NCBI GenBank assembly: GCA_020437385.1
Contig: JAGQWL010000049.1
Coordinates: forward strand, 20,827-84,826
Reading direction: 5' to 3'
Source of the DNA: Bacteroidota bacterium
Lineage (GTDB): Bacteria > Bacteroidota > Rhodothermia > Rhodothermales > JABDKH01
DNA length: 64,000 nucleotides
Shown: positions 1 through 64,000 of the stretch, in pieces
Position numbering within the stretch: the stretch's first letter is position 1
How the letters are laid out: the number at the start of each line of letters is the position of its first letter
Translations under genes and position numbers: made by a program
The notes under the pieces: generated by a model
The model's input: only the letters and a program-made list of their open reading frames with translations
The model's database searches: none
What the model was told of the DNA's origin: nothing

Positions 1-18
1 CTAGATTTTTATCCACAG

Positions 19-624
19 ATGCTAAACGATCTACGCGAATACATCGGTGCCTCGATGAGCATCTACAGCCCACGCGAAGATGGGCTGTATGGGATGCTTG
101 CCGAGTTCCGGAATCCGGGCGAACTCGTCCACGCTGCGGAGGCCGTCCACAAGGCCGGCTATCGGCGATTCGATACGCACAGTCCGTTCCCGATTCACGG
201 AATGGACAAGGCGATGGGCCTCGGCAACTCGCTGGTTGGCGCATGGTCGCTCGGCGGCGGCCTTACGGGACTCGCAGCCGGCTACCTGCTGCAGTGGTGG
301 ACCGGAGCGGTCGACTACCCGATGGACATCAGTGGCAAGCCGGCCTTCGCGGTCGAGCCGTCCGTCCCTGTCATGTTCGAGCTGACGATTCTGTTCGCCG
401 CGCTTGGTGCGGTTATCGGGATGTTCGCCATGAACGGACTGCCGCGGCCGTACAATCCGCTCTTCAACTCCGAGCGCTTTGCTTCGGTCACCGACGATGG
501 GTTCTTTCTCCATGTTGCGGCATCCGACAAGAACTTTGATGTCGCGAGCACTGACGAGCTTCTTCGAAAGATCGGCGCACTTTCCGTCGAAAAACTCTAC
601 GACCTGGACGACACGGCCGAATAA
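19..624 (+). CDS. actD: Alternative complex III (ACIII) subunit ActD-like protein, DUF3341 family
   Basis: 201-aa ORF. The N-terminal module LYGMLAEF...AGYRRFDTHSPFPIHG followed by two hydrophobic helices is the DUF3341/ActD pattern. It is directly followed by a monoheme cytochrome c and a polytopic membrane subunit, as in act operons. ATG at 55 (MSIYSP) is an alternative start. Confidence 0.75.
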   Translation: MLNDLREYIGASMSIYSPREDGLYGMLAEFRNPGELVHAAEAVHKAGYRRFDTHSPFPIHGMDKAMGLGNSLVGAWSLGGGLTGLAAGYLLQWWTGAVDYPMDISGKPAFAVEPSVPVMFELTILFAALGAVIGMFAMNGLPRPYNPLFNSERFASVTDDGFFLHVAASDKNFDVASTDELLRKIGALSVEKLYDLDDTAE

Positions 625-656
625 CACGCGATCGTGGGACATCCCGCAACCGATTC

Positions 657-1271
657 ATGAACAACGTTCGACTACTGACATTCCTTTTTTCCGCGACCGT
701 GGTCCTCGGTGGATGCCGTCACACCTCGTCGGATAAACCGCCGATCCACATCAATCCGAACATGGATTTTCAGGAGCGGTTCGATCCGCAGGAGGCCTCG
801 TCCTTTTTCGCGGATGGCAGGGCCATGCGTCCGCAGGTCCCGGGCACGGTCGCTCGCGGCTTTCTGCGAGATGATTCGCGGTTCTACTTCGGAAGAGAGG
901 CGGATGGAAGCCTCGTCGTTCACGCACCCGTTCAGGTTACCGCCGACATCGTAAATCGCGGACGCGATCGCTACAACATCTACTGCAGCCCATGCCATGG
1001 AAAGGCAGGGGACGGGCAGGGTCCGATCATGACCGGCAACTACGGGTTCGTCCCGGCGCCGTCCTATCACACGGATGTGATGCGTGCGAATCCCGACGGC
1101 CACTACTTCGAGGTAATTACAAACGGCATCCGGACCATGCAGGGCTATGCACAGCAGATTCCGGTTGCCGACCGCTGGGCGATCGTGACCTACATTCGGG
1201 CGCTTCAGCTCGGTCAGAATGCGACGGCCGATGATGTGCCTGCCAGCGAGATGGCACGTATCGCGCAGTAA
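657..1271 (+). CDS. actE: ACIII monoheme cytochrome c subunit ActE (lipoprotein)
   Basis: 204-aa ORF with a lipoprotein-type signal ending LGGC and a single heme-binding motif CSPCHG. Position is immediately after ActD. Confidence 0.8.
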   Translation: MNNVRLLTFLFSATVVLGGCRHTSSDKPPIHINPNMDFQERFDPQEASSFFADGRAMRPQVPGTVARGFLRDDSRFYFGREADGSLVVHAPVQVTADIVNRGRDRYNIYCSPCHGKAGDGQGPIMTGNYGFVPAPSYHTDVMRANPDGHYFEVITNGIRTMQGYAQQIPVADRWAIVTYIRALQLGQNATADDVPASEMARIAQ

Positions 1272-1307
1272 CGAAAATCTTCAACGTACGAGAAACAGCG
1301 TCGCTTT

Positions 1308-2564
1308 ATGGCGAACACACTGAAATCATCGTTTGTGACCGGTTGGCTTCTGGATCCTTTCCAACCGACGGAGCAGCATGCCCGCGGACCTTTCCGTCCG
1401 GTGCTCAACAAGCTGCTCTGGATCGTGCCGCTTATGGTTGGGATTGCCGGTCTTGCAGTTGCTCTCGTCGGGCTGTCGGTCGACCGTGAACAGTTCTTCT
1501 TTTCGTATCTCGTCGGCTGGACGACGTGCCTGACAATTGCACTCGGCGCGCTGTTCTTCGTCCTGATCCAGCATCTCACCAAAGCTCGCTGGTCGGTCGT
1601 CGTGAGGCGTATCGCGGAAAGCCTGACCTGGTCGTTCCCGCTGCTCGCCCTTCTATCGCTTCCGATCTTCTTCGGGATGCATGACCTTTACCACTGGGCG
1701 CATCACGACGTGATGGATCCGTCCAGCCCGCATTTCGATCCGGTGCTGAAGGGAAAGGAATCGTATCTCAACGTGCCGTTTTTCATCGTGCGCGCAGTGA
1801 TCTACCTCGGCGGCTGGACACTGCTATCGTTCCTTCTCTATCGAACGTCACTGCGGCAGGATGTTGACGCCGATCCTTCGATTCCGGCCCGGCAGCGAAA
1901 GATCAGCGCCATCGGCCTGGCGTTCACTGCTGTTTCAACAGCCTTCGCGTCGTACGATTTCGTGATGTCGACGGACCCGCACTGGTTCTCGACAATCTTC
2001 GGCGTTTATTTCTTCGCGGCGTCCTTCTGGACGGCACATGCTGTTATCGCGCTCGCGGCCGTGCTGCTGCAGAAGAGCAACGGACTCAACGGCGTTGTGA
2101 CGGAGGAGCACTACCACGATCTCGGCAAGTTGATGTTCGGATTCACGGTATTCTGGACATACATCGCGTTTTCGCAGTACATGCTGATCTGGTACGGCAA
2201 TCTTCCGGAAGAAACGCTGTGGTATCGGGAGCGACTCGAACACGGATGGCAGACGCACTCGGCGATCTTGCTGCTCTTTCACTTCGTGGTGCCCTTCTGG
2301 GTGTTGCTCGCCCGGACGGTCAAGCGCAATGGAACGCTGCTTGCGGGCGTCGCCATCTGGTTCGTCCTGATGGACTGGTTTGATATGCATTGGCTGATTA
2401 TGCCGACGCATTCGCCGGAAGCAGGCATCAGCTGGATTACGCTTGCGGCAGGGATTGGCCTGCTTGGCATCTTTTTCAGTGCTTTCATGTACCGATTGAA
2501 TCGGCACAGCCTCGTTCCGCAGAACGACCCGAACATCGCGAAGTCAATCGTTTTTGCCACATAG
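1308..2564 (+). CDS. actF: ACIII polytopic membrane subunit ActF (NrfD/PsrC-like)
   Basis: 418-aa ORF with about ten hydrophobic segments. It occupies the ActF position after ActD and ActE and has strong third-position GC. Confidence 0.75.
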   Translation: MANTLKSSFVTGWLLDPFQPTEQHARGPFRPVLNKLLWIVPLMVGIAGLAVALVGLSVDREQFFFSYLVGWTTCLTIALGALFFVLIQHLTKARWSVVVRRIAESLTWSFPLLALLSLPIFFGMHDLYHWAHHDVMDPSSPHFDPVLKGKESYLNVPFFIVRAVIYLGGWTLLSFLLYRTSLRQDVDADPSIPARQRKISAIGLAFTAVSTAFASYDFVMSTDPHWFSTIFGVYFFAASFWTAHAVIALAAVLLQKSNGLNGVVTEEHYHDLGKLMFGFTVFWTYIAFSQYMLIWYGNLPEETLWYRERLEHGWQTHSAILLLFHFVVPFWVLLARTVKRNGTLLAGVAIWFVLMDWFDMHWLIMPTHSPEAGISWITLAAGIGLLGIFFSAFMYRLNRHSLVPQNDPNIAKSIVFAT

Positions 2565-2608
2565 GCAGCAGCGTCAGTCAGCCGAAATCGAGCAAGTAGA
2601 ATCTCAGA

Positions 2609-2965
2609 ATGGAAGAATCAGGACACGAGTTGCACATTGCCGCTGAGCCCGAAGGGCTCGAAGTCGGGCCGATCGTTGTTATGGTAACGACGCGCGTCAT
2701 CCTGCCGATCGTGGCTGCCGTGCTGCTCATCTTTCCGATCGCGAACCGCAACGTGATCCGCTACGAAATGGAGGCCACGGTCGAATCGGGCTTTCCGGTA
2801 AAGGACAACGCAGAGGCGGAGGCGGCTACGAAGCTGAATAACTATCGAGTCGTTGACCGTGCCGCGGGCGTCTACCAGATTCCGGTCGACCGCGCCATCG
2901 ACATCATGGTTGCGCAGGAGAAGCAAAACGCGGATCGTCGAATCTCGAACGTCCTGCCCAAATAG
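2609..2965 (+). CDS. Hypothetical single-pass membrane protein, possible small ACIII subunit (ActG-like)
   Basis: 118-aa ORF with one TM helix (VILPIVAAVLLIFPI) followed by a soluble tail. Composition is coding-like. The position fits ActG, but I recognise no diagnostic motif. Confidence 0.5.
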   Translation: MEESGHELHIAAEPEGLEVGPIVVMVTTRVILPIVAAVLLIFPIANRNVIRYEMEATVESGFPVKDNAEAEAATKLNNYRVVDRAAGVYQIPVDRAIDIMVAQEKQNADRRISNVLPK

Positions 2966-3042
2966 TTCAACGGGACACATTGCGGCGTTGCCGCATATCA
3001 GGACGTGTGTGATTTTCGACAGGACGCGTCCCAACGGTAGAA

Positions 3043-3918
3043 ATGCAGTTTTTCAGGCAAGCAGCTCCGATGCCGTCAACCATATTCGTGGTTGCGGCAC
3101 TTTCTTTTTCACTGGCACGCAGCGGTTCGGCGCAGGTCGACGCCAGGCTTGGTGCCACGTATGAAAAGGCCGGAGTCGTCGAGCACCTTGGCGACTACTT
3201 GCCGATGGACGTTCGATTCGCGAACGAGACAGGTGACTCACTTGTTATCGGTGATCTCTTCAACCGCGGGCGACCCGTCATTCTCAGCTTTGCGTACCAC
3301 GACTGCCCAATGCTCTGCAGTGTCGTACTTGACGGTGTCTCCAAGACATTGTCGAAGATGGACTGGATGCCCGGGGATCAGTTCGATGTCATTACCGTCA
3401 GTATCGCAGCAAATGAAACGCCGGATCTCGCCAGCCGCGCAAAAGAGCGTTTCGTATCGCAGGTTGGCAGGCCCGGTACTGACGCTGGATGGCATTTTCT
3501 GACGGGAAAGGAGGAGAATATCGAGAAGCTGGCGAACGCAGCGGGCTTCAAGTTCGAGTGGATCGAGCAGGCAGAGCAGTTTGTCCATCCAGCCGTTCTT
3601 ATATTTGTCGGTCCGGACGGAAAGATTACTCGTTATCTTTACGGAATCGAGTATCCCCCGAGAGACGTTCGCAATGCCCTCGTGGAGGCCTCTGAAGGAA
3701 CGATCGGTACCAGCCTTGACCGATTGATCCTTTTCTGTTTTCAGTACGATGCGACCGTGAGCGGTTATGTCCTCCAGGCGACGCGCCTGATGAAGCTTGG
3801 TGGAGGATTGATGATCGCCGCTCTGGTGCTTCTGTTTGTCGGGCTCCGACGACGGGAGCGCCGGGCGTCCTCGCAGTCAGCTCGAGTAGGACACGCCGCC
3901 CCTGCGGCACACACTTGA
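3043..3918 (+). CDS. SCO1/SenC family copper chaperone
   Basis: 291-aa ORF with a signal-like N-terminus, the thioredoxin-fold CxxxC motif HDCPMLC and a C-terminal TM anchor. It lies between the ACIII and oxidase genes. Confidence 0.8.
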   Translation: MQFFRQAAPMPSTIFVVAALSFSLARSGSAQVDARLGATYEKAGVVEHLGDYLPMDVRFANETGDSLVIGDLFNRGRPVILSFAYHDCPMLCSVVLDGVSKTLSKMDWMPGDQFDVITVSIAANETPDLASRAKERFVSQVGRPGTDAGWHFLTGKEENIEKLANAAGFKFEWIEQAEQFVHPAVLIFVGPDGKITRYLYGIEYPPRDVRNALVEASEGTIGTSLDRLILFCFQYDATVSGYVLQATRLMKLGGGLMIAALVLLFVGLRRRERRASSQSARVGHAAPAAHT

Positions 3919-3948
3919 TCAACAAGCAGTAACTAACAGTCAGTAAGC

Positions 3949-4872
3949 ATGGGAACCTTCTGGATGCCGGAGGGAGCCTCGACCATGTCGGGCGAGGTGG
4001 ATTCACTCTTCTACCTCGTGTACTGGATCTCGGTCGTGATCTTCATCGGAGTCGTCGCGGCGATGGCGTACTTCGCTATCAAGTATCGGCGGACGCGTGA
4101 GTCTTACGTTCCACCCATCGTCCACGAGAATCGGTTCCTGGAGGCGGCGATGATCTTCATCCCGCTCATCCTCACGATGGTTGTCTTCACGTTCGGTTTC
4201 AAAACGTACCTGAAGATGAACATCGCTCCGCCAACCGCCTACACGATCGAAGCGGTCGCGAGCCAGTGGAAGTGGGACTTCACGTACCCGAACGGAAAGC
4301 AGGTAACGGGTGAGCTCCACGTGCCGGAAGGCAAGCCCGTCAAGGTTCATTCGACGAGCATGGATGTCCTGCACAGCTTCTTTATCCCGCAATTCCGGGT
4401 GAAGCAGGACGTGGTGCCGAATCGATACTCCTCGGTCTGGTTTCAGGCTACGAAGGTCGACTCTTTCGACGTGTTCTGTACAGAGTATTGCGGGACATCG
4501 CACTCGGGCATGCTCGCAAAGGTTATCGTCCATAAACCGGAAGACTTCGAAGCCTGGCTGAACGCAGGCGACGACCGCCCGCTGGATGTGCAGGGCGAAT
4601 CGTTGTTCAAGGCGAACAGCTGTAACACCTGTCACTCGATCGATGGCTCCAGAATCGTCGGCCCGACATTCAAGGGCCTCTTCGGCAGCTCGCGTACGTT
4701 TGCGGACGGTACGACGCGTACTGCGGATGAAGACTACCTGCGTCAGTCCATTATGCAGCCTGGATCCGAGATCGTGGAGTCGTATCCGAACGTGATGCCG
4801 GCGTCGTACGGTACGACGCTGCGGCCCGACGACGTGACGAAGATCATTGAGTACATCAAGACCCTCAAGTAG
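3949..4872 (+). CDS. ctaC: Cytochrome c oxidase subunit II with fused cytochrome c domain (caa3-type)
   Basis: 307-aa ORF with two N-terminal TM helices, the CuA site [12 protein letters not shown] and a C-terminal heme c motif CNTCHS. Confidence 0.9.
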
Positions 4873-4877
4873 CACTC

Positions 4878-6563
4878 ATGAGCGAGACAGTGGCCGTTCC
4901 GGCGTCGATTGATACGTCGGTGCCGAAGAATTACCTGAATCACGACAAGTCGATCAAGTCGTGGCTCCTCACGCTGGACCACAAGCGTATCGCGCTTCTT
5001 TACCTCGTCACGATCTCGATCGTGTTCCTGGTAGCGGGGGTCCTGGCGTTGCTGGTTCGTGCGGAGTTGTTTACCGCCGGCGAAACGCTGATGAAACCGG
5101 ATACCTACAATCAGTTCTTCTCGTTGCACGGGATCCTGATGGTGTTCCTCTTCATTGTTCCATCGGTTCCGGCGATCATGGGCAACTTCGTGATGCCCAT
5201 GCAGCTCGGAGCGATCGACGTCGCCTTCCCACGGCTGAACCTTGCGAGCTACTACATCTATCTGATTGGTGGCGTTCTTGTTGTGACAGCGATCCTGGCG
5301 GGCAACATCGACACGGGCTGGACCTTCTACACTCCCTACTCGGCGCGGCTCGGATCAAGTGTCATCTTCATGACGCTCGCGGTATTTATCGCCGGCTTTT
5401 CGTCCATCCTCACCGGTCTGAACTTTATTGTCACGATCCACAAGATGCGTGCACCCGGGTTGACGTGGAACCGCCTTCCACTGTTCGTCTGGAGTATCTA
5501 TGCGACAAGCATCGTGCAGGTGCTCGCGACTCCCGTGATCGGCATCACGATGCTGCTTCTGCTGCTTGAGAAGACCCTGCAGATTGGCATCTTCGATCCT
5601 GCCCTCGGCGGTGACCCGATCCTCTTCCAGCACTTCTTCTGGTTCTATTCGCACCCGGCCGTCTATATCATGATTCTGCCTGCGTTCGGTATCATCTCAG
5701 ATCTGATGGGCGTCTTCTCGCGGCACGAGGTGCAGGGTTACAAGTTTGTTGCGTTGAGCTCGGTAGCGATCGCATTTCTCGGATTCCTCGTTTGGGGACA
5801 CCACATGTTCGTCTCGGGACAGTCCGCAATCTCGTCGATCGTGTTCTCCCTGATCACCTACCTGATCGGCATCCCGACCGGCGTGAAGGTCCTCAACTGG
5901 GTCGGAACGATGTACCGCGGCTCGGTCTCCTTCAAGACGCCAATGCTGTACGCGTTGAGCTTCCTGTTCCTGTTTACGATTGGTGGACTCACCGGCGTGG
6001 CGCTCGGTGTATTGGGGCTCGACATCCATCTTCACGACACGTACTTCGTTGTGGCGCACTTCCACTATGTGATGATGGGAGGGACGGTCATCGCCGCAAT
6101 CGGCGGACTCCACTACTGGTGGCCGAAGATCACCGGGAAGATGTACAACGAGACCATGGGGAGTATCGCGGCCGTCCTGATCTTCATCGGTTTCAACGTG
6201 ACGTTCTTCACGCAGTTTGTCCTGGGCACGAAGGGAATGCCGCGCAGGTACTACGATTACCAGATTCAGTACGAGGCGCTTCATCAGATCTCGACTGTCG
6301 GATCGTGGATCCTCGCTTCGGGTCTTTTCCTCGTGCTGTTTACGTTTATCCACTCTTTGATGAAGGGCAAGAAGGCGGGATCGAACCCCTGGGGAGCCGC
6401 AACGCTTGAGTGGACCCATACTGCGTCGCCGCCGTCTCCGCATAATTTCGACGAGCAGCCGATCGTCACGCACGGCCCCTACGACTATCACGCGCTCGCC
6501 CGTGTCAGTGGTGACGGCGCCGCACAGACCTCTGAACCCGAACTGTCTGAGTCGCGTCACTAG
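4878..6563 (+). CDS. ctaD: Cytochrome c oxidase subunit I
   Basis: 561-aa 12-TM protein with the conserved blocks [26 protein letters not shown] and [10 protein letters not shown]. Confidence 0.95.
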
Positions 6564-6605
6564 GCGTCCTCGGCAAGTTCTTTCTGTAACCGCAATCAGT
6601 ACGAC

Positions 6606-7274
6606 ATGTCAGCACCGGTAACACATGCTGCGCACCATCCAAAGCAGCAGCATCACTTCGCGTCGATGGATCAGCAATTCGACGCCTCGAAGATGGGGAT
6701 GTGGATCTTCCTTGTGACGGAAGTCCTGCTGTTCTCGGGGATGTTTGTAGCGTACACGGTCTATCGCGTATGGCACCCGGAGACGTTTGACCTGCTTAGC
6801 GGCGCGCTGGATTGGCGGCTCGGCGGTTTTAATACACTCGTTCTGCTGGGTTCTTCGTTCACGGTGGCGATGTCGATCCATTCGATCCAGAAGAGCGACA
6901 AGAAAGCGACGGTGATGTACCTCGTGATCACGCTGATCTGCGCCGCCGCGTTCATGGTCGTCAAATACATCGAGTACACCACGAAGTTTGAGCACGGCGT
7001 GTTTCCCGGGGCGCACTTCGCGCCGCATGGCGAACACTACGCCCCGTTTGACGTGCCGTATGCGCCTCAGTTCTTCTCGATCTACTTCGTCATGACCGGC
7101 ATCCACGGGGTTCACGTGCTCGTCGGGATGGGCGTGATCGCCTGGATCGCCATCCGGACGGCGAAGGGGCACTTCGATTCGCAGTACTACACACCCATCG
7201 AGCTGACGGGACTGTACTGGCACCTTGTCGACATTATCTGGATTTTCCTCTTCCCGCTTCTGTACCTCATTTAA
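6606..7274 (+). CDS. ctaE: Cytochrome c oxidase subunit III
   Basis: 222-aa ORF with GMWIFLVTEVLLFSG near the N-terminus and YWHLVDIIWIFLFPLLYL at the C-terminus. Both are typical of subunit III. Confidence 0.9.
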   Translation: MSAPVTHAAHHPKQQHHFASMDQQFDASKMGMWIFLVTEVLLFSGMFVAYTVYRVWHPETFDLLSGALDWRLGGFNTLVLLGSSFTVAMSIHSIQKSDKKATVMYLVITLICAAAFMVVKYIEYTTKFEHGVFPGAHFAPHGEHYAPFDVPYAPQFFSIYFVMTGIHGVHVLVGMGVIAWIAIRTAKGHFDSQYYTPIELTGLYWHLVDIIWIFLFPLLYLI

Positions 7275-7292
7275 TTAGGCATTTAATTAGGC
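7269..7292. repeat. Perfect 12-bp tandem duplication (ATTTAATTAGGC x2) spanning the ctaE stop codon
   Basis: Read directly: atttaattaggc at 7269-7280 and again at 7281-7292. The ctaE TAA (7272-7274) lies in copy 1. Confidence 0.9.
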
Positions 7293-7356
7293 CCAAGCGG
7301 AATCGATCGCCGACCTTCGGGTCCGCTCACTCTAACGCTTCCTCCAAAAGTCTGCA

Positions 7357-7764
7357 ATGGATCACGCGTCTCACGGTCACCACATCACGCCCAAGTCTCT
7401 GCTGATCAAGGTCTTCGGCTCACTGATTCTCTTGACGATCCTCACGGTTGCTGTCTCTCGAGTCCATCTTGGCGCACTGAACGTGCCGGTCGCGATTGCA
7501 ATCGCCGTCGTTAAGATGATGCTCGTCGTGACGGTGTTTATGGCCGTCAAATGGGACAACAAGGTGAATGCGCTGGTGATCGGATTGAGCGCATTGTTTG
7601 TCTCGATTTTTCTGATTTTCACGCTCTTCGATACCGCTTACCGCGGTGATCTGTCGAACGTGGATCGGGTCCCGATCTCGGATCAACAGCGGCAACAAAG
7701 CGCCGAAATGGCTCCGGCCGATGCCGGCGCCGCAGCCTCTGAGATGCCGGCATCGGGCCACTAG
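7357..7764 (+). CDS. Cytochrome c oxidase subunit IV-like small membrane protein
   Basis: 135-aa ORF with the N-terminal HGHHITPKS motif followed by three TM helices, as in bacterial oxidase subunit IV proteins. It is the last gene of the oxidase block and has an Ala-rich C-terminal tail. Confidence 0.75.
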   Translation: MDHASHGHHITPKSLLIKVFGSLILLTILTVAVSRVHLGALNVPVAIAIAVVKMMLVVTVFMAVKWDNKVNALVIGLSALFVSIFLIFTLFDTAYRGDLSNVDRVPISDQQRQQSAEMAPADAGAAASEMPASGH

Positions 7765-7916
7765 GTCCGCTGAGGCTTAACAGAATTTGCATAAAGCAGT
7801 ATCGCGTTTTGCCTCTTGATCGCCTAAGTTCTTCCATTCAGACAGCCGCTCGCGCTCGTTTTCCCTGCGGCGCGCGCTAGTGCCAATCGACAAGAATCCC
7901 GTGTCGATCCACCGGT

Positions 7917-8258
7917 TTGGGCAAGTGGTTGTTTCCCAAGGCTTTCTTAGAGATGCTTCTTTTCCTCACGCTCGTCGCGATACCGATCGTGTTCTGCATG
8001 ATCTCGTGGGTGGTGTTTACCACTTCGCGGATATGCCGCTTCGAGGACACACACGCAGCAGAGCAGTACGCACTGCAGGCCAGACGCCGCATTCGTGAGG
8101 CCGCCGCGTCGTCAATCCGCGTAGGATCTGCTACCATACAGGACGAACTGGGCCTGCAGGTTGCATCGGGCTACGCCAAGTCGTACCAGCTTCGATACGA
8201 CAAATCATCGGGAATCCCTTCACTCTGGCACGACGAGCTTTGGACTCGCCGGAACTGA
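7917..8258 (+). CDS. Hypothetical protein with one N-terminal TM helix
   Basis: 113-aa ORF. The track start is TTG; an in-frame ATG lies at 7953. Third positions are mostly G/C. No recognisable domain. Confidence 0.35.
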   Translation: MGKWLFPKAFLEMLLFLTLVAIPIVFCMISWVVFTTSRICRFEDTHAAEQYALQARRRIREAAASSIRVGSATIQDELGLQVASGYAKSYQLRYDKSSGIPSLWHDELWTRRN

Positions 8259-8293
8259 AAGCGCTTCTAGCCAGATTCAGGGCGTGACTGCCG

Positions 8294-8905
8294 CTACTCC
8301 CTGGTGAAGGGAACGGCCGTGTCCATCAGAAAGGTCGAGAGGGCTTCGTACGCCGCCTCCGCAGCCGGAGACCGCGGGTCGTCCTCCACCGTCGCGAGTC
8401 CCGTAACCAACTTTACGATCGAGCAGGGCACGCCGTGCGTAGCGGCAACATAGGCGAGCGGATAGCCGATCGAGTCCGTGATGTCCGCGATTCGCTGCCA
8501 GTAGGTGAGATCCTTTCCTTCCTTGACGCTGTGGTCCTGCGTCACCAGACGCCGTTCGACGATCGACTTGAACGGGTTGTCCAGGGGCATCCGCGGATAC
8601 GTTGGAGCGGAGAGTTCGACCCTGTCGCCCTCGAAAACCTGACCTACTGAAACGAGTGTTCCTTCCGGCAGGTCCTCAACGAGTGCCCTCGCGGTGCCTG
8701 CATGAATAAGTCGCTGCAGCTTTTGTTGACGCAGGAGTCTTTCCGTGCGAAGTGTGGCCTTGATTTTGCCGACGCCGATGATGGTTACGAGAATGGAATC
8801 GTCCTGCACGGTCTCATCCTCAGCCAGACCGTCGAAGCGGCCCCTGCCGTAATTCTTGAGGAACGGTCTTGCCTCCTCGACGGATGCAAAAACAAATCCG
8901 GTCAT
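8294..8905 (-). CDS. Nucleoside phosphorylase superfamily protein (MTA/SAH nucleosidase- or futalosine hydrolase-like)
   Basis: The track ORF 8294..9124 overlaps metF. I trimmed it to the internal ATG (CAT at 8903-8905), giving 203 aa starting MTGFVFASVEEARPF. The layout (small beta-alpha N-terminus, IIGVGK, C-terminal D..G.P.A motifs) resembles the PNP_UDP_1 family. Assignment is by eye only. Confidence 0.55.
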   Translation of the reverse strand: MTGFVFASVEEARPFLKNYGRGRFDGLAEDETVQDDSILVTIIGVGKIKATLRTERLLRQQKLQRLIHAGTARALVEDLPEGTLVSVGQVFEGDRVELSAPTYPRMPLDNPFKSIVERRLVTQDHSVKEGKDLTYWQRIADITDSIGYPLAYVAATHGVPCSIVKLVTGLATVEDDPRSPAAEAAYEALSTFLMDTAVPFTRE

Positions 8906-8987
8906 TTCGTATTTAAAGGCGTCTGGTGCACGTGACTTACTCTGAAAGACCGGCCGATACACGCTACCGTTTCGTCCGATACCCTCA

Positions 8988-9944
8988 ATGAAGATAACCG
9001 AACTGCTTGATAACCGGAAGGAGACGCTGATCTCGTACGAGATTATCCCGCCGGCACGCGGTGGATCCATCCGCGAGATTCTCGACATTGTCGAGGAGCT
9101 CGCCCCGTTCGATCCTCCGTTCATTGACGTGACGAGTCACAGTGCGCAAGTGGACTATGAGGAGATGCCGGACGGAACGTGGCGTCGCCGCGTCAAGCGA
9201 AAGCGTCCCGGCACACTTGGGTTGTGCGCGTCCATCCGCGGCCGCTACGGCATTGAGACGGTTCCGCACCTGCTGTGCGAAGGCTTTACACGAGAGGAAA
9301 CCGAGGACGCGTTGATCGAACTCAATTACCTCGGCATCACGAACATCATGGCGCTGCGAGGGGACGAGAGCGGGTACTCAAAACCGATCCCGGCGAGCCG
9401 CTCGCGCAACGAATACGCTGTCGATCTCGTCCGCCAGATCTCCGACATGAATGCCGGGAAGTATCTCGAGCCCCTGATAGATCCCGCACCGGCAGACTTC
9501 TGCATTGGCGTGGCCGGCTATCCCGAGAAGCACTTTCAGGCGCCCAACATCTCGTGGGACATCGCCAATCTGAAGAAGAAGGTCGAAGCGGGCGCGTCCT
9601 ACATTACGACGCAGATGTTCTTCGACAATCGCTACTTCTTCGAGTTTGTCGATCGTTGTCGCGCAGCCGGAATTACGGTTCCGATCATTCCGGGACTGAA
9701 AATCATCGCCTCCAAGCGCCAGATGCGTCTGCTGCCTGCGAACTTCTACATCGACATTCCCGAAGAATTGTCGCAGGAGGTAGACGCATGCGATGATCGC
9801 CACGTTTCAGAGATTGGAATCGCGTGGGCAGTCAAGCAGGCGGGCGAACTCATTTCGGCCGGCGTACCCTGTCTACATTTCTATATCATGAAGACGGCAA
9901 AGCATGCGAAACAGGTTGTCGCCAGATTGCGCCAATATGCGTGA
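8988..9944 (+). CDS. metF: Methylenetetrahydrofolate reductase
   Basis: 318-aa ORF with the MetF blocks SYEIIPP, VPHLLCEGFTREE, NIMALRGD and GYPEKH. Confidence 0.9.
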   Translation: MKITELLDNRKETLISYEIIPPARGGSIREILDIVEELAPFDPPFIDVTSHSAQVDYEEMPDGTWRRRVKRKRPGTLGLCASIRGRYGIETVPHLLCEGFTREETEDALIELNYLGITNIMALRGDESGYSKPIPASRSRNEYAVDLVRQISDMNAGKYLEPLIDPAPADFCIGVAGYPEKHFQAPNISWDIANLKKKVEAGASYITTQMFFDNRYFFEFVDRCRAAGITVPIIPGLKIIASKRQMRLLPANFYIDIPEELSQEVDACDDRHVSEIGIAWAVKQAGELISAGVPCLHFYIMKTAKHAKQVVARLRQYA

Positions 9945-9964
9945 GGGCGGCATCGACGGATGAT

Positions 9965-10279
9965 CTACCGCATGAAGTCCTTGTTCTTGCTGCGCAGCTT
10001 CTCCTTGTAACGCATCAGTTGCCGGCGCATCCGTTCGGCCGCGGCATCCATTGCGGATTCGATGGTGTCGCCCTCGGCCTGTGAGACCAGCGTCTGCCGA
10101 AACACGTTCACATTCAGTTCGGCGATCTTGCTGCTCGACGAACTGCTGCTGTGATCAAGTATGACCTGCGTGTCCGTTATTCCATCGTAGTACTGAGTCA
10201 GTTTCGAAACCTTCTCTTCAATCTCTCGCTTCTGGGATTCACCAAGTGAGAAGCGACGCGACGTGATTCTGACTTCCAT
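9965..10279 (-). CDS. hpf: Ribosome hibernation promoting factor / RaiA family (short form)
   Basis: 104-aa ORF. MEVRITSRRFSL...EIEEKVSKL...V.L matches the S30AE/RaiA fold pattern. Confidence 0.85.
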   Translation of the reverse strand: MEVRITSRRFSLGESQKREIEEKVSKLTQYYDGITDTQVILDHSSSSSSSKIAELNVNVFRQTLVSQAEGDTIESAMDAAAERMRRQLMRYKEKLRSKNKDFMR

Positions 10280-10521
10280 AGGAGAATTGCCTGGTTAATG
10301 AGAGTTGTCCTCCATCTCGATTCTACATCTGAGCCGAAGTAGATCCTCGAAACGCAGTCTCGTCTACAGTCACAAGACCTACTACAAGCTTCCTCGATAT
10401 CATACGAGCATTCCGGAAAGTGGATTCCATCGTTCGATCCGGGTCGCCCATTCAATTCAATGAAGCGCCTGGATGGTAGATTGTCAACCGTCCGGATACT
10501 GGAATAATCGACCGGTCAGGC

Positions 10522-11001
10522 TCAGGTCTTGAGCGACGCGAGGATCTCGTCTTCGGCAATTCTCATGGCCTCGCGTAGTTCAGGGAGCGAGTCGTCCATG
10601 CCCGTCAGGTGCAGGGTGCCGTGGATCACGTAGCGAAGTGCCTCGATCTCGAATGTCGAACCAAATTCCGCGTATCGTTCATTCGCGGTATCAAGATCCA
10701 CGTAGACTTCCCCCTCGTGTGGTGGGGAGTCAGTGAGGCGAAAGCTGATCACGTCTGTGGGGTAGTCGTGACTCAAGAACTCCTTGTTGAGTCGGTGAAC
10801 GGCGCCCCGGTTTGCGAGCACGATTCCAACAGAGGCAAAAGGGTCACCGCCGCGCTCGACGTGCTTGCCGATAATCTGCTGAACCGCGGCGCGCACACTG
10901 TCGCCGGACACGCTGAGGTGCGCGTGATCGACAAAGACCTCGACTTCCACCTGGTCTAGCGTCTCTTTCGGCCGCCCGTCCGCATCAACCAAGGTCATCA
11001 A
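10522..11001 (-). CDS. ybeY: rRNA maturation endoribonuclease YbeY
   Basis: 159-aa ORF with the zinc motif HGTLHLTGMDD (H-x-x-x-H-x-x-G-x-D). Confidence 0.9.
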   Translation of the reverse strand: MMTLVDADGRPKETLDQVEVEVFVDHAHLSVSGDSVRAAVQQIIGKHVERGGDPFASVGIVLANRGAVHRLNKEFLSHDYPTDVISFRLTDSPPHEGEVYVDLDTANERYAEFGSTFEIEALRYVIHGTLHLTGMDDSLPELREAMRIAEDEILASLKT

Positions 11002-11440
11002 ACAACGTGTCCGTTAGTGAGAGCGCGACCGTCGACATTACGAGCTGCGGAGGGAGCGCCATGAAGTCGGCGCTCAGCAGACGATCGTCCACGTTTGAAT
11101 GCAGGGAGCACGCCGCTTCCCGTTCTACGACAAGTCCGTTCGTGATCCCGTTATTGCGTGCGAAGAAGATCACTTCGCCCAGTTCCTTGCTGGTTATGAA
11201 GTGTGTGCACCGATGCAACTGAAGAAACGAATTGGTTCCGTACACCGAAACGAGGACACCCTTTCCGGCAGTCTCGAGATCCTTGGGCAGTTCCAGCGCA
11301 AAGTACAGCTCGACAGTCAGCGTGCGCGCAGTACCGTCGTGCGACAGTTCGAATCGGACAGACGTATCGGAACCCTGGGCTGGTACTCCCAGAGCTTCCG
11401 CAATGAGTTCGACGTTTTCGCGAGTGAGGGCCTGGGCCAT
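10985..11440 (-). CDS. Hypothetical protein
   Basis: 151-aa ORF with coding-like composition. Its end overlaps the ybeY start by 17 nt, which suggests co-transcription. No domain recognised. Confidence 0.5.
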   Translation of the reverse strand: MAQALTRENVELIAEALGVPAQGSDTSVRFELSHDGTARTLTVELYFALELPKDLETAGKGVLVSVYGTNSFLQLHRCTHFITSKELGEVIFFARNNGITNGLVVEREAACSLHSNVDDRLLSADFMALPPQLVMSTVALSLTDTLFDDLG

Positions 11441-11557
11441 GCGCAGCCGACCGTTCAGGGGCCGGATTGAGGTGATCTTGTAGTAAAAAAGATAGCCTCT
11501 TGCGGACCGAAATACAATCAGGGAAGTGCCTTGCGAAAGTCGCCGGAAGCGAGGTCC

Positions 11558-11791
11558 TTAGCTTCCTTCCGGCTCGTCGTCGACAGGTACGATATTGACC
11601 GCGTGGGGACCCTTTGGCCCGTCCTGCAGTTCGTACTCCACTGTCTGTCCAGTACGGAGAGTCTTGAAGCGCTTTTCGTTTCCGATCTGCGAGTAGTGGA
11701 CGAAGATATCAGGTCCACCTTCCGTATTCTCTATGAAGCCGTAGCCCTTCTTCGCGTCGAACCACTTTACGACACTTCGATAGAGTGCCAT
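11558..11791 (-). CDS. Cold-shock domain protein (CspA family)
   Basis: 77-aa ORF with the RNP-1-like motif KGYGFIE and VKWFDAKKGYGF. A strong GGAGG Shine-Dalgarno lies just upstream, and the upstream gap is about 160 nt. Confidence 0.9.
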   Translation of the reverse strand: MALYRSVVKWFDAKKGYGFIENTEGGPDIFVHYSQIGNEKRFKTLRTGQTVEYELQDGPKGPHAVNIVPVDDEPEGS

Positions 11792-11952
11792 GCTTTTCCT
11801 CCTGTCGTGTTAGGGTGAATCAAACCGGGGAAAGCAGCGTCGGACCAGGAGCGACACCGCGTCCGGTTCCGGCATCGGCAGCGAGGGAGGGGATTTGGTT
11901 GGGTGATCCCTGTACGCCAATGCCTTAGAAACAGACACCAATTTACAGACGA

Positions 11953-12420
11953 TTGGTCAAACAAGAAAACCGTGAAATCGCATTCATGGCCCGTACCGAA
12001 AACAAATCTGCCGATAAGGCGAAATTCCGCTTCTACTACGCGGCAGCGGCCTCACTCGGTGCCCTGTCTGTCGCTTTGGGGGCATTTGGTGCCCATGCAC
12101 TTCGCGGCATCATCTCCGAACCAGCTCTCGCGACGTTTAATACGGGCACGCGGTACCAAATGATACACGCGGTTGCGCTGCTGGTCGCAATCCGGTTTGC
12201 CGAAGACACGTCGTCGAAGTGGTTCCTCGGAGCCGCCCGTCTGCTCCTGATTGGGATCGTCCTGTTCTCGGGAAGTCTTTACGGACTCGTCCTGCTGCAC
12301 TGGAATTTCCTCGGACCAGTCACTCCTCTTGGCGGAGCGTCGCTTATTGCCGGATGGGTGTTTCTCACAATCGGATTCCTGAAACCACCGACCCACGCCG
12401 GGCGCGAATCGAGTCACTGA
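11953..12420 (+). CDS. DUF423 family membrane protein
   Basis: 155-aa ORF with four TM helices and the GALSVALGAFGAHAL signature of DUF423/YgdD-like proteins. The true start may be ATG at 11986. Confidence 0.75.
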   Translation: MVKQENREIAFMARTENKSADKAKFRFYYAAAASLGALSVALGAFGAHALRGIISEPALATFNTGTRYQMIHAVALLVAIRFAEDTSSKWFLGAARLLLIGIVLFSGSLYGLVLLHWNFLGPVTPLGGASLIAGWVFLTIGFLKPPTHAGRESSH

Positions 12421-12437
12421 CGCAGATCCGAAGAACG

Positions 12438-12788
12438 CTACTCCTCCGCTTCGAAGATTAACGTGATGCTGGGGACGAGGTCGTACGTCGAAGCAAGTTT
12501 GAGCAATTCGTCGGCGGCTTCTTCAGGGAAATCAAACGTACCGTGTTCGTCCGAGTCGACAGCAAGGGCGTATCCAATTTCGTCGTCACCTTCCTCGACT
12601 ACCTCCCAGTCCGTCGCAGACTCCACAACAAAGATTTGCTCATCCGGCACATAGGCAGCGATAAACATCTCGCGCGCGGAGACTTCATCAATCAGGCTGA
12701 CCGTTCCGATAGCGCCGTATTCCTCGTCGTAGAAGAGCGCTTCTGTCAACAGTCTCTTGCCAAATGTTTCCGGTGTGAATGCTGCCAT
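12438..12788 (-). CDS. Hypothetical acidic protein
   Basis: 116-aa ORF, highly acidic (many D/E), with coding-like third-position GC. No domain recognised. Confidence 0.5.
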   Translation of the reverse strand: MAAFTPETFGKRLLTEALFYDEEYGAIGTVSLIDEVSAREMFIAAYVPDEQIFVVESATDWEVVEEGDDEIGYALAVDSDEHGTFDFPEEAADELLKLASTYDLVPSITLIFEAEE

Positions 12789-12892
12789 CGATCAGTCCCA
12801 GTTTAATGATTGTCGCCGGATCCCGAGGACAACTTCCCCTGCGGCGCACTGCTCAAACGTTCCGCGATCGCTGCGGTTGCGTTCCCTGCGAA

Positions 12893-13642
12893 CTAGATCG
12901 ACAAACTCCTGCCCGATGCAAAGGCTTGGCGCACGTGCAACGGATCCCGGGTTGGATTCGTGCTCAATTTCAGGCCTAATTCTGCCGCAAGATGCACCGC
13001 CACGCGGCCGCCGACGTCTTCCGCGGCGGGCGATTCGCCAAGCTCGTTCTGAATGGAAGTCACTCCGGCATCCCGGATGCCGCACGGAACGATGTGGTCG
13101 AAATAGGACAGATCAGTTGCTACGTTGAGCGCCAGGCCATGAATCGTCACCCAGCGGCTGCAGCGGATTCCCATCGCACAGATCTTTCTCTCCGGGCCGC
13201 GCTCGTCCGGACCGACCCAGACACCCGTTCGGCCTTCAACACGACGCCCCTCGATGCGATAGTCAGCCAGGGTCGCGATCACCGCGGTCTCGAGCGTCCG
13301 AAGGTAGCGGACCAGGTCGGTAAAAATGCGGTCAAGGTCGAGGATCGGATACAGCACCACTTGACCGGGCCCGTGGAATGTAATATCGCCGCCGCGGTCA
13401 ATTCGTTCGAAGGTCGCACCAATCTGTGCTAGGCGCTGGTCACCAAGCAGCAGGTGTTTGTCGTCGCCACTCTTTCCGAGTGTATAAACCGGCGGATGCT
13501 CGACCTGGAGCAGAAGATGCGGTGACCGAATCGGAGGATCGGCTCGCTTGTTCGCAATCATTTCCTGCTGAAGCTGCTTCTGCAGGTCCCAGGTTTCCCT
13601 GTACGGCTGTCGCCCCAGAGAGATGTAGACAAGTTCGTTCAC
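12893..13642 (-). CDS. lipB: Lipoyl(octanoyl) transferase
   Basis: 249-aa ORF with the LipB motifs [12 protein letters not shown] and RKICAMGI. Confidence 0.9.
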
Positions 13643-13666
13643 GCGGTGATCGACCAGTCCTGCTGA

Positions 13667-16600
13667 TTAACGGTCCGAGATGTTAACTCGAAAGTTGAAC
13701 GTGCCGTTAATGTTCCGGCTGGACGGTTGCCGGGTGTCACCCTGGAAGTCCACAACGCTGAGGACGAAGTTCGCCGAAACGCGATTGCTGAACGTGTACG
13801 AGATCTGCGGCGAAATCGTGGTTCGGATGTTCGAAGTGATCTCAGACACGAGATCGCCGGTCAATGCGTCCGATGCCTTGAACGCAGGGTCGGAGACAGC
13901 TTCAACCAACGCCTTTCGAAGCAGGTAGCGTTTGTCGTCGGTCGTGGAGCGCGCAAATGAAAGACTGAAGCTGACGCGATTGTTGAGTTTCTTTCCCTTG
14001 AAGAACGGCAGCTTCAGGCCTGTCTTCTGATACGTGATGCTCGCGGTGAGCTCGCTGGTCGAACTTTCGTTGATGTCGAAGTTACTCGTGCTGAGCGAGT
14101 ACGAGTTACTTCGGTTGAATCCGATGTTTGCCTGGAGGCGATTCTTGAACGTGAAATCAAATCCGATGAGCGGCGTGTACCGTCGATTCACCCGGATGGC
14201 ACCGGTCTCGATGTCCGGCAGATTGAAGACGATGGTCTGAGAGCCGAGAGAGAAGGAGCTGCTGTCCGCATTCTCCGTCAACGCGAGCGAGTTTGTTCGG
14301 AAGTCGGATCCGTAGTCGGAGCTGTAGTTGTGACGGATTGTTGCCGACTGCACCAGGCGCCGAAGCAGCGGCCACTTCCCGAGACCGGTGTAGTTGATTG
14401 TCCAGTTCGGCAATGGAAGCGGCATGAGATTCCGACCGTCGACCGTGATCGATGAGTTGCCGAATACCTGTCGGAAGTCCTGTGCGACCGACCGGTTCGT
14501 CAAGACGACCCGACCGTCACCGTCCGCGTCGCCGACAGTTGTCGGGTCGTTTGACCTGCTCAAGTCGGAGTTGTAGGTGTCGAGCTGCCGCTGTACCAGG
14601 TCAACGTAGTTTGGCTTGAAGACCCACACTGACGACTTGTTGGTGCCCGACAGCGTCTCCGTACGCAAGGTCGTTCCGGATTCGTTTCGAAGGGTAGCTG
14701 TCTGGGTCTCGGAATAGTCGGCCTGCCACGAAAGGTTGATCGTCAGGGAGCGGCTTGGGTTCAGCGACGTCCGTCCCTGGAAGCGGTGGGCGTCCGTGAG
14801 CGCATCCGAAACCTGGAGTCCCTCGGAGAAGACACGGTCGTTGCTGTCGACCGTTCGGTTGAATCCGAATCGGTAGCCGAGTGAAGGGCCTCGGCCGTTC
14901 AGTATTCGGTCAAAGAGACTGTAGGGTGTTTCGACGGTACCGTCGTTCAGTTGCGTTCCGACGTTGGAGGAGCGTGACGAATGAGATCCGCTGTACGTGA
15001 CGTTCAGGTCTCGAATCCCGGTAATTGCCAGTACAGTCCGACGGAGGATCGAAACGGGATCTGGAAGCGGTATCCGAAATCCGCCTCTCGATTCAGTTTC
15101 GGCCTCCGTAGTCGCTTCATCGGCGGGTTCGGCCGCACCCTTTGGCCGGGCTCGACGGGCGATCCCTTCAGCAAGCCGCGGTGACTTCACGGAGTCTGCC
15201 AAGGTAGAGTCCGCAAGCGCCGGACTGTCGATTACAGCCGCCGAATCGGGGCTGACGAGGGAGTCGGGTGCCGCGTTGGCAGCTGCAACGCTGTCAAGCA
15301 CCGCCTGCGCCCTGGCCGCTGCTTCCTGGGCCGCGAGTGAGTCGGCCTCCATTTTCAGCAGGTCCTTCAGTTTGATGCCCAGGGAGTCGGCACGCTGCCT
15401 TGCTGCTTCCATCTCCAATTTCTCGGCCTCACGGCGTTTCGCCCGATCTTCCTTGGCTTTCTTGCGTGCGGCGTCTCGTTCACGGCGTTCGTTCTCGCGT
15501 TCGCGTTCGGCATCTTTTTCAGCCTGCTCAAGGTTCTTGTAAAACTCGAATTTGCGGAATAACTCCTGAATCTTGAGAGAGAGGCCGGTACGGATATCGT
15601 ATTGATTGCCCAGCGACGCGCCGTCGTTACGCCCTTCGGCACCGTTCTGCCAGTTGAACTGCGCGGTGTAGGCAACATCCTGAAGATCGATCCAGTTGAG
15701 CGCCTTCGACTTGTTGAAGCTCGTCCGAAGCGTGGCGTTGAAGCGCTGCGTGTGTTGGTTCGTTCGGAAGAGATCACTTCCGTTGATCGCGTCGCCCAGC
15801 ACCCGCGCCGCCGGCCGCACAACGATCTCATCCTGAAAGGCGAGTCCGTTTGCCGCTGCGACGCTATCCGGTAAGACGGCTGATTCCGGAACTTCGGTGC
15901 GCGTCTCATCATCCAGCCCGTACTGGTACCAGACCGTTCGGACACCAAGCGCGTTCATGCTCTGCCCCGTATTCGTGTCGAGGCCGAGATTCAGGAACTG
16001 GAACGGGTTGTACTGCCACGCAGTCGTACGGCTCAGGGAGAACGTATGGCGCTGGCGCAGTGGATTGTCGAGGAAATTCAGTATCGAGTCGTTCTGTTCA
16101 AACGTGATAGACGGCGTCCGGTCCTGGGACACACCATAACTTCGATTGGCGCTCGCGTTGAGACTGATCGACGACGGCAGGTAGTTAAACCGCAGCTTTC
16201 CGAGAACGCCGATGACGGGAATCCCCTCCAGCGGACCGAAAATCTTGATGGTGCGCGGCTTCCGCGAATTGAACCGGTAGCCGAGGGATCCCGACCACTT
16301 CCAGTCATCCTGCATCGTCTGCGACGGGTTGCTCGCCTCCGAGACGGAATACGAGTACGAAGCGGCCAGTCCGTCCACCGTGTTGCGAAGGAGCTTGGAT
16401 TTGGATCCACTCTTGCCAACCCTCACCGACACGGACTTCGACAGTCGCTTGGTCGACGACGCCTCGCGAACATACGATTGACGTGCCTTTCGCTCTTCCG
16501 GAGTCAGATCGTCGCGGGTCTCGATCTGCTGGATGATGTCATCGATTCGGATGTCCCCGGTGCTTGGCGAAAACCGCGGTTCGCTGGTGTTCGAAGATGT

Positions 16601-19600
16601 CTGCAGCGTCACCGGTATACTCCAGCCGAATCGTTCGGGAATCGGCTGATCCACATTCAGCGTGCTCGTCACGCTCCAGCTCTGCAGGTTATTCTGTTCG
16701 CGGTCGTCCAGCGTACTGGAGAGGCCGCCGAAACCATCCGTCTGCGTCGAGAAGCGGGCATCGACGGTACCGAGGTCGGCGAGTTTGACATTGGCCGCGG
16801 CAACGGCAGACCAGCCGTTCGACTCGTCATAGCCCGATACGCGCATTTCATTTATCCAGACCGTAACGTCTTCGAGGACGTTGGCCGGATCGACACCCAG
16901 CGTATCGGTTGAGGGATTTCGGATCCCGATTACGATCGAGTTGATTCGTCCAAGGGACGGCGTTCCCTTGATCCCCAAACGCGTCCCCGGGGGGGCAAAG
17001 TCCGTCGCGTCCGGCCCGCGCACCTGACCGTCGAGGACGTTCCAGAAGACGGAGTCGGTAGGAGCGTTTCGCTGGTCCCGTTCAACCTTGAGCTGGTTGA
17101 ACGCACTCATCTCGATGTTCACCGAGTTGAGATCGATCGTTTCGCCGTTGAAGAGCTGTGCCGTTTGCCAGAGGTCATCGGAATTTCCCGATACTTCCGA
17201 GCTCGGCGTAAGGGGCTGCTCATACTCGTAGTAGTCGCCCGTCTCGTTGGCGCCGAGTCGAACGAAGAGACGCGCCTTTGATCGTGCGAGATCGGTCGGA
17301 AGCGTCTCCATGGCCGTTCCGTCACCCAGCAAGCCGTGAGCGTGGACGAACATTCGCAGGTTGCTGTACTTCAGGAGATCGATCCCTTGTGTGAACGGCT
17401 TGTAGATCGCAAGCTGTTGGCCCGGGTCCACGTTTTCAACACGAAGCACCATCGCCTGCTCACGCGACGCCTGCCGCTGCCCGTTCGCAAGGCGCGTTTC
17501 GGCGATCACCGTTCCTCGCGGGGGAAGGTAGACGCTGCTGTTCTCTTCGTTGTTGACACTGGAGATGCTGATGGTCGGTTCGTTGCCAACCACTGTTCGA
17601 TTCGGATCTTCATCGTAAAGCGGAATCGAGGCTCCTTTGCGCCACTGACTGCCGACGAGTTCAAGCGACGCAAATCGGACGGTAAGAGGATCCGACAAAC
17701 CCGTCATCCACATCCTGATGGTCTGAATCCGCGTGAAGTCTTGTATCTCACCGACCTTCCGCGTGAAGTCCCTGACGGGAATGCGAACCTGGTACCAGCC
17801 AGTACGCTCGCCCGACTGGCTCGTGATTTCCGTTACGATGTAGTCGTCGACTTCAGAAGGGACGGCGAGCCGGTCGAGCTCGTCCTTGTTCAACGGAATC
17901 GCGTACTGGTAGTAACTGTCGAGAAGGTCAGGAGCTGAGTTGCCGTTGAGGTCCTCGGAGTCGGGATACCGCGAGTTGCCGCGTCGGTCGGCGACGTCAA
18001 CGCGGTCTGCCAGCTCACGCTGCGACTCAAAACCATTCAGCTCAAGTCCCGAGAAGAATCGCGAAAAGCGCTGTTGCACCGTCGCGCCCCCGGGATAGAT
18101 ATCTTCGTTCTTGAAGTAGTTGTCATCGCCGAAATAGTGAAAGTCGTCGGCCGACGGGTCGAGGATACTTCTCGCTCGCTCTGCGCGGTAGTACGGATTG
18201 TTGTTCGCCGGATCGATGGCATCGAGAAAATGGCGGAAGTGAAACGTTTCCGTTCCAATCTCCGGGTAATTTCCGCCGTACGAAGCGAGACCGTCGATAC
18301 CCAGGTCCTCGGTTCGCTGATTCGTTTCGTCAAGCTTCACAACCTTATCGGGGATTGTTGTTGGCCGGCGTCCCCACGCGTTGATCGCAGACTCATCGAT
18401 CGTTGTTGTTGAAAGCCCGTCTTCGTCGTTCAGCCGTTCGTCTGGAAGGACGTCTTCCGAAATGAATCCGAGGTCCAGGTAGAGCTTGGCGTCTGCATCC
18501 GCCATGTTCGCCGGATTTTCCGCAAACGGTTGGAAGATGAATTCGACGAACTCAATATTCTTCGTCGAGAAGTCCGTGTACCCGTCCGGAATCCGCTGAA
18601 TCATACCGGCCCAGGTGTCCCGCGGGCTGTTGATGAACGAATTCAGATCGGTCGTGTAGTTGTACGGGCCGCGTTCGTGCGGATTGATGTAGAAGTCGAA
18701 TGTGCTGAGCGTTCGATCCGTCTGACCGTTCAGCTCCCTATCCGGATACACCTCGTTGATCTCGATCGTCCGAACCGCGTCGACGTTGTAGGCAAGAGCG
18801 TCGATTTCAGAAAGCGTGTTGTTGTTGATGCGATACCATGCGCCCGATGCACGCCAGTTCGTGCGAAGGGAGTCGGCCGCAGGATCGGCGTTGTCGACGA
18901 TGCCGATAGAATCCGGAGCGGACGAGATTCGCCACGATCCGGGCTGCGTGAGTGGAAGTGTCGTCTCGAAGCCTTCAAAGTCGTCGAGATAGGAAATTCC
19001 GTTTAGCTCGTCACGATTAAAGTCCCGACCATCCTTCCGAAGGTCGCGCCGACTCCTGCTGAAGGCCTGGGTCTGCGTATGTCCGGGCCTGAGCTGCGCA
19101 AACTCTCCCGACAACGTGATGCGGCTTGCCTGTCTCGTCTGCAGCAACGGAACCTTGTCGATCGCGCGCGTCAGCCAGTCGACGTCTGAGTCGAACGAGC
19201 CGTCAACGCCCCAGATGAAGTTGGAGATCGGCTCTTCGCCGATCCGAAACTTGTCGGTCGGCGACTTCTCGCTGAGACGCATCCCGGTGGCCCCTAGGGA
19301 CAGTCGCTCGTCGAGGTCGTAGTCGGCGCGAAGGCCCAGCAGCGACTTCTTCTGTATCTGTGCGAACGAGTTTTCTTCGAACGAGATGTCGATGTTTCGA
19401 CCCTCGATAAGGTAGGCGTCGTTCGTGATGGTGACGGAGCCTCCAGTGTAGTCGACGATGTAGTCGACGTTCTCCGTCAACTCCGCGCCGGCCGATGTCA
19501 CCCGGATCGATCCGGGCACGATTCCGGCAAAACTGTTGAGGTCGTACGTGCTCGCAACACTTCCCTTGTACTCCCCGGTAATCCGGTAAAGGTTGTACTT

Positions 19601-21685
19601 CGTGATCGTCTGCGCATTCTGCTTCTTCTGCCGGTACAACTCGAGGAAGGCATAGTCTGACGGATCCGTCGAGTTGGCCGTAGCGATCTCCGAGATCCTG
19701 CTGCCGAAAGGCTCGAGGTAGGGGAAGATCAGAAGCCCCTTCGATGGGACGATCGTGATTCCATTTACGTAGTCGAAGATTTCGTCGGATCCGGGGGCGC
19801 CGTCTTGCGTGAGTCGGTCGAGGCCGAGGAGATCGAGCAGTGTTCGGTTGCCGCTCAGTGCGGGGATCTTCGTCTGGGCAGCCTGTCCGGGTCGTGCGTA
19901 TTCGATGTTCAACTCGAATCCCGTCGAGTTGAGCTGGCTCGCACCGAGACGGTAGATATTGCGCATCTCGAGGTACCACGCCGCGGGGTTGCTGGTGGGA
20001 CCGGGCTGTTCCGGGCTGCGCGGGCGAAGCAGCTTCAGAACGAGGCGCGTATTTTCGTCGGCACCGCCGGTGTCGGTCGAGAAGTCGCCAACCTGCCGAG
20101 GGGCACCATTCACAAAGTAACGATAGGCAACAGCAATCGCCTGGTCCTCATTCAGTCGAGCATTCAACGTGATGTAGCCGAGCTGCTCGTCGACAGTGTA
20201 GTCGATATTCTTCTCGAGCCTCTTGAACGGGCCGGTCTGGAAGTCGGATCGCTCGCTGAGTCCCTTTCCCGAACTTCCGAGGAAGTTGTCGGCACTTTGG
20301 TTTCGATCTCGAAGGATGGCGAGGTCTTCCTCTGTGTACTGATCAAGGGCAGGACCCGGCAGGTCCGCGGGGCCGGCGCTCGTAAAGGTGTTTGCGAGAT
20401 CGAGTATGTCGGATGATTCGCCAACATCCACCATCGCCACAACTTCACGCACATCTTCCTCTTCAACCCTGTATCCGGAGTCGAATCGCCAGAGCTCGAT
20501 GTTATCGATGCGCTCGAAGCCGTTGGCAAGAATGATTCGCCCGGGATCAGAAAGTGCATCCTCCCAGCGATTGCGGAAGTAGTAGCCGAGGAAATAGTGC
20601 CGGCCATCGTCGTATTCGATCGGTCGTATCTCGAACGGCGTCGCTTCCGTACCGCCGGAGATCTGCTTGTTGCTCGCCTGACCTTCCTGCTGACTCATCA
20701 CCGTGGTCAGGTGCACGCCACCGATCTGGAACTCACTCTTGATTCCGAACAGGCTTTGCCCACCCCGGATCAGCTTCGAAGGCGTGTTCAGCAGAACGTT
20801 TCCGGCCTCGATGCTCTGAATGATCTCGTCTTCGTATCCGGTATACTTGAGTTCGAGCTTGTTCTCGAAATCGAATTTGTTCTGCGTGTCGTAGTTGACG
20901 TTGATCTGCATCTTGTCGCCGATGCTTCCGTTGATCCCGAGCTGAAGGTCCTGTTTGAACTCGGGGTCGATTCGGGCCTTCTGGCCGAAGATGCTCTGCT
21001 GCTCACTTTGCTGGTAATTGAAGCCCGCTCGGATGTCGGCATTTCCGTTCACGCGCAGCGATACGTCGGGCTTGCCAAAGATCGTTGTGAAGGCGCTCTG
21101 TCGTCCGCCCGGGACGACGATGTTGAAGCCGAGTCCGCCGCGGCGGCTCTGGCGTCGTCGTTGTTCGCTTTGTGCGACGAGTTCGGCCCAGTTTTCGTCA
21201 AGGTTGCGCCGCAGCACCATCGAGCGATAGGAGTGCCGGTCCAGGGAGATCGGATCTCTGACGTCGAGGTCGCCGATTCGCTCGCGCGCGACGTACCCAC
21301 CGCTCGATGAATCGAATTCGACCTCCGTTTTCCACCGCTGCGGAAGCTTGCCCACCAGGGGAGCGATCGACCGATCGGCGACGGCTGCCGTTCGATTCGG
21401 CCGTCGGAAGAGGGGGATGTAGCGCGACGCGCGATTGGTGTCCGCTGCGGCAGAATCCACGACGACAGTGTCTGTGACGGCAACCCGAATCCCGTTAACA
21501 ACAACGGAGTCAGTGTCGGCGGGCGCGACCAGCCCGCGGCGGGTCACATTGCGCTGCTGCGAAGGGGACGCGCCTACCAGGACGATCGCAGCCGCAACGG
21601 ACAACGCGATCGTTGACAACGATGCGAGCCGGCGGCCTGCCGATGGGCCGTATTGGTCTTTGGGGTGCGAGTGGCGCACGAGCAA
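13667..21685 (-). CDS. sprA: Type IX secretion system translocon SprA
   Basis: 2672-aa ORF with an N-terminal signal/TM. Its giant beta-rich sequence and length class match SprA of Bacteroidota and it ends in a beta-barrel-like C-terminus. Many long antisense ORFs in the track are GC artefacts. Confidence 0.9.
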   Translation of the reverse strand: MLVRHSHPKDQYGPSAGRRLASLSTIALSVAAAIVLVGASPSQQRNVTRRGLVAPADTDSVVVNGIRVAVTDTVVVDSAAADTNRASRYIPLFRRPNRTAAVADRSIAPLVGKLPQRWKTEVEFDSSSGGYVARERIGDLDVRDPISLDRHSYRSMVLRRNLDENWAELVAQSEQRRRQSRRGGLGFNIVVPGGRQSAFTTIFGKPDVSLRVNGNADIRAGFNYQQSEQQSIFGQKARIDPEFKQDLQLGINGSIGDKMQINVNYDTQNKFDFENKLELKYTGYEDEIIQSIEAGNVLLNTPSKLIRGGQSLFGIKSEFQIGGVHLTTVMSQQEGQASNKQISGGTEATPFEIRPIEYDDGRHYFLGYYFRNRWEDALSDPGRIILANGFERIDNIELWRFDSGYRVEEEDVREVVAMVDVGESSDILDLANTFTSAGPADLPGPALDQYTEEDLAILRDRNQSADNFLGSSGKGLSERSDFQTGPFKRLEKNIDYTVDEQLGYITLNARLNEDQAIAVAYRYFVNGAPRQVGDFSTDTGGADENTRLVLKLLRPRSPEQPGPTSNPAAWYLEMRNIYRLGASQLNSTGFELNIEYARPGQAAQTKIPALSGNRTLLDLLGLDRLTQDGAPGSDEIFDYVNGITIVPSKGLLIFPYLEPFGSRISEIATANSTDPSDYAFLELYRQKKQNAQTITKYNLYRITGEYKGSVASTYDLNSFAGIVPGSIRVTSAGAELTENVDYIVDYTGGSVTITNDAYLIEGRNIDISFEENSFAQIQKKSLLGLRADYDLDERLSLGATGMRLSEKSPTDKFRIGEEPISNFIWGVDGSFDSDVDWLTRAIDKVPLLQTRQASRITLSGEFAQLRPGHTQTQAFSRSRRDLRKDGRDFNRDELNGISYLDDFEGFETTLPLTQPGSWRISSAPDSIGIVDNADPAADSLRTNWRASGAWYRINNNTLSEIDALAYNVDAVRTIEINEVYPDRELNGQTDRTLSTFDFYINPHERGPYNYTTDLNSFINSPRDTWAGMIQRIPDGYTDFSTKNIEFVEFIFQPFAENPANMADADAKLYLDLGFISEDVLPDERLNDEDGLSTTTIDESAINAWGRRPTTIPDKVVKLDETNQRTEDLGIDGLASYGGNYPEIGTETFHFRHFLDAIDPANNNPYYRAERARSILDPSADDFHYFGDDNYFKNEDIYPGGATVQQRFSRFFSGLELNGFESQRELADRVDVADRRGNSRYPDSEDLNGNSAPDLLDSYYQYAIPLNKDELDRLAVPSEVDDYIVTEITSQSGERTGWYQVRIPVRDFTRKVGEIQDFTRIQTIRMWMTGLSDPLTVRFASLELVGSQWRKGASIPLYDEDPNRTVVGNEPTISISSVNNEENSSVYLPPRGTVIAETRLANGQRQASREQAMVLRVENVDPGQQLAIYKPFTQGIDLLKYSNLRMFVHAHGLLGDGTAMETLPTDLARSKARLFVRLGANETGDYYEYEQPLTPSSEVSGNSDDLWQTAQLFNGETIDLNSVNIEMSAFNQLKVERDQRNAPTDSVFWNVLDGQVRGPDATDFAPPGTRLGIKGTPSLGRINSIVIGIRNPSTDTLGVDPANVLEDVTVWINEMRVSGYDESNGWSAVAAANVKLADLGTVDARFSTQTDGFGGLSSTLDDREQNNLQSWSVTSTLNVDQPIPERFGWSIPVTLQTSSNTSEPRFSPSTGDIRIDDIIQQIETRDDLTPEERKARQSYVREASSTKRLSKSVSVRVGKSGSKSKLLRNTVDGLAASYSYSVSEASNPSQTMQDDWKWSGSLGYRFNSRKPRTIKIFGPLEGIPVIGVLGKLRFNYLPSSISLNASANRSYGVSQDRTPSITFEQNDSILNFLDNPLRQRHTFSLSRTTAWQYNPFQFLNLGLDTNTGQSMNALGVRTVWYQYGLDDETRTEVPESAVLPDSVAAANGLAFQDEIVVRPAARVLGDAINGSDLFRTNQHTQRFNATLRTSFNKSKALNWIDLQDVAYTAQFNWQNGAEGRNDGASLGNQYDIRTGLSLKIQELFRKFEFYKNLEQAEKDAERERENERRERDAARKKAKEDRAKRREAEKLEMEAARQRADSLGIKLKDLLKMEADSLAAQEAAARAQAVLDSVAAANAAPDSLVSPDSAAVIDSPALADSTLADSVKSPRLAEGIARRARPKGAAEPADEATTEAETESRGGFRIPLPDPVSILRRTVLAITGIRDLNVTYSGSHSSRSSNVGTQLNDGTVETPYSLFDRILNGRGPSLGYRFGFNRTVDSNDRVFSEGLQVSDALTDAHRFQGRTSLNPSRSLTINLSWQADYSETQTATLRNESGTTLRTETLSGTNKSSVWVFKPNYVDLVQRQLDTYNSDLSRSNDPTTVGDADGDGRVVLTNRSVAQDFRQVFGNSSITVDGRNLMPLPLPNWTINYTGLGKWPLLRRLVQSATIRHNYSSDYGSDFRTNSLALTENADSSSFSLGSQTIVFNLPDIETGAIRVNRRYTPLIGFDFTFKNRLQANIGFNRSNSYSLSTSNFDINESSTSELTASITYQKTGLKLPFFKGKKLNNRVSFSLSFARSTTDDKRYLLRKALVEAVSDPAFKASDALTGDLVSEITSNIRTTISPQISYTFSNRVSANFVLSVVDFQGDTRQPSSRNINGTFNFRVNISDR

Positions 21686-22035
21686 TCAGCGTCTGTCTTG
21701 ACGACACGCGGGCCTGGTCAGCCGGCGTGGTCATTCTTAGGCAGTGAGGTGGTAACGAAATGCTCGATATGCGCGTTGCTTTGCTGCTGGGTGCCAGAAA
21801 CGGAGTGGTCCGTGCGGTGGCTGTCCTGAAAAGTATCGGTCAGGACCAGGTCAAATGTACCCCGAATCGGCCGCATTTTTCAAGCCTGTTCACGCCGTAT
21901 CGGGGGCAGGAACGCGTGCCCCTGAACCAGAGCGACGCAATAACAGAATGCCGGCGTGCAGGCATCGTCATACAGGTCAAAATGATGTTTGTTCTGACAA
22001 TTCTGCCGAAATTGATCCCATAATGCTGACCCCAA

Positions 22036-22551
22036 ATGCGAGTGTGTATGTCAACCTCCAGCCGCCTCCTGATCCCGTTTCCACCTGTCGTTCTCGCGCT
22101 GGTCTTCGCGGCAGGCATGATCGCCTGCCGATACGAACCAGACGCCATAGCGGAAGGTATCGCCACCGTCCAGGACGAACAATCGATTCGACAGGTCCTC
22201 GATCAACAGGTTGCCGATTGGAACGCGGGCAACATCGAAGGTTTCATGGACGGATATTGGAGAAGCGACTCGCTTCGCTTCGTCTCCAATGGAACGGTAT
22301 CGTACGGTTGGGCCGAAACGTTGGCGAATTATCACCGCCGCTACCCGTCCCGGGATTCCATGGGCGTGCTCACGTTTACGGACCTCAGTATCGCTTCACT
22401 CGGATCGAACTGGGCATCCGTTTTCGGCAGGTTCAACCTCGAGCGCTCGGTGGCGGGAGGGGGAGACGCGACCGGTCTCTTTACGCTCCTGTTGCACAAG
22501 GAATCGAGTGGATGGAAGATCCGGATGGACCACACCAGTACCGAGCACTAA
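22036..22551 (+). CDS. SnoaL-like / DUF4440 family lipoprotein
   Basis: 171-aa ORF with a signal plus lipobox-like MIAC. The domain pattern VADWNAGNIEGFMDGYW...GWKIRMDHTS is typical of NTF2-like DUF4440 proteins. Confidence 0.65.
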   Translation: MRVCMSTSSRLLIPFPPVVLALVFAAGMIACRYEPDAIAEGIATVQDEQSIRQVLDQQVADWNAGNIEGFMDGYWRSDSLRFVSNGTVSYGWAETLANYHRRYPSRDSMGVLTFTDLSIASLGSNWASVFGRFNLERSVAGGGDATGLFTLLLHKESSGWKIRMDHTSTEH

Positions 22552-22569
22552 ACGGGCGCCGCCCTCAGT

Positions 22570-25419
22570 CTATCTGCGACTTTCGTCGTCGATCGCGATC
22601 CCCAGTCGGTCCTCGAGGCGCCGAAGCCCGGGATTCCGTGATCGTTCTTCCAGATAGGCGTCACGAAGTACGCGCTCAAGCTCCCTCGTCTCCGGTTCTC
22701 TTCGCAGTTGCTCCAGTTTGCGATCGATCTCGCGTCGAATTTTCTCGTACTCGCGCAACTTCTCTTCAAGGATCGCAAACGTGTCGTCGTCAAACGGGTC
22801 GTCGTCGTCCCACTCCCATCGCCATTCGGGTTCGTCTCTGCCCGACGCACGGACCTCGGGGCGGCCTCGTACGTGGTCGGGCGCGCTTCCAGGCTCGGTT
22901 GCGGAGTCCCGACGACGACTGCGGCGTTCACTGCCACGATTGTCGTCACTTGCGGCGGTGCGTTCCACCAGGTCATCAGAACCATTCAGTAGATCGTGGA
23001 GCGGATCCGGAGATCGATGCGCTCTATCGTACTCCGGCTCCCATCCGCCTGCAGCCCCGGCGGACAGTGATGCAAGTGCACGAACGGCCGAGTCATACGC
23101 GGATGCAACCCAGTCGTTGAAGTTAAACTCCTCAGACCCGCCGCGCGTTCGCGGGGCTTCGCCTTTCCGGTCCCGTTCCTCGATGCGACGACGCTCATAC
23201 TGCGACGCTTCGAACCGACGCTGTCGCGAGATCGTTCCGCTGCGTGTGCCGGCGCGGAAGAAGTCGCCCACGAGGAAGAGCGCGTTGTGCGCGCCCTCTC
23301 CCCAGAAGTCTGACCTGAATGTTACTCGTGGATCATCGAATCCAACCCAGGCTCCCGCAACAACATCGGGGTGCATCAGAAAGAACCAGCCATCCATGTT
23401 GTTCTGCGTCGTTCCCGTCTTTCCCGCAACGTCCGCGTCGATACCAAACTGGTAGCGGATGCGTCGTGCCGTTCCCTCGTCGACGACATCGCGCAGCATG
23501 TCGGTCAATAGTCTGGCACTCTCCTCACTCAACGCTCGGTCCGATGAACCAGTGAACTCGGCAACGACATTGCCGTCTGCGTCGGTGATCGACGACACCA
23601 GCACAGGTTCATACCGGATGCCGTCCGACGCAATCGTCGTATACATTGTTGCCATCTCGATCAGGCTCGTCGGACTCGTTCCAAGGGCCAACGAAGGCAC
23701 CTCCACAAGTGGACTGTCGTCGATGCCCATCTTGTTCGCCAGTCGTGCCGTCCGCTTGATTCCGACGTCGGCGATCAGCGCGGCAGCGATGTTATTTCGC
23801 GAGTTTGCAAGCGCATCACGCAGACTCGTATATCCGGCTTCGTCATCGGACGAGCTTGCAAGTCGCCAGATGTCGCTTCGTCCCACGCGAATGTTTACGT
23901 CTTCGTCGCGGACCAGGTCATCAGGCTTGTAACCGCGCTCGAGAGCCGCAGCATAGACGACCGGCTTGAACGTGGATCCCGGCTGCCGTTTCGCCGAAGC
24001 GACATGATCAAACGGTGTCTTGAAGTAGTCGCGGCTTCCAACCCACGCAAGCACGTGACCCGTACCGGGTTGCACGACGATGAAGCCACTCTCCAGACGC
24101 GTCTTTACGGTCCTGATCGAATCGATGATGCCGGGGTTTTTTCTGATGCGCGCAATCGCATCGGAGTCAGTCAGTCCGCCTGCGACGAGCCTCGCATAGT
24201 TCGGGGACTCGCGAATAAAGGAGGTTTCCAGATCGCGCTTCTCGGACCAGAAGTTGGCAAATGGCCTCACGCGGCGCGCGCGCGCGGCGTAGTCACGAAT
24301 GTCCCGCGAGTAAGGTTCACCGTTGCGCTGTGACCACTCGACATCGGCAACGTTTTGGAGTGCATTTGACTGCCGCCGAACGGCCTGCTCGGCCAGTCGT
24401 TGCAACCGGCTGTCTAGCGTTGTGTGGATCGTCAGCCCCTCGGATTCCAGGTCACGGCCGTTCTGGTCCGCCCACGAACGGGCAATCATCTCGACGCGAT
24501 TGGTAAAATGATTTGCGGTTCGGGCAGGTCGACGCATCCGATGCAGTTTCGCTTCCACCGGCGTGTCGCGGATCGATTCGTACGTGGCCTCGTCGAGCCT
24601 GTTGTTTCTGACCATCTGCATCAGAACCACATTTCTTCGCTGTTGTGCCCGTTGTGGATGGCGGATCGGATTGTAGTAGCTCGTACCCTTCAGCATTCCG
24701 ACAAGCGTTGCGCTTTCCGCAAGGTCAAGTTCCGATGCATCCTTGCCGAAGTACGTGTGCGCGGCCATTTCGATGCCGCGTGCATTGTAAAGGAAGGGAA
24801 CCGTATTCAGGTACGTCTCGAGAATCTGCTCCTTTGTATACAGACGCTCGATCTTCTTCGCGGTGACGATTTCCTTGAGCTTGCGGTTGAAGCTGCGAGC
24901 GCTCCCGATGCGATCGGGATATAAATTCCTCGCGAGCTGCATCGTCAGTGTGGATCCGCCCTGGGGATCTCCCGTCAGCGTGTGTACGGTCGACGACAAG
25001 AGTCGCCGCCCGTCGACGCCGCCGTGCTTGTAGAAACGATGGTCTTCGGTGGCGATGAGCGCGTCGACAACGAAGGGTGAAATATCGCCGAGCGATCGCC
25101 ACTCACGATGCATCGATTGCAGCGTCGCGAGTAGCTTGCCGTCTGCCGTCACAATAGTACTCGGCACCTGGCGGCGGGCACGCTCGAGGCTCGTCGACCC
25201 CGGTGTAAGCGGGATCAGGAGGAGAAGGTAGATCCAGAGTAGGGCGAAACCACAGAATCCGGCACCGGCACCGCCTGCAGCGACGTAGCCGAGGCGCGAG
25301 AGGCGCGAACGGCCGGAGTCCCGTAGGATCGCCCAGTAACGAACGATTCCCGCTCTCAGCCTGGCGAACAGCGTACGCGGTCGCTTCTCGTTTCTTGGAC
25401 TGGATTCGGAGGTTTCCAT
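22570..25419 (-). CDS. mrcA: Bifunctional penicillin-binding protein 1A (glycosyltransferase + transpeptidase) with long charged C-terminal tail
   Basis: 949-aa ORF with an N-terminal TM. GT51 motifs are EDHRFYKHGGVD and RKLKE. Transpeptidase motifs are STFK, SRN and KTGT. The last ~250 aa are R/E/D-rich low complexity. Confidence 0.9.
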   Translation of the reverse strand: METSESSPRNEKRPRTLFARLRAGIVRYWAILRDSGRSRLSRLGYVAAGGAGAGFCGFALLWIYLLLLIPLTPGSTSLERARRQVPSTIVTADGKLLATLQSMHREWRSLGDISPFVVDALIATEDHRFYKHGGVDGRRLLSSTVHTLTGDPQGGSTLTMQLARNLYPDRIGSARSFNRKLKEIVTAKKIERLYTKEQILETYLNTVPFLYNARGIEMAAHTYFGKDASELDLAESATLVGMLKGTSYYNPIRHPQRAQQRRNVVLMQMVRNNRLDEATYESIRDTPVEAKLHRMRRPARTANHFTNRVEMIARSWADQNGRDLESEGLTIHTTLDSRLQRLAEQAVRRQSNALQNVADVEWSQRNGEPYSRDIRDYAARARRVRPFANFWSEKRDLETSFIRESPNYARLVAGGLTDSDAIARIRKNPGIIDSIRTVKTRLESGFIVVQPGTGHVLAWVGSRDYFKTPFDHVASAKRQPGSTFKPVVYAAALERGYKPDDLVRDEDVNIRVGRSDIWRLASSSDDEAGYTSLRDALANSRNNIAAALIADVGIKRTARLANKMGIDDSPLVEVPSLALGTSPTSLIEMATMYTTIASDGIRYEPVLVSSITDADGNVVAEFTGSSDRALSEESARLLTDMLRDVVDEGTARRIRYQFGIDADVAGKTGTTQNNMDGWFFLMHPDVVAGAWVGFDDPRVTFRSDFWGEGAHNALFLVGDFFRAGTRSGTISRQRRFEASQYERRRIEERDRKGEAPRTRGGSEEFNFNDWVASAYDSAVRALASLSAGAAGGWEPEYDRAHRSPDPLHDLLNGSDDLVERTAASDDNRGSERRSRRRDSATEPGSAPDHVRGRPEVRASGRDEPEWRWEWDDDDPFDDDTFAILEEKLREYEKIRREIDRKLEQLRREPETRELERVLRDAYLEERSRNPGLRRLEDRLGIAIDDESRR

Positions 25420-25523
25420 GGGGCTCAGTCGTGGTAACTGAATCCGTTACGGATGAACCGCCGTCGATGTTACTGCCTTTTCGAATCCGGTTTGACTGAG
25501 GGACGAACGGCCCCCCTGCGACA

Positions 25524-26708
25524 CTAGGCGAAACGCTCGTTGATGTCGGCAACCATGAGCCAGCCGTCGTGCCACGACGTGTCGATGGACATGTCGCGGT
25601 GGATGAGATCGTCGACGAACGCCTGCTTGTCAAGGACGAGCTCAGGTGGCGCGGCACCCGCACCGTCGATTTGTCCGTTGGCAAGCTGCATGGCGACGGT
25701 GGCAGTCGGAATACTGGTACTCCGGCGAATGGCACTGAGGCCTTCGCTGTCGTTGAACGTGTCGACCATCTCGTAAACAAGCGTTTTGCGTTCGCCGTTG
25801 ATCGTTCCGTTGATCAGAATCCTCAATAGTACCACGTCCGGTTGCTCGTCACCAAGAAGCCGCCTCAGCCTGCGGATGAGGACGTCGCGATAGGTGAGGT
25901 GCGTCTTCAGGTCGATCGAACGTTTTTCGCCGAAGCCAAGCCCAAGCACGAATCGCCACTGATCAGCGTGGCCAGGCCACCTGATTGTTTTGAGGTCGAG
26001 ATTGTGAACCCGCCCAGCAAGGTGCTGCGACAGGGTGCGCATGTTCACAGCCGTGTAGAACGATTCGAGCAGACCGTATGGTTCTCGGAAAAAGATTGGT
26101 TCGATTCCTGTCAACGGCTCGACAGTCGTCGGTTCGCCGTCAAGAATCATGGTCGCCGGGTTGGAATAATCTTCTATTATTTTTTCGGCGGATGTCGAGA
26201 CGCGAAAATTAAATGGCGGCGTCGGCGTAAGGGGAACGTCGCCTACGCGGATGTGCGCGCTTTCCACGGTGTCAAACTGTTCGACCCCGAGGAGGCACAG
26301 AATATTGACGAGTCCGGGCGCCAACCCGCAGTCCGGGATCAGCCAGACGCCGCGCTCTTGTGCATCCGCGTCCAGTCGCAGAATCTTCTCCGAGACGACG
26401 TCCGATCCGCCCTGATCACAAAAGGGTTTTCCCACGGACAGAGCCAGCAGGGCAAGCTTCAGATTGATCTCGGGGCTCGCGCATCCGACGATGCAGTCGC
26501 AATCCTCGACGATTGGCGACAGGACTGTGGTGTCGCGACCGTCGACCTGGTACGGATGGAGCTTCGGACTGTCGATGAGGTCGCGAAGCAGCTGAAGGGA
26601 ATGTGCCCGCGAATCACATACACGTATTTCTGCCGTTTCATCCTGCTTCACGAGATCGTACGCGACGGCAGAGCCAATCGCTCCGCCTCCGATTACCGCA
26701 ATCTTCAT
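25524..26708 (-). CDS. Saccharopine dehydrogenase family NAD(P)-binding protein
   Basis: 394-aa ORF with an N-terminal Rossmann motif MKIAVIGGGAIGS. Length and layout fit the saccharopine dehydrogenase / carboxynorspermidine dehydrogenase superfamily. The specific substrate cannot be determined by eye. Confidence 0.75.
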   Translation of the reverse strand: MKIAVIGGGAIGSAVAYDLVKQDETAEIRVCDSRAHSLQLLRDLIDSPKLHPYQVDGRDTTVLSPIVEDCDCIVGCASPEINLKLALLALSVGKPFCDQGGSDVVSEKILRLDADAQERGVWLIPDCGLAPGLVNILCLLGVEQFDTVESAHIRVGDVPLTPTPPFNFRVSTSAEKIIEDYSNPATMILDGEPTTVEPLTGIEPIFFREPYGLLESFYTAVNMRTLSQHLAGRVHNLDLKTIRWPGHADQWRFVLGLGFGEKRSIDLKTHLTYRDVLIRRLRRLLGDEQPDVVLLRILINGTINGERKTLVYEMVDTFNDSEGLSAIRRSTSIPTATVAMQLANGQIDGAGAAPPELVLDKQAFVDDLIHRDMSIDTSWHDGWLMVADINERFA

Positions 26709-26746
26709 TTCAGTTCAGATAGATGATTCTTGTCTGGTCGCGACGG

Positions 26747-28414
26747 TTAGAACGCCGTTCGCGCCTGGTCGCTCCTCGAAACGAGTCGCGTCACGACCGT
26801 TGACCCCGCGACGATGAGCATCAGAAAAACACTGTAAGCGGCCGCCGCACCAAAGTCATAAATGCGGAGCTGCGACCAGATCTCGACGCTGATCGGTTTG
26901 TTGTCTACGATGTAAAGGAGTATCGAGGAGACGAACTCTCCGAGTCCAGCGACGAACGTCAGCAGCGCTCCAGCAACGAGACCCGGCGTGATGGCGGGCA
27001 ACACCACCCGTCGGAGCGTAGTCAGCGCTCCGGCGCCAAGGTCTTGTGATGCCTCCGTCAGTCGGTCGTCGTATGACTCAAGCGAGGCCAACGCGGCGCG
27101 AACGGCTATTGGTACGTTCCGCACAAAATACGCCAGAGGCAGGATCCAAAACGTTCCAACAAGTATCTGACCGGCGCTGAGGAAAGACGGGCGAGCAAAA
27201 GTTAGAATGAAATTTATCGCAACGACGGTTCCCGGTATCGCAAACGGAAGCACAGCAAGTCCGCGAATCAGCCAACGCATCGGCACGCGCGTCTTCTCGA
27301 TAAGCAGTCCGGCAAATAGCCCGAACACCGTGCACGCTGCGGTTGCGGCTACAGCCATGATCAGGCTGTTTCGGATCGGTTCAAAGAACGAAGCGTCTCC
27401 AACGAGCTTTGCGTAGTTGGCGGCGGTGTAAGCGGCAGGCAGAATCTGGACAGTCCAGGACCCTTCGCGGGCAAACGATATCAGGACGACCGTGAGGATG
27501 GGCAGCAGCAGGAACGCAAGAAACAGGACGGAAACGGAGAAGAAGGCATATCGCCTTATTCCCGTGGTTACGCTCGGGGGCAGCGGTTGAATTCCCTTGG
27601 AGCTCGTTCCCGTAAGTCGCCTTCGATTGTTGAATTCAAGAATGATCAGGAAGACGAGGCAGATCAGCGTCAGCAACGTAGATGCGGATGCGGAGAGCCC
27701 GAGATTCCCGTTGGTCTTGTAGTTGTAGATCTGCAGGGTGAGGAACTGTTCTGTCCCGGCGAAGAGGAGCGGTGCCGTAAACGACGCCATCGATATCATG
27801 AACACGAGTAGCGAGGCGCTGGCAAGTGCTGGACGAAGCTGGGGGAACACGACCTGCCAGAAGGTTCTCGTCGGGGACGCCCCCAGATCAGCCGATGCCT
27901 CCATGACTCCCCGGTCGATCGACTGCAGTGCCGCCATGACGAACAGGTAGAAGTACACGTACAGCGAGTAGACGTGAACCAGCAGAATGGCGGGCAATCC
28001 GCGAAAAGAGAACGGGACGGAGTCGAGCTCGAATGCGGCCTGAAGGACGCGTGGGACGATCCCTGTTTCTCCGTACAGAAAGAGGAACGCCAGGACGCCG
28101 ACGAGCGGCGGGAGGGCAAGGGGGACGGCGGCCACGGCCATCAACGTGCGTCTCAGTGGGAATTTGTAGCGGAAGAATGTGTACGCGAGCGTCGTTCCCA
28201 GAATACCTGACCCAACAACGGATCCGATCGAGACGAGCACGGAGTTCGTCAGCGCCCGAACGTTGGCTGAGTTCCACGAGGTAAAAAGCTGCGTCGCGTT
28301 GGATGGACGCAAGCCCTCCAGGAACACGCGGATACTGGGATACAGGATGTAACCCAGCTCGATTGCCAGTATCAGCCCAAGGAGCGTCCAGGCTGCGCGT
28401 CGCGATACCAGCAT
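26747..28414 (-). CDS. ABC transporter permease, fused two-domain type (FbpB/ThiP/PotBC-like)
   Basis: 555-aa ORF with about 12 TM helices and two EAA loops (MEASADLGASPTRTFWQVVFP and TEASQDLGAGALTTLRRVVLP). No ATPase or binding protein is adjacent. Confidence 0.85.
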   Translation of the reverse strand: MLVSRRAAWTLLGLILAIELGYILYPSIRVFLEGLRPSNATQLFTSWNSANVRALTNSVLVSIGSVVGSGILGTTLAYTFFRYKFPLRRTLMAVAAVPLALPPLVGVLAFLFLYGETGIVPRVLQAAFELDSVPFSFRGLPAILLVHVYSLYVYFYLFVMAALQSIDRGVMEASADLGASPTRTFWQVVFPQLRPALASASLLVFMISMASFTAPLLFAGTEQFLTLQIYNYKTNGNLGLSASASTLLTLICLVFLIILEFNNRRRLTGTSSKGIQPLPPSVTTGIRRYAFFSVSVLFLAFLLLPILTVVLISFAREGSWTVQILPAAYTAANYAKLVGDASFFEPIRNSLIMAVAATAACTVFGLFAGLLIEKTRVPMRWLIRGLAVLPFAIPGTVVAINFILTFARPSFLSAGQILVGTFWILPLAYFVRNVPIAVRAALASLESYDDRLTEASQDLGAGALTTLRRVVLPAITPGLVAGALLTFVAGLGEFVSSILLYIVDNKPISVEIWSQLRIYDFGAAAAYSVFLMLIVAGSTVVTRLVSRSDQARTAF

Positions 28415-28423
28415 CAGGCGGAC

Positions 28424-29077
28424 CTAGAGTGAGAGTCTGCCTTCAAAAGCGCGGGAGAGTGTCGCTTCGTCGGCATATTCAAGGTCTCCGCCAATCGGCA
28501 GACCACGTGCAATTCTGGTCACGCGAATATTGAAGGGTGCCAGGAGCTGAGACAGGTAGTAGGAGGTCGTATCACCTTCGACATTCGGATTCATTGCGAG
28601 GATGATTTCAGTGACCGCCGTCTGTTGCGACTGCGAAGGTTCGGCTACGCGATCCGCAGGCGTATCCGATTGGCCGACAAGACGCGAGACGAGCTCCCTG
28701 ACCTTGAGTTCGTCGGGACCGATGCCATCCAGTGGAGAGATTGCACCTCCCAGGACGTGATACAGTCCGTTGTACTCGTTCGTGCGCTCGATCGCCAACA
28801 CGTCATTGGACTCCTCGACCACACAGATCATCGACCGGTCCCGCCTGGTTGACGAGCAGATCGGACATGGATCGGCGTCCGTGATATTAAAGCAGATCGA
28901 GCATTCGCGAACCTTGTCTTTCGCATCCAACAGTGCCTTCGCAAGCAGCGCAACCTCTTCGCGCGGCATCTTCAGGACGTACGACGCGAGACGTTGGGCA
29001 GTCTTGCGCCCGATCGTCGGGAGCTTTGCAAATTGCTCGACAAGTGCTTCAACCGAGCGTGACGTATGGCGCATCAT
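28424..29077 (-). CDS. recR: Recombination protein RecR
   Basis: 217-aa ORF with an HhH N-terminus ([13 protein letters not shown]), a C4 zinc finger [16 protein letters not shown] and a Toprim domain. It follows ybaB, as in the conserved dnaX-ybaB-recR string. Confidence 0.9.
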
Positions 29078-29080
29078 GGA

Positions 29081-29425
29081 TTACAGACCAAGATTGCCGA
29101 GGTCCATGCCCGGAGGCAGGAATCCGCCGGCTGCCTTGCTCATCTCGTCTTTGGCGAGTTGTGCTGCTTCGTCGAGCGCTTTGTTCGTTCCGGCGATGAT
29201 CAGATCCTCAAGCAGTTCCATATCGTCAACGTCGACAGCCTCCGGATCGATCTTGATCGAGGTAATACGCTGTTGGCCGTTCGCCGTAACCTTTACCATG
29301 CCTCCGCCAGCCTCGGCCGTGACGGATTTCTGGGCAAGGTTGTCCTGCGCCTCCTCGACCTTCTGGCGCATTTCCATCATCTTGCCGAACATGTCGGCCA
29401 TATTAAACTGATCGGGCATATCCAT
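29081..29425 (-). CDS. ybaB: Nucleoid-associated protein YbaB/EbfC
   Basis: The track ORF 29081..29557 overlaps the dnaX end. I trimmed it to the ATG at 29425 (CAT 29423-29425). The core GGGMVKVTANGQQRITSIKIDPE is the YbaB signature. Confidence 0.85.
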   Translation of the reverse strand: MDMPDQFNMADMFGKMMEMRQKVEEAQDNLAQKSVTAEAGGGMVKVTANGQQRITSIKIDPEAVDVDDMELLEDLIIAGTNKALDEAAQLAKDEMSKAAGGFLPPGMDLGNLGL

Positions 29426-29537
29426 TGGGAAAGTGGGTCGGATCAAAAGGAGTTTCCGCCATCTCTGAAAATACGCATCTACCGCGACTTGTTCCGCGAT
29501 GCACGCGGAGGACGGAATGCACGTGGTGGCGGTTTCC

Positions 29538-31463
29538 CTACCAGACGAGCTCGCCACCGAATTCGTCGAACAGTGCGCGAATCATCGGGCTCTCCTGACG
29601 TTTCCGGTTCATGTACTCATGCGGATCGAATGATTCCTCCGGCGCCGACTCGTCGGTCTCCTCGGCCTCGGATCGGATGGCAAACCGGAGTTGATCTACC
29701 CGCAGGCCGGAGTGGGTGCCGAGGTGCTCTCGGAGGAACGTCTCCTGATTCTCCAGCAGCCGTCGATGGAAATCGTCGGGGATAGCGATCGTGAGCACAT
29801 GTGCTGAGAACGCAGCAGGCGATCCGTGTTGAAGAAGGGACCCGACGTGGATGCGATCCGACTTTACGGCACGGACAAAAGCCAGCCAGATCGATTCGAT
29901 CTCCCTGAGCTCCGCAGATTTCTTCCCGGGATCCGGGATCGATATGGTCGCCAGCGCAGCCGAACCCTCGGTGCGTGACTCCGGCGCCGCAGAACTTCGG
30001 GGGTGTTTCTTCAGGGCGGGCGGGCCAAACAGGCTGGGGGCGTCGGCCCCCTCCGTTTCTGCGGGGCGACGCTCCACCGTGATGTCAGATTCCTGCGTTT
30101 CGGGAGGCGCCTGCCGCGCCGGCTGTTGACGCGCAGGTGCCGGAGCAGCGCGATCGGCGGCCGAAACCGATTCCGGTGATGCCTGCTTCGGCTCCGTCAT
30201 CGGCGGGATGGCGGCCGACTTCTGCGGGCTGCTTTTTGGCGCGGCGGTCGGATTCTCGACACCGCGTGCGTCCGCTTTCGGCTGTCGCGACGACGCCGGT
30301 CGATTGCTGTCGCCTTTACGGATTTCCTCAAGAAGTGTCCGGACATCTTCGACCGATGCCATGTTCACGATCTTGAGGAGACCGAGCTCCACCGTGAGCC
30401 GTGGCTGAGCGCTCGACCGAATTGATTCCTCGGTGTCCGCCACGACAGTCATCATCCGCAGGAGGTTCGGTTCGCTTGTGGCTCGCGCAGCCGAGGCATA
30501 ACGTTTCTGCACGTCGGACGTGGCCTCGATCAGTCGCGTATCCTTCATCGTATGGGCGACATACAGGTTTCGAAGGTGTCCGAGGAGACCGTTCAGGAAC
30601 TCGTGCAGATCGTATCCTTCCGTGACGACCTTGTCCACAAGGCCAAGCATTCGTGCGCTGTCATTCGAAACGGCGCTCTCCGTCACGTCGAAAAAGATGT
30701 CTACATCCACGACACGAAATGCCCGAGCCAGCTCGTCGTAGCGGATGTCGGTGCCGCAGAGGGCGACGGCCTGATCGAATGCCGACAATGCGTCACGCAG
30801 GGCACCATCACCCTTTCGCGCAATGAGCATGAGCGACGCTTCATCGGCCTTGATTCCTTCCGTATCGCTGATGTGCTGTAACCGCGTCACGATTTCCGGA
30901 ACGGCAATCCTTCGATAGTCGAATCGTTGGCACCTGGACAGAATCGTCGGCAGCACCTTATGGGGCTCTGTCGTCGCGAAGATGAAAAGAACGTACGGCG
31001 GCGGTTCTTCCAGGGTTTTCAGCAACGCATTGAATGCCGCGTTGGAGAGCATGTGGACCTCATCCACAATGTAGACTTTCCGGCGCGCACCCTGGGGCGG
31101 AATCCGGACGGTTTCTCGCAGCTCGCGGATGTCATCCACCTTATTGTTGGATGCCGCGTCGAGTTCAATGACATTCAGGCTGCGGCCTTCATCGAAAGAG
31201 AGGCAGGACTGACACGTCTGGCAGGGCTCGGCAGAATCGATGCGCTGATCAAGCGGAGTTTCGCAGTTGATCGCTTTCGCGAGAATCCGCGCGCCCGTCG
31301 TTTTTCCGACACCTCGCGGCCCACTGAACAGGTACGCGTGGGCGATGCGATACAGGCGGATGGCGTTCTTCAGCGTTTCCGTGACATGGTCCTGGCCGAC
31401 AACTTCCGCGAAAGATCGCGGTCGGTACTTTCGCGCAGAAACCAGGTAGCGATGATCCGACAT
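29538..31463 (-). CDS. dnaX: DNA polymerase III subunit gamma/tau
   Basis: 641-aa ORF with Walker A GPRGVGKTT, DEVHMLS and the zinc module CQTCQSC, plus a Pro/Ala-rich linker and C-terminal tau domains. Confidence 0.9.
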   Translation of the reverse strand: MSDHRYLVSARKYRPRSFAEVVGQDHVTETLKNAIRLYRIAHAYLFSGPRGVGKTTGARILAKAINCETPLDQRIDSAEPCQTCQSCLSFDEGRSLNVIELDAASNNKVDDIRELRETVRIPPQGARRKVYIVDEVHMLSNAAFNALLKTLEEPPPYVLFIFATTEPHKVLPTILSRCQRFDYRRIAVPEIVTRLQHISDTEGIKADEASLMLIARKGDGALRDALSAFDQAVALCGTDIRYDELARAFRVVDVDIFFDVTESAVSNDSARMLGLVDKVVTEGYDLHEFLNGLLGHLRNLYVAHTMKDTRLIEATSDVQKRYASAARATSEPNLLRMMTVVADTEESIRSSAQPRLTVELGLLKIVNMASVEDVRTLLEEIRKGDSNRPASSRQPKADARGVENPTAAPKSSPQKSAAIPPMTEPKQASPESVSAADRAAPAPARQQPARQAPPETQESDITVERRPAETEGADAPSLFGPPALKKHPRSSAAPESRTEGSAALATISIPDPGKKSAELREIESIWLAFVRAVKSDRIHVGSLLQHGSPAAFSAHVLTIAIPDDFHRRLLENQETFLREHLGTHSGLRVDQLRFAIRSEAEETDESAPEESFDPHEYMNRKRQESPMIRALFDEFGGELVW

Positions 31464-31618
31464 TGATTGCTTCTTCCTGAGACTACAGGTGCTCGTCGAA
31501 GGTTAAAGGGATTGTTTTCACCGAAGTTGCAACATACCGGTCGCGGGGTCGGAAGACAACGGATGTGGAAAACTGGGATTCCGCTTCACGACCGACCGAG
31601 TGCCGTTCCGGCGAAACC

Positions 31619-32359
31619 TCAGGATTCCTCGGCAGAGTCCGGGGACTGCGGCATTCGTTCGGTTACCGAGATCGCATCGGTCGCAAGCCCGTCTCCGGCC
31701 GGGATGTCCGGAATGCCCGAATCCGTGTCAGGGGTCGCTCTCAGCCCGGGGTTCTGCCCGGCCGCGTTCGATTCACCTTCAGTGCGCGACGAAAGCGACG
31801 GATCAAAGCATCTGCGGCACCGGGGTTCGTAGGATTCGGACGCCCCCACCACAACACGATCCGTCGCTGTAACGATTCGTTGTGAGTGATTGGCCGGTGA
31901 TCCACACACGACGCAGATTGCGTGCAGTTTCGTGACGTACTCTGCAATCGCCATCAGTTGCGGAATGGGTTCGAACGGCTGCCCAAGGTAGTCCTGGTCG
32001 AGACCGGCAACGATGACCCGTTTTCCCGATTCGGCGAGGCTTCGACAGACCTCAACCAGCTCGAGGCCAAAAAACTGGGCTTCATCGATTCCGATGACCT
32101 GTGCCTGGCCCGAAAGGAGGATGATCTGATGTGCCGAATCAACGGGAGTCGAGAGGATCGCGTTTTCGTCGTGCGACACCACCTCGCTTTCGCTGAATCT
32201 GACGTCAATGGCCGGCTTGAAGATCTCGACGCGCAGCCTTGCAATTCGTGCCCGTTTCAGCCGGCGAATGAGTTCCTCCGTCTTTCCACTGAACATCGAG
32301 CCGCATACAACCTCGATCCAGCCGGGCTGGTTTGAGCGATCCACTACAATCGGATCCAT
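31619..32359 (-). CDS. tdk: Thymidine kinase
   Basis: 246-aa ORF with the P-loop GSMFSGKTEEL and the zinc ribbon CVVCG...CRRC. It carries a low-complexity C-terminal extension of about 50 aa. Confidence 0.9.
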   Translation of the reverse strand: MDPIVVDRSNQPGWIEVVCGSMFSGKTEELIRRLKRARIARLRVEIFKPAIDVRFSESEVVSHDENAILSTPVDSAHQIILLSGQAQVIGIDEAQFFGLELVEVCRSLAESGKRVIVAGLDQDYLGQPFEPIPQLMAIAEYVTKLHAICVVCGSPANHSQRIVTATDRVVVGASESYEPRCRRCFDPSLSSRTEGESNAAGQNPGLRATPDTDSGIPDIPAGDGLATDAISVTERMPQSPDSAEES

Positions 32360-32431
32360 CGTCGCGCTCGAAATGTGAAAGGATTTTCCGGAGACCCCAA
32401 TGCCCGCCGTCGTCAGCGAATTTAGTAAACG

Positions 32432-33199
32432 TCAGATTATTTCGATCGTTTCTGACGGTACCCAGCCCCTGACTCCGTTTGGAAGCTGTACCAACGTCCA
32501 TTCGCCTGAAACGGCATTCACGTCCACGACGAGCCCCTCATGGATTTCGAGCTCGCTCTCCTGGGTTTCAGGATCGTCCACGACGGGAATCTCTTCCGCC
32601 ATGACCACGGCGGATTCGTCTCGGCCGATTGACATCGAGGCCAGGATACCGCCGAAAAGAAGCGGGAGACCGAGGACAAGCGCAACCGTGACACCTCGCC
32701 GGAGCCACACATTTTCTGACCGGGACCACATACGATAACCGATACCCGCCATCCCGATTACGTAGAGCAACAGACCGATCATCGTCAAGGGCTTGACCAT
32801 CCGCCGCGGAAAGAGCCGGTGCCACAGTGCCTTCAGAAACGGCTCCGGAAGCTTGGAGAACTTGTCGGCAAGCTTCGTTGAGGTCAGCAAAAGGCTGTGC
32901 TGCAGTTCGACACTCGCCGGGTTGAGACGCTCCGAACGCTTGTAGTACAGGATGGCCTTCCCAAGCTCGTCGAGCCTGTATGACGCATTCCCCATGTTGT
33001 AGTAGAGCTCCGGACTTTCAAATCCGGAATCGAGTGCCGCCTGCCACGAAGCAAGGGCCTCTTGATATTCACCCCGGGCGTAGTGCGTGGCACCCTCGTC
33101 GAAATGCTGAAGCGTTTCCGCCGATTGCCCGAACGCGGCATTGAGCAGCGTCACGAGCATCAGATTCAGTAGCGTCATTGTCGGCATGCGGCGGTTCAT
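32432..33199 (-). CDS. batE: BatE-like TPR + SH3b domain protein
   Basis: 255-aa ORF with a signal peptide, TPR repeats (ARGEYQEALASWQAAL), TM helices and a C-terminal SH3-like segment (GEWTLVQLPNGVRGWVPSETIEI). It is the last gene of the Bat-like operon and has a 4-nt overlap with batD. Confidence 0.7.
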   Translation of the reverse strand: MNRRMPTMTLLNLMLVTLLNAAFGQSAETLQHFDEGATHYARGEYQEALASWQAALDSGFESPELYYNMGNASYRLDELGKAILYYKRSERLNPASVELQHSLLLTSTKLADKFSKLPEPFLKALWHRLFPRRMVKPLTMIGLLLYVIGMAGIGYRMWSRSENVWLRRGVTVALVLGLPLLFGGILASMSIGRDESAVVMAEEIPVVDDPETQESELEIHEGLVVDVNAVSGEWTLVQLPNGVRGWVPSETIEII

Positions 33200-35106
33200 T
33201 GCTTTGCCTCCCGTGCCAGCGCGGTCAGTCGCTCGTGGATCTTTTCAATAAGGAACGAGGCCCGCTCCATTGCAGTCTGCATCTGCGAAGTATTCGGCGG
33301 CGTAGGAGCAAAGCGAACGTGATCACATTCGTCCAGGAGGTTCATCACGCCGGCACGAATATCACGTTCGATTCCAGCGTCCGCCAGTGTCGCGTCGAGT
33401 TGCTCCCGCGTCAGCGCCCGTTCACCCACGTTCAGTCGATTCCCGATGAAGCCCAGCAGCGCGCGATCAAGCTCGCCATAGTAGCCCTTTGCGTCACCAG
33501 CCTGCAGCAGTTCTGCCGCTGCCTTCAGGTGTTTTCTGGCCACCGGGTGCGCCTTTCGTCCGCGTGCATACGTGACGTCTGATGCCAGCTTCTCGTTGAA
33601 TCCTCGATAGGCGGCAATGCCCAGAAGTGCCAGTGCCGGAAGCAGAAGGAACGTCCACACGAGGGCAGATCGGTGCACGGCGCGTCGATTTGCACGTACC
33701 CAGTCTGACGCGCTCTCCGCGATAGGGGGAATGTCATCGACCGGAAGTCCTGCTGACGTCGCGGCTGTTACGCCCGTGACGGGCGCCTCACCCGTTACCG
33801 TGACGGAGAACGGACCCGAACTCACGGACTCGTACCTGCCGTTCGTCGGATTCAGGAAGGCGAACCGTATCTCTGGAATCTCAAACGTTCCATTCGTTCG
33901 GGGTACGAGGATGTAGGTGAACGTCTTGGTGCCGCGGACGCTGTTTCCCGAACGTGACACATCCGTCGAGACCTGTGGATCGTAGGTCTCAAAGACGCCG
34001 GGAGCATCAAGGGTCGGGCCCTCCAACGTCGCAATGTTGCCCGTACCTGAGATTGTGACGGTCAGTTCGACTGATTCGCCTACTTCGACCTCGGATCGAT
34101 TCAGTTCTGCATTCAGCCGGAACGAACCGACCGCGCCGTTGAACGCCGCAGGTGCGCCGTCTGGAAACGATTTGCCAACGATCGTGACAGGTCGACTACT
34201 CAACTCAACGGGTTGATACCGGCTGCGAAGACTGAAGAAGGGATCTCGGCTGCCGGACGTGGCCTCGCTCTCGATCTTGAGCGCGTCAACTGTCAGTTCG
34301 CCGGTCCGTGTCGGGAAAACTGCAACGCGCTTCAGCGTTATGACATTGTAGCGGATGCCATTCTCGACGACCGTTCGAGGGACCGGTCGGCTTTCGACGT
34401 CGAGCTCTTCGCGCCAGAAACCTTCGGCATCCCACGAATCGGCGAGCCGACTCTGCCGAAGCTGCACGCCACTCCTGAAGTAGAGATCGTACTCGATCAA
34501 TACCTGCTCGTTTTGATATGCGTTGCGTTTACTCGGTCGCGCCCGGATGAAGAGATCCGAGTTGTTCAGTTCGGGTGCCGGCTGGTCATCACCGAACGCC
34601 TCGTCAAACAGTGAGCGCGGCTGCCTTGCCTGCGGGCGAGCCGGACGCGATGCCTGCGGCACGACGTTGATATCGACTGGATCAGTCTTGTACGTCTTCC
34701 CGCCTGCCACAATAGTACTCTCGCCGATCGTAGCCTTGCCTGTGCCAGTAGGGGTGAACTGCCACGAGTAGCTCATGCTAACAGTCATCGATCCGTTGAC
34801 GACCGAGATGTTTCGTGCAGAACTGGGATAGCGGTTGGCAAGCACGAGCCCCTTTGTTTCTGGAGGCTGCGGCGTTCGAATGTCTGGAAGCGAGGAGCCT
34901 TGAACTTCAATCGTGTAGGTCAGCCGCTCCTCCGATCCGATGGTCGTTTCGTCGACCAGGGCCGAGACCTTCAGGTTCTGGGCCAGCGCGGCGTGTTGAG
35001 ACAGCACGACAAGCACAAACGCGACAAGCGTCGCCGCGCGACGCTGCCCGATGCTGCGGCAGGATAGTGGATGGGTACGGATCGACATAGCCAGGACCTC
35101 TACCAA
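33196..35106 (-). CDS. batD: BatD-like oxygen tolerance protein
   Basis: 636-aa ORF with a signal peptide, repeated Ig-like segments, a late TM helix and a C-terminal helical region. Size and position between TPR and BatE genes match BatD. Confidence 0.75.
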   Translation of the reverse strand: MVEVLAMSIRTHPLSCRSIGQRRAATLVAFVLVVLSQHAALAQNLKVSALVDETTIGSEERLTYTIEVQGSSLPDIRTPQPPETKGLVLANRYPSSARNISVVNGSMTVSMSYSWQFTPTGTGKATIGESTIVAGGKTYKTDPVDINVVPQASRPARPQARQPRSLFDEAFGDDQPAPELNNSDLFIRARPSKRNAYQNEQVLIEYDLYFRSGVQLRQSRLADSWDAEGFWREELDVESRPVPRTVVENGIRYNVITLKRVAVFPTRTGELTVDALKIESEATSGSRDPFFSLRSRYQPVELSSRPVTIVGKSFPDGAPAAFNGAVGSFRLNAELNRSEVEVGESVELTVTISGTGNIATLEGPTLDAPGVFETYDPQVSTDVSRSGNSVRGTKTFTYILVPRTNGTFEIPEIRFAFLNPTNGRYESVSSGPFSVTVTGEAPVTGVTAATSAGLPVDDIPPIAESASDWVRANRRAVHRSALVWTFLLLPALALLGIAAYRGFNEKLASDVTYARGRKAHPVARKHLKAAAELLQAGDAKGYYGELDRALLGFIGNRLNVGERALTREQLDATLADAGIERDIRAGVMNLLDECDHVRFAPTPPNTSQMQTAMERASFLIEKIHERLTALAREAKQ

Positions 35107-35771
35107 TCCTTTTCGACTCGGCGCGGACGCACCTTCATCTTCTGTACCTCCCGCAGCAACTGCCCCTCCTCGTTTTCGAGTGCCTGAAGAATCCGTTCGG
35201 CCTCTTCCTGGCTCAACTGATCAGGATCCGGTTCCTTCGACTGCGCGCCCGGCTGTTTGTCCTCTTCGCCGCCGCCACTTTGTTCATCGCTCTGCTGTTG
35301 CTGATCCTGCTGTTGCTGATCCTGCTGATCCTGTTGATCCTGCTGATCCTGCTGATCCTGCTGATCCTGGTCCTGCTGGTCCTGCTGCTGCTGATCCTGT
35401 TGATCCTGCTGGTCCTGCTGCTGATCTTGCTGCTGATCTTGCTGTTGCTGTTGCTGTTGCTGTTGCTCCTTTTCTTTTTTTGCTTCCTCAATCAGCGCTT
35501 TGAGGCTTTGAAGATCAGCATCGTCAGGAGCGATCGTAAGGCCCGCATCGACAGCTCGCGCCGCGTCCTCCAACTTGTCGCCGATATAATCGCGCGCGGA
35601 CGTGTGGAAATAGTCGTTGGCGGTCTGTGCCTCTGCAAAACGCGGCGACGCCAAAAGAACGACGAGCAGGAGAAGACCACCCGACACCGCGCGGCCGCTG
35701 GTCCACCGGCATCCCGGCGAGCTACTGCAATCGAACCTCAACGCCCTTGTTATCGCTTTGTCCATTTTCAT
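35100..35771 (-). CDS. TPR-like protein with a ~58-residue Gln/Asp repeat tract (BatC-like paralog)
   Basis: 223-aa ORF with a signal/TM, a short TPR-like segment, a Q/D tract encoded by a CTGCTGATC-type microsatellite, and a conserved-looking tail EEAERILQALENEEGQLLREVQK. Confidence 0.6.
   Translation of the reverse strand: MKMDKAITRALRFDCSSSPGCRWTSGRAVSGGLLLLVVLLASPRFAEAQTANDYFHTSARDYIGDKLEDAARAVDAGLTIAPDDADLQSLKALIEEAKKEKEQQQQQQQQQDQQQDQQQDQQDQQDQQQQDQQDQDQQDQQDQQDQQDQQDQQQQDQQQQSDEQSGGGEEDKQPGAQSKEPDPDQLSQEEAERILQALENEEGQLLREVQKMKVRPRRVEKDW
35292..35467. repeat. Imperfect CTG/CTGATC microsatellite (9-bp unit CTGCTGATC and variants, ~176 bp)
   Basis: Read directly on the plus strand. It encodes the QQD/QD repeats of the 35100..35771 protein on the minus strand. 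Confidence 0.9.
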
Positions 35772-35828
35772 CCGTCTCTTTCGTCCAGCATTCCAACGGT
35801 CACGCTGTCTTGTCCGGTACGGTTGTAC

Positions 35829-36515
35829 TTACTGATTGATCTCCGCCACCGAGCCGATTCGGTCGATGAATTCCTGAAACGCCTTAACCGACGGGTCAAC
35901 CGTCAAGCCATCCTCCATCAGCTGGTGCGCGTCGGCGTATTGCCTCTGCCGAACCAGTTCTTCTGCCCGCGCCTTTAACTCCTTTGCATAGGCTGATGGG
36001 GGAGGGGGCGGGCTTCCCTGTGACCCATCCTGCTTGTTTTGGTTCTCTTTCTTCAACTCGCGCATGACGAGTTCATAGTTGAACTTGGCGTCCGCATTGT
36101 CAGGCTCCTGGAGGAGTGAGCGCTTGAAGTAGTCCGCCGAAAGCTGCTTCTGGCTGTCTGCATATGCCGTAAACCCTGCATTGTAGTAGCCCCGCGATCG
36201 CTCGCCGTTCGACGTCGACGCGTTCACCGACGCAACGAAGTTGTCGCGCGCCTCGCTTCCCTTCTCCTGCATCATCAAGCCGGCACCGGCGTTATTGAGA
36301 AGTGACGAGAGGATTTCGCCCCTGGGTTCCTCGTCAGACCGTGTCAGCAGTTTATCAATTCCGGCTCCGTAGGAGGAAACGGCTTCCTCGTATTCACCTT
36401 GCTTGAATTTCGCATTCCCTTTCCGGCCGGCCCCTGCGCCCGGATGGCAGCCCGCGATGATCACGCAGGCAGCAATGAAGACGGTCGCTGTGATATTTGA
36501 GAAAGCACTCTTCAT
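35829..36515 (-). CDS. batC: TPR repeat lipoprotein (BatC-like)
   Basis: 228-aa ORF with the lipobox IIAGC and TPR repeats (FKQGEYEEAVSSYGAGI, YNAGFTAYADSQ). It has a 4-nt overlap with the batB stop. Confidence 0.65.
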   Translation of the reverse strand: MKSAFSNITATVFIAACVIIAGCHPGAGAGRKGNAKFKQGEYEEAVSSYGAGIDKLLTRSDEEPRGEILSSLLNNAGAGLMMQEKGSEARDNFVASVNASTSNGERSRGYYNAGFTAYADSQKQLSADYFKRSLLQEPDNADAKFNYELVMRELKKENQNKQDGSQGSPPPPPSAYAKELKARAEELVRQRQYADAHQLMEDGLTVDPSVKAFQEFIDRIGSVAEINQ

Positions 36516-37549
36516 ACACTGCTTCCCTCGGTGCCATGACTACGGTGACGCCGGGTATCGGTCCACGCCAGCTCCGCAACTAGAAGCATCAGCGCGAGTG
36601 CCAACGGCCACTGGTATTGTTCGTCGTACTCCTCGAATTCCTCAGTTCCAAACTCGTTCTTCTCCAAACGATCGAGAGCAGCGGTTATTTTGGGAAGCGA
36701 GCTCGCAGTTTTTGCAATCCTGAAATACGCGCCGCCATCGGCGAGTTTGCGGAGCGCATCTTCCTCAAGTCGCGTCATCACTACCTGTCCCTGCCGGTCC
36801 TTTTTGTAGACGGTGCCGGAACGGTTTCTCGAAACGGGAATCGGCACGCCTTCGGTTTCACCGACTCCGGCCGTAAAGAGGACGATCCCCGCACGCTCGG
36901 CCTGCTGCACCAGATCATCAATGTCAGGCACGTGGTTTTCACCGTCCGAAACGATCAACAGCGCCTGGGTTCTGCTATCGTCGTTCTCCTCGCGCGCATT
37001 CTCAAAGGCCGAAATCGCTGTTCGAAGCGCCGCGCCAAAGTCTGTTCCGGGAGTCGGAATAAGGTCAGGATTTGCCACATCCATGAAGAGCCGAACGGCT
37101 CCATAGTCGTTCGTCAGCGGACACTGCAGGAAGGCGTCTCCGCTGAATAAAACAAGCCCGACTCGATCGCCTCCGAGCTGGTCGAGCAGTTTCTTGATCT
37201 CGTTGCGTGCTCGGTCAAGCCGGTTCGGAGCGACATCCTGAGCCTGCATCGACAGCGAAACATCGAGGGCAATGATCAGGTCGATACCCTCACGCTGGAC
37301 CTCCTTTATCTGTGAGCCAAATCGCGGTCCCATCAGCGCAACTGCGGCAAACAGAACTGCGGCCGCGACGAGCGCGGCCTTCCATCGGCGGCGGCGAGAA
37401 CTGATGTGCGGCATCAGTCGAGCAGCAACGGCCTCGTCTGCAAGACGGGCAACAAGCCGCTTGCGTCTGACAAACGCCAGCACGAACAATGCGACCACCA
37501 GCGGGACCGCAAAGAGCGTCCAGAAATATTGCGGATGAAGCCACTCCAT
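36512..37549 (-). CDS. batB: VWA domain protein BatB
   Basis: 345-aa ORF with two N-terminal TM helices, a VWA domain with MIDAS DVSLS (LIIALDVSLSMQAQD) and a C-terminal TM. Confidence 0.85.
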   Translation of the reverse strand: MEWLHPQYFWTLFAVPLVVALFVLAFVRRKRLVARLADEAVAARLMPHISSRRRRWKAALVAAAVLFAAVALMGPRFGSQIKEVQREGIDLIIALDVSLSMQAQDVAPNRLDRARNEIKKLLDQLGGDRVGLVLFSGDAFLQCPLTNDYGAVRLFMDVANPDLIPTPGTDFGAALRTAISAFENAREENDDSRTQALLIVSDGENHVPDIDDLVQQAERAGIVLFTAGVGETEGVPIPVSRNRSGTVYKKDRQGQVVMTRLEEDALRKLADGGAYFRIAKTASSLPKITAALDRLEKNEFGTEEFEEYDEQYQWPLALALMLLVAELAWTDTRRHRSHGTEGSSV

Positions 37550-37552
37550 CGA

Positions 37553-38536
37553 TCAGGGGATTCGTTTCAGTCGGGTAGATGCCAGCAGCACTTCCAGCAA
37601 AATCAACAGAAAGGCAGGAAACAGGAAAACGGCATACTTCTCATCGTAGTCGGTGTAGACCTGCTCTTCGATCTTTGTTTTCTCAAGCTGGCCGATCTCG
37701 TCGTAAATGCGTCGGAGTGCCTGCTTGTCGGTTGCGCGGTAGTAGCGTCCGCCGGTTTCGGAGGCTACGGACCGCAGCATGTCTTCATCAATCTCCACCG
37801 GCATCATCCGTTGTTGTCGACCGACCAATGGGTGGTCAATCATAACCGGTGCTTCGCCATAGGTACCGAGTCCGATCGCGTACACTCGGATGCCCATCGC
37901 CTTCGCAACCTCAGCCGCGGTCACCGGGTCTATCTCGCCACGATTGTTCTGGCCATCGGTGAGGAGGATGACAACCTTGCTCTTGGCCTCGGTCTCCTTG
38001 AGCCGATTGACCGATACGGTCAATGCCGTGCCGATTGCGGTGCCGTCCTCGATTGCTCCAACCTCGACCTCCGATAACATCGTCTGCAGAAAATCGTAAT
38101 CAAGCGTCAACGGAGACTGTGTAAACGCCTTTGCCGCAAACACGACGAGCCCAATTCGATCCGAGGTCCGACCTTTGATGAAGTCGGACCCTACTTCTCT
38201 AGCGGCTTCAAACCGATTCGGCTTGAAGTCCTGGGCGCGCATCGATGTGGACGTATCCAGAACCATCATGATGTCGACGCCCTCCGCATAGCGCTGCCTG
38301 AGTTCGTTGCGCTTTTGCGGCCGGGCAAGAGCGATGACGCCGAGTGCCAACGCGGTGACGCGCAGAAACGTTGGAAGCCAGCGGAGGCGTGTCCAAACGG
38401 ATTTCGGTGCCAACCGGGCGGCAGCGACGCTCGGATACCGCAATCCGACCCTGCGGCGGTTCCGCCACCAGTCAAACAGCCCGAACAGAAGAACCGCCGG
38501 AAGCAGTAGTAGCCAGCCTGGTTGTGCAAATTCCAT
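37553..38536 (-). CDS. batA: VWA domain protein BatA
   Basis: The track ORF 37553..39040 runs over the upstream gene in another frame. I trimmed it to the ATG at 38536 (CAT 38534-38536), giving 327 aa starting MEFAQPGWLLLL. MIDAS motif is DTSTS (MMVLDTSTSMRAQD). Confidence 0.85.
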   Translation of the reverse strand: MEFAQPGWLLLLPAVLLFGLFDWWRNRRRVGLRYPSVAAARLAPKSVWTRLRWLPTFLRVTALALGVIALARPQKRNELRQRYAEGVDIMMVLDTSTSMRAQDFKPNRFEAAREVGSDFIKGRTSDRIGLVVFAAKAFTQSPLTLDYDFLQTMLSEVEVGAIEDGTAIGTALTVSVNRLKETEAKSKVVILLTDGQNNRGEIDPVTAAEVAKAMGIRVYAIGLGTYGEAPVMIDHPLVGRQQRMMPVEIDEDMLRSVASETGGRYYRATDKQALRRIYDEIGQLEKTKIEEQVYTDYDEKYAVFLFPAFLLILLEVLLASTRLKRIP

Positions 38537-38540
38537 GCTC

Positions 38541-40100
38541 CTACCTCGAGTTACCGGATGTCCACGGAGCGTTTCGTTCCCACTCGTCGACATCTCGCTG
38601 TTCGGACTGGACAAGCGGCTCGTCCAGATCCTGGGTAGCGGCGTCGTCGTCGGTTCCGGGCCCGACCTCCTGCGGCGGCGTGTCTCGTGCCCGCGGCGTG
38701 CCGGTGCTGCCTTCTTCGTTGTCGCGATTGACGTCAGCTGCAGCACGCTCGGACGGTTCGAGGGTCGGCGCTTCCGGAGACGAATCGACGCGCGTTTCGT
38801 CCGAGGCTGCTTGCGTGGTGTTGTCTTGCGCTTCGTTGGAGTCTGTCGGCGAGGTATCGTCTTGCGCTGCGTTCGAGTCTGACGGCGAGGTATCGACTTG
38901 CGCATCGTTCGACGCGGCTCGAACGGGATCGTCGGCCACATCTTCAGGTGTTGGCGGCGCAGGATCTTCGGCGACTTCGTCCGCACTTGTCCGTCGATTC
39001 GATTCAGCGGGACGTTCCTCGCGGGCGTGAATCGAAGCACCTGCGATCGCCCCTGCCGATGTGCTTGTTGGAGCAGCTATGCCACCCCTGTCGTCCGGCT
39101 GTTGCGGCTCGACCGGGCGTTGGGGCCGAAACGAATCCTCGATTCTCATGACAAGCACGCGGGCCTCGGACAACCCTGCAGTGCAGGTTTCGATTCCGTG
39201 TTTGATGTCGGCGAATTTTGCGAGGTCCGCGGTTTCAAGCAGACCGTGGATGTCTGTCACCACATCGTCAGGTACCGGAGAATCCGCGACATACTTTCGC
39301 ATGGAGACAATCAGCTCGTGCGTCGTCGACTCCAGTGCTGAAATATGCAGTCGCCTTTCGATGTAGGTTCGCACGATTTCGGATAGTTCGACGAAGTAGG
39401 GTTTGATCTCTTCTTGATCTTCGAGCTTCCACTTCTCGAGTGCAGCCAGTCTTCGATTCGCCTCGGCCAGCGGGCTCTCGACAGGGGCTGGCGGAGGTGG
39501 TCGGGGAGTCGGCCGTTGCACGACGATCTCCTTTGGCTTGCGACGCGAAAGCCATCGGTACAGAATGAAGGCGCCGACAAGTCCAACGGCAAGAATGATC
39601 CACGGAAGCGGTGAGCTCGGAAAGTCGGCGATGGGTGTGATGTCGCGCAGCGATTCTGCATCCGGAGTGAGAACGGACGAAACAAGGAGGTCGAAGGGAT
39701 CACTCTGGCGAGCAGTTTCCCGCTCCGGCGACTTGAACGCAACGGGTATCGATCCAACGACGGCGGTGTCGATGGCAAAGGTTGTTGCACGATAAACGAT
39801 CGTGTCAGCGAGCGGATAACGGTGGCCCACGCCGAGGAAGCGACGCCCCGACGATACGCGATCGAGGACGAGTGCGTCGCCGAATGCAGTGCCCTCCGGG
39901 CGCGGCTGGATCTCGGGAAACGCCACCGAGTCCGCCTGGGCGTGTTCCGCAACAACGATGAGTCGGAAGTGATCGCCGACGGTGATGGAGTCCTCCGCGA
40001 CGTAGGCGCGCACGAGCTGTGCCGACGCACCGTTCAGGGCGCCGGCAAACGCCATGAAGAGTGGCGCAAGCAGAAAGAGTCGGCTGTGAGGGCGCGGCAT
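38541..40100 (-). CDS. Membrane protein: BatD-N-like domain + TM + DUF4381-like segment + acidic repeat tail
   Basis: 519-aa ORF with a signal peptide and a periplasmic segment resembling the first BatD module (VRAYVAEDSITVGDHFRLIVVAEH). This is followed by a TM (LPWIILAVGLVGAFILYRWL) and a Pro-rich plus helical region of the kind found in DUF4381 proteins at this operon position. The final ~190 aa form a D/E/S/T-rich tail. Confidence 0.6.
   Translation of the reverse strand: MPRPHSRLFLLAPLFMAFAGALNGASAQLVRAYVAEDSITVGDHFRLIVVAEHAQADSVAFPEIQPRPEGTAFGDALVLDRVSSGRRFLGVGHRYPLADTIVYRATTFAIDTAVVGSIPVAFKSPERETARQSDPFDLLVSSVLTPDAESLRDITPIADFPSSPLPWIILAVGLVGAFILYRWLSRRKPKEIVVQRPTPRPPPPAPVESPLAEANRRLAALEKWKLEDQEEIKPYFVELSEIVRTYIERRLHISALESTTHELIVSMRKYVADSPVPDDVVTDIHGLLETADLAKFADIKHGIETCTAGLSEARVLVMRIEDSFRPQRPVEPQQPDDRGGIAAPTSTSAGAIAGASIHAREERPAESNRRTSADEVAEDPAPPTPEDVADDPVRAASNDAQVDTSPSDSNAAQDDTSPTDSNEAQDNTTQAASDETRVDSSPEAPTLEPSERAAADVNRDNEEGSTGTPRARDTPPQEVGPGTDDDAATQDLDEPLVQSEQRDVDEWERNAPWTSGNSR
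38823..38894. repeat. 36-bp tandem repeat x2 (plus a degenerate third copy to ~38918) inside the 38541..40100 gene
   Basis: The sequence gtcttgcgcttcgttggagtctgtcggcgaggtatc is followed by gtcttgcgctgcgttcgagtctgacggcgaggtatc, read directly. These encode DTSPTDSNEAQD / DTSPSDSNAAQD. Confidence 0.85.
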
Positions 40101-40104
40101 GTGC

Positions 40105-41010
40105 TCAGGCTTTGCTGCGGACGCGGAAGAAGTCTACGAGCGGTTCAAGGTAGCTTTCGTCTGTTCGGACGACGAGTCGGTCAATCTGGTTCTTTCGAAA
40201 TCGGGCCGTGAGTTCGCGCTGTTTGCGGTCGGCCTCATCGGCGAGCGCTTCCCGGACGCGGCGGCTTCCCGTGTCGACGACGACGGTTTCTCCGGATTCC
40301 GCATCCGTCAACTCGATGAGTCCGACGTTCGGCAGCGTCTCTTCACGTGGATCGATCAGGTGCACAACAACGGTGTCGTGTTTCTGCGACAGGGCTCTGA
40401 GCGGTTTCTCGAAATCGGTATCCATGAAGTCGCTCGCAATCATGACGATTGATCGACGCGACAGAACACGATGCAGATGATTGATTGCTGCGGCAATGTT
40501 CGTTCCGGTCGAACGCGGCTGATGCGCGTACAAATCCCGGATCAGTCGAAGTACGTGACGACGGCCTTTCCCGGGAGGGACGAAGAGTTCTATCTGATCC
40601 GAGAAGAGGAGCAATCCCACTTTGTCGCTGTTCTTGATGGCGCTGAAAGCGACGATCGCACAGATCTCCGCCGCAATTTCGCGTTTCAGCTTGGTGGCCG
40701 ATCCGAAGTTCTCGGAACCGGAGATGTCGACGGCGAGCATGACGGTCTGTTCACGCTCTTCGTCATACAGCTTGACGTACGGATCACCCATCCGCGCTGA
40801 CACGTTCCAGTCGATACTGCGGACATCATCACCGACCTGATACGGGCGTACTTCTGCGAACTCAATGCCCTGGCCCTTGAAGCGCGAATGGTATTCGCCC
40901 CCGAAGACGTTATTCACGAGACCTTTCGTTCGGATCTCGATCTGCCGGATTTTCTTGAAGAGTTCCTTGGGTATCATCGGGCGGGATGGACGCCAACGTT
41001 GCCGAGGCAA
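40105..41010 (-). CDS. DUF58 domain protein (VWA-like, MoxR-system partner)
   Basis: 301-aa ORF with the DUF58 core [43 protein letters not shown]. It is the first gene of the Bat-like operon. An alternative start is MIPKEL at 40977. Confidence 0.85.
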
Positions 41011-41106
41011 GGTGGGAACAACGTTTCGGGCGTGAAATTTAGCATGTTCGTGGGGAAGAAATTATCGGATTCCCGTAGTTTCAGGGATCCAACAACACGT
41101 TCCGGT

Positions 41107-41814
41107 ATGGCGGTAAAGTTCGGGGTAATCGTATTTCCAGGGTCCAATTGCGACCACGACGCGTTTCACGCGATCAAGCACGTTCTTGGTGAGGAGGCGC
41201 GATTTATCTGGCACAAGGAAGAGAGTATCGGCGATTCTGACGTAATCATTGTACCCGGAGGGTTTTCCTACGGCGATTACCTCAGATCCGGTGCAATTGC
41301 GCGTTTTTCGCCCGTAATGCGGGATGTCGTCAAGTTTGCTGCGGACGGCGGCCTGGTGATGGGGATCTGCAACGGGTTCCAGATTCTTTGTGAGGCGGGG
41401 TTGCTTCCGGGTGCGCTGATGCGCAACACGTCCTTGCGATTTGTCTGCGACGACGTGAATCTGCGCGTAGAAACGACCAGCACGCCTTTCACGCATGGTC
41501 TGGATGAGGGTTCGCTGCTGCGCGTTTCGGTTGCGCACGGTGAGGGGAACTATTACGCCAGCGATCAGGAACTGGATGCCCTGGAGGCCAACGATCAGAT
41601 TGTTTTTCGCTACGTCGACGAGTCCGGCGTGTCGACCGCGTCTTCCAATCCGAACGGTTCGGCGCGTAATATCGCCGGGATCGTTAATACAAACCGAAAC
41701 GTATTGGGCATGATGCCGCATCCTGAGCGGCACGTTGAGGGGCTTCTGGGTTCCGCGGATGGGCTTTCGATCTTCGAGTCCGTGGTCAGGTCTTTTGCCG
41801 AGCTGTCCGTTTGA
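41107..41814 (+). CDS. purQ: Phosphoribosylformylglycinamidine synthase subunit PurQ (glutaminase)
   Basis: The track ORF 40888..41814 was trimmed to ATG 41107 ([16 protein letters not shown]), giving 235 aa. Motifs are [10 protein letters not shown], the nucleophile GICNGFQIL and MPHPER. Confidence 0.9.
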
Positions 41815-41921
41815 ACCCGACACGGCCAGATCGCGTAGACGGTGCTCTTTGCATTCCTTCTTGTTCTGACGCGGTTCATTGGAACGTGCGTTGCAGCGTT
41901 CATTCAACAACCTGATGCCGC

Positions 41922-42542
41922 ATGTTGTCAGCAGCACCAATCACGACCTTTCTACTGGCGGTAAACGTTCTGGTTAGCCTTCACGCCCTGTTCGTGGATC
42001 CCGGCGCGTTGGATCGGTACGCGTTTCGGCCGGTTGAAATGCGGGAGCGCAAGGAGTGGTACCGAATGATCACCGGGGCGTTTCTGCACGCCAACCTGGT
42101 CCACCTGCTATTCAACATGATGACGCTGTACTTCTTCGGGCCATATCTGGAGGCGCGGCGTCTTGGTGAGTTGCCGTTTCTGGTCGTTTACTTCGGGTCC
42201 TTGTTGGCGGCGCACGCCTATGCGTACGTTCGGCATCGCAACGATCCGGATTATGCGGCTGTTGGGGCTTCCGGTGCGATTTCCGGAGTGTTGCTTTCTT
42301 TCTGTCTGTTCGAGCCGATGTCGCCGATCTACATCTTTCTGATCCCGGTTGGGATACCGGCGATTTTGTTTGCCGTTCTGTTTATCGCGTTTTCGAGTTA
42401 CGCTGTTCGGGATGCGGACCGGGGCGGCGGTGGTCGGATCGCGCACGACGCGCACCTCGGCGGTGCGATTGCGGGGCTCGTTCTGACGATTATTCTGTCG
42501 CCGAGTGTGCTGCGGATCTTCGTTGCGCAGCTCCCCTTTTGA
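41922..42542 (+). CDS. Rhomboid family intramembrane serine protease
   Basis: 206-aa ORF with six TM helices, the catalytic Ser motif GASGAISGV and the His motif HLGGAIAG. Confidence 0.85.
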   Translation: MLSAAPITTFLLAVNVLVSLHALFVDPGALDRYAFRPVEMRERKEWYRMITGAFLHANLVHLLFNMMTLYFFGPYLEARRLGELPFLVVYFGSLLAAHAYAYVRHRNDPDYAAVGASGAISGVLLSFCLFEPMSPIYIFLIPVGIPAILFAVLFIAFSSYAVRDADRGGGGRIAHDAHLGGAIAGLVLTIILSPSVLRIFVAQLPF

Positions 42543-42580
42543 ATCCGTTATTGCAGCCGGATCATTTCTTTGCGTTTGGT
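42543..42580 (+). terminator. Candidate intrinsic terminator of the rhomboid gene
   Basis: A 5-bp stem (ATCCG 42543-42547 / CGGAT 42558-42562) is followed by the T-rich tail CATTTCTTTGCGTTT. The stem is weak. Confidence 0.35.
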
Positions 42581-42604
42581 GAACTTTCGGCGCTAGTTCC
42601 GTTA

Positions 42605-42639
42605 TTGCTTGTATGGTGCATCTAAAAGAGGTACTTTGA
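42605..42639 (+). promoter_or_regulatory. Bacteroidota-type promoter-like motif (CTTG ... TACTTTG)
   Basis: TACTTTG at 42632-42638 fits the TAnnTTTG -7 element, with CTTG 20 nt upstream (42608-42611). This is a motif match only. Confidence 0.25.
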
Positions 42640-42737
42640 CGTGCCTCATGTTGCCTGATGCCGATACCACCACGTCGGTACTTCAGTCGCTCCTGATGGG
42701 CAATAAGTCCCGGCTCCGCACAGGCCGGGACTTTTAG
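42640..42737 (+). ncRNA. Candidate ~95-nt small RNA (or 29-codon micro-ORF transcript) ending in a strong terminator
   Basis: The unit is bounded by the promoter-like motif and the 10-bp terminator hairpin. Internal pairings can be drawn by hand: UGCCGA 42658-42663 with UCGGUA 42674-42679, and UUGCC 42651-42655 with GGCAA 42699-42703. It contains ATG 42648 to TAG 42735-42737 (MLPDADTTTSVLQSLLMGNKSRLRTGRDF). Confidence 0.3.
42705..42735 (+). terminator. Rho-independent terminator hairpin
   Basis: A perfect 10-bp stem (AAGTCCCGGC 42705-42714 / GCCGGGACTT 42724-42733) with a 9-nt loop is followed by a TTTT run (42632 numbering does not apply here; the Ts are at 42732-42735). Confidence 0.65.
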
Positions 42738-42874
42738 TCAGAATCAGCGCTACGAGGCCGCAAATCTCTCGAAAGCCCTGCATTTGCTCCAAATGCTTGA
42801 GAATGTGCAGAAACGGTGGACAAAGCGTGGACACTTCTGTGCAAACATTGTGGATCGAATGAGTCCTCCGTTTG

Positions 42875-42903
42875 TTGACCGCGGTCGCCCCTGCGGGTAT
42901 TAT
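42875..42903 (+). promoter_or_regulatory. Near-consensus sigma70-type promoter TTGACC-N17-TATTAT
   Basis: TTGACC lies at 42875-42880, the spacer is exactly 17 nt, and TATTAT lies at 42898-42903. That is 5/6 and 5/6 against TTGACA/TATAAT. TTTG at 42871-42874 plus TATTATTG also nearly fits the Bacteroidota -33/-7 pattern. The site is in a gene-free tract. Confidence 0.45.
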
Positions 42904-43199
42904 TGATCCGTGCCTTCGGGCACTGTTCCTTGACGCGACTGAAGGTCTCCAGGCTACATGAGGCTGACCATTTCACGACGACGGGTGCGGCCTGTCGTCG
43001 GTCTACCGAACATGATGATCTTACCGGGCGCGGCGGCTTGCCGTTGCGGTCCGAGGGGGAGTGATCGGTTTGGTGCGCCAGGTGGTTGTCTTGCCGCTTA
43101 GGCTGACGCCCCTTTGCGGTGAGTAGATCACCGGAGCCGGAACGTTCGTCACTTGTTTGACTCACGGCCGTCGGGACTCGTCCTGACACCGAGCTAGAT

Positions 43200-43262
43200 G
43201 GAATCGAGATTCTCGGAATCGGGGTTCTCGGAAACGAGATTCCTGGAAAAGAGATTCTTGAA
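43200..43262. repeat. Four tandem copies of a 15-bp unit GGAAWCGAGATTCTC
   Basis: Read directly: ggaatcgagattctc / ggaatcggggttctc / ggaaacgagattcct / ggaaaagagattctt / gaa. Across unit junctions, GATTC-TCG-GAATC can form 5-bp mini-hairpins. Confidence 0.85.
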
Positions 43263-43385
43263 ACCACTATCGCGAGCTGCTGAGTAAGCCGTGACAGATC
43301 TCCGGCTGGCTGGGTTCGCAACGCTGCTACGGTGGCGCTCGAATCGAGCAAGCACGCCAACACGTCAGTTCGACGATACAATCGG

Positions 43386-43470
43386 TCGACACCGACTCGC
43401 TTTTGAGAACGACTCTCTCACGAGATCGACTCTCTTGCGCGAGCACGAATCGACTTTTCATCGAACTCGT
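43386..43470. repeat. Degenerate direct repeats beginning CGACTC (units of 17, 17, 24 and 11 bp), each with an internal CTC...GAG inverted pair
   Basis: Read directly: cgactcgcttttgagaa / cgactctctcacgagat / cgactctcttgcgcgagcacgaat / cgacttttcat / cgaactcg. Confidence 0.6.
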
Positions 43471-44055
43471 TGTGAGCAGGAAGCATCACTCGAAAGAGGC
43501 GATCGCTTCGAAATGGTTGGAACGCCGCGGGTCGATGATCCAGCGGCGATAGGCGCGGTCCTGCTCGATTCGTCGGGCAGGCGGCGGCAAGGTGTGGTTT
43601 CGTAAAGGCTGACTTGTCAGCTTGAACGGAATCCGCCACTTGCAGCGGAAGCTTCGTTAAGTCGAAGCTGAATTGCGTCGGCACGACGAACGCGGCTACG
43701 GCCGTGTCTGGCGTGCTTAGCGAGCCGAGCACCGAAAGGTGCCGACGGCCCGACCAAGGTAGCTGGCTGCAATCACCGTGTGCCCATGCGGTGAACTACG
43801 GAAGGCTTTGCGCTCTCCGGGACATGCAGCCTCGTGGATCGACGACCCGGTCGACGGCTTGTCCGTCAGGTCGAATACGTCGATTCCGAAAACACGGAGA
43901 TCCGGCCTCCCAATGCCGGGTGCAATTCGCGAGATTGTGCTCGACAGGGAGGCCTCGTGTCGGGGGATTCCGGTCAGTGACCGGGCATCGTCAGGTCGAA
44001 GCCGTAGTGTACCCCGACCGTCGCCGGTTCAGCCGCCAGATCACGGCAACGCAAA

Positions 44056-44784
44056 TCAGCCCGTGCAGAATCGTACAAGATCGCTCCATGCATCGAATGC
44101 AAACAGGCGATCCCGCGCCACATCGGTGCCAACCGCCTTCGTCGCATCGGGAGTGTACCACGCTACGTTCCAGCCGGAGGCCAGCCCACCTTCAACGTCC
44201 GAGTGCCAGGAGTCGCCCACGTACAGAACGTTCTCTGCTGCACAACCCGCCTGCGACAACGCGTATGCGAAGAGCTTCGGACTCGGCTTCATGTGGCCAA
44301 ACTCCTCGCTTATCACAATCGTTGAGGACCGGTCGCGCAGGTCGCGGAAGCGATTGAGCTTCTCACGCTGCGTTGCGGCAAATCCATTCGTGATTATCCC
44401 GACGGACGTCGAGTCCGCGATCCTGCGGAATGCGTCCAGCGCTCCCTCAACCGGCACCCAGAACCGGGAGTACAGCTCCATGTAGCGGTCCGACAGGTCC
44501 AGCGCATCGATCATCAGGCCGTGCCGTTTGACAATGATCGCGAAGCGGTCGTGCCTGAGCTGATCGCCGGTAATCTCCGCAAGGGAATACTGCCGCCAAA
44601 GCTCGACGTTCGAGTCGTGATACTCGCGCTGCAGCGTCTCGAGGTCAAAAGTGAGCTCTTCAACACCACCCAATTCCGTGTGAAGTGCCGCAAGCGCACT
44701 TCGTTCAGCGACGCGGTGATCAAGCAGCGTGTCATCCAGATCGAAATAGACGAAGTCGAATTGACTAGCCATCCGCTCAGTCAA
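44056..44784 (-). CDS. HAD superfamily hydrolase (YjjG/phosphatase-like)
   Basis: 242-aa ORF with motif I FDLDDTLLDH (DxDxT), a cap domain and motif IV VGDSWHSDVEGG. It has an 8-nt overlap with the upstream gene. An alternative start lies at 44772. Confidence 0.85.
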   Translation of the reverse strand: MTERMASQFDFVYFDLDDTLLDHRVAERSALAALHTELGGVEELTFDLETLQREYHDSNVELWRQYSLAEITGDQLRHDRFAIIVKRHGLMIDALDLSDRYMELYSRFWVPVEGALDAFRRIADSTSVGIITNGFAATQREKLNRFRDLRDRSSTIVISEEFGHMKPSPKLFAYALSQAGCAAENVLYVGDSWHSDVEGGLASGWNVAWYTPDATKAVGTDVARDRLFAFDAWSDLVRFCTG

Positions 44785-45916
44785 ACCTCATTTCGAACAT
44801 CGCGTATTCCTTGTCCTTCACCGATCGGATGTTGATCAACGAGTTGATCAGCTTGTCGTTGATGTCGAGGACCCAGCTCATCTCACACCCGCGGTATCCG
44901 TATCGCGGACCGTCGTGGATGATTGCATGGTTCATCAGGGCGTCGAGCCCTTTTCCCTGCCAGGCCTGACGAACGCCCATCAACAATGTGCGGACTTCAG
45001 ATATGCCGCCAAACTTTGCCCGGGCGAGAAGCTTTGGAAGCCCAAACGGGAGCAGCTTACCGTCGCGGACTTCCTTTAATGCGAGGTTCATGTCAGGCAG
45101 CGAGATCGAGAACGCGACGGGTGTACCTTCGTGCTCGACTATGTAGACGATTCGCGGATCCACGACCTGCTTCATTTCGTGGGCGAGCTGCTTGAACTCT
45201 GCCGTCGTCATGGGGACGTGGCCCCAGTTGTTGCTCCACGCCTCGTTGTAGATGTCGAGCACCGTTTCCGCCTCTTGCTCGAACCGGGTCATATCGAGCG
45301 TGCGAATCTTGAGGCCGGGGTTCCGCCGATAGACAAGGTCCACGCCTCGGTCGAGCTTTGACACATCCACGTACTTTTCGTGAACGTAATAGGCCCACAT
45401 CGTCATTGCGCGCGTGAAGCCATAGCGCTCAAGAAATGCTTCGTAGTAAGACTTGTTGTAGGGCATCATGATCGACGGCCGGCGATCGAAACCATCTACG
45501 AGAAGGCCGCAGATGTCGTTCATCGATGGGTTCGTCGGACCGCGCACGCCGGTCAGTCCGCGTTCCTTCAGCCAGTCGGTTGCCGCATCGAGCAGCTGCC
45601 GTGCGACGTCGTAGTCCTCGATCACTTCAAAGAAGCCGAAGAAGCCGTTTCCGTCGTTGTACTTCTTGAGGTGCATGCCGTTGACGATTGCTGCAATCCG
45701 TCCGACGGTGCGGCCGGTCGTATCGGTAGCAAGGAACGGTTGGATTTCACCATGCTCGAAGAAGGCGTTCTTGGAGGAATTGAGTGCCTTCGCGATGTCG
45801 AGACGCAGGGGGCCTACGTAGTTGGGTTCGTCCGCGTAGAAGGTGTAGGGAAAGTCAATGAAGCGTCGAAGCTCGCTCTTCGTCGTTGTCGGACGAATCG
45901 AGACAGGTTGACTCAT
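44777..45916 (-). CDS. GNAT-fold acyl-CoA N-acyltransferase-like protein (~380-aa family)
   Basis: 379-aa ORF. The blocks FIDFPYTFYADEPNYVGPL, GFFGFFEVIEDYD and GLTGVRGPTNPSMND recall a conserved family of about 380 aa annotated as GNAT-like. This comes from memory and is not verified. Confidence 0.55.
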   Translation of the reverse strand: MSQPVSIRPTTTKSELRRFIDFPYTFYADEPNYVGPLRLDIAKALNSSKNAFFEHGEIQPFLATDTTGRTVGRIAAIVNGMHLKKYNDGNGFFGFFEVIEDYDVARQLLDAATDWLKERGLTGVRGPTNPSMNDICGLLVDGFDRRPSIMMPYNKSYYEAFLERYGFTRAMTMWAYYVHEKYVDVSKLDRGVDLVYRRNPGLKIRTLDMTRFEQEAETVLDIYNEAWSNNWGHVPMTTAEFKQLAHEMKQVVDPRIVYIVEHEGTPVAFSISLPDMNLALKEVRDGKLLPFGLPKLLARAKFGGISEVRTLLMGVRQAWQGKGLDALMNHAIIHDGPRYGYRGCEMSWVLDINDKLINSLINIRSVKDKEYAMFEMRFD

Positions 45917-45943
45917 GGTTTGATCGAGAGGGACGCGATGCGC

Positions 45944-47227
45944 TTAGACACCGTTGCGTGAGATGATCCCGTGTCTGATGCCAACACGCCGAAACGCGTC
46001 AAGGATGTAGTCGAGGTCGTCGTTGGTGTGGGTCGCCATGTACGACGTCCGCATCAGAGACTGTCCGCGTGGTACGGCGGGGGGGACGACGGGGTTGACA
46101 AAAACGCCTGCTTCGAGGAGGTCCTTCCAGAACTTGAGCGAGGTCATCATGTCGGAAATGACGACTGGGATTATCGGCGTCTGGCTCGTCCAGACGTTGA
46201 AGCCGAGCTCCTTGAAGCCGCGGCGCATGTAATCCGAAATTTCCCAAAGGCGCTCGAGTCGTTCGGGTTCGGCCTTGAGGATCTCCAGGCACTTCAGCAC
46301 GGTCGCGACGTTGGCGGGCGGCATTGAAGCACTGTAGATGTGTGCCGAGGACGTGTGCCGTATGTACTCGATGACGGAATGGTTGCCGGCGGCGAATCCG
46401 CCAAGCGAAGCAAAGCTCTTTGAGAACGTTCCAGTCGTAATGTCGACGCGATCGGTAAGATCGAAGAACGCTGCGGAGCCGCGGCCGCCCGGCCCGATGA
46501 CGCCGACAGCGTGCGCGTCGTCCAGCATCAGGGCGGCTCCGTACTGCTCGGCGATGTCGACGAGTTCCGGAACTAGCGCGAGGACGCCGCTCATCGAAAA
46601 CACGCCGTCGGTAACGATCAGTTTTCCCGCGCCCGGCGTTTCTTCTTCTGATCGCTCCAGCAGCTTGCGGAGGTGATCAAGGTCGTTGTGGCGGTACCGC
46701 TTTGTCGGTGCGATAGCGACCTGGGTTCCGGCAACGATACAGGCGTGATTGTCTTTGTCGGAGAAGATGATGTCAGACTTGCCAGCGAGTGCCTGGATGA
46801 CTCCCTGGTTGGTCATGTATCCGGTCGAATACAAGATGCACGCTTCCTTGCCCATGAACTCCGCCAACTCGTGCTCGAGTTGGATGTGCAGGTCGAGGGT
46901 GCCATTGAGGAAGCGGCTGCCGGTGCAACCGGTACCGTAGTTTGAGATTGCGGTTTTGGCTGCTTCGATTACGCGCGGGTCACTGGTCAGGCCGAGGTAA
47001 TTGTTCGAGCCGGCCATGATCACTTCGTTCCCGTTGATGATCGCACGCGTGCCGTCGTTGCGCTCGATGGGCCGGAAGTACGGGTAAAGATCCTGGGATC
47101 GAACGACTGCGTAGTCGCCTTCCGGTGACAGGAATTCCCGACACTTGTCAAACAGCGATGCGGATGCCTGGAGAGCGGCTGTTTCGCCGCCGCCAACCGC
47201 GGCCGATGGAATCGAATTAGACTTCAT
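45944..47227 (-). CDS. Alpha-oxoamine synthase family PLP enzyme, serine palmitoyltransferase-like
   Basis: 427-aa ORF with LYPYFRPIE...GSNNYLGL, TGSRFLNGT, DDAHAVG and the PLP-lysine motif GTFSKSFASLGG. The overall layout parallels bacterial SPT rather than BioF/Kbl, though this is judged by eye. Confidence 0.85.
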   Translation of the reverse strand: MKSNSIPSAAVGGGETAALQASASLFDKCREFLSPEGDYAVVRSQDLYPYFRPIERNDGTRAIINGNEVIMAGSNNYLGLTSDPRVIEAAKTAISNYGTGCTGSRFLNGTLDLHIQLEHELAEFMGKEACILYSTGYMTNQGVIQALAGKSDIIFSDKDNHACIVAGTQVAIAPTKRYRHNDLDHLRKLLERSEEETPGAGKLIVTDGVFSMSGVLALVPELVDIAEQYGAALMLDDAHAVGVIGPGGRGSAAFFDLTDRVDITTGTFSKSFASLGGFAAGNHSVIEYIRHTSSAHIYSASMPPANVATVLKCLEILKAEPERLERLWEISDYMRRGFKELGFNVWTSQTPIIPVVISDMMTSLKFWKDLLEAGVFVNPVVPPAVPRGQSLMRTSYMATHTNDDLDYILDAFRRVGIRHGIISRNGV

Positions 47228-47417
47228 CTGATGTCGCGCTCCGTATCATGAAGGAATCCCTTCGCGGGCGTTGTTGGAAGCTTCGAGGTTGCCTGGCACG
47301 AAGTGCGCAGGCGTCATCCAGGCGAGTTGCGTGAGATGCAGCTTGGCGGCACTCATCCGCCCGGTACGGGCCGGCGGATTACCAAACCTTAATATAGTTA
47401 TTCATTCCAGCCATTTG

Positions 47418-48554
47418 CTAACTGTGATCGAGCACCGCTTCGCCATTCTCGCGCGAGTAGGCACGTCGCGGTATCTGGGCCACGAATGCGCCGTGATCGC
47501 GCAGGACGCGCTCAATGCAGTCGGCGGCATCAATGTTTCCGCTTCCGCTGCGGTTGCGGATTCGCTCTGAGAACGACGTCAATCGATTCAGAAATCCGTG
47601 AACGTCGTCAGAGGTCAGTTCACGTCCAAAAACGCCCTGCCCAAGGCCTTCCGAACACAGGAAAAGCGCATTGAGGGTCTGCTCGAAAATACCCTCGTTG
47701 GGCACGACCAGCGTCGGTTTGCCCAAAAACAACGCCTCGCTCATCAATGTGAAACCAGCAGTGCAGATCACTGCGCGACACGTTGCAAGATCACTCAGGA
47801 AACCGTCGAGAGAAGCCGACTTGAACGTGATGTTTGGATACGAAGTCGGGTCAGACGGCGCGGCAAAGTTGTAGACCACGAAATTTGCTTCTGCGCCCCG
47901 AAGCGCTTCCAATACAAATTCGGCTCCCATCGTCTGATTGAAGTACACCAGCACATGATCACCAACCGACGGCTGCAGCGCCATGACTTCCCGACGAATA
48001 ATCGGTCGAACGAGCGTTGTTGTCTGCGGATCTTTGACCGGCGGGAAGTAGAACGACGTGAGAAGCGAATGGACCGGATGCTTGGGAGCGACAAGCTTGA
48101 TCACAAGACCCGTTAGAAACGCGTGTGCTCGATACCGATCGGGTAGTTCGTAAACCGTCCGTGTAACGATCTCCTGATGGTTAAACGAGAGCGTCGGGAC
48201 GCCAAGCTTGCGCGCCGCCTTCGGGGAAAATGCCTCAAAGTCCGTGATCAGCAGGTCGGGGCCGAAATCACGGAACTGATCCGCCAGATCGCCCACTATC
48301 GAACGCTGACCGCAGACACTTCCGGCGTTCTGCCACAGAGTCGAAACGATCTGGAGCTTGTTTTCATGTACGACCTGCCGAAGTGCCGGCACCTCGATCA
48401 CGGCCTCGCCTTGTTCGTTCAGGATCTCCCGGGCTGTGCCGCCGCAACAGAAAACAATTTCATGACCGCGCGATCGCAGTTCAGCAGACATGGCGAGCAC
48501 ACGCGACGTGTGCCCTCTGCCTTGTCCGCTCAATGCGTAAACGATCCGAGCCAT
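47418..48554 (-). CDS. GT-B fold glycosyltransferase (GT1/GT28-like)
   Basis: 378-aa ORF with an N-terminal Gly-rich loop YALSGQGRGHTSRVLAM and a C-terminal domain with the VICTAGFTLMSEAL nucleotide-sugar binding pattern. Confidence 0.75.
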   Translation of the reverse strand: MARIVYALSGQGRGHTSRVLAMSAELRSRGHEIVFCCGGTAREILNEQGEAVIEVPALRQVVHENKLQIVSTLWQNAGSVCGQRSIVGDLADQFRDFGPDLLITDFEAFSPKAARKLGVPTLSFNHQEIVTRTVYELPDRYRAHAFLTGLVIKLVAPKHPVHSLLTSFYFPPVKDPQTTTLVRPIIRREVMALQPSVGDHVLVYFNQTMGAEFVLEALRGAEANFVVYNFAAPSDPTSYPNITFKSASLDGFLSDLATCRAVICTAGFTLMSEALFLGKPTLVVPNEGIFEQTLNALFLCSEGLGQGVFGRELTSDDVHGFLNRLTSFSERIRNRSGSGNIDAADCIERVLRDHGAFVAQIPRRAYSRENGEAVLDHS

Positions 48555-48590
48555 TGTCCTCTTTCTGGATGCTCTGCGCGAAACTCAGTT

Positions 48591-49181
48591 TCAGAATCGG
48601 AGAGTGAGTTGGGTTCGCAATCCTAACGCCGATGGTTCGACTGCGACGAGCAAGTTGTCACCTACATCGAAATCCATCAGATGCGCGCTCACGTACGCGT
48701 CCAGGATGCTCAGCCCGTATGCAACTCCGATTCCCAGTACCGAAAGATCGCGATTTCTACGTAGAGCATCCCGCGCAGGTTTTATAGTGGATGCGGAGAG
48801 GCCAATTCCGCCGAATTTCGCGACAAGGCGTTCATATTCTGACTCCAGAGCGGCCTTCGGGTTTGTCTCGCCTTCGGGCGTGATCTCCTCGTAGGCCTTG
48901 TACTGGTAGGCGTGACGGTAGAGGAGATACTTGTCGTTCAGTCGAACCGTATTTGCCGCCAGGCCGCCAAGAACGAGGTAGACGATCGGCAGCTTGCCGT
49001 ACTGCCGGTTGTAGACCTGCCCAAGCCCGGGAAACACCGCCGCTCGAACGAGCGCGGTTCTCGGAGAATGGTTCTCCCTCCAGGACTCTTGAGAGGGCCG
49101 TTCCGCGAGTTGAGCGTGAGCCGGCCTGCCGCAACCGGTACCGGCCAACATCGCCAGTGCGAACATGAAGGCGCTTCTCAT
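48591..49181 (-). CDS. DUF5683 domain protein
   Basis: 196-aa ORF with a signal peptide, the FPGLGQVYNRQYGKLPIVYLVLGG motif and a C-terminal beta-like tail. It has the typical position directly after parB seen in Bacteroidota. Confidence 0.75.
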   Translation of the reverse strand: MRSAFMFALAMLAGTGCGRPAHAQLAERPSQESWRENHSPRTALVRAAVFPGLGQVYNRQYGKLPIVYLVLGGLAANTVRLNDKYLLYRHAYQYKAYEEITPEGETNPKAALESEYERLVAKFGGIGLSASTIKPARDALRRNRDLSVLGIGVAYGLSILDAYVSAHLMDFDVGDNLLVAVEPSALGLRTQLTLRF

Positions 49182-49196
49182 GTTGCCTCTACCTGA

Positions 49197-50159
49197 TTAC
49201 CTGAGGAGCAGGTCCATCAATCGTTCCAGGTCATCGACGGAATAGTAGTCGACTTCGATGCGACCCGAAGAATCCGAGGGCTGATGCCTGATATTGATCT
49301 TGGTGCCGTACTTCGCTCGGAGCTCGTCTGCATAAGCCTGCAGCTGCAGCCGGTCCCGCGTGTTAGCAGCCCCTGAAACCTGCGATGAGTCCGACTTGCG
49401 AGGCGTCGGCGGATTCAGGATCGACTTTACGCGCTGCTCGACCTGTCTGACGGAGAGCTGCTCGGATTCAATCTCCTTCATCAGCTTCTCCTGTTGCGCG
49501 ACGTCGTCGAGAGAAAGCATTGCGCGCGCGTGACCGGGCGAGATGCGCTGGGCTCGAAGCGCGAGCTGCACGGTCGGCGGTAGCCGAAGAAGTCGGACGG
49601 TGTTGGCAACCGTCGCGCGGTTCTTTCCGATCTTCTCCGCAACCTGATCCTGGGTGAGCTCGCACTCCTCCATGAGTCGCTGATACCCCAACGCGACTTC
49701 GATCGGATCAAGCTCCTCGCGCTGCACGTTTTCGACGATCGCCATCTCAAGCATGGCCTCCGTATCCGCCTCACGTACGTACGCGGGGATTCGCTCAAGC
49801 CCGGCAATCCTGGACGCGCGCAGTCGCCTTTCACCCGAAATCAACTCAAACCTGCCGGCGCCCACCGAACGGACCGTGATCGGCTGGATAATCCCGAGCT
49901 GGCGGATCGAGTCGGCAAGTTCGTGCAGCGCATCCTCTTCGAAGGTTTCACGCGGTTGATACGGATTGCGGTCGATGCGGCTGGTTTCGATTTCCGCGAC
50001 CCGTCCTACCATACGCACGCGATCATCGAACTCATACATCGGGGACTCCGACGTTCCCTTGCTGTCATCTTCGTTCTGCGTCAGCGCACGGCCAGGCAGG
50101 AGCGCCTCGAGGCCACGCCCAAGAGCTGCGCGTTTCTGTGTCGGTTTGCTGGATGACAT
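49197..50159 (-). CDS. parB: Chromosome partitioning protein ParB/Spo0J
   Basis: 320-aa ORF with the ParB box GIIQPITVR, the ISGERRLRAS motif and an HTH segment. Confidence 0.9.
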   Translation of the reverse strand: MSSSKPTQKRAALGRGLEALLPGRALTQNEDDSKGTSESPMYEFDDRVRMVGRVAEIETSRIDRNPYQPRETFEEDALHELADSIRQLGIIQPITVRSVGAGRFELISGERRLRASRIAGLERIPAYVREADTEAMLEMAIVENVQREELDPIEVALGYQRLMEECELTQDQVAEKIGKNRATVANTVRLLRLPPTVQLALRAQRISPGHARAMLSLDDVAQQEKLMKEIESEQLSVRQVEQRVKSILNPPTPRKSDSSQVSGAANTRDRLQLQAYADELRAKYGTKINIRHQPSDSSGRIEVDYYSVDDLERLMDLLLR

Positions 50160-50163
50160 TGGC

Positions 50164-50221
50164 TGAGTCGGTTACGCTGCTAAGTCGGTTGCTGAATCGG
50201 ATACGCTATTAAGTCGGTTGC
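50164..50221. repeat. Two tandem 29-bp direct repeats in the parA-parB spacer
   Basis: tgagtcggttacgctgctaagtcggttgc (50164-50192) is followed by tgaatcggatacgctattaagtcggttgc (50193-50221). Identity is 24/29. Read directly. Confidence 0.85.
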
Positions 50222-50271
50222 GGAATCTCATGGATGCGGTTGGTAGTGTCCTGTCCCGGCCGACGGTTGCC

Positions 50272-51096
50272 TCATTCGCCTGGTCCGGCGCTTGTCGACG
50301 GCTCGCTCACGGCACGACTCTCGGCGAGGAATTGTTCATTCCGGCGGAGGACTTCGCCTGCAAGGCTTATGTAGTTTCTCGTGCCCTTGCTCGCCGCGTC
50401 GTAGAGAAGCACGGGTTTCCCGAAACTCGGTGCCTCGGAGAGCCGAACGTTTCGCTGAACAATCGTCTTGAAAACGCGCTCGCCGAAATACCGTCGAACC
50501 TCGTCTGCCACCTGATTCGCCAGGCGAAGTCGGTTGTCGAACATTGTCAACACGACGCCTTCGATATCAAGGGCCGGGTTCAGATTTGTCCGTACGATCT
50601 TGATCGTGTTCAGCAGTTGCCCAAGTCCCTCAAGCGCAAAATATTCCGCCTGAACCGGGATAATGACGGAGTCGGCTGCGGTAAGTGCATTGAGTGTCAG
50701 GAGACCCAGTGATGGGGGACAATCAATCACGAGGAAATCGTATCGATCGCGGATCGGGCGGAGGGCGTTCTTAAGAATCTGCTCACGCTCCGCCACATCG
50801 ATCATTTCGATCTCGGCGCCGACCAGATTGATATGGCTCGGTACGAGATCCAGGAACGGCATCTCGGTGCTACGGATGGCATCAGAGAGCGTGATGGCGC
50901 CGATAAGCACCTCGTAACTCGTCGCCGTGACGGTGCGCGGGTCGATGCCGACGCCCGAGGTACAGTTTGACTGCGGGTCGAAGTCCAGCAGCAGGGTTGG
51001 ATGTTCGGTCGCCGCCAATGACGCTGCAAGGTTGACCGCGGTCGTCGTTTTGCCCACGCCCCCCTTCTGATTCGCGACCGCTATTACTTTTCCCAT
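50272..51096 (-). CDS. parA: Chromosome partitioning ATPase ParA/Soj
   Basis: 274-aa ORF with the deviant Walker [17 protein letters not shown] and an extra C-terminal tail of about 20 aa. Confidence 0.9.
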
Positions 51097-51408
51097 GCAG
51101 TTACTGAAATGGACGAACTGATATAGACGAACTGATGCGCACGCCTTGACGCCGGCCCAACATCCTGACGGGTGCTGAACTGAACGGCGGTCCTACCCGC
51201 CGGTCTGGACCACATCGACGATCGCCCGGCACGACGAAACGCCACGGCAGCCAACGACTGGAGCAAAACGGCACTCAACCCGTTGCACGAACGATCTGCA
51301 GACGAAAAAGTTGACCTCTCGTGGTGGATTCTGAGGATTTCGACCGTCTGCGGGACCGAGCGCGCGCTGAAACGGTCTTGGACGCGCGATCCGGAGCGCT
51401 GAAGGCGA

Positions 51409-53541
51409 TTGAAAGCCCTTCATACAAGGTATGAACAGGGGGCGATGTGTGCCATATCAGACGCTCCATGGCTATTTTCACGCGCAAACAAGGACGAAAT
51501 GGCGCGAAGGTTTGTATTAAAGAGAGAGGAGACGAGTCAGAAGGCCGTAGAACTGACGATCGACTACTCCGGCGATCTCAATCCGCAACAATACGCGGCT
51601 GCAACCGCCGGATCAGGCGCGCATCTCGTGATCGCAGGGGCCGGCACCGGAAAGACGCGCACGCTGGTCTATCGGGTCGCCTATCTCGTGGAGACGGGAG
51701 TCTCGCCGGATTCAATCCTGCTATTGACCTTCACGCGCCGCGCGTCTGCCGAGATGTTGTCCCGGGCTTCGGTCCTTCTCGACGGGCGATGCAGCCTGGT
51801 TCGCGGCGGGACCTTCCACTCGTTCTGCCTGTCTGTACTGAGACGGCACTCCGAACGCATTGGTTACCCTACCAATTTTACGATACTCGACAGCAGCGAT
51901 GCCGCCGACGTTGTCGATGTCGTTCGCACTGCAGCCGGTCTGCACAAGGGGACCAAGAGATTTCCGCGAAAGAAGACCTTGTACTCGCTCTTTTCAACCG
52001 CCGCGAATCGCTCGTTGAGCATCCCGGAGGTGGTGGAAAGTCGTTATCCGCAGTTCTTCGATTTCATCGAGGACATTTCCAACCTGTCGGATCGATACGC
52101 GGAATACAAGCGGCGGCACGTGCTTATGGATTACGATGACCTGATGTGTCAGACAATCCGCTTGTTCGACGAGCACCCTGATGTTCGAAACGCCGTGTCA
52201 GGTCAGTGCAGGCACGTGTTGGTAGACGAATACCAGGATACCAATCGGGCTCAGGCCCGACTGGTCGAACACTTTTGCTCTGTTTACGGCAACGTCACTG
52301 CCGTTGGCGACGACGCCCAGAGTGTTTATGCCTTCCGCGGTGCCGATTCGGACAACATCTTCGAGTTTCCGGATCGTTACCCCGATGTTCGGGTATTGAA
52401 GCTCGAACAGAACTACCGGTCCCGCCAGCCCATTCTGCACCTCGCCAACAAGATCATCACACAGGCGACGCGCCGCTACGACAAGGTGCTTTTCAGTGAC
52501 GAAAAGGAAGGCGATCTACCGGCTCTCGTGGCTGCGCCGAATGACCAGTTTGAGAGTCGTTTCGTCTGTCAGCTCATTGGCCAGCTGCGGGAGGAATCTG
52601 TTCCCCTGAATCGCACGGCGGTTCTGTTTCGCAGCGGGTTCAATTCATACCAGCTCGAGATCGAGTTGAACAGGCGGAACATCCCGTTCGTCAAGTACGG
52701 AGGCGTCAAACTCAGTGAGGCCGCGCATGTCAAGGATGTGATCGCCCACCTCAAAGTCCTGGAGAACCCGCGTGATGCCGCGGCCTGGAACCGGGTTCTG
52801 CTGCTCCTGGAAGGCATTGGTCCCAAAACTGCTCAGGAGATCATGGAATGGGTGGTTTCGAGAGACGAAGATCCGTTTGTTCTGGATGATCGTCCCTTTT
52901 CTCCACGGTACGTTGAATCCCTGACCGCGCTCTTCGCCATGCTCCGCTCCCTGTTCAATGCGACTTCGAGCCTCGAAAACGAGGTCGAACAGGTCCTGGC
53001 ATATTACGAACCCATCCTGAAGAGCCGATATTTTGAGGATTATCCGAAGCGGTTGCAGGATCTGGAGCACTTTGCTGGTCTCGCTGTTCAGACGTCTGAC
53101 CGAGCCGAGTTTCTGGCGTCGCTGGCGCTGGATCCAATCGAGCTCACTGCGCTGGAGGCTGAGGCGGCAGATCCGGATGAGCCGCCGCTGGTGCTTTCAA
53201 CCATCCATTCAGCGAAAGGGCTTGAATTCGACACCGTCTTCATAATACAGGCGTTGGAAGGTATCTTGCCATCAAGCTATTCCCTCAAGGACCCGGATGC
53301 GCTGGACGAGGAGCTCCGCCTGCTCTACGTCGCGGTGACGAGGGCCGAACGCAACCTTTTTATCTCGTACCCAATGGTGCAGCAGCGTCGATTCGACGGA
53401 GAGTATTTTGCGAGGCCAAGCCGCTTCCTGGAGGACATCGACGAGTCGCTTCTCGAACCGTGGAGCCTCGTTGAGGAAGATGCCGCGCCCGTCGAAAAAC
53501 AGCTGGCAGCGAACAACGATAGGGCCCAACTGCCGTTTTGA
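51409..53541 (+). CDS. UvrD/PcrA/Rep family ATP-dependent DNA helicase
   Basis: 710-aa ORF with LNPQQ, Walker A AGAGTGKT, motif II VDEYQDTN and motif VI YVAVTRAE. The track start is TTG. In-frame ATGs at 51445 and 51499 are alternatives. Confidence 0.85.
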   Translation: MKALHTRYEQGAMCAISDAPWLFSRANKDEMARRFVLKREETSQKAVELTIDYSGDLNPQQYAAATAGSGAHLVIAGAGTGKTRTLVYRVAYLVETGVSPDSILLLTFTRRASAEMLSRASVLLDGRCSLVRGGTFHSFCLSVLRRHSERIGYPTNFTILDSSDAADVVDVVRTAAGLHKGTKRFPRKKTLYSLFSTAANRSLSIPEVVESRYPQFFDFIEDISNLSDRYAEYKRRHVLMDYDDLMCQTIRLFDEHPDVRNAVSGQCRHVLVDEYQDTNRAQARLVEHFCSVYGNVTAVGDDAQSVYAFRGADSDNIFEFPDRYPDVRVLKLEQNYRSRQPILHLANKIITQATRRYDKVLFSDEKEGDLPALVAAPNDQFESRFVCQLIGQLREESVPLNRTAVLFRSGFNSYQLEIELNRRNIPFVKYGGVKLSEAAHVKDVIAHLKVLENPRDAAAWNRVLLLLEGIGPKTAQEIMEWVVSRDEDPFVLDDRPFSPRYVESLTALFAMLRSLFNATSSLENEVEQVLAYYEPILKSRYFEDYPKRLQDLEHFAGLAVQTSDRAEFLASLALDPIELTALEAEAADPDEPPLVLSTIHSAKGLEFDTVFIIQALEGILPSSYSLKDPDALDEELRLLYVAVTRAERNLFISYPMVQQRRFDGEYFARPSRFLEDIDESLLEPWSLVEEDAAPVEKQLAANNDRAQLPF

Positions 53542-53632
53542 AAACCGTTCAACGATCTCACGACGCCATCAACGATCTGACGACTGTCGACGTTCTGGCA
53601 ACTACACCAACGCTCTGAGTCCATCAAAACCA

Positions 53633-54094
53633 GTGCAGACCGAACTGAACATAGGTGCAGGGTCAGCGACCGTTAGAATCGAGGAGGTCGGGCTTGATTC
53701 ATTGTCGATCATCAAGGATCTCAATACGGCCATTTTCGGGGAGGAGCGCATCATCAACTCGCTTGAACGAGACGACCTGATGCTGCTCGTCGCATGGGTG
53801 GGGGACGAGCCGGCCGGATTCAAAGTCGGCTATCGCGAGAATCGCTTCTCGTTCTACAGTGCGAAAGGAGGCGTCCTCCATGAGTATCGGGGCTTTGGTA
53901 TCGCTCGACTGCTGCTTGACGAAATGGTCACCCTGGCTCGAGAGCGCGGATTCCGACGATTGGCCTACGATACCTTTCCGAATATGCACCCCGGGATGAC
54001 CGTCATGGGACTCGCCGAAGGCTTCCGAGTCGTAAAGGCCGATTTCAACACGGTTTACCGCGACTTCCGCCTCCGATTCGAGAAGGCGATCTAA
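53633..54094 (+). CDS. GNAT family N-acetyltransferase
   Basis: The track ORF 53408..54094 overlaps the helicase. I trimmed it to the in-frame GTG at 53633 (153 aa). The acetyl-CoA loop is HEYRGFGIARLLLDEM. The start is uncertain. Confidence 0.6.
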   Translation: MQTELNIGAGSATVRIEEVGLDSLSIIKDLNTAIFGEERIINSLERDDLMLLVAWVGDEPAGFKVGYRENRFSFYSAKGGVLHEYRGFGIARLLLDEMVTLARERGFRRLAYDTFPNMHPGMTVMGLAEGFRVVKADFNTVYRDFRLRFEKAI

Positions 54095-54115
54095 CACTTC
54101 ACTATCGATCACGCA

Positions 54116-54274
54116 ATGAGCAAGCTGTCTGTTCTGGCCGATTTCTGGGATTTTCTGCGGGTTCGCAAGAAGTTCTGGCTCGCCCCCATCCTGATCGTGC
54201 TCATGCTCTTGAGCCTGCTGATCGTCGCTACCCAGGGATCCGCGCTGGCGCCGTTCATCTACGCGCTTTTCTAG
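54116..54274 (+). CDS. Small membrane protein, DUF5989-like (52 aa, below the ORF-track cutoff)
   Basis: Hand translation gives MSKLSVLADFWDFLRVRKKFWLAPILIVLMLLSLLIVATQGSALAPFIYALF. About 80% of third positions are G/C. It matches my memory of the conserved DUF5989 pattern (F..FL..RKK.WL.PI...L.L..L......S...PFIY.LF). Confidence 0.6.
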   Translation: MSKLSVLADFWDFLRVRKKFWLAPILIVLMLLSLLIVATQGSALAPFIYALF

Positions 54275-54395
54275 CCAGGCAAAAACGTCTGGTTTGCAAC
54301 ACGTTGGCAACCTCGTCGTAGTGATACGGATGCCTTTTCGCCGTTCGCGACCGCTCGGCTGACCCTTTTGATCCGTACCCGAATCGTATAACCCC

Positions 54396-55628
54396 ATGCG
54401 CGCACTTAGTCCGATTGGCATACGAGAAGCCGTATCCAGCGCTGCCAGAGCAATCGGCTCCCAGAAGGGGAGATCGCTGCTGACAACACTGGGCATCATC
54501 ATCGGAGTTCTGTCGGTCACCTCGATGGCCACGGTCGTTAACGGCATCGAGAAGGGCTTCGAAAACGACATGGCAGAGCTGGGGACGGACGTCGTGTACA
54601 TCGAGAAGTGGCCGTGGGGCCCTACGAAGGACTGGTGGAACTACATCAACCGTCCGAATATCACCGCGGAACTCGGCAACGTCGTTGAACGGAAGTCACG
54701 TTATGCGGTGGCGGCTGCCGCAGTTGTCGGGACGTATCGAACCGTCACGTCAGCGGATGAGACGCTGCCGGCGGTGCAGGTCGAGGGCGTGCAGGGGGAT
54801 TATCCGCGCGTCAGAAAGGTGACGCTTGGTGACGGTCGCTTCTTTTCGGAAATCGAAGATCGTAGTGCCGCTCCCGTTGCTATCATCGGCGATCGTGTTG
54901 CTACCACGCTGTTTCCAGTGGGCGATCCACTGGGTAAGATGATCAGGGTTGACGGCCGGCGCTTTCAGGTCATTGGTGTTTTTGAGAAGGCCGGAAGTTC
55001 CTCGGGCGAGACTTCCAACGACAACATGGTTCGCATTCCGTTCAACACGTTTCAGCGTGAATTCGGAACGCGATACCGCGACATTTCTGTCCAGGTCCGA
55101 CTGGCGAGCGCCGAGGTTCTTGAGGATGCCAAGGATGAAATCACCGGTATACTTCGAACCGCGAGGCGGCTCGACGCCAAAGAGAAGGAAGACTTTGAAA
55201 TAAACGAACAGAACTCGCTGCGGGAAACATTGGCGCCGATCAAGGCGACAATCTACTCGATCGGCATCGGGCTTACGGCGCTCAGCCTCCTCGTTGGGGG
55301 CATCGGTGTCATGAACATCATGTTCGTTTCCGTTAAGGAACGGACCCGCGAGATCGGGGTGCGCAAGGCAGTAGGCGCTCGCGCATCGAACGTGCTCATG
55401 CAGTTTCTCGTCGAAGCTGTAATCGTCTGCGTTATCGGCGGTGTACTGGGCGTGCTGTGTGCGATTCCGATATCACTTCTGATTTCATCGTTCCTGCCGT
55501 CGTCTCTCGACATCGCGGTCGTCATCATTGCCTTTGCGGTCTGCGTTGCGGTGGGTCTCATCTTCGGATTGGCCCCTGCATGGACTGCTGCGCGGTCCGA
55601 ACCGATCGACGCTCTTCGTTACGAATAA
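54396..55628 (+). CDS. ABC transporter permease, MacB/FtsX type
   Basis: 410-aa ORF with an N-terminal TM, a MacB-like periplasmic domain and a C-terminal FtsX 3-TM bundle with SVKERTREIGVRKAVGA. Confidence 0.85.
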   Translation: MRALSPIGIREAVSSAARAIGSQKGRSLLTTLGIIIGVLSVTSMATVVNGIEKGFENDMAELGTDVVYIEKWPWGPTKDWWNYINRPNITAELGNVVERKSRYAVAAAAVVGTYRTVTSADETLPAVQVEGVQGDYPRVRKVTLGDGRFFSEIEDRSAAPVAIIGDRVATTLFPVGDPLGKMIRVDGRRFQVIGVFEKAGSSSGETSNDNMVRIPFNTFQREFGTRYRDISVQVRLASAEVLEDAKDEITGILRTARRLDAKEKEDFEINEQNSLRETLAPIKATIYSIGIGLTALSLLVGGIGVMNIMFVSVKERTREIGVRKAVGARASNVLMQFLVEAVIVCVIGGVLGVLCAIPISLLISSFLPSSLDIAVVIIAFAVCVAVGLIFGLAPAWTAARSEPIDALRYE

Positions 55629-55634
55629 ACTGGT

Positions 55635-56864
55635 ATGGGAATACTCGAAGCACTGCGAATGGCAGGTGCCTCCCTGCGAGGCAACAAGACGCGAACAGCT
55701 CTGACGCTGCTCGGTATGGTGATCGGTGTTTTTGCGATCATTGTGTCTGTGACGGCGGTGAAGGTCATCGACGTCTATTTCAAGGATCGACTTCAGTTTC
55801 TTGGATCGGCAACCTTCACGATCTCACGCTATCCGCTCATTCGCACCGGGCCGATGGATCGTTCCATGCGTAACCGCCCGCCTATTACGTATGACCAGGT
55901 CGATCGCTTTTCGCGCAGTATGCGCACGCCGGTTGCGATTTGCCCGTGGGAGGACTTTGACCTTGGAAAGGCTCAGTATGCCGATCGCGAGACCGAACCG
56001 AACATCGCGTTGCTCGGGACGAACGAACATTTTCTCGACAACTTTTCGTACGAACTGGATCAGGGGCGTTCGATCACGGACCAGGACGTTCAATATGCTC
56101 GTCCAGTGGTGGTTATTGGGGCAGACGTCACGAAAGAACTCTTTCCGAACGAGATCCCTATCGGTAAGACGATCCGCTTCAACGGCAGACGCTACGAGGT
56201 GATCGGAACCCTCAAGTCGAAAGGCAACTTCCTCGGGTTCAGCCAGGACAACCGGGTGATCGGGCCCATCACGCGGATGATGACGGTGTACGGTCAGCCG
56301 GATCGCAACATCGCGACGATAAGTGTGAGGGCGAACGATCAGCGCAATCTTTCTGCCGCCATGGAGGAAGCTATCGGCCGGATGCGCCTCGTACGCAAAG
56401 ACGAGCCGGGCGAGTCGAATTCGTTTGAGCTGGATACGAACAATACGATGCAGAGCATCTTCGACGCGTTCACCGGCACGCTGACGGTAGCGGGCGCGTT
56501 CATCGGGTTCATCTCCCTGATCGCTGCCGGGGTAGGGATCATGAACATCATGCTCGTATCCGTAACCGAACGCACCCGGGAGATCGGCGTACGAAAATCA
56601 ATCGGCGCCAAGCGACGCGACATCCTCAGGCAGTTCCTTTTTGAGGCTTTCTTCCTGTGTCAGATCGGCGGCTTTATCGGGATTCTTCTTGGCGTGCTCG
56701 TCGGAAATATCGTCGCCGTCAAGTTTGATATCACCGCTGCCTTCCCGTGGGGATGGGCAATATTCTCCGTTGCACTAGTTACCGGCATTGCCTTCATCTT
56801 CGGTGGCTACCCTGCACTGAAGGCCGCGAGACTCAACCCCATCGATTCGCTTCGGTACGAATAG
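55635..56864 (+). CDS. ABC transporter permease, MacB/FtsX type (paralog)
   Basis: 409-aa ORF with the same architecture (SVTERTREIGVRKSIGA). It lies 6 nt after the previous gene. Confidence 0.85.
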   Translation: MGILEALRMAGASLRGNKTRTALTLLGMVIGVFAIIVSVTAVKVIDVYFKDRLQFLGSATFTISRYPLIRTGPMDRSMRNRPPITYDQVDRFSRSMRTPVAICPWEDFDLGKAQYADRETEPNIALLGTNEHFLDNFSYELDQGRSITDQDVQYARPVVVIGADVTKELFPNEIPIGKTIRFNGRRYEVIGTLKSKGNFLGFSQDNRVIGPITRMMTVYGQPDRNIATISVRANDQRNLSAAMEEAIGRMRLVRKDEPGESNSFELDTNNTMQSIFDAFTGTLTVAGAFIGFISLIAAGVGIMNIMLVSVTERTREIGVRKSIGAKRRDILRQFLFEAFFLCQIGGFIGILLGVLVGNIVAVKFDITAAFPWGWAIFSVALVTGIAFIFGGYPALKAARLNPIDSLRYE

Positions 56865-56917
56865 CGTATCTTCCGTTGCTCGAACGCTGACCCCAAACCG
56901 GAACGCACGATCAACGG

Positions 56918-57637
56918 ATGACAGCCACCGCAGTCGACAACCAGCAACAGGCCAAGATCGCCGCCGGGCGGGCAGTTTCGGAACTGGTTGCTGACGGAAT
57001 GATCCTCGGCGTGGGTACCGGCTCGACCGCCGCCGAGGCAATACGTGCGATTGGCAGGCGCGTTCGAGAGGAGAACCTCAGTGTACGCGGCGTGCCGACA
57101 TCGTTCGTTTCCGAGCAGTTGGCGCGGGCCAACGGAATCACGGTTGTCAGCCTCGACGAAGTTGATTCAATCGATCTGGCGTTTGATGGTGCGGATGAGG
57201 TCGATCCGAGACTCAACCTCATCAAAGGTCGCGGCGGTGCTCAGTCGCGAGAGAAGGTGGTGGCCAACGCAGCGCGACAGTTCTATGTCCTCGTCGACGA
57301 ATCCAAAATTGTGCAGCAGCTCGGGACCAACTTTCCGGTACCGATCGAGTTTGTGCCCATGGCACTTGGGCCGCTGAAGCGCCTGATCGTAACTCTTGGC
57401 GGACGGCCGGAGCTGCGCATGGGCAAAGCAAAGGACGGCCCCGTCGTTTCTGACCAGGGTCTGTGGATTCTCGATGCGTACTTCGACGGCATTGAGGATG
57501 CATACGAGCTGAATCGGAGCCTTTCCGATGAGCCCGGCATCCTTGATCACGGTCTGTTTCTTGATCTTGCCACGCACGTGCTTGTCGGTCAGGCAAGTGG
57601 CGCTGTGCGTGAGATCGTGAGAGATTCTCCCAATTAG
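56918..57637 (+). CDS. rpiA: Ribose-5-phosphate isomerase A
   Basis: 239-aa ORF with GVGTGSTA, DGADEVD and KGRGGA motifs. Confidence 0.9.
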   Translation: MTATAVDNQQQAKIAAGRAVSELVADGMILGVGTGSTAAEAIRAIGRRVREENLSVRGVPTSFVSEQLARANGITVVSLDEVDSIDLAFDGADEVDPRLNLIKGRGGAQSREKVVANAARQFYVLVDESKIVQQLGTNFPVPIEFVPMALGPLKRLIVTLGGRPELRMGKAKDGPVVSDQGLWILDAYFDGIEDAYELNRSLSDEPGILDHGLFLDLATHVLVGQASGAVREIVRDSPN

Positions 57638-57640
57638 TCA

Positions 57641-57668
57641 GCCCCCGCCCTCAGGAGAGAGCGGGGGC
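57641..57668. terminator. GC-only 8-bp hairpin between convergent rpiA and the TPR gene
   Basis: GCCCCCGC at 57641-57648 pairs with GCGGGGGC at 57661-57668 around a 12-nt loop. There is no U-tract. Confidence 0.4.
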
Positions 57669-57731
57669 CGTGCATCCCAACGGGGCCGAGCCATTACCCG
57701 CGTTGGTCGATACACCGTTCGCGACGAGCGC

Positions 57732-58892
57732 CTATTCGAAGTCCGGATCGATAACGATGGGCGAGTCAGCCTCTGTCGTGGTCAGACCGTCGACCGGTTC
57801 GGTCATGGAATTCTCCGCTGCCAGCGCTTCCGCATTCCATTCGCGAATCTGGTCGATGAATACCTGCGCCAGTGCTTCGAAATCAGCCGCTTCGATGTCG
57901 ACCGGCTGATCGATCATCAGAACCCGATCTCGATTGACGAGCGCCTTTTCGTAGGTAGAGTCGATTGCGACTGCGGATCCGTAGGCATCTTCCGCATCCC
58001 GAATGTGGCCCGTATGCTCCAGCGCCATCCCGAGGTTGTTGTAGAAGATCGATACGTCGTCGCGCAGCTCGATTGTGCGGGCAAGCGCCGCCAACGCATC
58101 TTCGTATCGCTCCTGCTCAAGGTCGATCAGGGCCAGGTTGTTGATGGACCACGCGTCCGTCGAGTCGATCAGGATCGCTTCGCGGTAGGCGTTTCGCGCG
58201 TCGTCCATCCATCCGAGATTGTGAAATGCCCGTCCTTGCAGTCGGAACGCAGTTCCGGATTCCGGATCGAGCTCGAGCGCGGCGTCGAGTTTCTCGAGTG
58301 CCTCTTCCGGACGCTGGTCGTCGATCAGGACGCGAGCAAGGTTGAGCAGGCTCTTCGAGTGCTTCGGGTCGAGCTCGAGTGCACGATTGAAAGCTTCTTC
58401 CGCCGATGAATAATCACCGATCCGCTTTGCGGCCAACCCGTACATATAGTGCCCCCAGGCATTCTCGGCGTTCTCTTCGGTGTACGTCTTGAACAACCGA
58501 ACGGCCTCGGTATAGTTGTGTTGGTTGAAGGCGGCCTCCGCGTCTGCGAAGGTGACGGGCTGCAATTCAGTCACCGCGGCTTCGCTGGGCGTATCAACAT
58601 CCGGCACCACAACCGTTACCTCTTCTCCGATCGGGGACTGGGACGGCGAAGGCGTTGATTCGGTTGTTTCCGAAACGGTCCGCACCTGCTTAGACTGACT
58701 TTCGCCTCCGCACCCAAACATCGTCATGGACAAGGCAATCAACAGGATGAAGGCAATTCCGGTGAACATCTCCATCATGACAGTGATGGTATTTGCGTTA
58801 GCCTGATTCGCAAGCTGATTCTGATTTCCGGAATGCGGCGTTTCGACACCGGCACTCCGTACGTTTTTGTTGCTTCTCATGGTAGACCTCAC
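57732..58892 (-). CDS. TPR repeat lipoprotein
   Basis: 386-aa ORF with the lipobox MTMFGC after a TM-like signal. The start may be at 58778 (MMEMF). It has at least 6 TPR repeats (AWGHYMYGLA, LDPKHSKSLLNLA and others). Confidence 0.75.
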   Translation of the reverse strand: MRSTMRSNKNVRSAGVETPHSGNQNQLANQANANTITVMMEMFTGIAFILLIALSMTMFGCGGESQSKQVRTVSETTESTPSPSQSPIGEEVTVVVPDVDTPSEAAVTELQPVTFADAEAAFNQHNYTEAVRLFKTYTEENAENAWGHYMYGLAAKRIGDYSSAEEAFNRALELDPKHSKSLLNLARVLIDDQRPEEALEKLDAALELDPESGTAFRLQGRAFHNLGWMDDARNAYREAILIDSTDAWSINNLALIDLEQERYEDALAALARTIELRDDVSIFYNNLGMALEHTGHIRDAEDAYGSAVAIDSTYEKALVNRDRVLMIDQPVDIEAADFEALAQVFIDQIREWNAEALAAENSMTEPVDGLTTTEADSPIVIDPDFE

Positions 58893-58966
58893 ATTGATTC
58901 CGTGTTAAGTGTGCCGTCGGCGTCGCGGCCGACAGAGCCGTCGTGACGCGGCGTTGCAGAACCGAA

Positions 58967-58985
58967 ATGCAATGCATGGTCCCAG
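58967..58985 (-). promoter_or_regulatory. Weak sigma54 (-24/-12)-like motif upstream of the TPR lipoprotein gene
   Basis: The minus strand reads CTGGGACCATGCATTGCAT. The GG and GC dinucleotides can be placed 12 nt apart, with a perfect TTGCA -12 element and an imperfect -24 element. It sits about 75 nt upstream of ATG 58892 and directly downstream of a sigma54-dependent regulator gene. Confidence 0.25.
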
Positions 58986-59117
58986 GCAGCACGCTGGAAC
59001 GATTGGAAATCGATAAACGCGTTGGGCTGCAGTATATTGGCGAATCTTTGGGCCCGTTTACGGGACGTGCCATCGGGCTGCATTGTGTCGTGATGGACAC
59101 AGGTCCGCCCCTGCGAT

Positions 59118-59135
59118 TGTGTCCGTCCGGACACA
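59118..59135 (-). terminator. Hairpin ~20 nt after the response-regulator stop codon
   Basis: TGTGTCC at 59118-59124 pairs with GGACACA at 59129-59135 around a 4-nt loop. An upstream GGACACA copy at 59095-59101 could pair alternatively. There is no U-tract. Confidence 0.35.
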
Positions 59136-59155
59136 GTTGAGACGTGAGGATTTGG

Positions 59156-60538
59156 TCAGCGTCGCGAGATGTTGTGGCGTCGCATGATCTTGAGAAGACT
59201 GGAATGATCGGCGAGACCGAGCGACTCCGCCGTGTTGCTGATGTGCCAATCGTTTCGATCGAGGGCCTGGATCACAATCTGGCGCTCGGCTTCTGATTTG
59301 AGCTGCTGAAAGGTTCGCGTGCCCGGTGCGGCATTTTTTACGGACGCTCCCGAAACGACTTCGACAGGCAGGTCCCCGACAGAAATTGTGTCGTCCTCGG
59401 CAGCGATGATCATCCGTTCGACGATATTGCGGAGTTCGCGGACGTTATTGCGGTTCCAATCGTGTGCCATCAACTCTTCGATAACAGCCGGATCGACAGA
59501 CTTTGTCCGGAGTCCGAATCGGCCGCAGATCGTGCTGACGAAGAAACCGACAAGCTCGGGTATATCGGAAAGCCTGTCCCTGAGGGGTGGGACCAGGAGT
59601 TGATGAACGTTCAGCCTGAAGAGCAGGTCTTCTCGAAAGCGTCCTTCCGCAACCTCTTCGTCGAGGTTACGGTTTGTTGCTGCGACCACACGTGCGCTCA
59701 CTGAAATGTCCTCGTGCCCGCCGACGCGCGTCAACGTTCGTCCTTCCAGAACCCGCAGCAACTTGGCTTGCACCGCGAGGGGAAGCTCGCCGATTTCGTC
59801 GAGGAAGAGTGTTCCGTTTGCGGCAATCTCGAACGCACCCTTTCTCAGCCTGTCGGCTCCGGTGAAGGCACCGCGCTCGTGCCCAAACAGCTCACTCTCA
59901 ACGAGGTTCTCGGGCAGCGCAGCGCAATTGATTGCAACGAACGGGCGTTTGGCACGGTCGCGCGCAGATTCATTCTCCGGCCCGGCAAGTCGATGCAGTT
60001 CTCGAGCCACGAGGTCTTTTCCTGTTCCACTTTCGCCAAGTATCAGTACCGTTGATGGAATGCGAGCGATTTTGAGCATCTGCTTCTGCAGCCGCGTCAT
60101 TGCCTCGCTATCGCCGATCAGCGCACTCTGTTCGTCTGCCCGACGGCGCAGTGCATGGACCTCGTTCTGAAGCGCGAAGTGCTCGATGGCGTTTGCGACT
60201 TCCTGCGAAACGCGCGGAACCGGCTCTGCCTTATCAATGAAGCTGTAGGCACCGAGCTGAACCGCCTTGACACACCGATCGTAGCTGCCGGCGCCGGTGT
60301 AGACGATAACCGGCACTGGATTGCCGGCTGCCCTCAGCTTCCGCAAAACCTCGAATCCGTCAACGCCGGGCATTTCCAGATCCAGCAGGATGCAGTCGAC
60401 TGGTTCACTCGTGACGATTTCGAGGGCTTCTTCTCCACCGGACGCAATGACGGTCTCGAAGCCGCCGACGCGCCGCAAGTCGTACGCATACTGCTCGGCC
60501 ATTGCCGGGACGTCATCAACTACGAGAACTCTGGGCAT
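59156..60538 (-). CDS. Sigma54-dependent response regulator (NtrC family)
   Basis: 460-aa ORF with a REC domain (DLEMPGVDG), an AAA+ domain with GESGTGKD and ESELFGHERGAFTGA, and a C-terminal Fis-type HTH. Confidence 0.9.
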   Translation of the reverse strand: MPRVLVVDDVPAMAEQYAYDLRRVGGFETVIASGGEEALEIVTSEPVDCILLDLEMPGVDGFEVLRKLRAAGNPVPVIVYTGAGSYDRCVKAVQLGAYSFIDKAEPVPRVSQEVANAIEHFALQNEVHALRRRADEQSALIGDSEAMTRLQKQMLKIARIPSTVLILGESGTGKDLVARELHRLAGPENESARDRAKRPFVAINCAALPENLVESELFGHERGAFTGADRLRKGAFEIAANGTLFLDEIGELPLAVQAKLLRVLEGRTLTRVGGHEDISVSARVVAATNRNLDEEVAEGRFREDLLFRLNVHQLLVPPLRDRLSDIPELVGFFVSTICGRFGLRTKSVDPAVIEELMAHDWNRNNVRELRNIVERMIIAAEDDTISVGDLPVEVVSGASVKNAAPGTRTFQQLKSEAERQIVIQALDRNDWHISNTAESLGLADHSSLLKIMRRHNISRR

Positions 60539-60546
60539 GCTCCTGT

Positions 60547-62241
60547 CTATCTGGCGCTTGTTGGATTGGCTGACGGGAATGATACCACGAAACGCGTTCC
60601 CTTGGACGGCTCGCTTTCGACGGTGATCCGCCCGCCCGCGTCCATGACCAGGCGGCGAACAATTGACAGCCCGAGTCCAGTCCCATTGTCTTTCGTCGTG
60701 TAGAAATCGTCGAAGATGTGCATGCGTGTTTCGTCATCCATTCCGATGCCGTCATCCTCGACGATAAGTAGAACGTTGGGTCCTTCGGCTGCCGACTCCG
60801 ATGCCGTCACCTGAAGCACGATCGAACCCTGCTGGCCGACGCCGTCAACGGCATTCGAAATCAGGTTCTCCACAATTCGACGAACGGAAACGGGGTCTGC
60901 GACAATCAAGCTTGCCGCTTCAAGTTGGGTTTTAAGGGACACCTGCGATGGCAGAACGAGATCGTCGCAGGTGACGCCGACTATCTCGGAAACGTCGGTT
61001 ACTTGCGCATGAGACTCCGGCGTCAAACGAGCATAGTTTGCCGCAAGCCCGGACAGGTAGTTGATGCTTGACTCGATCGTGCCCCGGCGCTCACGAAGCA
61101 CCGACGCCAGTTCATCGGGTGATTCATCCGCCAACTCAGACAGATGTCTGAAGACGTTGCGCATTGGCGTGAGTCCGTTCTTGATATCGTGATTTACTTG
61201 TCGGGCGAGCTCTCCCAGTGCGGCTCGGCGTTCGGCGTCGCGAACCTCCCGAGCGCGCGCCTTCAGTTTGCGTACCATTCGCTCGAGCGCAAGTGAAAGC
61301 TGCCCGATTTCGTCGCGTCTCCGTGAATGAAACGTCTCGTTTATTCGGTCAAGATTGATTCGCGTCGTCTTATCGGCAAGCTCGACGAGCGGTTGACTGA
61401 TTCGAGCCGCGAGGATAGATGCGGCGACTGCGACCAGCAACAACCCGAGTCCAACCGCGATCGCCAGCCACCGCTCGAGCGATTTCTGCGTTTCTCGAAG
61501 ATCGGCGTTCGTTCGAGCCACCCCGAGTCGAGCGGCCTCGATGTCTCCATCCGCATCCACTACATCGAGTGTGAAGACACGCGTACTCAGCAGATCACTC
61601 GCCTGCGGCCAGTCTCCCGCCTCGAGCATCTGATTACCGTGCGTTAGTCGAAGTGCATACGCGCCCGTCGGCTCGAGGCGATCAAGAAAGCCGGCGCCAA
61701 CCTCCACGCCGCCAACAACGAAAATCATTCTTTCGCCGATGCGAATGGAATCCGCGCGAAGCAGGCCTAGCACGCTGCCTTCGGGGAGGACCATTTCGGC
61801 CATCGTCGCGGAAGTGTCCCGACGGCGCAACGAAGTCAGCGGCTCCGGGGCGAGACGATCAAACTCGTTTCGGAAGTGGCCCGAACTGAGTATCCGCCCC
61901 GATGTGTCCTGCAACTGCAGGATATCGAGTCCCGCAAGTCGCATCAGTTCACCGGCATAGTCGACGACATAGCGCCGTTCCGAACCGGTCGGTTGTTCGA
62001 TGCCCCGCCGAAGTCGATTGTCGTCTGAAGTGCGCGCGGCGATTTCCCGAAGAACCACTGCAATTTGATCCGATCGGTGATCCAGTTCATTCCGGATGTT
62101 CGTCGCAAGTCGGTCCGCCTGCTCGACAAACTGATTCTCGAGTCTGCGCGAAAGCTCCTGGCGTGCGATCCACGCGAACAGCAGCAGGGGCAGCAACGCA
62201 AGCGGAAGAACAACGACCAGTACGCGCGTCCGGAAACTCAT
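60547..62241 (-). CDS. Sensor histidine kinase with a ~250-aa periplasmic domain and HAMP
   Basis: 564-aa ORF with two TM helices flanking an extracytoplasmic domain, a HAMP domain, the H-box QVNHDIKNGLTP and an ATPase domain with DDGIGM and GTGLGLSIV. Confidence 0.85.
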   Translation of the reverse strand: MSFRTRVLVVVLPLALLPLLLFAWIARQELSRRLENQFVEQADRLATNIRNELDHRSDQIAVVLREIAARTSDDNRLRRGIEQPTGSERRYVVDYAGELMRLAGLDILQLQDTSGRILSSGHFRNEFDRLAPEPLTSLRRRDTSATMAEMVLPEGSVLGLLRADSIRIGERMIFVVGGVEVGAGFLDRLEPTGAYALRLTHGNQMLEAGDWPQASDLLSTRVFTLDVVDADGDIEAARLGVARTNADLRETQKSLERWLAIAVGLGLLLVAVAASILAARISQPLVELADKTTRINLDRINETFHSRRRDEIGQLSLALERMVRKLKARAREVRDAERRAALGELARQVNHDIKNGLTPMRNVFRHLSELADESPDELASVLRERRGTIESSINYLSGLAANYARLTPESHAQVTDVSEIVGVTCDDLVLPSQVSLKTQLEAASLIVADPVSVRRIVENLISNAVDGVGQQGSIVLQVTASESAAEGPNVLLIVEDDGIGMDDETRMHIFDDFYTTKDNGTGLGLSIVRRLVMDAGGRITVESEPSKGTRFVVSFPSANPTSAR

Positions 62242-63602
62242 TGCCGCACCTCGTTTGTTTCCATGAGCCCGACTCTCCCAAATGCGTCCTGCTTCAGGTT
62301 CGGAAAGAGTCTACGAGGTCCAACGAGAAACTGATTCTCGACGACAAGGGGGACGACGAACATCGCGGAAGTCGACAGGCCATCCGCCAACCAGTCGGAG
62401 GCCTCAGCATAGGATGCCAACTGGTCGCACTTGGCGACCGGACTTCCGTCGAGACGTAATACGTAACCGACGTCGCTGCCGTTCTTGAGCAACTCAATCA
62501 GCGCATCCGCAGTCACTCCCGAAGACACGACCACTGTCGAGACATCGTTTGGTTGGCCGAGTAGCACGCCGGCAATCGGGCTCTCCGCCGAAGACAGGCC
62601 CACGATTCGTTCAGCTATGTCACGTGCGGTTGCGTCGGCTGCATCGTACACAATTCGTGGCCGCGTCGTCCGCGAACTCGGTGAGCGCTTTGCAGAGGAA
62701 CGGAATACGCAGGCGGACCCAGGAGACTGTCGATCCTGCGTCGGATAGGGCGATACGCTCGCACGAACGGCGGATGCAGACAGCTCACTCCGGAACGCAT
62801 CGAGCTGCACCGAGTCCGCCCGCACGCTTCCATCGCGAAGTGGCGAAATGAACACGTAGGCTGCCGCCGGACCGAGCAGAATCTGCAAGTGCCCGGAATG
62901 CGATCTGCTGTAAGCAAGTACGTTGCGGTCGGATGTAATCACAAGTGCGGTGTCGGCGCTCAGTACATCGCGCGGATCGGCAGTGGAAGGAAGGACAGTG
63001 ATCGAAGCCTTGCCTCCGCCTGAGTTTTTCAAGGTGTACCCACCAGCCGGGTTCTGCGAGAGGCTGTGTGACCGGAGCTGCGAAAAGCCGCGTTCGAAGG
63101 AACGTGCCGGATCGGATAGCTCTCGCCTGACTGCAAGCGGGTTATCCATCGAGTAGAGGCGCAGTGTATTCCTTTCTGCCCGGACCGAGTCGAGACTGCC
63201 CTGCCTCATCGTTGCCGCGTCCAGTTCGACTGCGATCGACCGAAGGAATTCCTCCGACAAGCGTGGGTCTGCCGTCGGCAATGATTCCAGTTCGAGCATT
63301 CGACTGTTGCGCTGCTCCCTGAACGAACGTCGCGGTATGGATTCGCCGGTACACGAGCGCTCGTACAGCGTCGCATAGAGCTGTTTTCCCGTGAGGGGAT
63401 TCTGAGGCGAGAGTCCGGAAAGAAGGGCACCGTGCACGTTCGGGTTGACCACGACGGTGGTTCGGAGCGATTCGCCGTGCACCGACGGGCAATCGGCGAG
63501 CGCATCCCGGTCGCCGCCGTCGATAGAGGTGCCTCCGCTGCACCCAGATGTCCAAACGAGCACAGCCAACGACAGAGCCGCTATGAGCCGCTCAATCCGC
63601 AT
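62238..63602 (-). CDS. Hypothetical lipoprotein, translationally coupled to the histidine kinase
   Basis: The track ORF 62238..63731 was trimmed to the ATG at 63602 (CAT 63600-63602). That ATG lies 11 nt after the upstream gene stop. The product starts MRIERLIAALSLAVLVWTSGC, which contains a lipobox. It has a 4-nt overlap with the kinase start. Any solute-binding-protein resemblance is only vague. Confidence 0.55.
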   Translation of the reverse strand: MRIERLIAALSLAVLVWTSGCSGGTSIDGGDRDALADCPSVHGESLRTTVVVNPNVHGALLSGLSPQNPLTGKQLYATLYERSCTGESIPRRSFREQRNSRMLELESLPTADPRLSEEFLRSIAVELDAATMRQGSLDSVRAERNTLRLYSMDNPLAVRRELSDPARSFERGFSQLRSHSLSQNPAGGYTLKNSGGGKASITVLPSTADPRDVLSADTALVITSDRNVLAYSRSHSGHLQILLGPAAAYVFISPLRDGSVRADSVQLDAFRSELSASAVRASVSPYPTQDRQSPGSACVFRSSAKRSPSSRTTRPRIVYDAADATARDIAERIVGLSSAESPIAGVLLGQPNDVSTVVVSSGVTADALIELLKNGSDVGYVLRLDGSPVAKCDQLASYAEASDWLADGLSTSAMFVVPLVVENQFLVGPRRLFPNLKQDAFGRVGLMETNEVRQ

Positions 63603-63612
63603 GAGTGGTCGC

Positions 63613-64000
63613 CTAGAAAATGTAGTCGATGTGCCATCGCTTCTCCTGTCCTGATGCGACAGTACATTCGAGATACGGTTCCCACGAGATCGTTCGCGTG
63701 TTTCCCCAGAGAGGCAGGTAGGTCGGAACATAGCTGCACGCCGCCGAAATCAGCCCGAGCTTTGGATGTCGCTGAAGACCGACAAGATTCGACTGCGCCT
63801 CCATGTCGACCGCCTGATAGTAGTCTGTTTCCCAGACTTGCGTCTTCCGACAGATAAATCCGTTTCGTGCGAACGCGTAGCCGTCGTTGTCGGGAAGGAA
63901 AACGGGGACGTTGAAACGGCAGAGCTCCTGGGTGTCCGGCTGCGGAAAAAACGGGTGCGGAAACCAGCGGATTGGAATTGATATGCCGCTGTTGTTGCGG
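63613..64000 (-). CDS. 3' end of a gene continuing beyond the window; beta-barrel outer-membrane-protein-like C-terminus
   Basis: The reading frame is open from the window edge to TAG at 63613-63615. About 69% of third positions are G/C. It ends ...RWHIDYIF with a terminal aromatic residue, as in OMP barrels. The track shows only its last 63 aa. Confidence 0.45.
   Translation of the reverse strand, partial: RNNSGISIPIRWFPHPFFPQPDTQELCRFNVPVFLPDNDGYAFARNGFICRKTQVWETDYYQAVDMEAQSNLVGLQRHPKLGLISAACSYVPTYLPLWGNTRTISWEPYLECTVASGQEKRWHIDYIF

Follow-up and report, generated by a model that had tools for sequence, protein, structure and literature searches.

Large structured RNAs of a new class are seldom found in bacteria, and RNase P, tmRNA, OLE, GOLLD, ROOL and HEARO/omega RNA have each opened new biology. 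Higher-order assembly or a protein partner has been shown for OLE, ROOL and GOLLD. To our knowledge, none of OLE, GOLLD, ROOL and raiA has a dedicated small RNA partner with which it is co-inherited, and we know of no large bacterial non-coding RNA that works through a small RNA supplied in trans. We analysed a 64-kb stretch of DNA from a Bacteroidota bacterium (hereafter the window) and found in it what is apparently, judging from sequence comparison, an undescribed pair of RNA genes, the small RNA A and the large RNA B, whose products are predicted to bind each other. B equals or exceeds RNase P, tmRNA and the OLE, GOLLD, ROOL and HEARO/omega RNA classes in length; new with respect to them is a dedicated small RNA gene whose three conserved blocks show covariation with as many elements in the large RNA. 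We found no description of either RNA in the literature searched, nor by a term search of the '50 bacterial genomes' paper. We put at roughly 0.8 the probability that the tract holding them is a conserved two-gene RNA locus, with both genes on the plus strand and A acting as a dedicated partner or switch for B.

The tract lies between a rhomboid gene and a HAD gene:

41922-42542, plus strand: rhomboid gene (PF01694, E 1.6e-30)
42543-44055: the 1,513-nt tract
44056-44772, minus strand: HAD gene (PF13419 and PF00702)

An earlier note on this DNA had singled out the tract as an ORF-poor gap, and the gap is real: the ORFs within it have neither a coding signature nor a match in Pfam. The window's real genes have GC1/GC2/GC3 values of about 0.60/0.42/0.70, against 0.59/0.56/0.54 in the largest gap ORF (42734-43417, minus strand), and none of the four gap ORFs tested matched a Pfam family. 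The GC3 reference of about 80% used in that note holds for a few genes but is too high as a typical value, which is about 0.65-0.72. Its statement that all other gaps measure 350 bp or less was also not fully borne out, as an ORF-poor stretch of about 520 nt at 7765-8287 likewise contains no supportable gene. These two stretches are the only ones that remained after inspection of the 64-kb window; further 'gaps' left by a crude gene-finder turned out to be real genes.

Comparison with relatives, which the note had proposed, revealed that the tract is conserved and syntenic and not strain-specific; the complete lack of conservation that the note had held would argue against a functional element was not observed. 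The order of rhomboid gene, CCGTTATTG boxes, A, repeats, B and HAD gene (minus strand) is kept across Rhodothermales, in essentially all genomic contigs, and the cultured Rhodocaloribacter litoris (CP076718.1) has the same order, with predicted A at about 2,778,349-2,778,437 and predicted B at about 2,778,564-2,779,362, on the plus strand. More than 30 distinct lineages, far beyond what chance would give, keep the plus-strand layout, which consists of two CCGTTATTG boxes, A, GTGGA repeats with an 11-nt period, a TTGACC/TATTAT promoter and a B of 0.7-1.2 kb. The locus is single-copy and syntenic across an order-level clade, and in comparisons that give 49-57% identity for the rhomboid protein, the 5' core of B has 83-87%. 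Homologues of B are widespread in marine, estuarine and saline metagenomes. The RNA locus is missing from three Rhodothermales loci (L118, L119 and L122), in which the rhomboid gene adjoins p379, the HAD gene or a lipoprotein gene, and the A/B pair is therefore not universal. Loci L050-L112 were collected with an exact core pattern, which is the reason for much of the apparent invariance of B among them; the unbiased, protein-anchored set comprises about 15 loci.

We ran the Rfam search that the note had suggested and do not count its outcome as a refutation. No Rfam 15 family matched anywhere in the window at its gathering score. With E values up to 10, the tract gave only terminator-like chance matches (15-19 bits, against thresholds of 37-50), and 15 homologous loci searched at E up to 1 gave only two unrelated sub-threshold matches. 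Membership of Rfam families was thus not found, including OLE, GOLLD, ROOL, raiA, HEARO, 6S, RNase P, SRP and group I/II introns, and ARAGORN detected no tRNA or tmRNA in the window. A simple criterion, the long ORF-free gap, can thus still bring to light uncatalogued RNA genes that Rfam-based annotation leaves blank.

The first gene of the locus and its upstream elements comprise the following features:

42545-42553, plus strand: CCGTTATTG box 1, an invariant 9-mer directly after the rhomboid stop codon
42599-42607, plus strand: CCGTTATTG box 2, about 25 nt upstream of the -7 promoter box of A
42632-42638, plus strand: conserved motif TACTTTG, the Bacteroidota-type -7 element (TAnnTTTG-like) predicted for A
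42641-42735, plus strand: predicted small RNA A, about 95 nt (covariance model R1 at 42641-42734, 62 bits, E 5e-15)
42644-42658, plus strand: A block 1, CCUCAUGUUGCCUGA, complementary to B 42949-42963
42681-42690, plus strand: A block 2, CUUCAGUCGC, exact reverse complement of B 42935-42944
42696-42702, plus strand: A block 3, AUGGGCA, complementary to the B hairpin loop UGCCCAU at 43781-43787
42707-42735, plus strand: predicted intrinsic terminator of A, GUCCCGGCU...GGCCGGGAC followed by UUUU

In nearly all related loci two CCGTTATTG boxes lie ahead of A on the same strand, separated by 54-87 nt, and the motif is almost absent elsewhere. It was considered as a genome-wide regulon motif and rejected, being rare outside the locus; the only other exact copy in the window (11148) falls within a coding region. 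In every lineage a conserved TAtcTTt motif precedes the conserved 5' end of A by 5-8 nt, and the TACTTTG element is the predicted promoter of A. From its 5' end, A consists of a single-stranded block, a variable hairpin that covaries, two further conserved blocks and the intrinsic terminator. Besides the internal hairpin, the terminator stem covaries, the stem with column counts of GC18/AU5 and of CG10/UA6/UG5. Covariance model R1 found a single copy in the window, and across the collection the A model gives one match per locus, in this clade only. Judged by its predicted promoter, terminator and seeds, A fits the generic class of trans-acting, intrinsically terminated small RNAs.

The second gene occupies most of the remaining tract:

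42816-42857, plus strand: four (N)GTGSA direct repeats with an exact 11-nt period, upstream of the -35 box of B
42875-42903, plus strand: predicted promoter of B (TTGACC, 17 nt, TATTAT), from a promoter scan
42910-43967, plus strand: large structured RNA B, about 1,058 nt to the end of the closing helix, predicted from MFE, covariation and homologues
42910-42923, plus strand: hairpin at the 5' terminus of B, GUGCC-UUCG-GGCAC, showing compensatory changes and 94% pairing
42926-42938, plus strand: 5' strand of helix H1, UUCCUUGACGCGA, pairing with 43955-43967
42935-42963, plus strand: 5' target blocks for A, GCGACUGAAG (42935-42944) and CCAGGCUACAUGAGG (42949-42963)
42944-42950, plus strand: 5' strand of helix H2, GGUCUCC, pairing with 43896-43902 (93% paired)
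43185-43259, plus strand: four tandem 15-nt units, GGAAUCGAGAUUCUC, in the variable middle of B
43773-43794, plus strand: conserved GCCC-loop hairpin, UCACCGUGU-GCCC-AUGCGGUGA, its loop region complementary to A block 3
43896-43902, plus strand: 3' strand of H2, GGAGAUC, pairing with 42944-42950
43904-43954, plus strand: helix H3, GGCCUCCC with GGGAGGCC, enclosing a variable capped hairpin
43955-43967, plus strand: 3' strand of H1, UCGUGUCGGGGGA, pairing with 42926-42938
43970-43984, plus strand: hairpin after the closing helix of B, CCGGUCAGUGACCGG, without a U tract

In relatives, boxes resembling TTGAC and TATAAT stand at an equal distance from the 5' hairpin of B. The predicted fold of B has an MFE of -510.5 kcal/mol, compared with -426.5 +/- 8.8 for shuffled sequences (z -9.5) and -423 for its own reverse complement, so that the plus strand is more stable by 87 kcal/mol. 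Without constraints, the MFE fold recovers H1, H2, H3 and the GCCC hairpin. Covariation among the homologues, which are 0.71-1.24 kb long in more than 30 lineages, supports the same helices. In the terminal domain, 88.9% of positions in 41 pairs are paired, against 30-48% in slid controls, and 16 pairs have changed on both sides; none of 500 shuffles reached these values. Likewise, across ten full-length short forms of B, 91.7% of 116 pairs are canonical and 54 have changed on both sides, as opposed to 15-28 in slid controls. H1 comprises 13 pairs (87% paired) with an invariant 5' strand and a 3' strand that varies only through G.U, A-U and G-C pairs; because this strand varies only by pairing rules, the plus strand is the RNA. 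H2 shows a compensatory change in cis in one lineage (L120, GAAUCUC with AGAUUC), five of the eight pairs of H3 have changed on both sides, and the stem of the GCCC hairpin is 100% paired with one-sided changes, its loop changing together with A block 3. Comparison among lineages therefore shows a non-coding, plus-strand RNA with a conserved structure in cis. B answers to the description of a large structured ('ornate') bacterial non-coding RNA, as it exceeds 500 nt, is non-coding and has a fold supported by covariation.

Predicted loops in B are mostly UUCG, GCAA and GAAA, and CTTCGG reaches densities of up to 17 per kb, compared with 0.5 per kb in the window background. The place taken in the window by the 15-nt repeats is occupied in other lineages by arrays of 32-nt or 48-nt hairpins or by a 545-nt internal duplication. 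The middle of B is made up of UUCG- and GNRA-capped hairpins in an array that differs from lineage to lineage, the 15-nt repeats being one such array. At the 3' end, a canonical terminator is found in other clades and is lacking in the clade of the window; the actual end of B is probably no more than about 25 nt beyond 43967. Among 63 contigs of the metagenome collection, 11 begin 0-7 nt before the B core, and 8 of these end at the 3' closing strand. Such end-matched contigs may be a hint of expression; breaks of the assembly graph at conserved blocks are the other reading.

Several elements that the earlier note had reported were recovered by these analyses, namely a promoter-like motif (the sigma70-like promoter at 42875-42903), a strong terminator (42707-42735) and many stable hairpins (reflected in the MFE z-score given above). 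One of its two tandem-repeat blocks, the four 15-nt units, was found again; the other, at about 43396-43460, is too degenerate for TRF or repeat search. Its suggestion of one or more RNA genes agrees with what we found, two plus-strand genes with covariation-supported structures and separate predicted promoters.

The conserved blocks of A are complementary to B. Block 1 is the sole match in the 64 kb, with two or fewer mismatches, to the reverse complement of B 42949-42963, and block 2 is the sole exact reverse-complement match in the window to B 42935-42944. Across 29 distinct lineages, 90.1% of positions in the 34 intermolecular pairs are paired, against 27-36% when the sequences are slid. 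Ten pairs have changed on both sides, compared with 1-5 in slid controls, and none of 500 shuffles scored as high. All three helices contain one or more compensated pairs, and the helix of block 1 has five pairs with changes on both sides. In the block 2 helix, compensatory changes occurred in the clade of the window and in R. litoris, where ACUGA in B has become AUGGA together with UCAGU to UCCGU in A. Two loci (L062 and L071) changed UGCCCAU to UGUCCAU in B with AUGGGCA to AUGGACA in A block 3, and also CAUGAGG to CAUGAAG in B with CCUCAUG to CUUCAUG in A. Four lineages changed GCUGCAUG to GCUACAUG in B with CAUGC to CAUGU in A. One-sided changes are nearly always transitions that keep a wobble pair, and the few mismatched pairs occur in isolated lineages, in block 1 in L115 and at the block 2 edge in L016 and L120. 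The RNAduplex energy of whole A against whole B was no better than that of shuffled A (z -0.1 to -2.4). This measure does not discriminate, because a GC-rich RNA of 1 kb offers a 60-nt RNA long duplexes with gaps all along its length, and pairing was assessed instead by ungapped-helix, exact-match and covariation tests. The ungapped helix length test within each species reached no more than moderate significance (0 to 48 of 1000 shuffles). Together, the aligned sequences of A and B show conserved complementarity in trans with compensatory change.

From these comparisons we infer the boundaries of transcription, physical pairing in vivo and every function downstream of it. A, of about 95 nt, would be transcribed from the Bacteroidota-type -7 promoter with two CCGTTATTG boxes ahead of it, and B, of about 1.06 kb, from the TTGACA/TATAAT-type promoter preceded by the GTGGA repeats with an 11-nt period. 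The 5' and 3' ends of B would pair through H1 and H2 and so close the molecule, whose conserved core would be formed by this terminal junction, H3 and the single GCCC-loop hairpin, around an evolutionarily plastic interior of UUCG- and GNRA-capped hairpins. The three single-stranded blocks of A are predicted to pair in trans with three parts of B that are both conserved and exposed, namely the H1-H2 linker, the strand that directly follows H2 on its 3' side and the remote GCCC loop. Pairing at three sites would therefore staple the terminal junction of B to the GCCC loop, with A partly invading the inner ends of H1 and H2. As the most likely mechanism, A may serve as a dedicated partner or switch that completes or remodels the B core and thereby affects the conformation or stability of B; equivalently, B may titrate A. 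A stronger version, which we put forward tentatively, is that the two RNAs form an obligate two-chain machine in which A, acting in trans, completes the core of B (the H1/H2 junction and the GCCC hairpin). If true, this would be a large RNA scaffold, RNP or catalyst switched by the supply of a missing strand, and a new class of ornate bacterial RNA of about 1 kb with a separately regulated small RNA. The covariation between A and B offers a testable handle, because the pairing can be broken and then restored by compensatory mutation, and a cultured, fully sequenced carrier exists in R. litoris.

Other readings of the locus accept two RNAs and dispute their relationship. A could be a general trans-acting sRNA with mRNA targets elsewhere, for which B is chiefly a sponge or decoy; the complex would then be a means of regulating A and not a functional unit. 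This account, which we consider unlikely, draws on the differing promoter types and upstream boxes of the two genes, which suggest independent regulation, and on the resemblance of B block 1 (AGGCUxCAUGAGG) to a ribosome-binding site and start codon. It also draws on a site in the 64-kb window (49176-49190), at a lipoprotein gene's start codon, that matches A block 1 perfectly over 12 nt, but that site is not kept in 9 orthologous loci and was rejected as an mRNA target. Moreover, B accounts for every conserved non-terminator block of A, and a sponge would have no need of three sites, an ornate body of about 1 kb and conservation above that of neighbouring proteins. It is less probable still that A and B are unrelated neighbours whose complementarity is due to chance or is a relic left by, say, a partial duplication in inverted orientation, with no functional pairing. 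The global duplex energy is indeed indistinguishable from that of shuffles, and most paired columns are invariant and so uninformative. However, the segments that complement each other coincide exactly with the blocks conserved in A and in B, the both-side changes extend over all three helices and several independent lineages, and the wobble-preserving bias of one-sided changes is unlike a relic, which would be expected to decay and not to co-vary.

The tract could also be no RNA locus at all. It is very improbable that the tract is what remains of a decayed protein gene, or contains a small or rapidly evolving protein gene that went unrecognised, with the conserved parts as its UTRs, even though the tract holds ORFs of 104-215 aa and one gene caller annotated a 209-aa ORF in a related contig (L002). 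The gap ORFs have neither a coding GC-frame signature nor a Pfam match, tblastx matches are equally strong in every frame, so that conservation has no coding-frame bias, and pairing rules, G.U included, govern conservation. The gap is non-coding in each of more than 15 protein-anchored loci, and the intact protein homologue in relatives that the earlier note had named as evidence for a pseudogene remnant was not found. A small ORF in B was rejected, since the conserved AUG is followed in many lineages by AGG-UAA and thus meets a stop two codons on; a pseudogene was rejected because all relatives have the same non-coding architecture at the same locus. The note's idea of a replication-related locus fared no better, and we give oriC or another such locus hardly any weight. 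The GTGGA/TGTGGAT repeats do resemble DnaA boxes: in relatives (TGTGGATAT / TTGTGGATTAA) they match at 8 of 9 positions, in one orientation and at whole-helical-turn spacing. Yet there are just 2-4 boxes, all in the array upstream of the B promoter, and the tract shows no enrichment of exact or consensus DnaA boxes. Its GC content stays at 0.53-0.63, without an AT-rich unwinding element, and it has neither a skew switch or inflection nor divergent gene orientation, the genes to its right pointing towards it; furthermore, covarying RNA structure fills more than 1 kb of it. Least probable is a recently decayed insertion, also raised by the note, or a mobile-element or phage remnant. The tandem repeats and atypical coding density would suit such an origin, but the locus is single-copy, keeps one and the same syntenic position throughout an order-level clade, lacks flanking repeats and has a GC content like that of the surrounding genome, and the B core was unmatched in 2.9 million viral contigs.

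Among described systems, type I toxin-antitoxin pairs (tisB/istR-1, zor/orz, shoB/ohsC) also have a small RNA gene just upstream of a longer transcript and pairing with the 5' region of that transcript over about 15-20 nt. B differs in having no conserved ORF for a small hydrophobic peptide, since its conservation is not frame-specific and its conserved AUG runs into the stop described above; it is also 0.7-1.2 kb long with structure-led conservation, and A would contact it at three sites, the farthest lying about 850 nt downstream. Like CsrB/RsmZ, B has an interior of repeated short hairpin modules that changes by tandem duplication, but no repeat motif is common to its lineages and its termini, not its repeats, are conserved. 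A role as a CsrA sponge was rejected, as GGA is not enriched in the window's B (16.9 per kb against 19.4 expected, z -0.7; z -1.6 to +5.3 in other lineages, only some of which show enrichment).

Sponge pairs (ChiX with the chbBC spacer, GcvB with SroC, RyhB and RybB with 3'ETS-leuZ) are similar in that A is small, terminated and extensively complementary to a non-coding RNA, and in that the two RNAs are probably regulated independently. Known sponges, however, are short and often processed fragments with one seed-mimic site, located away from the sRNA gene, whereas A and B have a tripartite site, a structured partner of about 1 kb and adjacent, co-inherited genes, and no conserved mRNA target was found in the 64-kb window. 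Two-piece tmRNA and fragmented rRNA share with this locus a core apparently assembled from two chains through conserved intermolecular helices; A and B differ from them in lacking a tRNA-like domain and tag ORF (ARAGORN) or rRNA similarity (Rfam), and in having two separate predicted promoters in place of one processed precursor.

OLE, GOLLD, ROOL and raiA resemble B in size class (0.7-1.2 kb), in a dense, covarying multi-helix fold with GNRA and UUCG loops, in having their own predicted promoter and terminator (the latter not canonical in the clade of the window), and in being non-coding and confined to a single lineage. B differs from them in that it matches none of them in sequence or structure even at E values of 1-10 and belongs to the Rhodothermales. 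It is further set apart by a long-range helix that closes its ends and has an invariant 5' strand, by a hypervariable interior of tandemly duplicated hairpin modules, and by a dedicated small RNA partner with which it is co-inherited.

The tract at 42543-44055 lies between two convergent genes, a rhomboid gene (41922-42542, +) and a HAD hydrolase gene (44056-44772, -), and its 1,513 nt hold no supportable gene, as had been concluded from the sequence alone. Genes of the window have GC1/GC2/GC3 values of about 0.60/0.42/0.70, unlike the gap ORF 42734-43417 (-), with 0.59/0.56/0.54, and none of four gap ORFs tested had a Pfam match. The companion claim that every other gap spans 350 bp or less was contradicted by an ORF-poor stretch of ~520 nt (7765-8287); among the non-coding gaps of the window, the tract is the largest and perhaps not the sole one above 350 nt. 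The shorter stretch sits between ORFs 7357-7764 (+) and 8294-9124 (-), and no Pfam match was found for the ORFs within it (7917-8258, +; 7877-8137, -). Among features previously listed for the tract, we recovered the strong terminator, a promoter-like site and, of the two tandem blocks claimed, the one at 43185-43259 (four 15-nt units); the supposed second block is too degenerate in sequence and falls below the calling level of repeat finders. The window, part of a Rhodothermales genome, is 99.4% identical to contig JAWKNV010000004.1 of GCA_041391525.1.

Using the rhomboid protein as a query against one genome per species, we retrieved relatives belonging to Rhodothermales. Their rhomboid proteins are 49-57% identical (76% in one), and the gap (1.1-2 kb) followed by an opposite-strand HAD gene is retained. 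A 55-70-nt core (window 42895-42963) is 83-87% identical in these genomes by blastn and matches in every frame by tblastx, which indicates constraint at the nucleotide rather than the protein level. The tract is thus syntenic and conserved within Rhodothermales, and the suggestion of a recently decayed insertion did not hold. Seven aligned gaps share a fixed plus-strand layout, which opens with two CCGTTATTG boxes, a -7 promoter box and a ~95-nt element with an intrinsic terminator (small RNA A). Direct repeats of GTGGA type and a promoter of TTGACA/TATAAT type come next, then a long element whose 5' and 3' parts are conserved and whose middle varies (large RNA B); in most clades a canonical terminator follows. 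The features of the window are as follows.

42545-42553 and 42599-42607, +: CCGTTATTG boxes, an invariant same-strand pair 54-87 nt apart
42632-42638, +: putative -7 promoter of A, Bacteroidota-type (TAnnTTTG-like), conserved clade-wide
42644-42658, +: A block 1, CCUCAUGUUGCCUGA, complementary to B 42949-42963
42681-42690, +: A block 2, CUUCAGUCGC, complementary to B 42935-42944 (linker of helices H1 and H2, with its edges)
42696-42702, +: A block 3, AUGGGCA, complementary to the GCCC-loop region UGCCCAU at 43781-43787
42816-42857, +: four (N)GTGSA direct repeats, exact 11-nt period, upstream of B's -35
42875-42903, +: putative promoter of B, classical TTGACA, 17 nt, TATAAT type, conserved clade-wide
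42910-42923, +: B 5' hairpin, terminal-domain covariation
42926-42938 (UUCCUUGACGCGA) with 43955-43967 (UCGUGUCGGGGGA), +: B helix H1, 5' strand invariant, 3' strand varying within the pairing rules
42944-42950 with 43896-43902, +: B helix H2, covariation
43904-43911 with 43947-43954, +: B helix H3, covariation
43773-43794, +: B conserved hairpin with GCCC loop, recovered in the MFE fold

Together, ~100 nt of A control region, the 95-nt A, ~175 nt of B control region, the 1,058-nt B and ~90 nt of spacer account fully for the tract.

Scanning metagenome contigs for the exact pattern of B's core yielded 63 loci, among which the invariance of B is partly an artefact of this retrieval. Wherever flanks were present, the rhomboid gene, boxes and small RNA preceded B, and three minus-strand genes followed it, encoding HAD, a GNAT-like 379-aa protein and a KBL-like aminotransferase. 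In the window, the conserved 379-aa gene (44777-45916, -) has a sub-threshold GNAT match (PF00583, 19.7 bits against a cut-off of 20.7); a KBL/AONS-like aminotransferase gene always follows it, and together they resemble a conserved gene pair. Both A and B are absent at the syntenic site of three GC-rich loci from Rhodothermales, one of which bears the label Rubricoccaceae (L118 3001-4858, L119 3001-3905, L122 2601-4478), where the 379-aa gene, HAD or a small lipoprotein gene directly follows the rhomboid gene. That lineage therefore either lost the pair or never acquired it, and the pair is lineage-restricted rather than universal.

B ranges from 0.71 to 1.24 kb among homologues; in the window it starts at ~42910, seven nt past the TATTAT box, and ends at 43967. 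Its terminal helices are 88.9% paired in 23 distinct sequences (30-48% in controls with shifted partners), with both-sided changes in 16 pairs, and 0 of 500 shuffles reached the observed values. The 5' strand of H1 is invariant and its 3' strand varies solely via G.U, A-U and G-C; since these changes would give C.A mismatches on the opposite strand, the RNA has the sense of the plus strand. Unconstrained folding of the window B (-510.5 kcal/mol; shuffles -426.5 +/- 8.8, z -9.5; reverse complement -423) found H1, H2, H3 and the GCCC-loop hairpin unaided. An RNAalifold consensus of ten alignable short forms (713-738 nt) has 116 pairs, 91.7% canonical, with both-sided changes in 54 versus 15-28 in slid controls, as scored on the alignment from which the structure was derived. 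The commonest predicted loops are UUCG (146), GCAA (62) and GAAA (45). The middle of B consists of tandem hairpin modules that differ by lineage, with units of 15 nt in the window, 48 nt in L069 and 32 nt in L089. These modules explain the repeats and the many stable hairpins seen earlier, the latter confirmed by the folding energy.

Individual loci show further features. In L085 (1-1235), the repeated module is a ~545-nt internal tandem duplication, 88-94% identical, that takes in the GCCC hairpin together with the entire 3' domain and gives two potential sites for A block 3. L117 carries a ~110-nt 5' extension (4588-4696) between promoter and GTTCC core, containing GAUGGGCAC, a copy of the block-3 sequence. 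After the closing helix, the clade of the window (the window at 43968-44055, L011/L076, L094, L114 and L117) has a hairpin without a U tract, and other clades a canonical terminator; the convergent HAD gene likewise has no obvious terminator, so the 3' ends of B and HAD may overlap.

A covariance model of A (23 sequences) matched the window once (42641-42734; 62 bits, E 5e-15) and gave one match adjoining B in every clade member, with none in other Bacteroidota loci or in the three Rhodothermales loci also devoid of B. A comprises three single-stranded blocks, all conserved, besides a hairpin and a terminator that both covary; the hairpin is also variable. Across the 64-kb window, block 2 is the sole exact reverse-complement match to its 10-mer in B, and block 1 the sole match with at most two mismatches to the reverse complement of its 15-mer. 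In a gap-free block alignment of 29 distinct lineages, the 34 base pairs tested between A and B were 90.1% paired (27-36% when slid), and ten pairs changed on both sides (1-5 when slid; 0 of 500 shuffles reached ten), at least one in each of the three helices. Three sets of compensatory events are the clearest. In Rhodocaloribacter litoris, ACUGA to AUGGA in B accompanies UCAGU to UCCGU in A; L062 and L071 combine UGCCCAU to UGUCCAU in B with AUGGGCA to AUGGACA in A, and CAUGAGG to CAUGAAG in B with CCUCAUG to CUUCAUG in A; four lineages combine GCUGCAUG to GCUACAUG in B with CAUGC to CAUGU in A. Nearly all one-sided changes in A are transitions preserving a wobble pair. One apparent block-2 position in L120 is compensated in cis, inside H2, which helps set the boundary between cis and trans helices. 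Whole-molecule duplex energy did not discriminate A:B from controls, and per-species helix-length tests were moderately significant at most. Elsewhere, AGAGGCAACATGAGA at 49176-49190 (-), covering the start codon of a lipoprotein-like gene (MRSAFMFALAMLAGTGC...), holds a 12-nt perfect complement to block 1; it is not kept in nine orthologous loci and is probably a chance or lineage-specific match.

In nearly all lineages the CCGTTATTG pair begins directly behind the stop codon of the rhomboid gene, and within ~0.7 Mb of DNA compared it is all but exclusive to this locus; it may be either a DNA site or part of a transcript. The two adjoining promoter types hint at different sigma factors or regulation. 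In relatives (e.g. L113 4866-4900), the 11-nt-period repeats read TGTGGATAT and TTGTGGATTAA, with a DnaA-box match of 8/9, and may represent either DnaA sites or a response-regulator array of the OmpR/PhoB type. Regarding expression, 11 of the 63 metagenome contigs start 0-7 nt ahead of B's core, and eight of these (1.07-1.24 kb) also terminate at its 3' closing strand. This fits assembled transcripts. Several of the JGI project numbers may belong to metatranscriptomes; assembly breaks at conserved blocks are a possible alternative.

At the level of sequence comparison, these results establish two RNA genes, their strand, a closed, ornate fold of B and a maintained three-site complementarity, bearing out the RNA gene(s) named first in the earlier note. 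A would bind B in such a way that B's terminal junction is linked with the distal GCCC loop and the inner ends of H1 and H2 are partly invaded. Such a bridge would either complete or switch the core of B; alternatively, A would be titrated by B. That A and B differ in promoter type and in upstream boxes points to separate regulation, which would favour a switch or titration relationship. B itself could act as a scaffold, RNP, sponge or catalyst.

Several other identities were rejected. A pseudogene or protein gene is at odds with the lack of a coding GC-frame or Pfam match and with tblastx matches in all frames, and a mobile or viral element with the constant neighbours and the single A match per locus. 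We also rejected a tmRNA or tRNA, a GGA-type protein sponge (for the B of this genome) and oriC, and with it the replication-related locus considered earlier. A search of Rfam 15, proposed at the outset, matched no family to the tract; covariation nonetheless upholds the RNA-gene reading. As our literature searches found no description of these RNAs either, they appear to form an interacting pair, one partner large and the other small, that is so far undescribed; a cultured host, R. litoris (CP076718.1), is available for experiments.

Follow-up and report, generated by a model that had tools for sequence, protein, structure and literature searches.

A probable gene for a large, highly structured non-coding RNA with a dedicated small RNA partner in Rhodothermales-type Bacteroidota

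Analysis of a 64,000-nucleotide stretch of bacterial DNA (hereafter "the window", meaning the whole stretch at its full length) revealed a plus-strand tract that is probably an independent gene whose product, a stable and highly structured non-coding RNA of approximately 1.06 kb, would work with a dedicated small RNA (sRNA) through a proposed switch between two folds. An earlier note, made from the sequence alone, had read a large plus-strand structured RNA at this place, and comparison with homologous loci supports that reading. The features of both RNA genes are listed in Table 1.

Table 1. Features of the large RNA gene, the sRNA gene, and their upstream regions (window coordinates; MFE, minimum-free-energy fold)
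Feature	Position	Strand	Description
Two direct TCCGTTATTGC copies	42544-42554, 42598-42608	+	Exact 11-nt repeat (family D8)
sRNA promoter	42609..42637	+	TTGTAT, 17 nt, TACTTT; read from sequence
Partner sRNA	42642..42735	+	~95 nt, intrinsic terminator; 175 nt upstream of the large RNA, same strand
sRNA 5' seed S1	42643-42657	+	GCCUCAUGUUGCCUG
sRNA internal hairpin	42659-42680	+	
sRNA segment S2	42681-42690	+	CUUCAGUCGC
sRNA segment S3	42696-42702	+	AUGGGCA
sRNA intrinsic terminator	stem 42705-14/42724-33, U run to 42735	+	
Five DnaA-box-like 9-mers	42804..42857	+	In helical phase; starts 42804, 42815, 42826, 42838, 42849; in order TGTGCAGAA, GGTGGACAA, CGTGGACAC, TGTGCAAAC, TGTGGATCG
Sigma-70-type promoter of large RNA	42875..42903	+	TTGACC 42875-42880, 17 nt, TATTAT 42898-42903
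Large structured non-coding RNA	42910..43968	+	~1.06 kb; 5' end inferred from promoter, 3' end from closing helix
5' hairpin H0	42910..42923	+	GUGCC-UUCG-GGCAC; in nearly all relatives
P1 5' strand	42925..42938	+	GUUCCUUGACGCGA; partner 43955-43968; closes the entire RNA
sRNA-binding leader (predicted)	42935..42964	+	GCGACUGAAG 42935-42944 with S2; CAGGCUACAUGAGGC 42950-42964 with S1
P2 5' strand	42944..42950	+	GGUCUCC; pairs with GGAGAUC 43896-43902; window MFE and RNAalifold
First internal hairpin	42976..43000	+	CGACGAC...GUCGUCG; in MFE; RNAalifold columns 63-76 covary
15-nt tandem unit	43200..43258	+	GGAAACGAGAUUCUC, 3.9 copies; variable middle domain; window-specific
Three variable-domain hairpins	43608..43749	+	GCUGA-CUUG-UCAGC 43608-21; AGCUUCG-UUAAGU-CGAAGCU 43650-69; GAAA-capped 43724-49; all in MFE fold
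M hairpin	43774..43793	+	Stem CACCG/CGGUG, loop (UG)UGCCCAU(G); UGCCCAU 43781-43787
Conserved 3' domain	43896..43968	+	P2 3' strand 43896-43902; P3 base; P1 3' strand 43955-43968
P3 hairpin base	43904-11 / 43947-54	+	GGCCUCCC / GGGAGGCC

Homologous loci were sought with an exact core 18-mer from the 5' end of the RNA, and many were found: this search recovered 109 metagenome stretches, to which the total adds loci from genomes. At least 85 further homologous loci were identified, and at least 86 loci, the window included, carry the full signature (Rhodothermales-type, environmental). The large RNA measures 0.5–1.2 kb in this family, the locus is single-copy, and it lies in strictly conserved synteny of a housekeeping kind (rhomboid ... 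HAD ... parBA). The promoter, the 5' hairpin, helices P1, P2, and P3, and the hairpin with the UGCCCAU loop were conserved among the homologous loci. The core 18-mer was absent from 2.9 million viral contigs and, given this result and the strictly conserved synteny, a mobile or viral origin was rejected.

Changes in the stems were compensatory across the homologous loci, as the structured-RNA reading had implied. RNAalifold analysis of 12 full-length relatives yielded 112 base pairs, 57 of which showed double-sided (compensatory) changes, and recovered the same helices as the window MFE. MAFFT alignment of full-length RNAs from different clades misaligned the window, and anchored blocks were therefore analysed. 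In the core helices, 90.4% of cells paired, compared with 45–52% when the partners were slid, and the covariation score was reached by none of 500 shuffles.

Individual helices differed in the kind of change they carried. P1, found independently by the window MFE and by RNAalifold, paired in 91.6% of cells (36 sequences), with every change in the 3' strand being wobble-compatible. Because the homologues were picked by the exact 18-mer, the 5' strand of P1 is invariant by construction, and the support for this helix therefore consists of one-sided, wobble-compatible changes. P2 was found in the covarying variants GAGUCUC/GAGACUC, AAACUCU/AGAGUUU (locus L044), and GAAUCUC/GAGGUUC (L133). P3, which is also present in the window MFE, covaried between AA/UU and GG/CC; its apparent pairing was lowered because the columns of alignment block A2 shift by one in sequences of the GGCC type. 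The stem of the M hairpin covaried as well (helix 2 of the pair-counting test), and its UGCCCAU loop was kept in 41 of 48 distinct RNAs. Conservation of the 3' domain was detected by blastn in L001, L056, L112, L115, and L116, and an nhmmer profile of this domain matched 58 loci.

The 5' hairpin had variable loops among relatives (UGAC, UAAC, UCAC, UUCG, and others) and changed stems in divergent members, for example GGCCC-UCCG-GGGCC in L106. At the position of the first internal hairpin, relatives carried a hairpin that is unrelated in sequence and capped by GAAA or UUCG. No relative aligns with the middle 800 nt, so the support for the hairpins of this region is thermodynamic only. In the architecture that we propose, P1 would stack on a three-way junction formed by P1, P2, and P3, and this junction would enclose both a lineage-variable, "ornate" middle with UUCG- and GNRA-capped hairpins and the universally conserved hairpin with the UGCCCAU loop.

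Folding energies pointed to the same strand. The tract from 42910 to 43975 had an MFE of −513.2 kcal/mol on the plus strand versus −431.1 ± 8.9 kcal/mol for 60 dinucleotide shuffles (z = −9.3), and the corresponding value for the minus strand was z = −3.6, a strong asymmetry. The claimed strand specificity of the tetraloops was borne out: hairpins capped by UUCG, CUUG, or GNRA numbered six on the plus strand of the window RNA and one on the minus strand, and the remainder of the window averaged 0.79 per kb for each strand. Among 48 distinct family RNAs, the plus strand carried 9.6 such hairpins per kb and the minus strand 0.6 (approximately 16-fold).

The unconstrained window MFE already contains H0, P1, P2, P3, and the M hairpin. 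All six hairpins listed in the earlier note lie at the coordinates it gave, and five of them (42910-23, 42976-43000, 43608-21, 43650-69, and 43724-49) are present in the unconstrained MFE of 42910-43975; the sixth, at 43117-33, is not, being exchanged for the longer-range helices 43081-87/43127-33 and 43090-97/43116-23. In L001, the longer-range helix is favoured at least equally with the hairpin.

The −35 and −10 boxes reported earlier, TTGACC and TATTAT with a 17-nt spacer, are present in the sequence and constitute the sole sigma-70-like site between 42000 and 44600, which by itself is at chance level (1 found, 0.9 expected in shuffles). Of 49 distinct upstream regions in relatives, 35 carry TTGAC(A/T/G)-17-TAnnnT, and the spacing to the RNA core is fixed, the end of the −10 box lying 20–23 nt before the core 18-mer. 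The promoter is thus credible because of its conservation among relatives, not from the window match alone. Because the distance is fixed, the predicted start, about 7 nt past the −10 box, would fall on the 5' hairpin or 1–2 nt before it, in agreement with the earlier proposal.

The start of the tract near 42910 therefore stood, but its end, previously set at 43750, did not, as the RNA reaches approximately 43968, where base pairing with the 5' end closes it. An intrinsic terminator directly follows the 3' domain in most relatives, with the next gene being convergent. Unlike in most relatives, no canonical terminator was found after the large RNA in the window, and the 3' end was consequently placed by P1 only. 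The earlier account lacked this 3' end about 220 nt further on, as well as the upstream sRNA gene and the DnaA-box-like array before the promoter. Nineteen contigs from the metagenome collection begin within 25 nt of the core, that is, at the RNA 5' end, and in 10 of these the other end lies no more than 12 nt from the P1 3' strand; judged from their ends, these 19 contigs look like assembled transcripts.

These observations also bear on whether the tract is an RNA gene at all. A decayed coding region, a UTR or riboswitch-type leader, or a mobile-element remnant with helix-mimicking inverted repeats would be compatible with the 1.5-kb gap between convergent genes, with the long random open reading frames (ORFs) on both strands (such as 42734-43381 on the minus strand, 215 aa), and with the nested inverted repeats. 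However, ORFs in the intergenic gap had no Pfam match, and the ORF opened by the first ATG, which the earlier reading gave as only 47 codons, is not conserved: from the conserved AUG it extends for anything from 2 to 204 codons in relatives, often reading "MR-stop". Indels and compensatory changes track helices rather than codons, the terminator of relatives lies directly after the 3' domain with the downstream gene on the other strand, and a single-copy locus in strict synteny that is absent from viral contigs does not resemble a mobile remnant. We consider such an origin extremely improbable.

The sRNA gene was recognized as a second conserved unit upstream of the large RNA gene. A covariance model built from 28 relatives gave a single match in the window (60.7 bits, E 6e-13) and also matched the other family loci, and the stem of the terminator covaries. 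The unit was kept, adjacent and co-oriented, in every family locus whose upstream sequence was long enough. Its promoter followed the pattern TTGnnn-16..18-TAnnnT (mostly TATCTT) in 39 of 41 distinct loci, at the same place relative to the 5' seed. The first TCCGTTATTGC copy lies directly after the rhomboid stop codon and the second abuts the sRNA promoter; CCGTTATTG occurs twice, 54–87 nt apart, before the sRNA in nearly all loci whose flank is long enough, and the TCCGTTATTGC repeats are a candidate regulator site. Searches with the covariance model beside rhomboid genes of Flavobacteriales, Cytophagales, and other orders (L007-L039) returned nothing convincing.

The two RNAs are complementary in three separate blocks of 15, 10, and 7 nt, which in the leader correspond to the nested inverted repeats I17 and I5. 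The leader duplexes had energies of −21.1 kcal/mol (GCGACUGAAG/S2) and −27.0 kcal/mol (CAGGCUACAUGAGGC/S1), values matched in 2 and in none of 1000 shuffles, respectively, and the third window duplex (S3 with the UGCCCAU loop) had −14.9 kcal/mol. Across the family, 96.1% of intermolecular cells paired, versus 27–41% when slid. Double-sided intermolecular changes affected five pairs, with 13 cells compared to 3.1 ± 1.4 in shuffles (0 of 500 reached the observed value); this covariation rests on few events, namely these 13 cells, most intermolecular positions being invariant. Cognate partners also paired better than permuted ones in all three duplexes (p <= 2e-4, 1e-3, and 0.04). Compensating variants were seen at the loop contact, with UGUCCAU facing AUGGACA in L059, and with the loop UGCUCAU in L119 and the sRNA segment AUGAGCA in L096; L106 and L142 lack both the AUGGGCA segment and the UGCCCAU loop.

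From these sequence comparisons, we infer that the two RNAs pair in trans in vivo. The 5' end of the sRNA would pair with CAGGCUACAUGAGGC and its middle segment with GCGACUGAAG, and AUGGGCA would form a kissing contact with the UGCCCAU loop. The complementary segments could also pair in cis upon read-through of the sRNA terminator. In alignment columns, the sRNA target sites overlap inner P1 and the start of P2, and sRNA binding and junction closure are therefore predicted to exclude each other. The internal hairpin of the sRNA lies exactly opposite the 3-nt gap between the two leader target sites. A putative sRNA-driven switch of the large RNA follows this geometry: the sRNA could bind either the emerging 5' leader, ahead of transcription of the 3' domain, or the completed RNA, and in both cases it would toggle the large RNA between two forms, one closed and the other open and bound by the sRNA.

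The same contacts could belong to a two-piece machine, an RNP scaffold or a ribozyme whose active fold is completed by the sRNA as a lasting structural subunit holding the 5' leader and the distant M hairpin together; the sRNA would then not be a regulator. Three separate contacts, including a loop kiss that bridges sites about 850 nt apart, would suit such an assembly, as would the invariable adjacency and co-orientation of the two genes and a division into conserved core and variable periphery resembling that of RNase P or tmRNA. Yet P2 and inner P1 covary although they are incompatible with the sRNA duplexes, a combination that points to two alternative states and not to a fixed assembly; moreover, L106 and L142 dispense with the kiss, and neither a conserved motif resembling a catalytic core nor an associated protein gene beyond the ordinary synteny was found. 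A permanent two-subunit assembly is, in our judgement, distinctly unlikely.

A further possibility is that the sRNA regulates mRNAs and that the large RNA serves as a sponge or decoy that titrates it, or as a target at which it directs cleavage by RNase III or RNase E. The fold would then mainly provide stability, and the universally conserved parts are indeed largely the sRNA sites and the closing helices. The seed sits at the extreme 5' end of the sRNA, as in many regulatory sRNAs, and the bound leader contains an invariant CAUGAGG resembling a start-codon region. The parAB cluster of the window includes a DUF5683 gene whose start codon is spanned by a perfect 12-nt match to the seed; this match was not kept in 12 other loci and is therefore treated as chance or lineage-specific, and DUF5683 mRNA was rejected as a target of the sRNA. 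The sRNA commits each of its three single-stranded segments to the large RNA, its internal hairpin opposite the 3-nt target gap looks like a designed junction and not like a seed match, and a conserved, covarying structure of 0.5–1.2 kb would be needless for a sponge. The sponges SroC for GcvB, the chbBC spacer for ChiX, and the 3'ETS of tRNA-leuZ for RyhB and RybB likewise have sites in a non-coding RNA that are complementary to an sRNA seed. In contrast to known sponges, which are short or derive as by-products from mRNAs and tRNAs, the partner here is a covarying structure of 1 kb with which three sRNA segments engage. No mRNA target and no protein partner emerged from the analysis. We regard the sponge or cleavage-target model as unlikely, and favour the switch between closed and sRNA-bound forms.

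The DnaA-box-like array before the large-RNA promoter suggests a transcriptional input to this switch. The boxes in the window are degenerate, with 1–3 mismatches to TGTGNATAA (four of the five with at most 2). At the same position in relatives, 18 perfect TTATNCACA copies were found in 4.9 kb, compared with 4 in 349 kb of flanking sequence, an approximately 320-fold enrichment. Several TTATNCACA copies before a promoter are likewise found at DnaA-regulated promoters (dnaA, nrdAB, and mioC of E. coli) and in the DnaA-box clusters that Bacillus subtilis has outside oriC; the present case differs in that the product would be a non-coding RNA and in that the window boxes are degenerate. DnaA is thus a putative regulator of the large-RNA promoter. 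The genes parB and parA lie 5–8 kb away in every locus with enough flank. In the broadest form of our model, which we put forward tentatively and hold to be conceivable but doubtful, a two-RNA system spans a Bacteroidota order, with the sRNA toggling the folds and the DnaA-controlled promoter tying the switch to the replication or cell cycle of the origin-proximal parAB region.

DnaA boxes together with parAB are suggestive of a replication origin. However, the two flanks of the locus agreed in the sign of their GC skew in 23 loci (inside the window, the skew profile was noisy), and neither a dnaA gene nor a parS-like site was found in the window; oriC was therefore rejected as the main reading of the locus. 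No marked AT-rich tract that could serve as an unwinding element was found.

A wider replication-linked reading takes the locus as oriC or as a DnaA-titrating site, with the two RNAs acting like RNA II and RNA I of ColE1 in the control of initiation. Besides the enriched, phased array between the two genes and the constant proximity of parB and parA, the geometry of an sRNA acting on a nascent 5' leader is formally similar. As in ColE1 RNA I/RNA II and CopA/CopT of R1, a terminated RNA of about 100 nt would bind the first 50 nt or so of a longer RNA through several contacts including a loop, in predicted competition with a fold that needs later sequence. Unlike in those systems, the sRNA is not cis-antisense but encoded in trans, upstream on the same strand, and the locus is chromosomal; the long RNA is here terminated and stable. 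The lack of a GC-skew switch in the 23 loci and of a dnaA gene and a parS-like site in the window also weighs against this reading, as do flanking genes that converge instead of diverging, and a large RNA that stops at an intrinsic terminator and seems to accumulate as a discrete species whose ends are paired. Direct control of initiation by the two RNAs, or titration of DnaA by the locus, is highly improbable.

The earlier note could not match the tract to RNase P, tmRNA, SRP, 6S, or a known riboswitch, and indeed no known family was found to fit it, with OLE, GOLLD, ROOL, raiA, HEARO, and group I/II introns also covered. Rfam 15 gave no matches at the gathering threshold in the 64-kb window or in 10 diverse family loci (50 kb); in E-value mode, the best hits scored 13.7–20.5 bits against cut-offs of 37–82 bits and fell on unrelated short elements. 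ARAGORN predicted no tRNA or tmRNA anywhere in the window. No description was found in the literature on non-coding RNAs of Rhodothermales, Salinibacter, and Rhodothermus, in reviews of large RNAs, in a GC-IGR survey of 50 genomes, or in a survey of sRNAs from halite. Size, abundance of tetraloops, and a closing helix are typical of described families, and the large RNA could in principle be a divergent member of one of them (OLE, GOLLD, ROOL, raiA, HEARO, RNase P, tmRNA, or 6S) or have been published outside Rfam; against the search results above, we judge this very unlikely. Neither RNA matches a catalogued RNA family.

Comparison with OLE, GOLLD, ROOL, and raiA (RF01071, RF01998, RF03087, and RF03072) revealed shared general properties. 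They too are stand-alone RNAs of comparable size (0.5–1.2 kb here) with dense, covarying, tetraloop-capped helices, a conserved core with lineage-specific expansions, and no function readable from neighbouring genes; the large RNA likewise appears abundant in environmental RNA. It differs from these families in having no covariance-model similarity to them and in its hosts, which are Rhodothermales-type Bacteroidota and not Firmicutes, phages, or rumen organisms. It is not beside tRNAs or oap genes and does not occur in viral contigs; RNAs of the GOLLD and ROOL type are associated with phages or tRNAs. It also has a putative trans-pairing sRNA and a putative DnaA-box promoter; to our knowledge, neither a dedicated sRNA partner nor a DnaA-box promoter has been reported for the OLE, GOLLD, ROOL, and raiA families.

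Few large bacterial RNAs with such elaborate folds and unexplained functions have been described. Each of these opened a line of research. Cryo-EM has revealed that OLE, ROOL, and GOLLD form RNA-only assemblies (PMC12286853). The present family adds a new example of a large RNA in the under-studied Rhodothermales-type Bacteroidota. These bacteria are often encountered in samples from marine, salt-marsh, hypersaline, and soil environments. The family offers experimental handles in the form of defined ends, two conserved promoters, and three sRNA contact sites pinpointed by covariation, and further ones in the predicted mutually exclusive folds and the candidate transcriptional input through DnaA. 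Its detection indicates that reading a promoter together with tetraloops in raw sequence can flag an RNA gene missed by curated model libraries. If the broadest form of the model is true, this would be the first bacterial RNA of the size of OLE, ROOL, and GOLLD to combine an obligate partner RNA with a regulatory input that can be read.

The 1.5-kb gap between two convergent genes (42543-44055) is the site of a predicted structured non-coding RNA, the large RNA. No ORF within this gap matched Pfam, and ARAGORN found no tRNA or tmRNA in the window. Scanning a genome collection with the rhomboid protein encoded on the left flank returned at least 39 loci; among those listed, the closest were MAGs labelled Rhodothermales, Rhodothermaceae or 'Bacteroidetes bacterium'. 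Seven loci (L001-L004, L006, L008 and partly L005) showed a window-like layout of non-coding DNA 3' of the rhomboid gene, with 83-87% identity to window 42895-42963, whereas their rhomboid proteins were merely 49-57% identical. Searching a metagenome collection with the invariant 18-mer of the 5' block, GTTCCTTGACGCGACTGA (window 42925-42942), yielded 109 stretches; the full downstream signature was present in a total of 86 loci, including the window, and the remaining matches were due to chance. The 18-mer was not found in viral contigs.

Gene order was strict: rhomboid, a small partner RNA (sRNA), large RNA, HAD, GNAT-like, aminotransferase, (glycosyltransferase), DUF5683, parB and parA. The last two genes lay 5-8 kb downstream of the large RNA in 12/12 loci with sufficient flank, and the DUF5683-parB-parA order (window 48591-51096, minus strand) was kept in the same proportion of related loci with sufficient flank (12/12). 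This conserved neighbourhood suggests an origin-proximal chromosomal region. The window also contains a Bat-type aerotolerance-like cluster (BatD, TPR, two VWA/BatA-like genes and DUF58; 33196-41010, minus strand) upstream of purQ and the rhomboid gene, a 2672-aa ORF (13667-21685, minus strand), and genes for alternative complex III subunit ActD, cytochrome c, SCO1 and cytochrome oxidase subunits II/I/III (19-7274, plus strand).

Alignments revealed four conserved features of the large RNA: a 5' block of ~55 nt, a middle part that varies (300-900 nt), the hairpin M with its UGCCCAU loop and a 3' domain. Its length ranged from ~0.47 to 1.23 kb across the family, the window version being ~1.06 kb (42910-43968). 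The earlier note had proposed a large plus-strand structured RNA within 42875-43750; the RNA itself was supported, and the proposed end falls ~220 nt short of 43968. Most relatives carry an intrinsic terminator directly 3' of the large RNA, which looks bidirectional because it is preceded by an A tract and followed by a U tract; no canonical terminator is present there in the window or in L001, its nearest relative. On the minus strand, a terminator-like hairpin with a T run (43910-43896), inside the 3' domain and ~150 nt beyond the HAD stop codon, may terminate the convergent HAD transcript.

The promoter described previously (TTGACC, 42875-80; 17-nt spacer; TATTAT, 42898-903) is present as written. 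By itself, a sigma-70-like match is at chance level (1 found vs 0.9 expected in shuffles). Across the family, 35 of the 49 distinct upstream regions contain TTGAC(A/T/G)-17-TAnnnT, and its -10 box ends 20-23 nt ahead of the 18-mer. This conserved distance places the start at the 5' hairpin or 1-2 nt before it, in agreement with the start at the UUCG hairpin put forward earlier. Nineteen contigs of 1.07-1.72 kb start ≤25 nt upstream of the 18-mer, and 10 of them also end ≤12 nt past the 3' closing strand. We infer that such contigs are assembled transcripts of an abundant, end-defined RNA. In other contigs (L042, L046, L060, also L056 and L116), the RNA sequence gives way to unrelated DNA, often AT-rich, precisely at the 5' core or immediately past the 3' closing strand; they resemble chimeric assemblies fused at the ends of transcripts.

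The plus strand of window 42910-43975 folded at -513.2 kcal/mol, compared with -431.1 ± 8.9 kcal/mol for 60 dinucleotide shuffles (z = -9.3), and the minus strand gave z = -3.6, so that the folding-energy comparison advised in the earlier note favored a plus-strand RNA. The 5' hairpin (H0), the closing helix (P1), the junction helices (P2 and P3) and M appeared in the unconstrained fold and were predicted independently, together with many local hairpins, by RNAalifold from 12 full-length relatives of ~720 nt. All six hairpins listed previously exist in the sequence, and five were recovered in the unconstrained fold; the sixth (43117-33) gave way to longer-range helices, which L001 supports at least equally.

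Covariation among homologous loci bore out the proposed selection on structure. RNAalifold assigned 112 pairs, 57 with compensatory double changes. In a 36-sequence concatenated core, 90.4% of cells paired, compared with 45-52% when partners were slid by 1-3 columns, and none of 500 shuffles reached the core covariation score. The 5' strand of P1 is invariant by construction, because it served as the search pattern, and its 3' strand changes solely in wobble-compatible ways. P2 covaries as GAGUCUC/GAGACUC, GGUCUCC/GGAGAUC (window), AAACUCU/AGAGUUU (L044) and GAAUCUC/GAGGUUC (L133). The strand-specific tetraloop argument also held: UUCG/CUUG/GNRA hairpins numbered six on the plus strand and one on the minus strand of the window RNA, and 9.6 and 0.6 per kb, respectively, over 48 distinct family RNAs, the window background being 0.79 per kb per strand. 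The ORF from the conserved AUG varies from 2 to 204 codons across the family and is often just 'MR-stop'; the large RNA is not coding. That it is a real structured RNA gene is highly probable.

In the variable domain of the window RNA, a 15-nt unit, GGAAACGAGATTCTC, is repeated 3.9 times in tandem (43200-43258), an array seen in none of the relatives; each copy could fold into a mini-hairpin or pair with the adjacent copy. In the L040-type clade, the middle domain has invariant blocks at columns 171-185, 216-232 and 326-337 of alignment A3 (GGAGGAUGUUCGAAG, GGACGGCAGAUGAUCC and ACGUCCCGGCGU), and CGUCCCGGCG, absent from the window, is shared by about half of the family RNAs.

Features of the large RNA locus, with window coordinates
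Feature	Position	Strand	Remarks
Rhomboid-family gene	41922-42542	+	left flank of gap
sRNA promoter TTGTAT-17-TACTTT	42609-37	+	present in 39/41 loci
Five phased, degenerate DnaA-box-like 9-mers	42804-57		upstream of large-RNA promoter
H0, 5' hairpin GUGCC-UUCG-GGCAC	42910-23	+	unconstrained fold and RNAalifold
P1, 14-bp closing helix	42925-38 with 43955-68	+	unconstrained fold and RNAalifold
P2	42944-50 with 43896-902	+	unconstrained fold and RNAalifold
P3	43904-11 with 43947-54	+	unconstrained fold and RNAalifold
M hairpin presenting UGCCCAU loop	43774-93	+	conserved block in alignments; unconstrained fold and RNAalifold
3' domain, ~90 nt	43896-43968	+	conserved block in alignments
S1 GCCUCAUGUUGCCUG vs CAGGCUACAUGAGGC	42643-57 vs 42950-64	+	duplex -27.0 kcal/mol; 0/1000 shuffles as good
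S2 CUUCAGUCGC vs GCGACUGAAG	42681-90 vs 42935-44	+	duplex -21.1 kcal/mol; 2/1000 shuffles as good
S3 AUGGGCA vs M loop UGCCCAU	42696-702 vs 43781-87	+	duplex -14.9 kcal/mol; 14/1000 shuffles as good
HAD-hydrolase gene	44056-44784	-	right flank of gap

A second conserved unit, the sRNA, lies between the rhomboid stop codon and the large-RNA promoter in every locus with sufficient sequence. It is ~95 nt long, with a covarying intrinsic terminator at its 3' end. A covariance model based on 28 relatives had one match in the window (42642-42735, 60.7 bits) and recovered the unit in family loci where regular expressions had failed; beside rhomboid genes of other Bacteroidota orders it gave no convincing match. 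Two exact TCCGTTATTGC boxes (42544-54 and 42598-608), 54 nt apart, lie upstream of or overlap the sRNA promoter, and CCGTTATTG pairs in front of the sRNA are kept in nearly all family loci. RNAalifold paired UGCC/UGUU within the sRNA seed with GGCA of the AUGGGCA segment (columns 8-11 with 89-92 of alignment A4; window ~42649-52 with 42698-701), so the free sRNA may mask two of its own binding segments.

Three single-stranded sRNA segments (S1, S2 and S3) are complementary to the large RNA, and these pairings were also detected as inverted repeats. Among 33 distinct cognate pairs, 96.1% of cells paired, compared with 27-41% when slid. Double-sided changes in five intermolecular pairs amounted to 13 cells, compared with 3.1 ± 1.4 in shuffles (0/500 reached this value), and cognate partners paired better than permuted ones for the three duplexes (p ≤ 2e-4, 1e-3 and 0.04). 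The S1 duplex has U-A in the window, L001 and L100 and C-G in other loci; matching U-A pairs lengthen the S2 duplex in the window, L001, L044 and L082. In L059, sRNA AUGGACA faces loop UGUCCAU, and sRNA AUGAGCA of L096 matches loop UGCUCAU of the related L119. L106 and L142, in which the whole RNA is ~560-580 nt, have neither the AUGGGCA segment nor the UGCCCAU loop. It is quite likely that the sRNA pairs with the large RNA in trans. In L106 and L142, a downstream plus-strand ORF departs from HAD synteny; judging by its translation, it may encode phosphatidylserine decarboxylase.

The S2 target spans four base pairs at the inner end of P1 plus the initial three nucleotides of P2, that of S1 starts at the final nucleotide of P2, and the 3-nt gap between them faces an internal hairpin of the sRNA. 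Because these targets overlap P1 and P2, the P1/P2/P3 junction cannot be closed while the sRNA is bound; both states are under selection, since identical nucleotides of the large RNA covary with either partner (L044 and the window). The sRNA would thus toggle the large RNA between a closed fold and an open, sRNA-bound fold. The simplest route would be for it to capture the leader ahead of transcription of the 3' domain; alternatively, it could invade the completed junction. The outcome might be decay, site exposure, assembly or sRNA titration. A structured RNA gene, sRNA pairing in trans and a closed/open switch together form a fairly likely, and the best, explanation of the data.

Most relatives carry 3-5 consensus DnaA boxes (TTATNCACA) ~15-90 nt upstream of the -35 box of the large RNA, often ~11-12 nt apart. 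Perfect TTATNCACA boxes numbered 18 in 4.9 kb of distinct upstream regions vs 4 in 349 kb of flanking DNA (~320-fold), and boxes with ≤1 mismatch were 35-fold enriched upstream of the large RNA. The sole perfect box of the window, TTATCCACA, is at 9-17. DnaA boxes and nearby parAB raised the reading that the region is an oriC. In 23 loci, GC skew did not change sign between the two flanks (the profile of the window itself is noisy), the flanking genes are convergent, and neither a dnaA gene nor a parS-like site was found in the window. With oriC unsupported on these grounds, the array is probably a promoter element that responds to DnaA, within an origin-proximal region.

A perfect 12-nt complement to the 5' seed of the sRNA (AGGCAACAUGAG) covers the DUF5683 start codon (49189-49175, minus strand); an estimated ~0.008 such matches are expected by chance in the window. 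It was not kept in 12 other loci and was put down to chance or to a lineage-specific feature. No conserved mRNA target for the sRNA was found.

No Rfam 15 family matched anywhere in the window at the gathering threshold, and E-value mode added nothing meaningful, so the earlier inability to name a known family stands, and the large RNA fell outside every Rfam family when membership was tested. It resembles OLE, GOLLD, ROOL and raiA in size, tetraloop density, closing helix and a conserved core with a variable periphery; unlike GOLLD and ROOL, it is not phage- or tRNA-associated. The sRNA-on-leader geometry is similar to that of ColE1 RNA I/RNA II and CopA/CopT, but differs in that the sRNA is encoded in trans, from the same strand, and in that the long RNA is stable and terminated. 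The pair also resembles sRNA-sponge pairs. No prior description of it was found in the literature searched, an absence that speaks for that literature alone. The feature is a new large structured RNA family, accompanied by a co-evolving sRNA partner and a DnaA-box promoter that is conserved.
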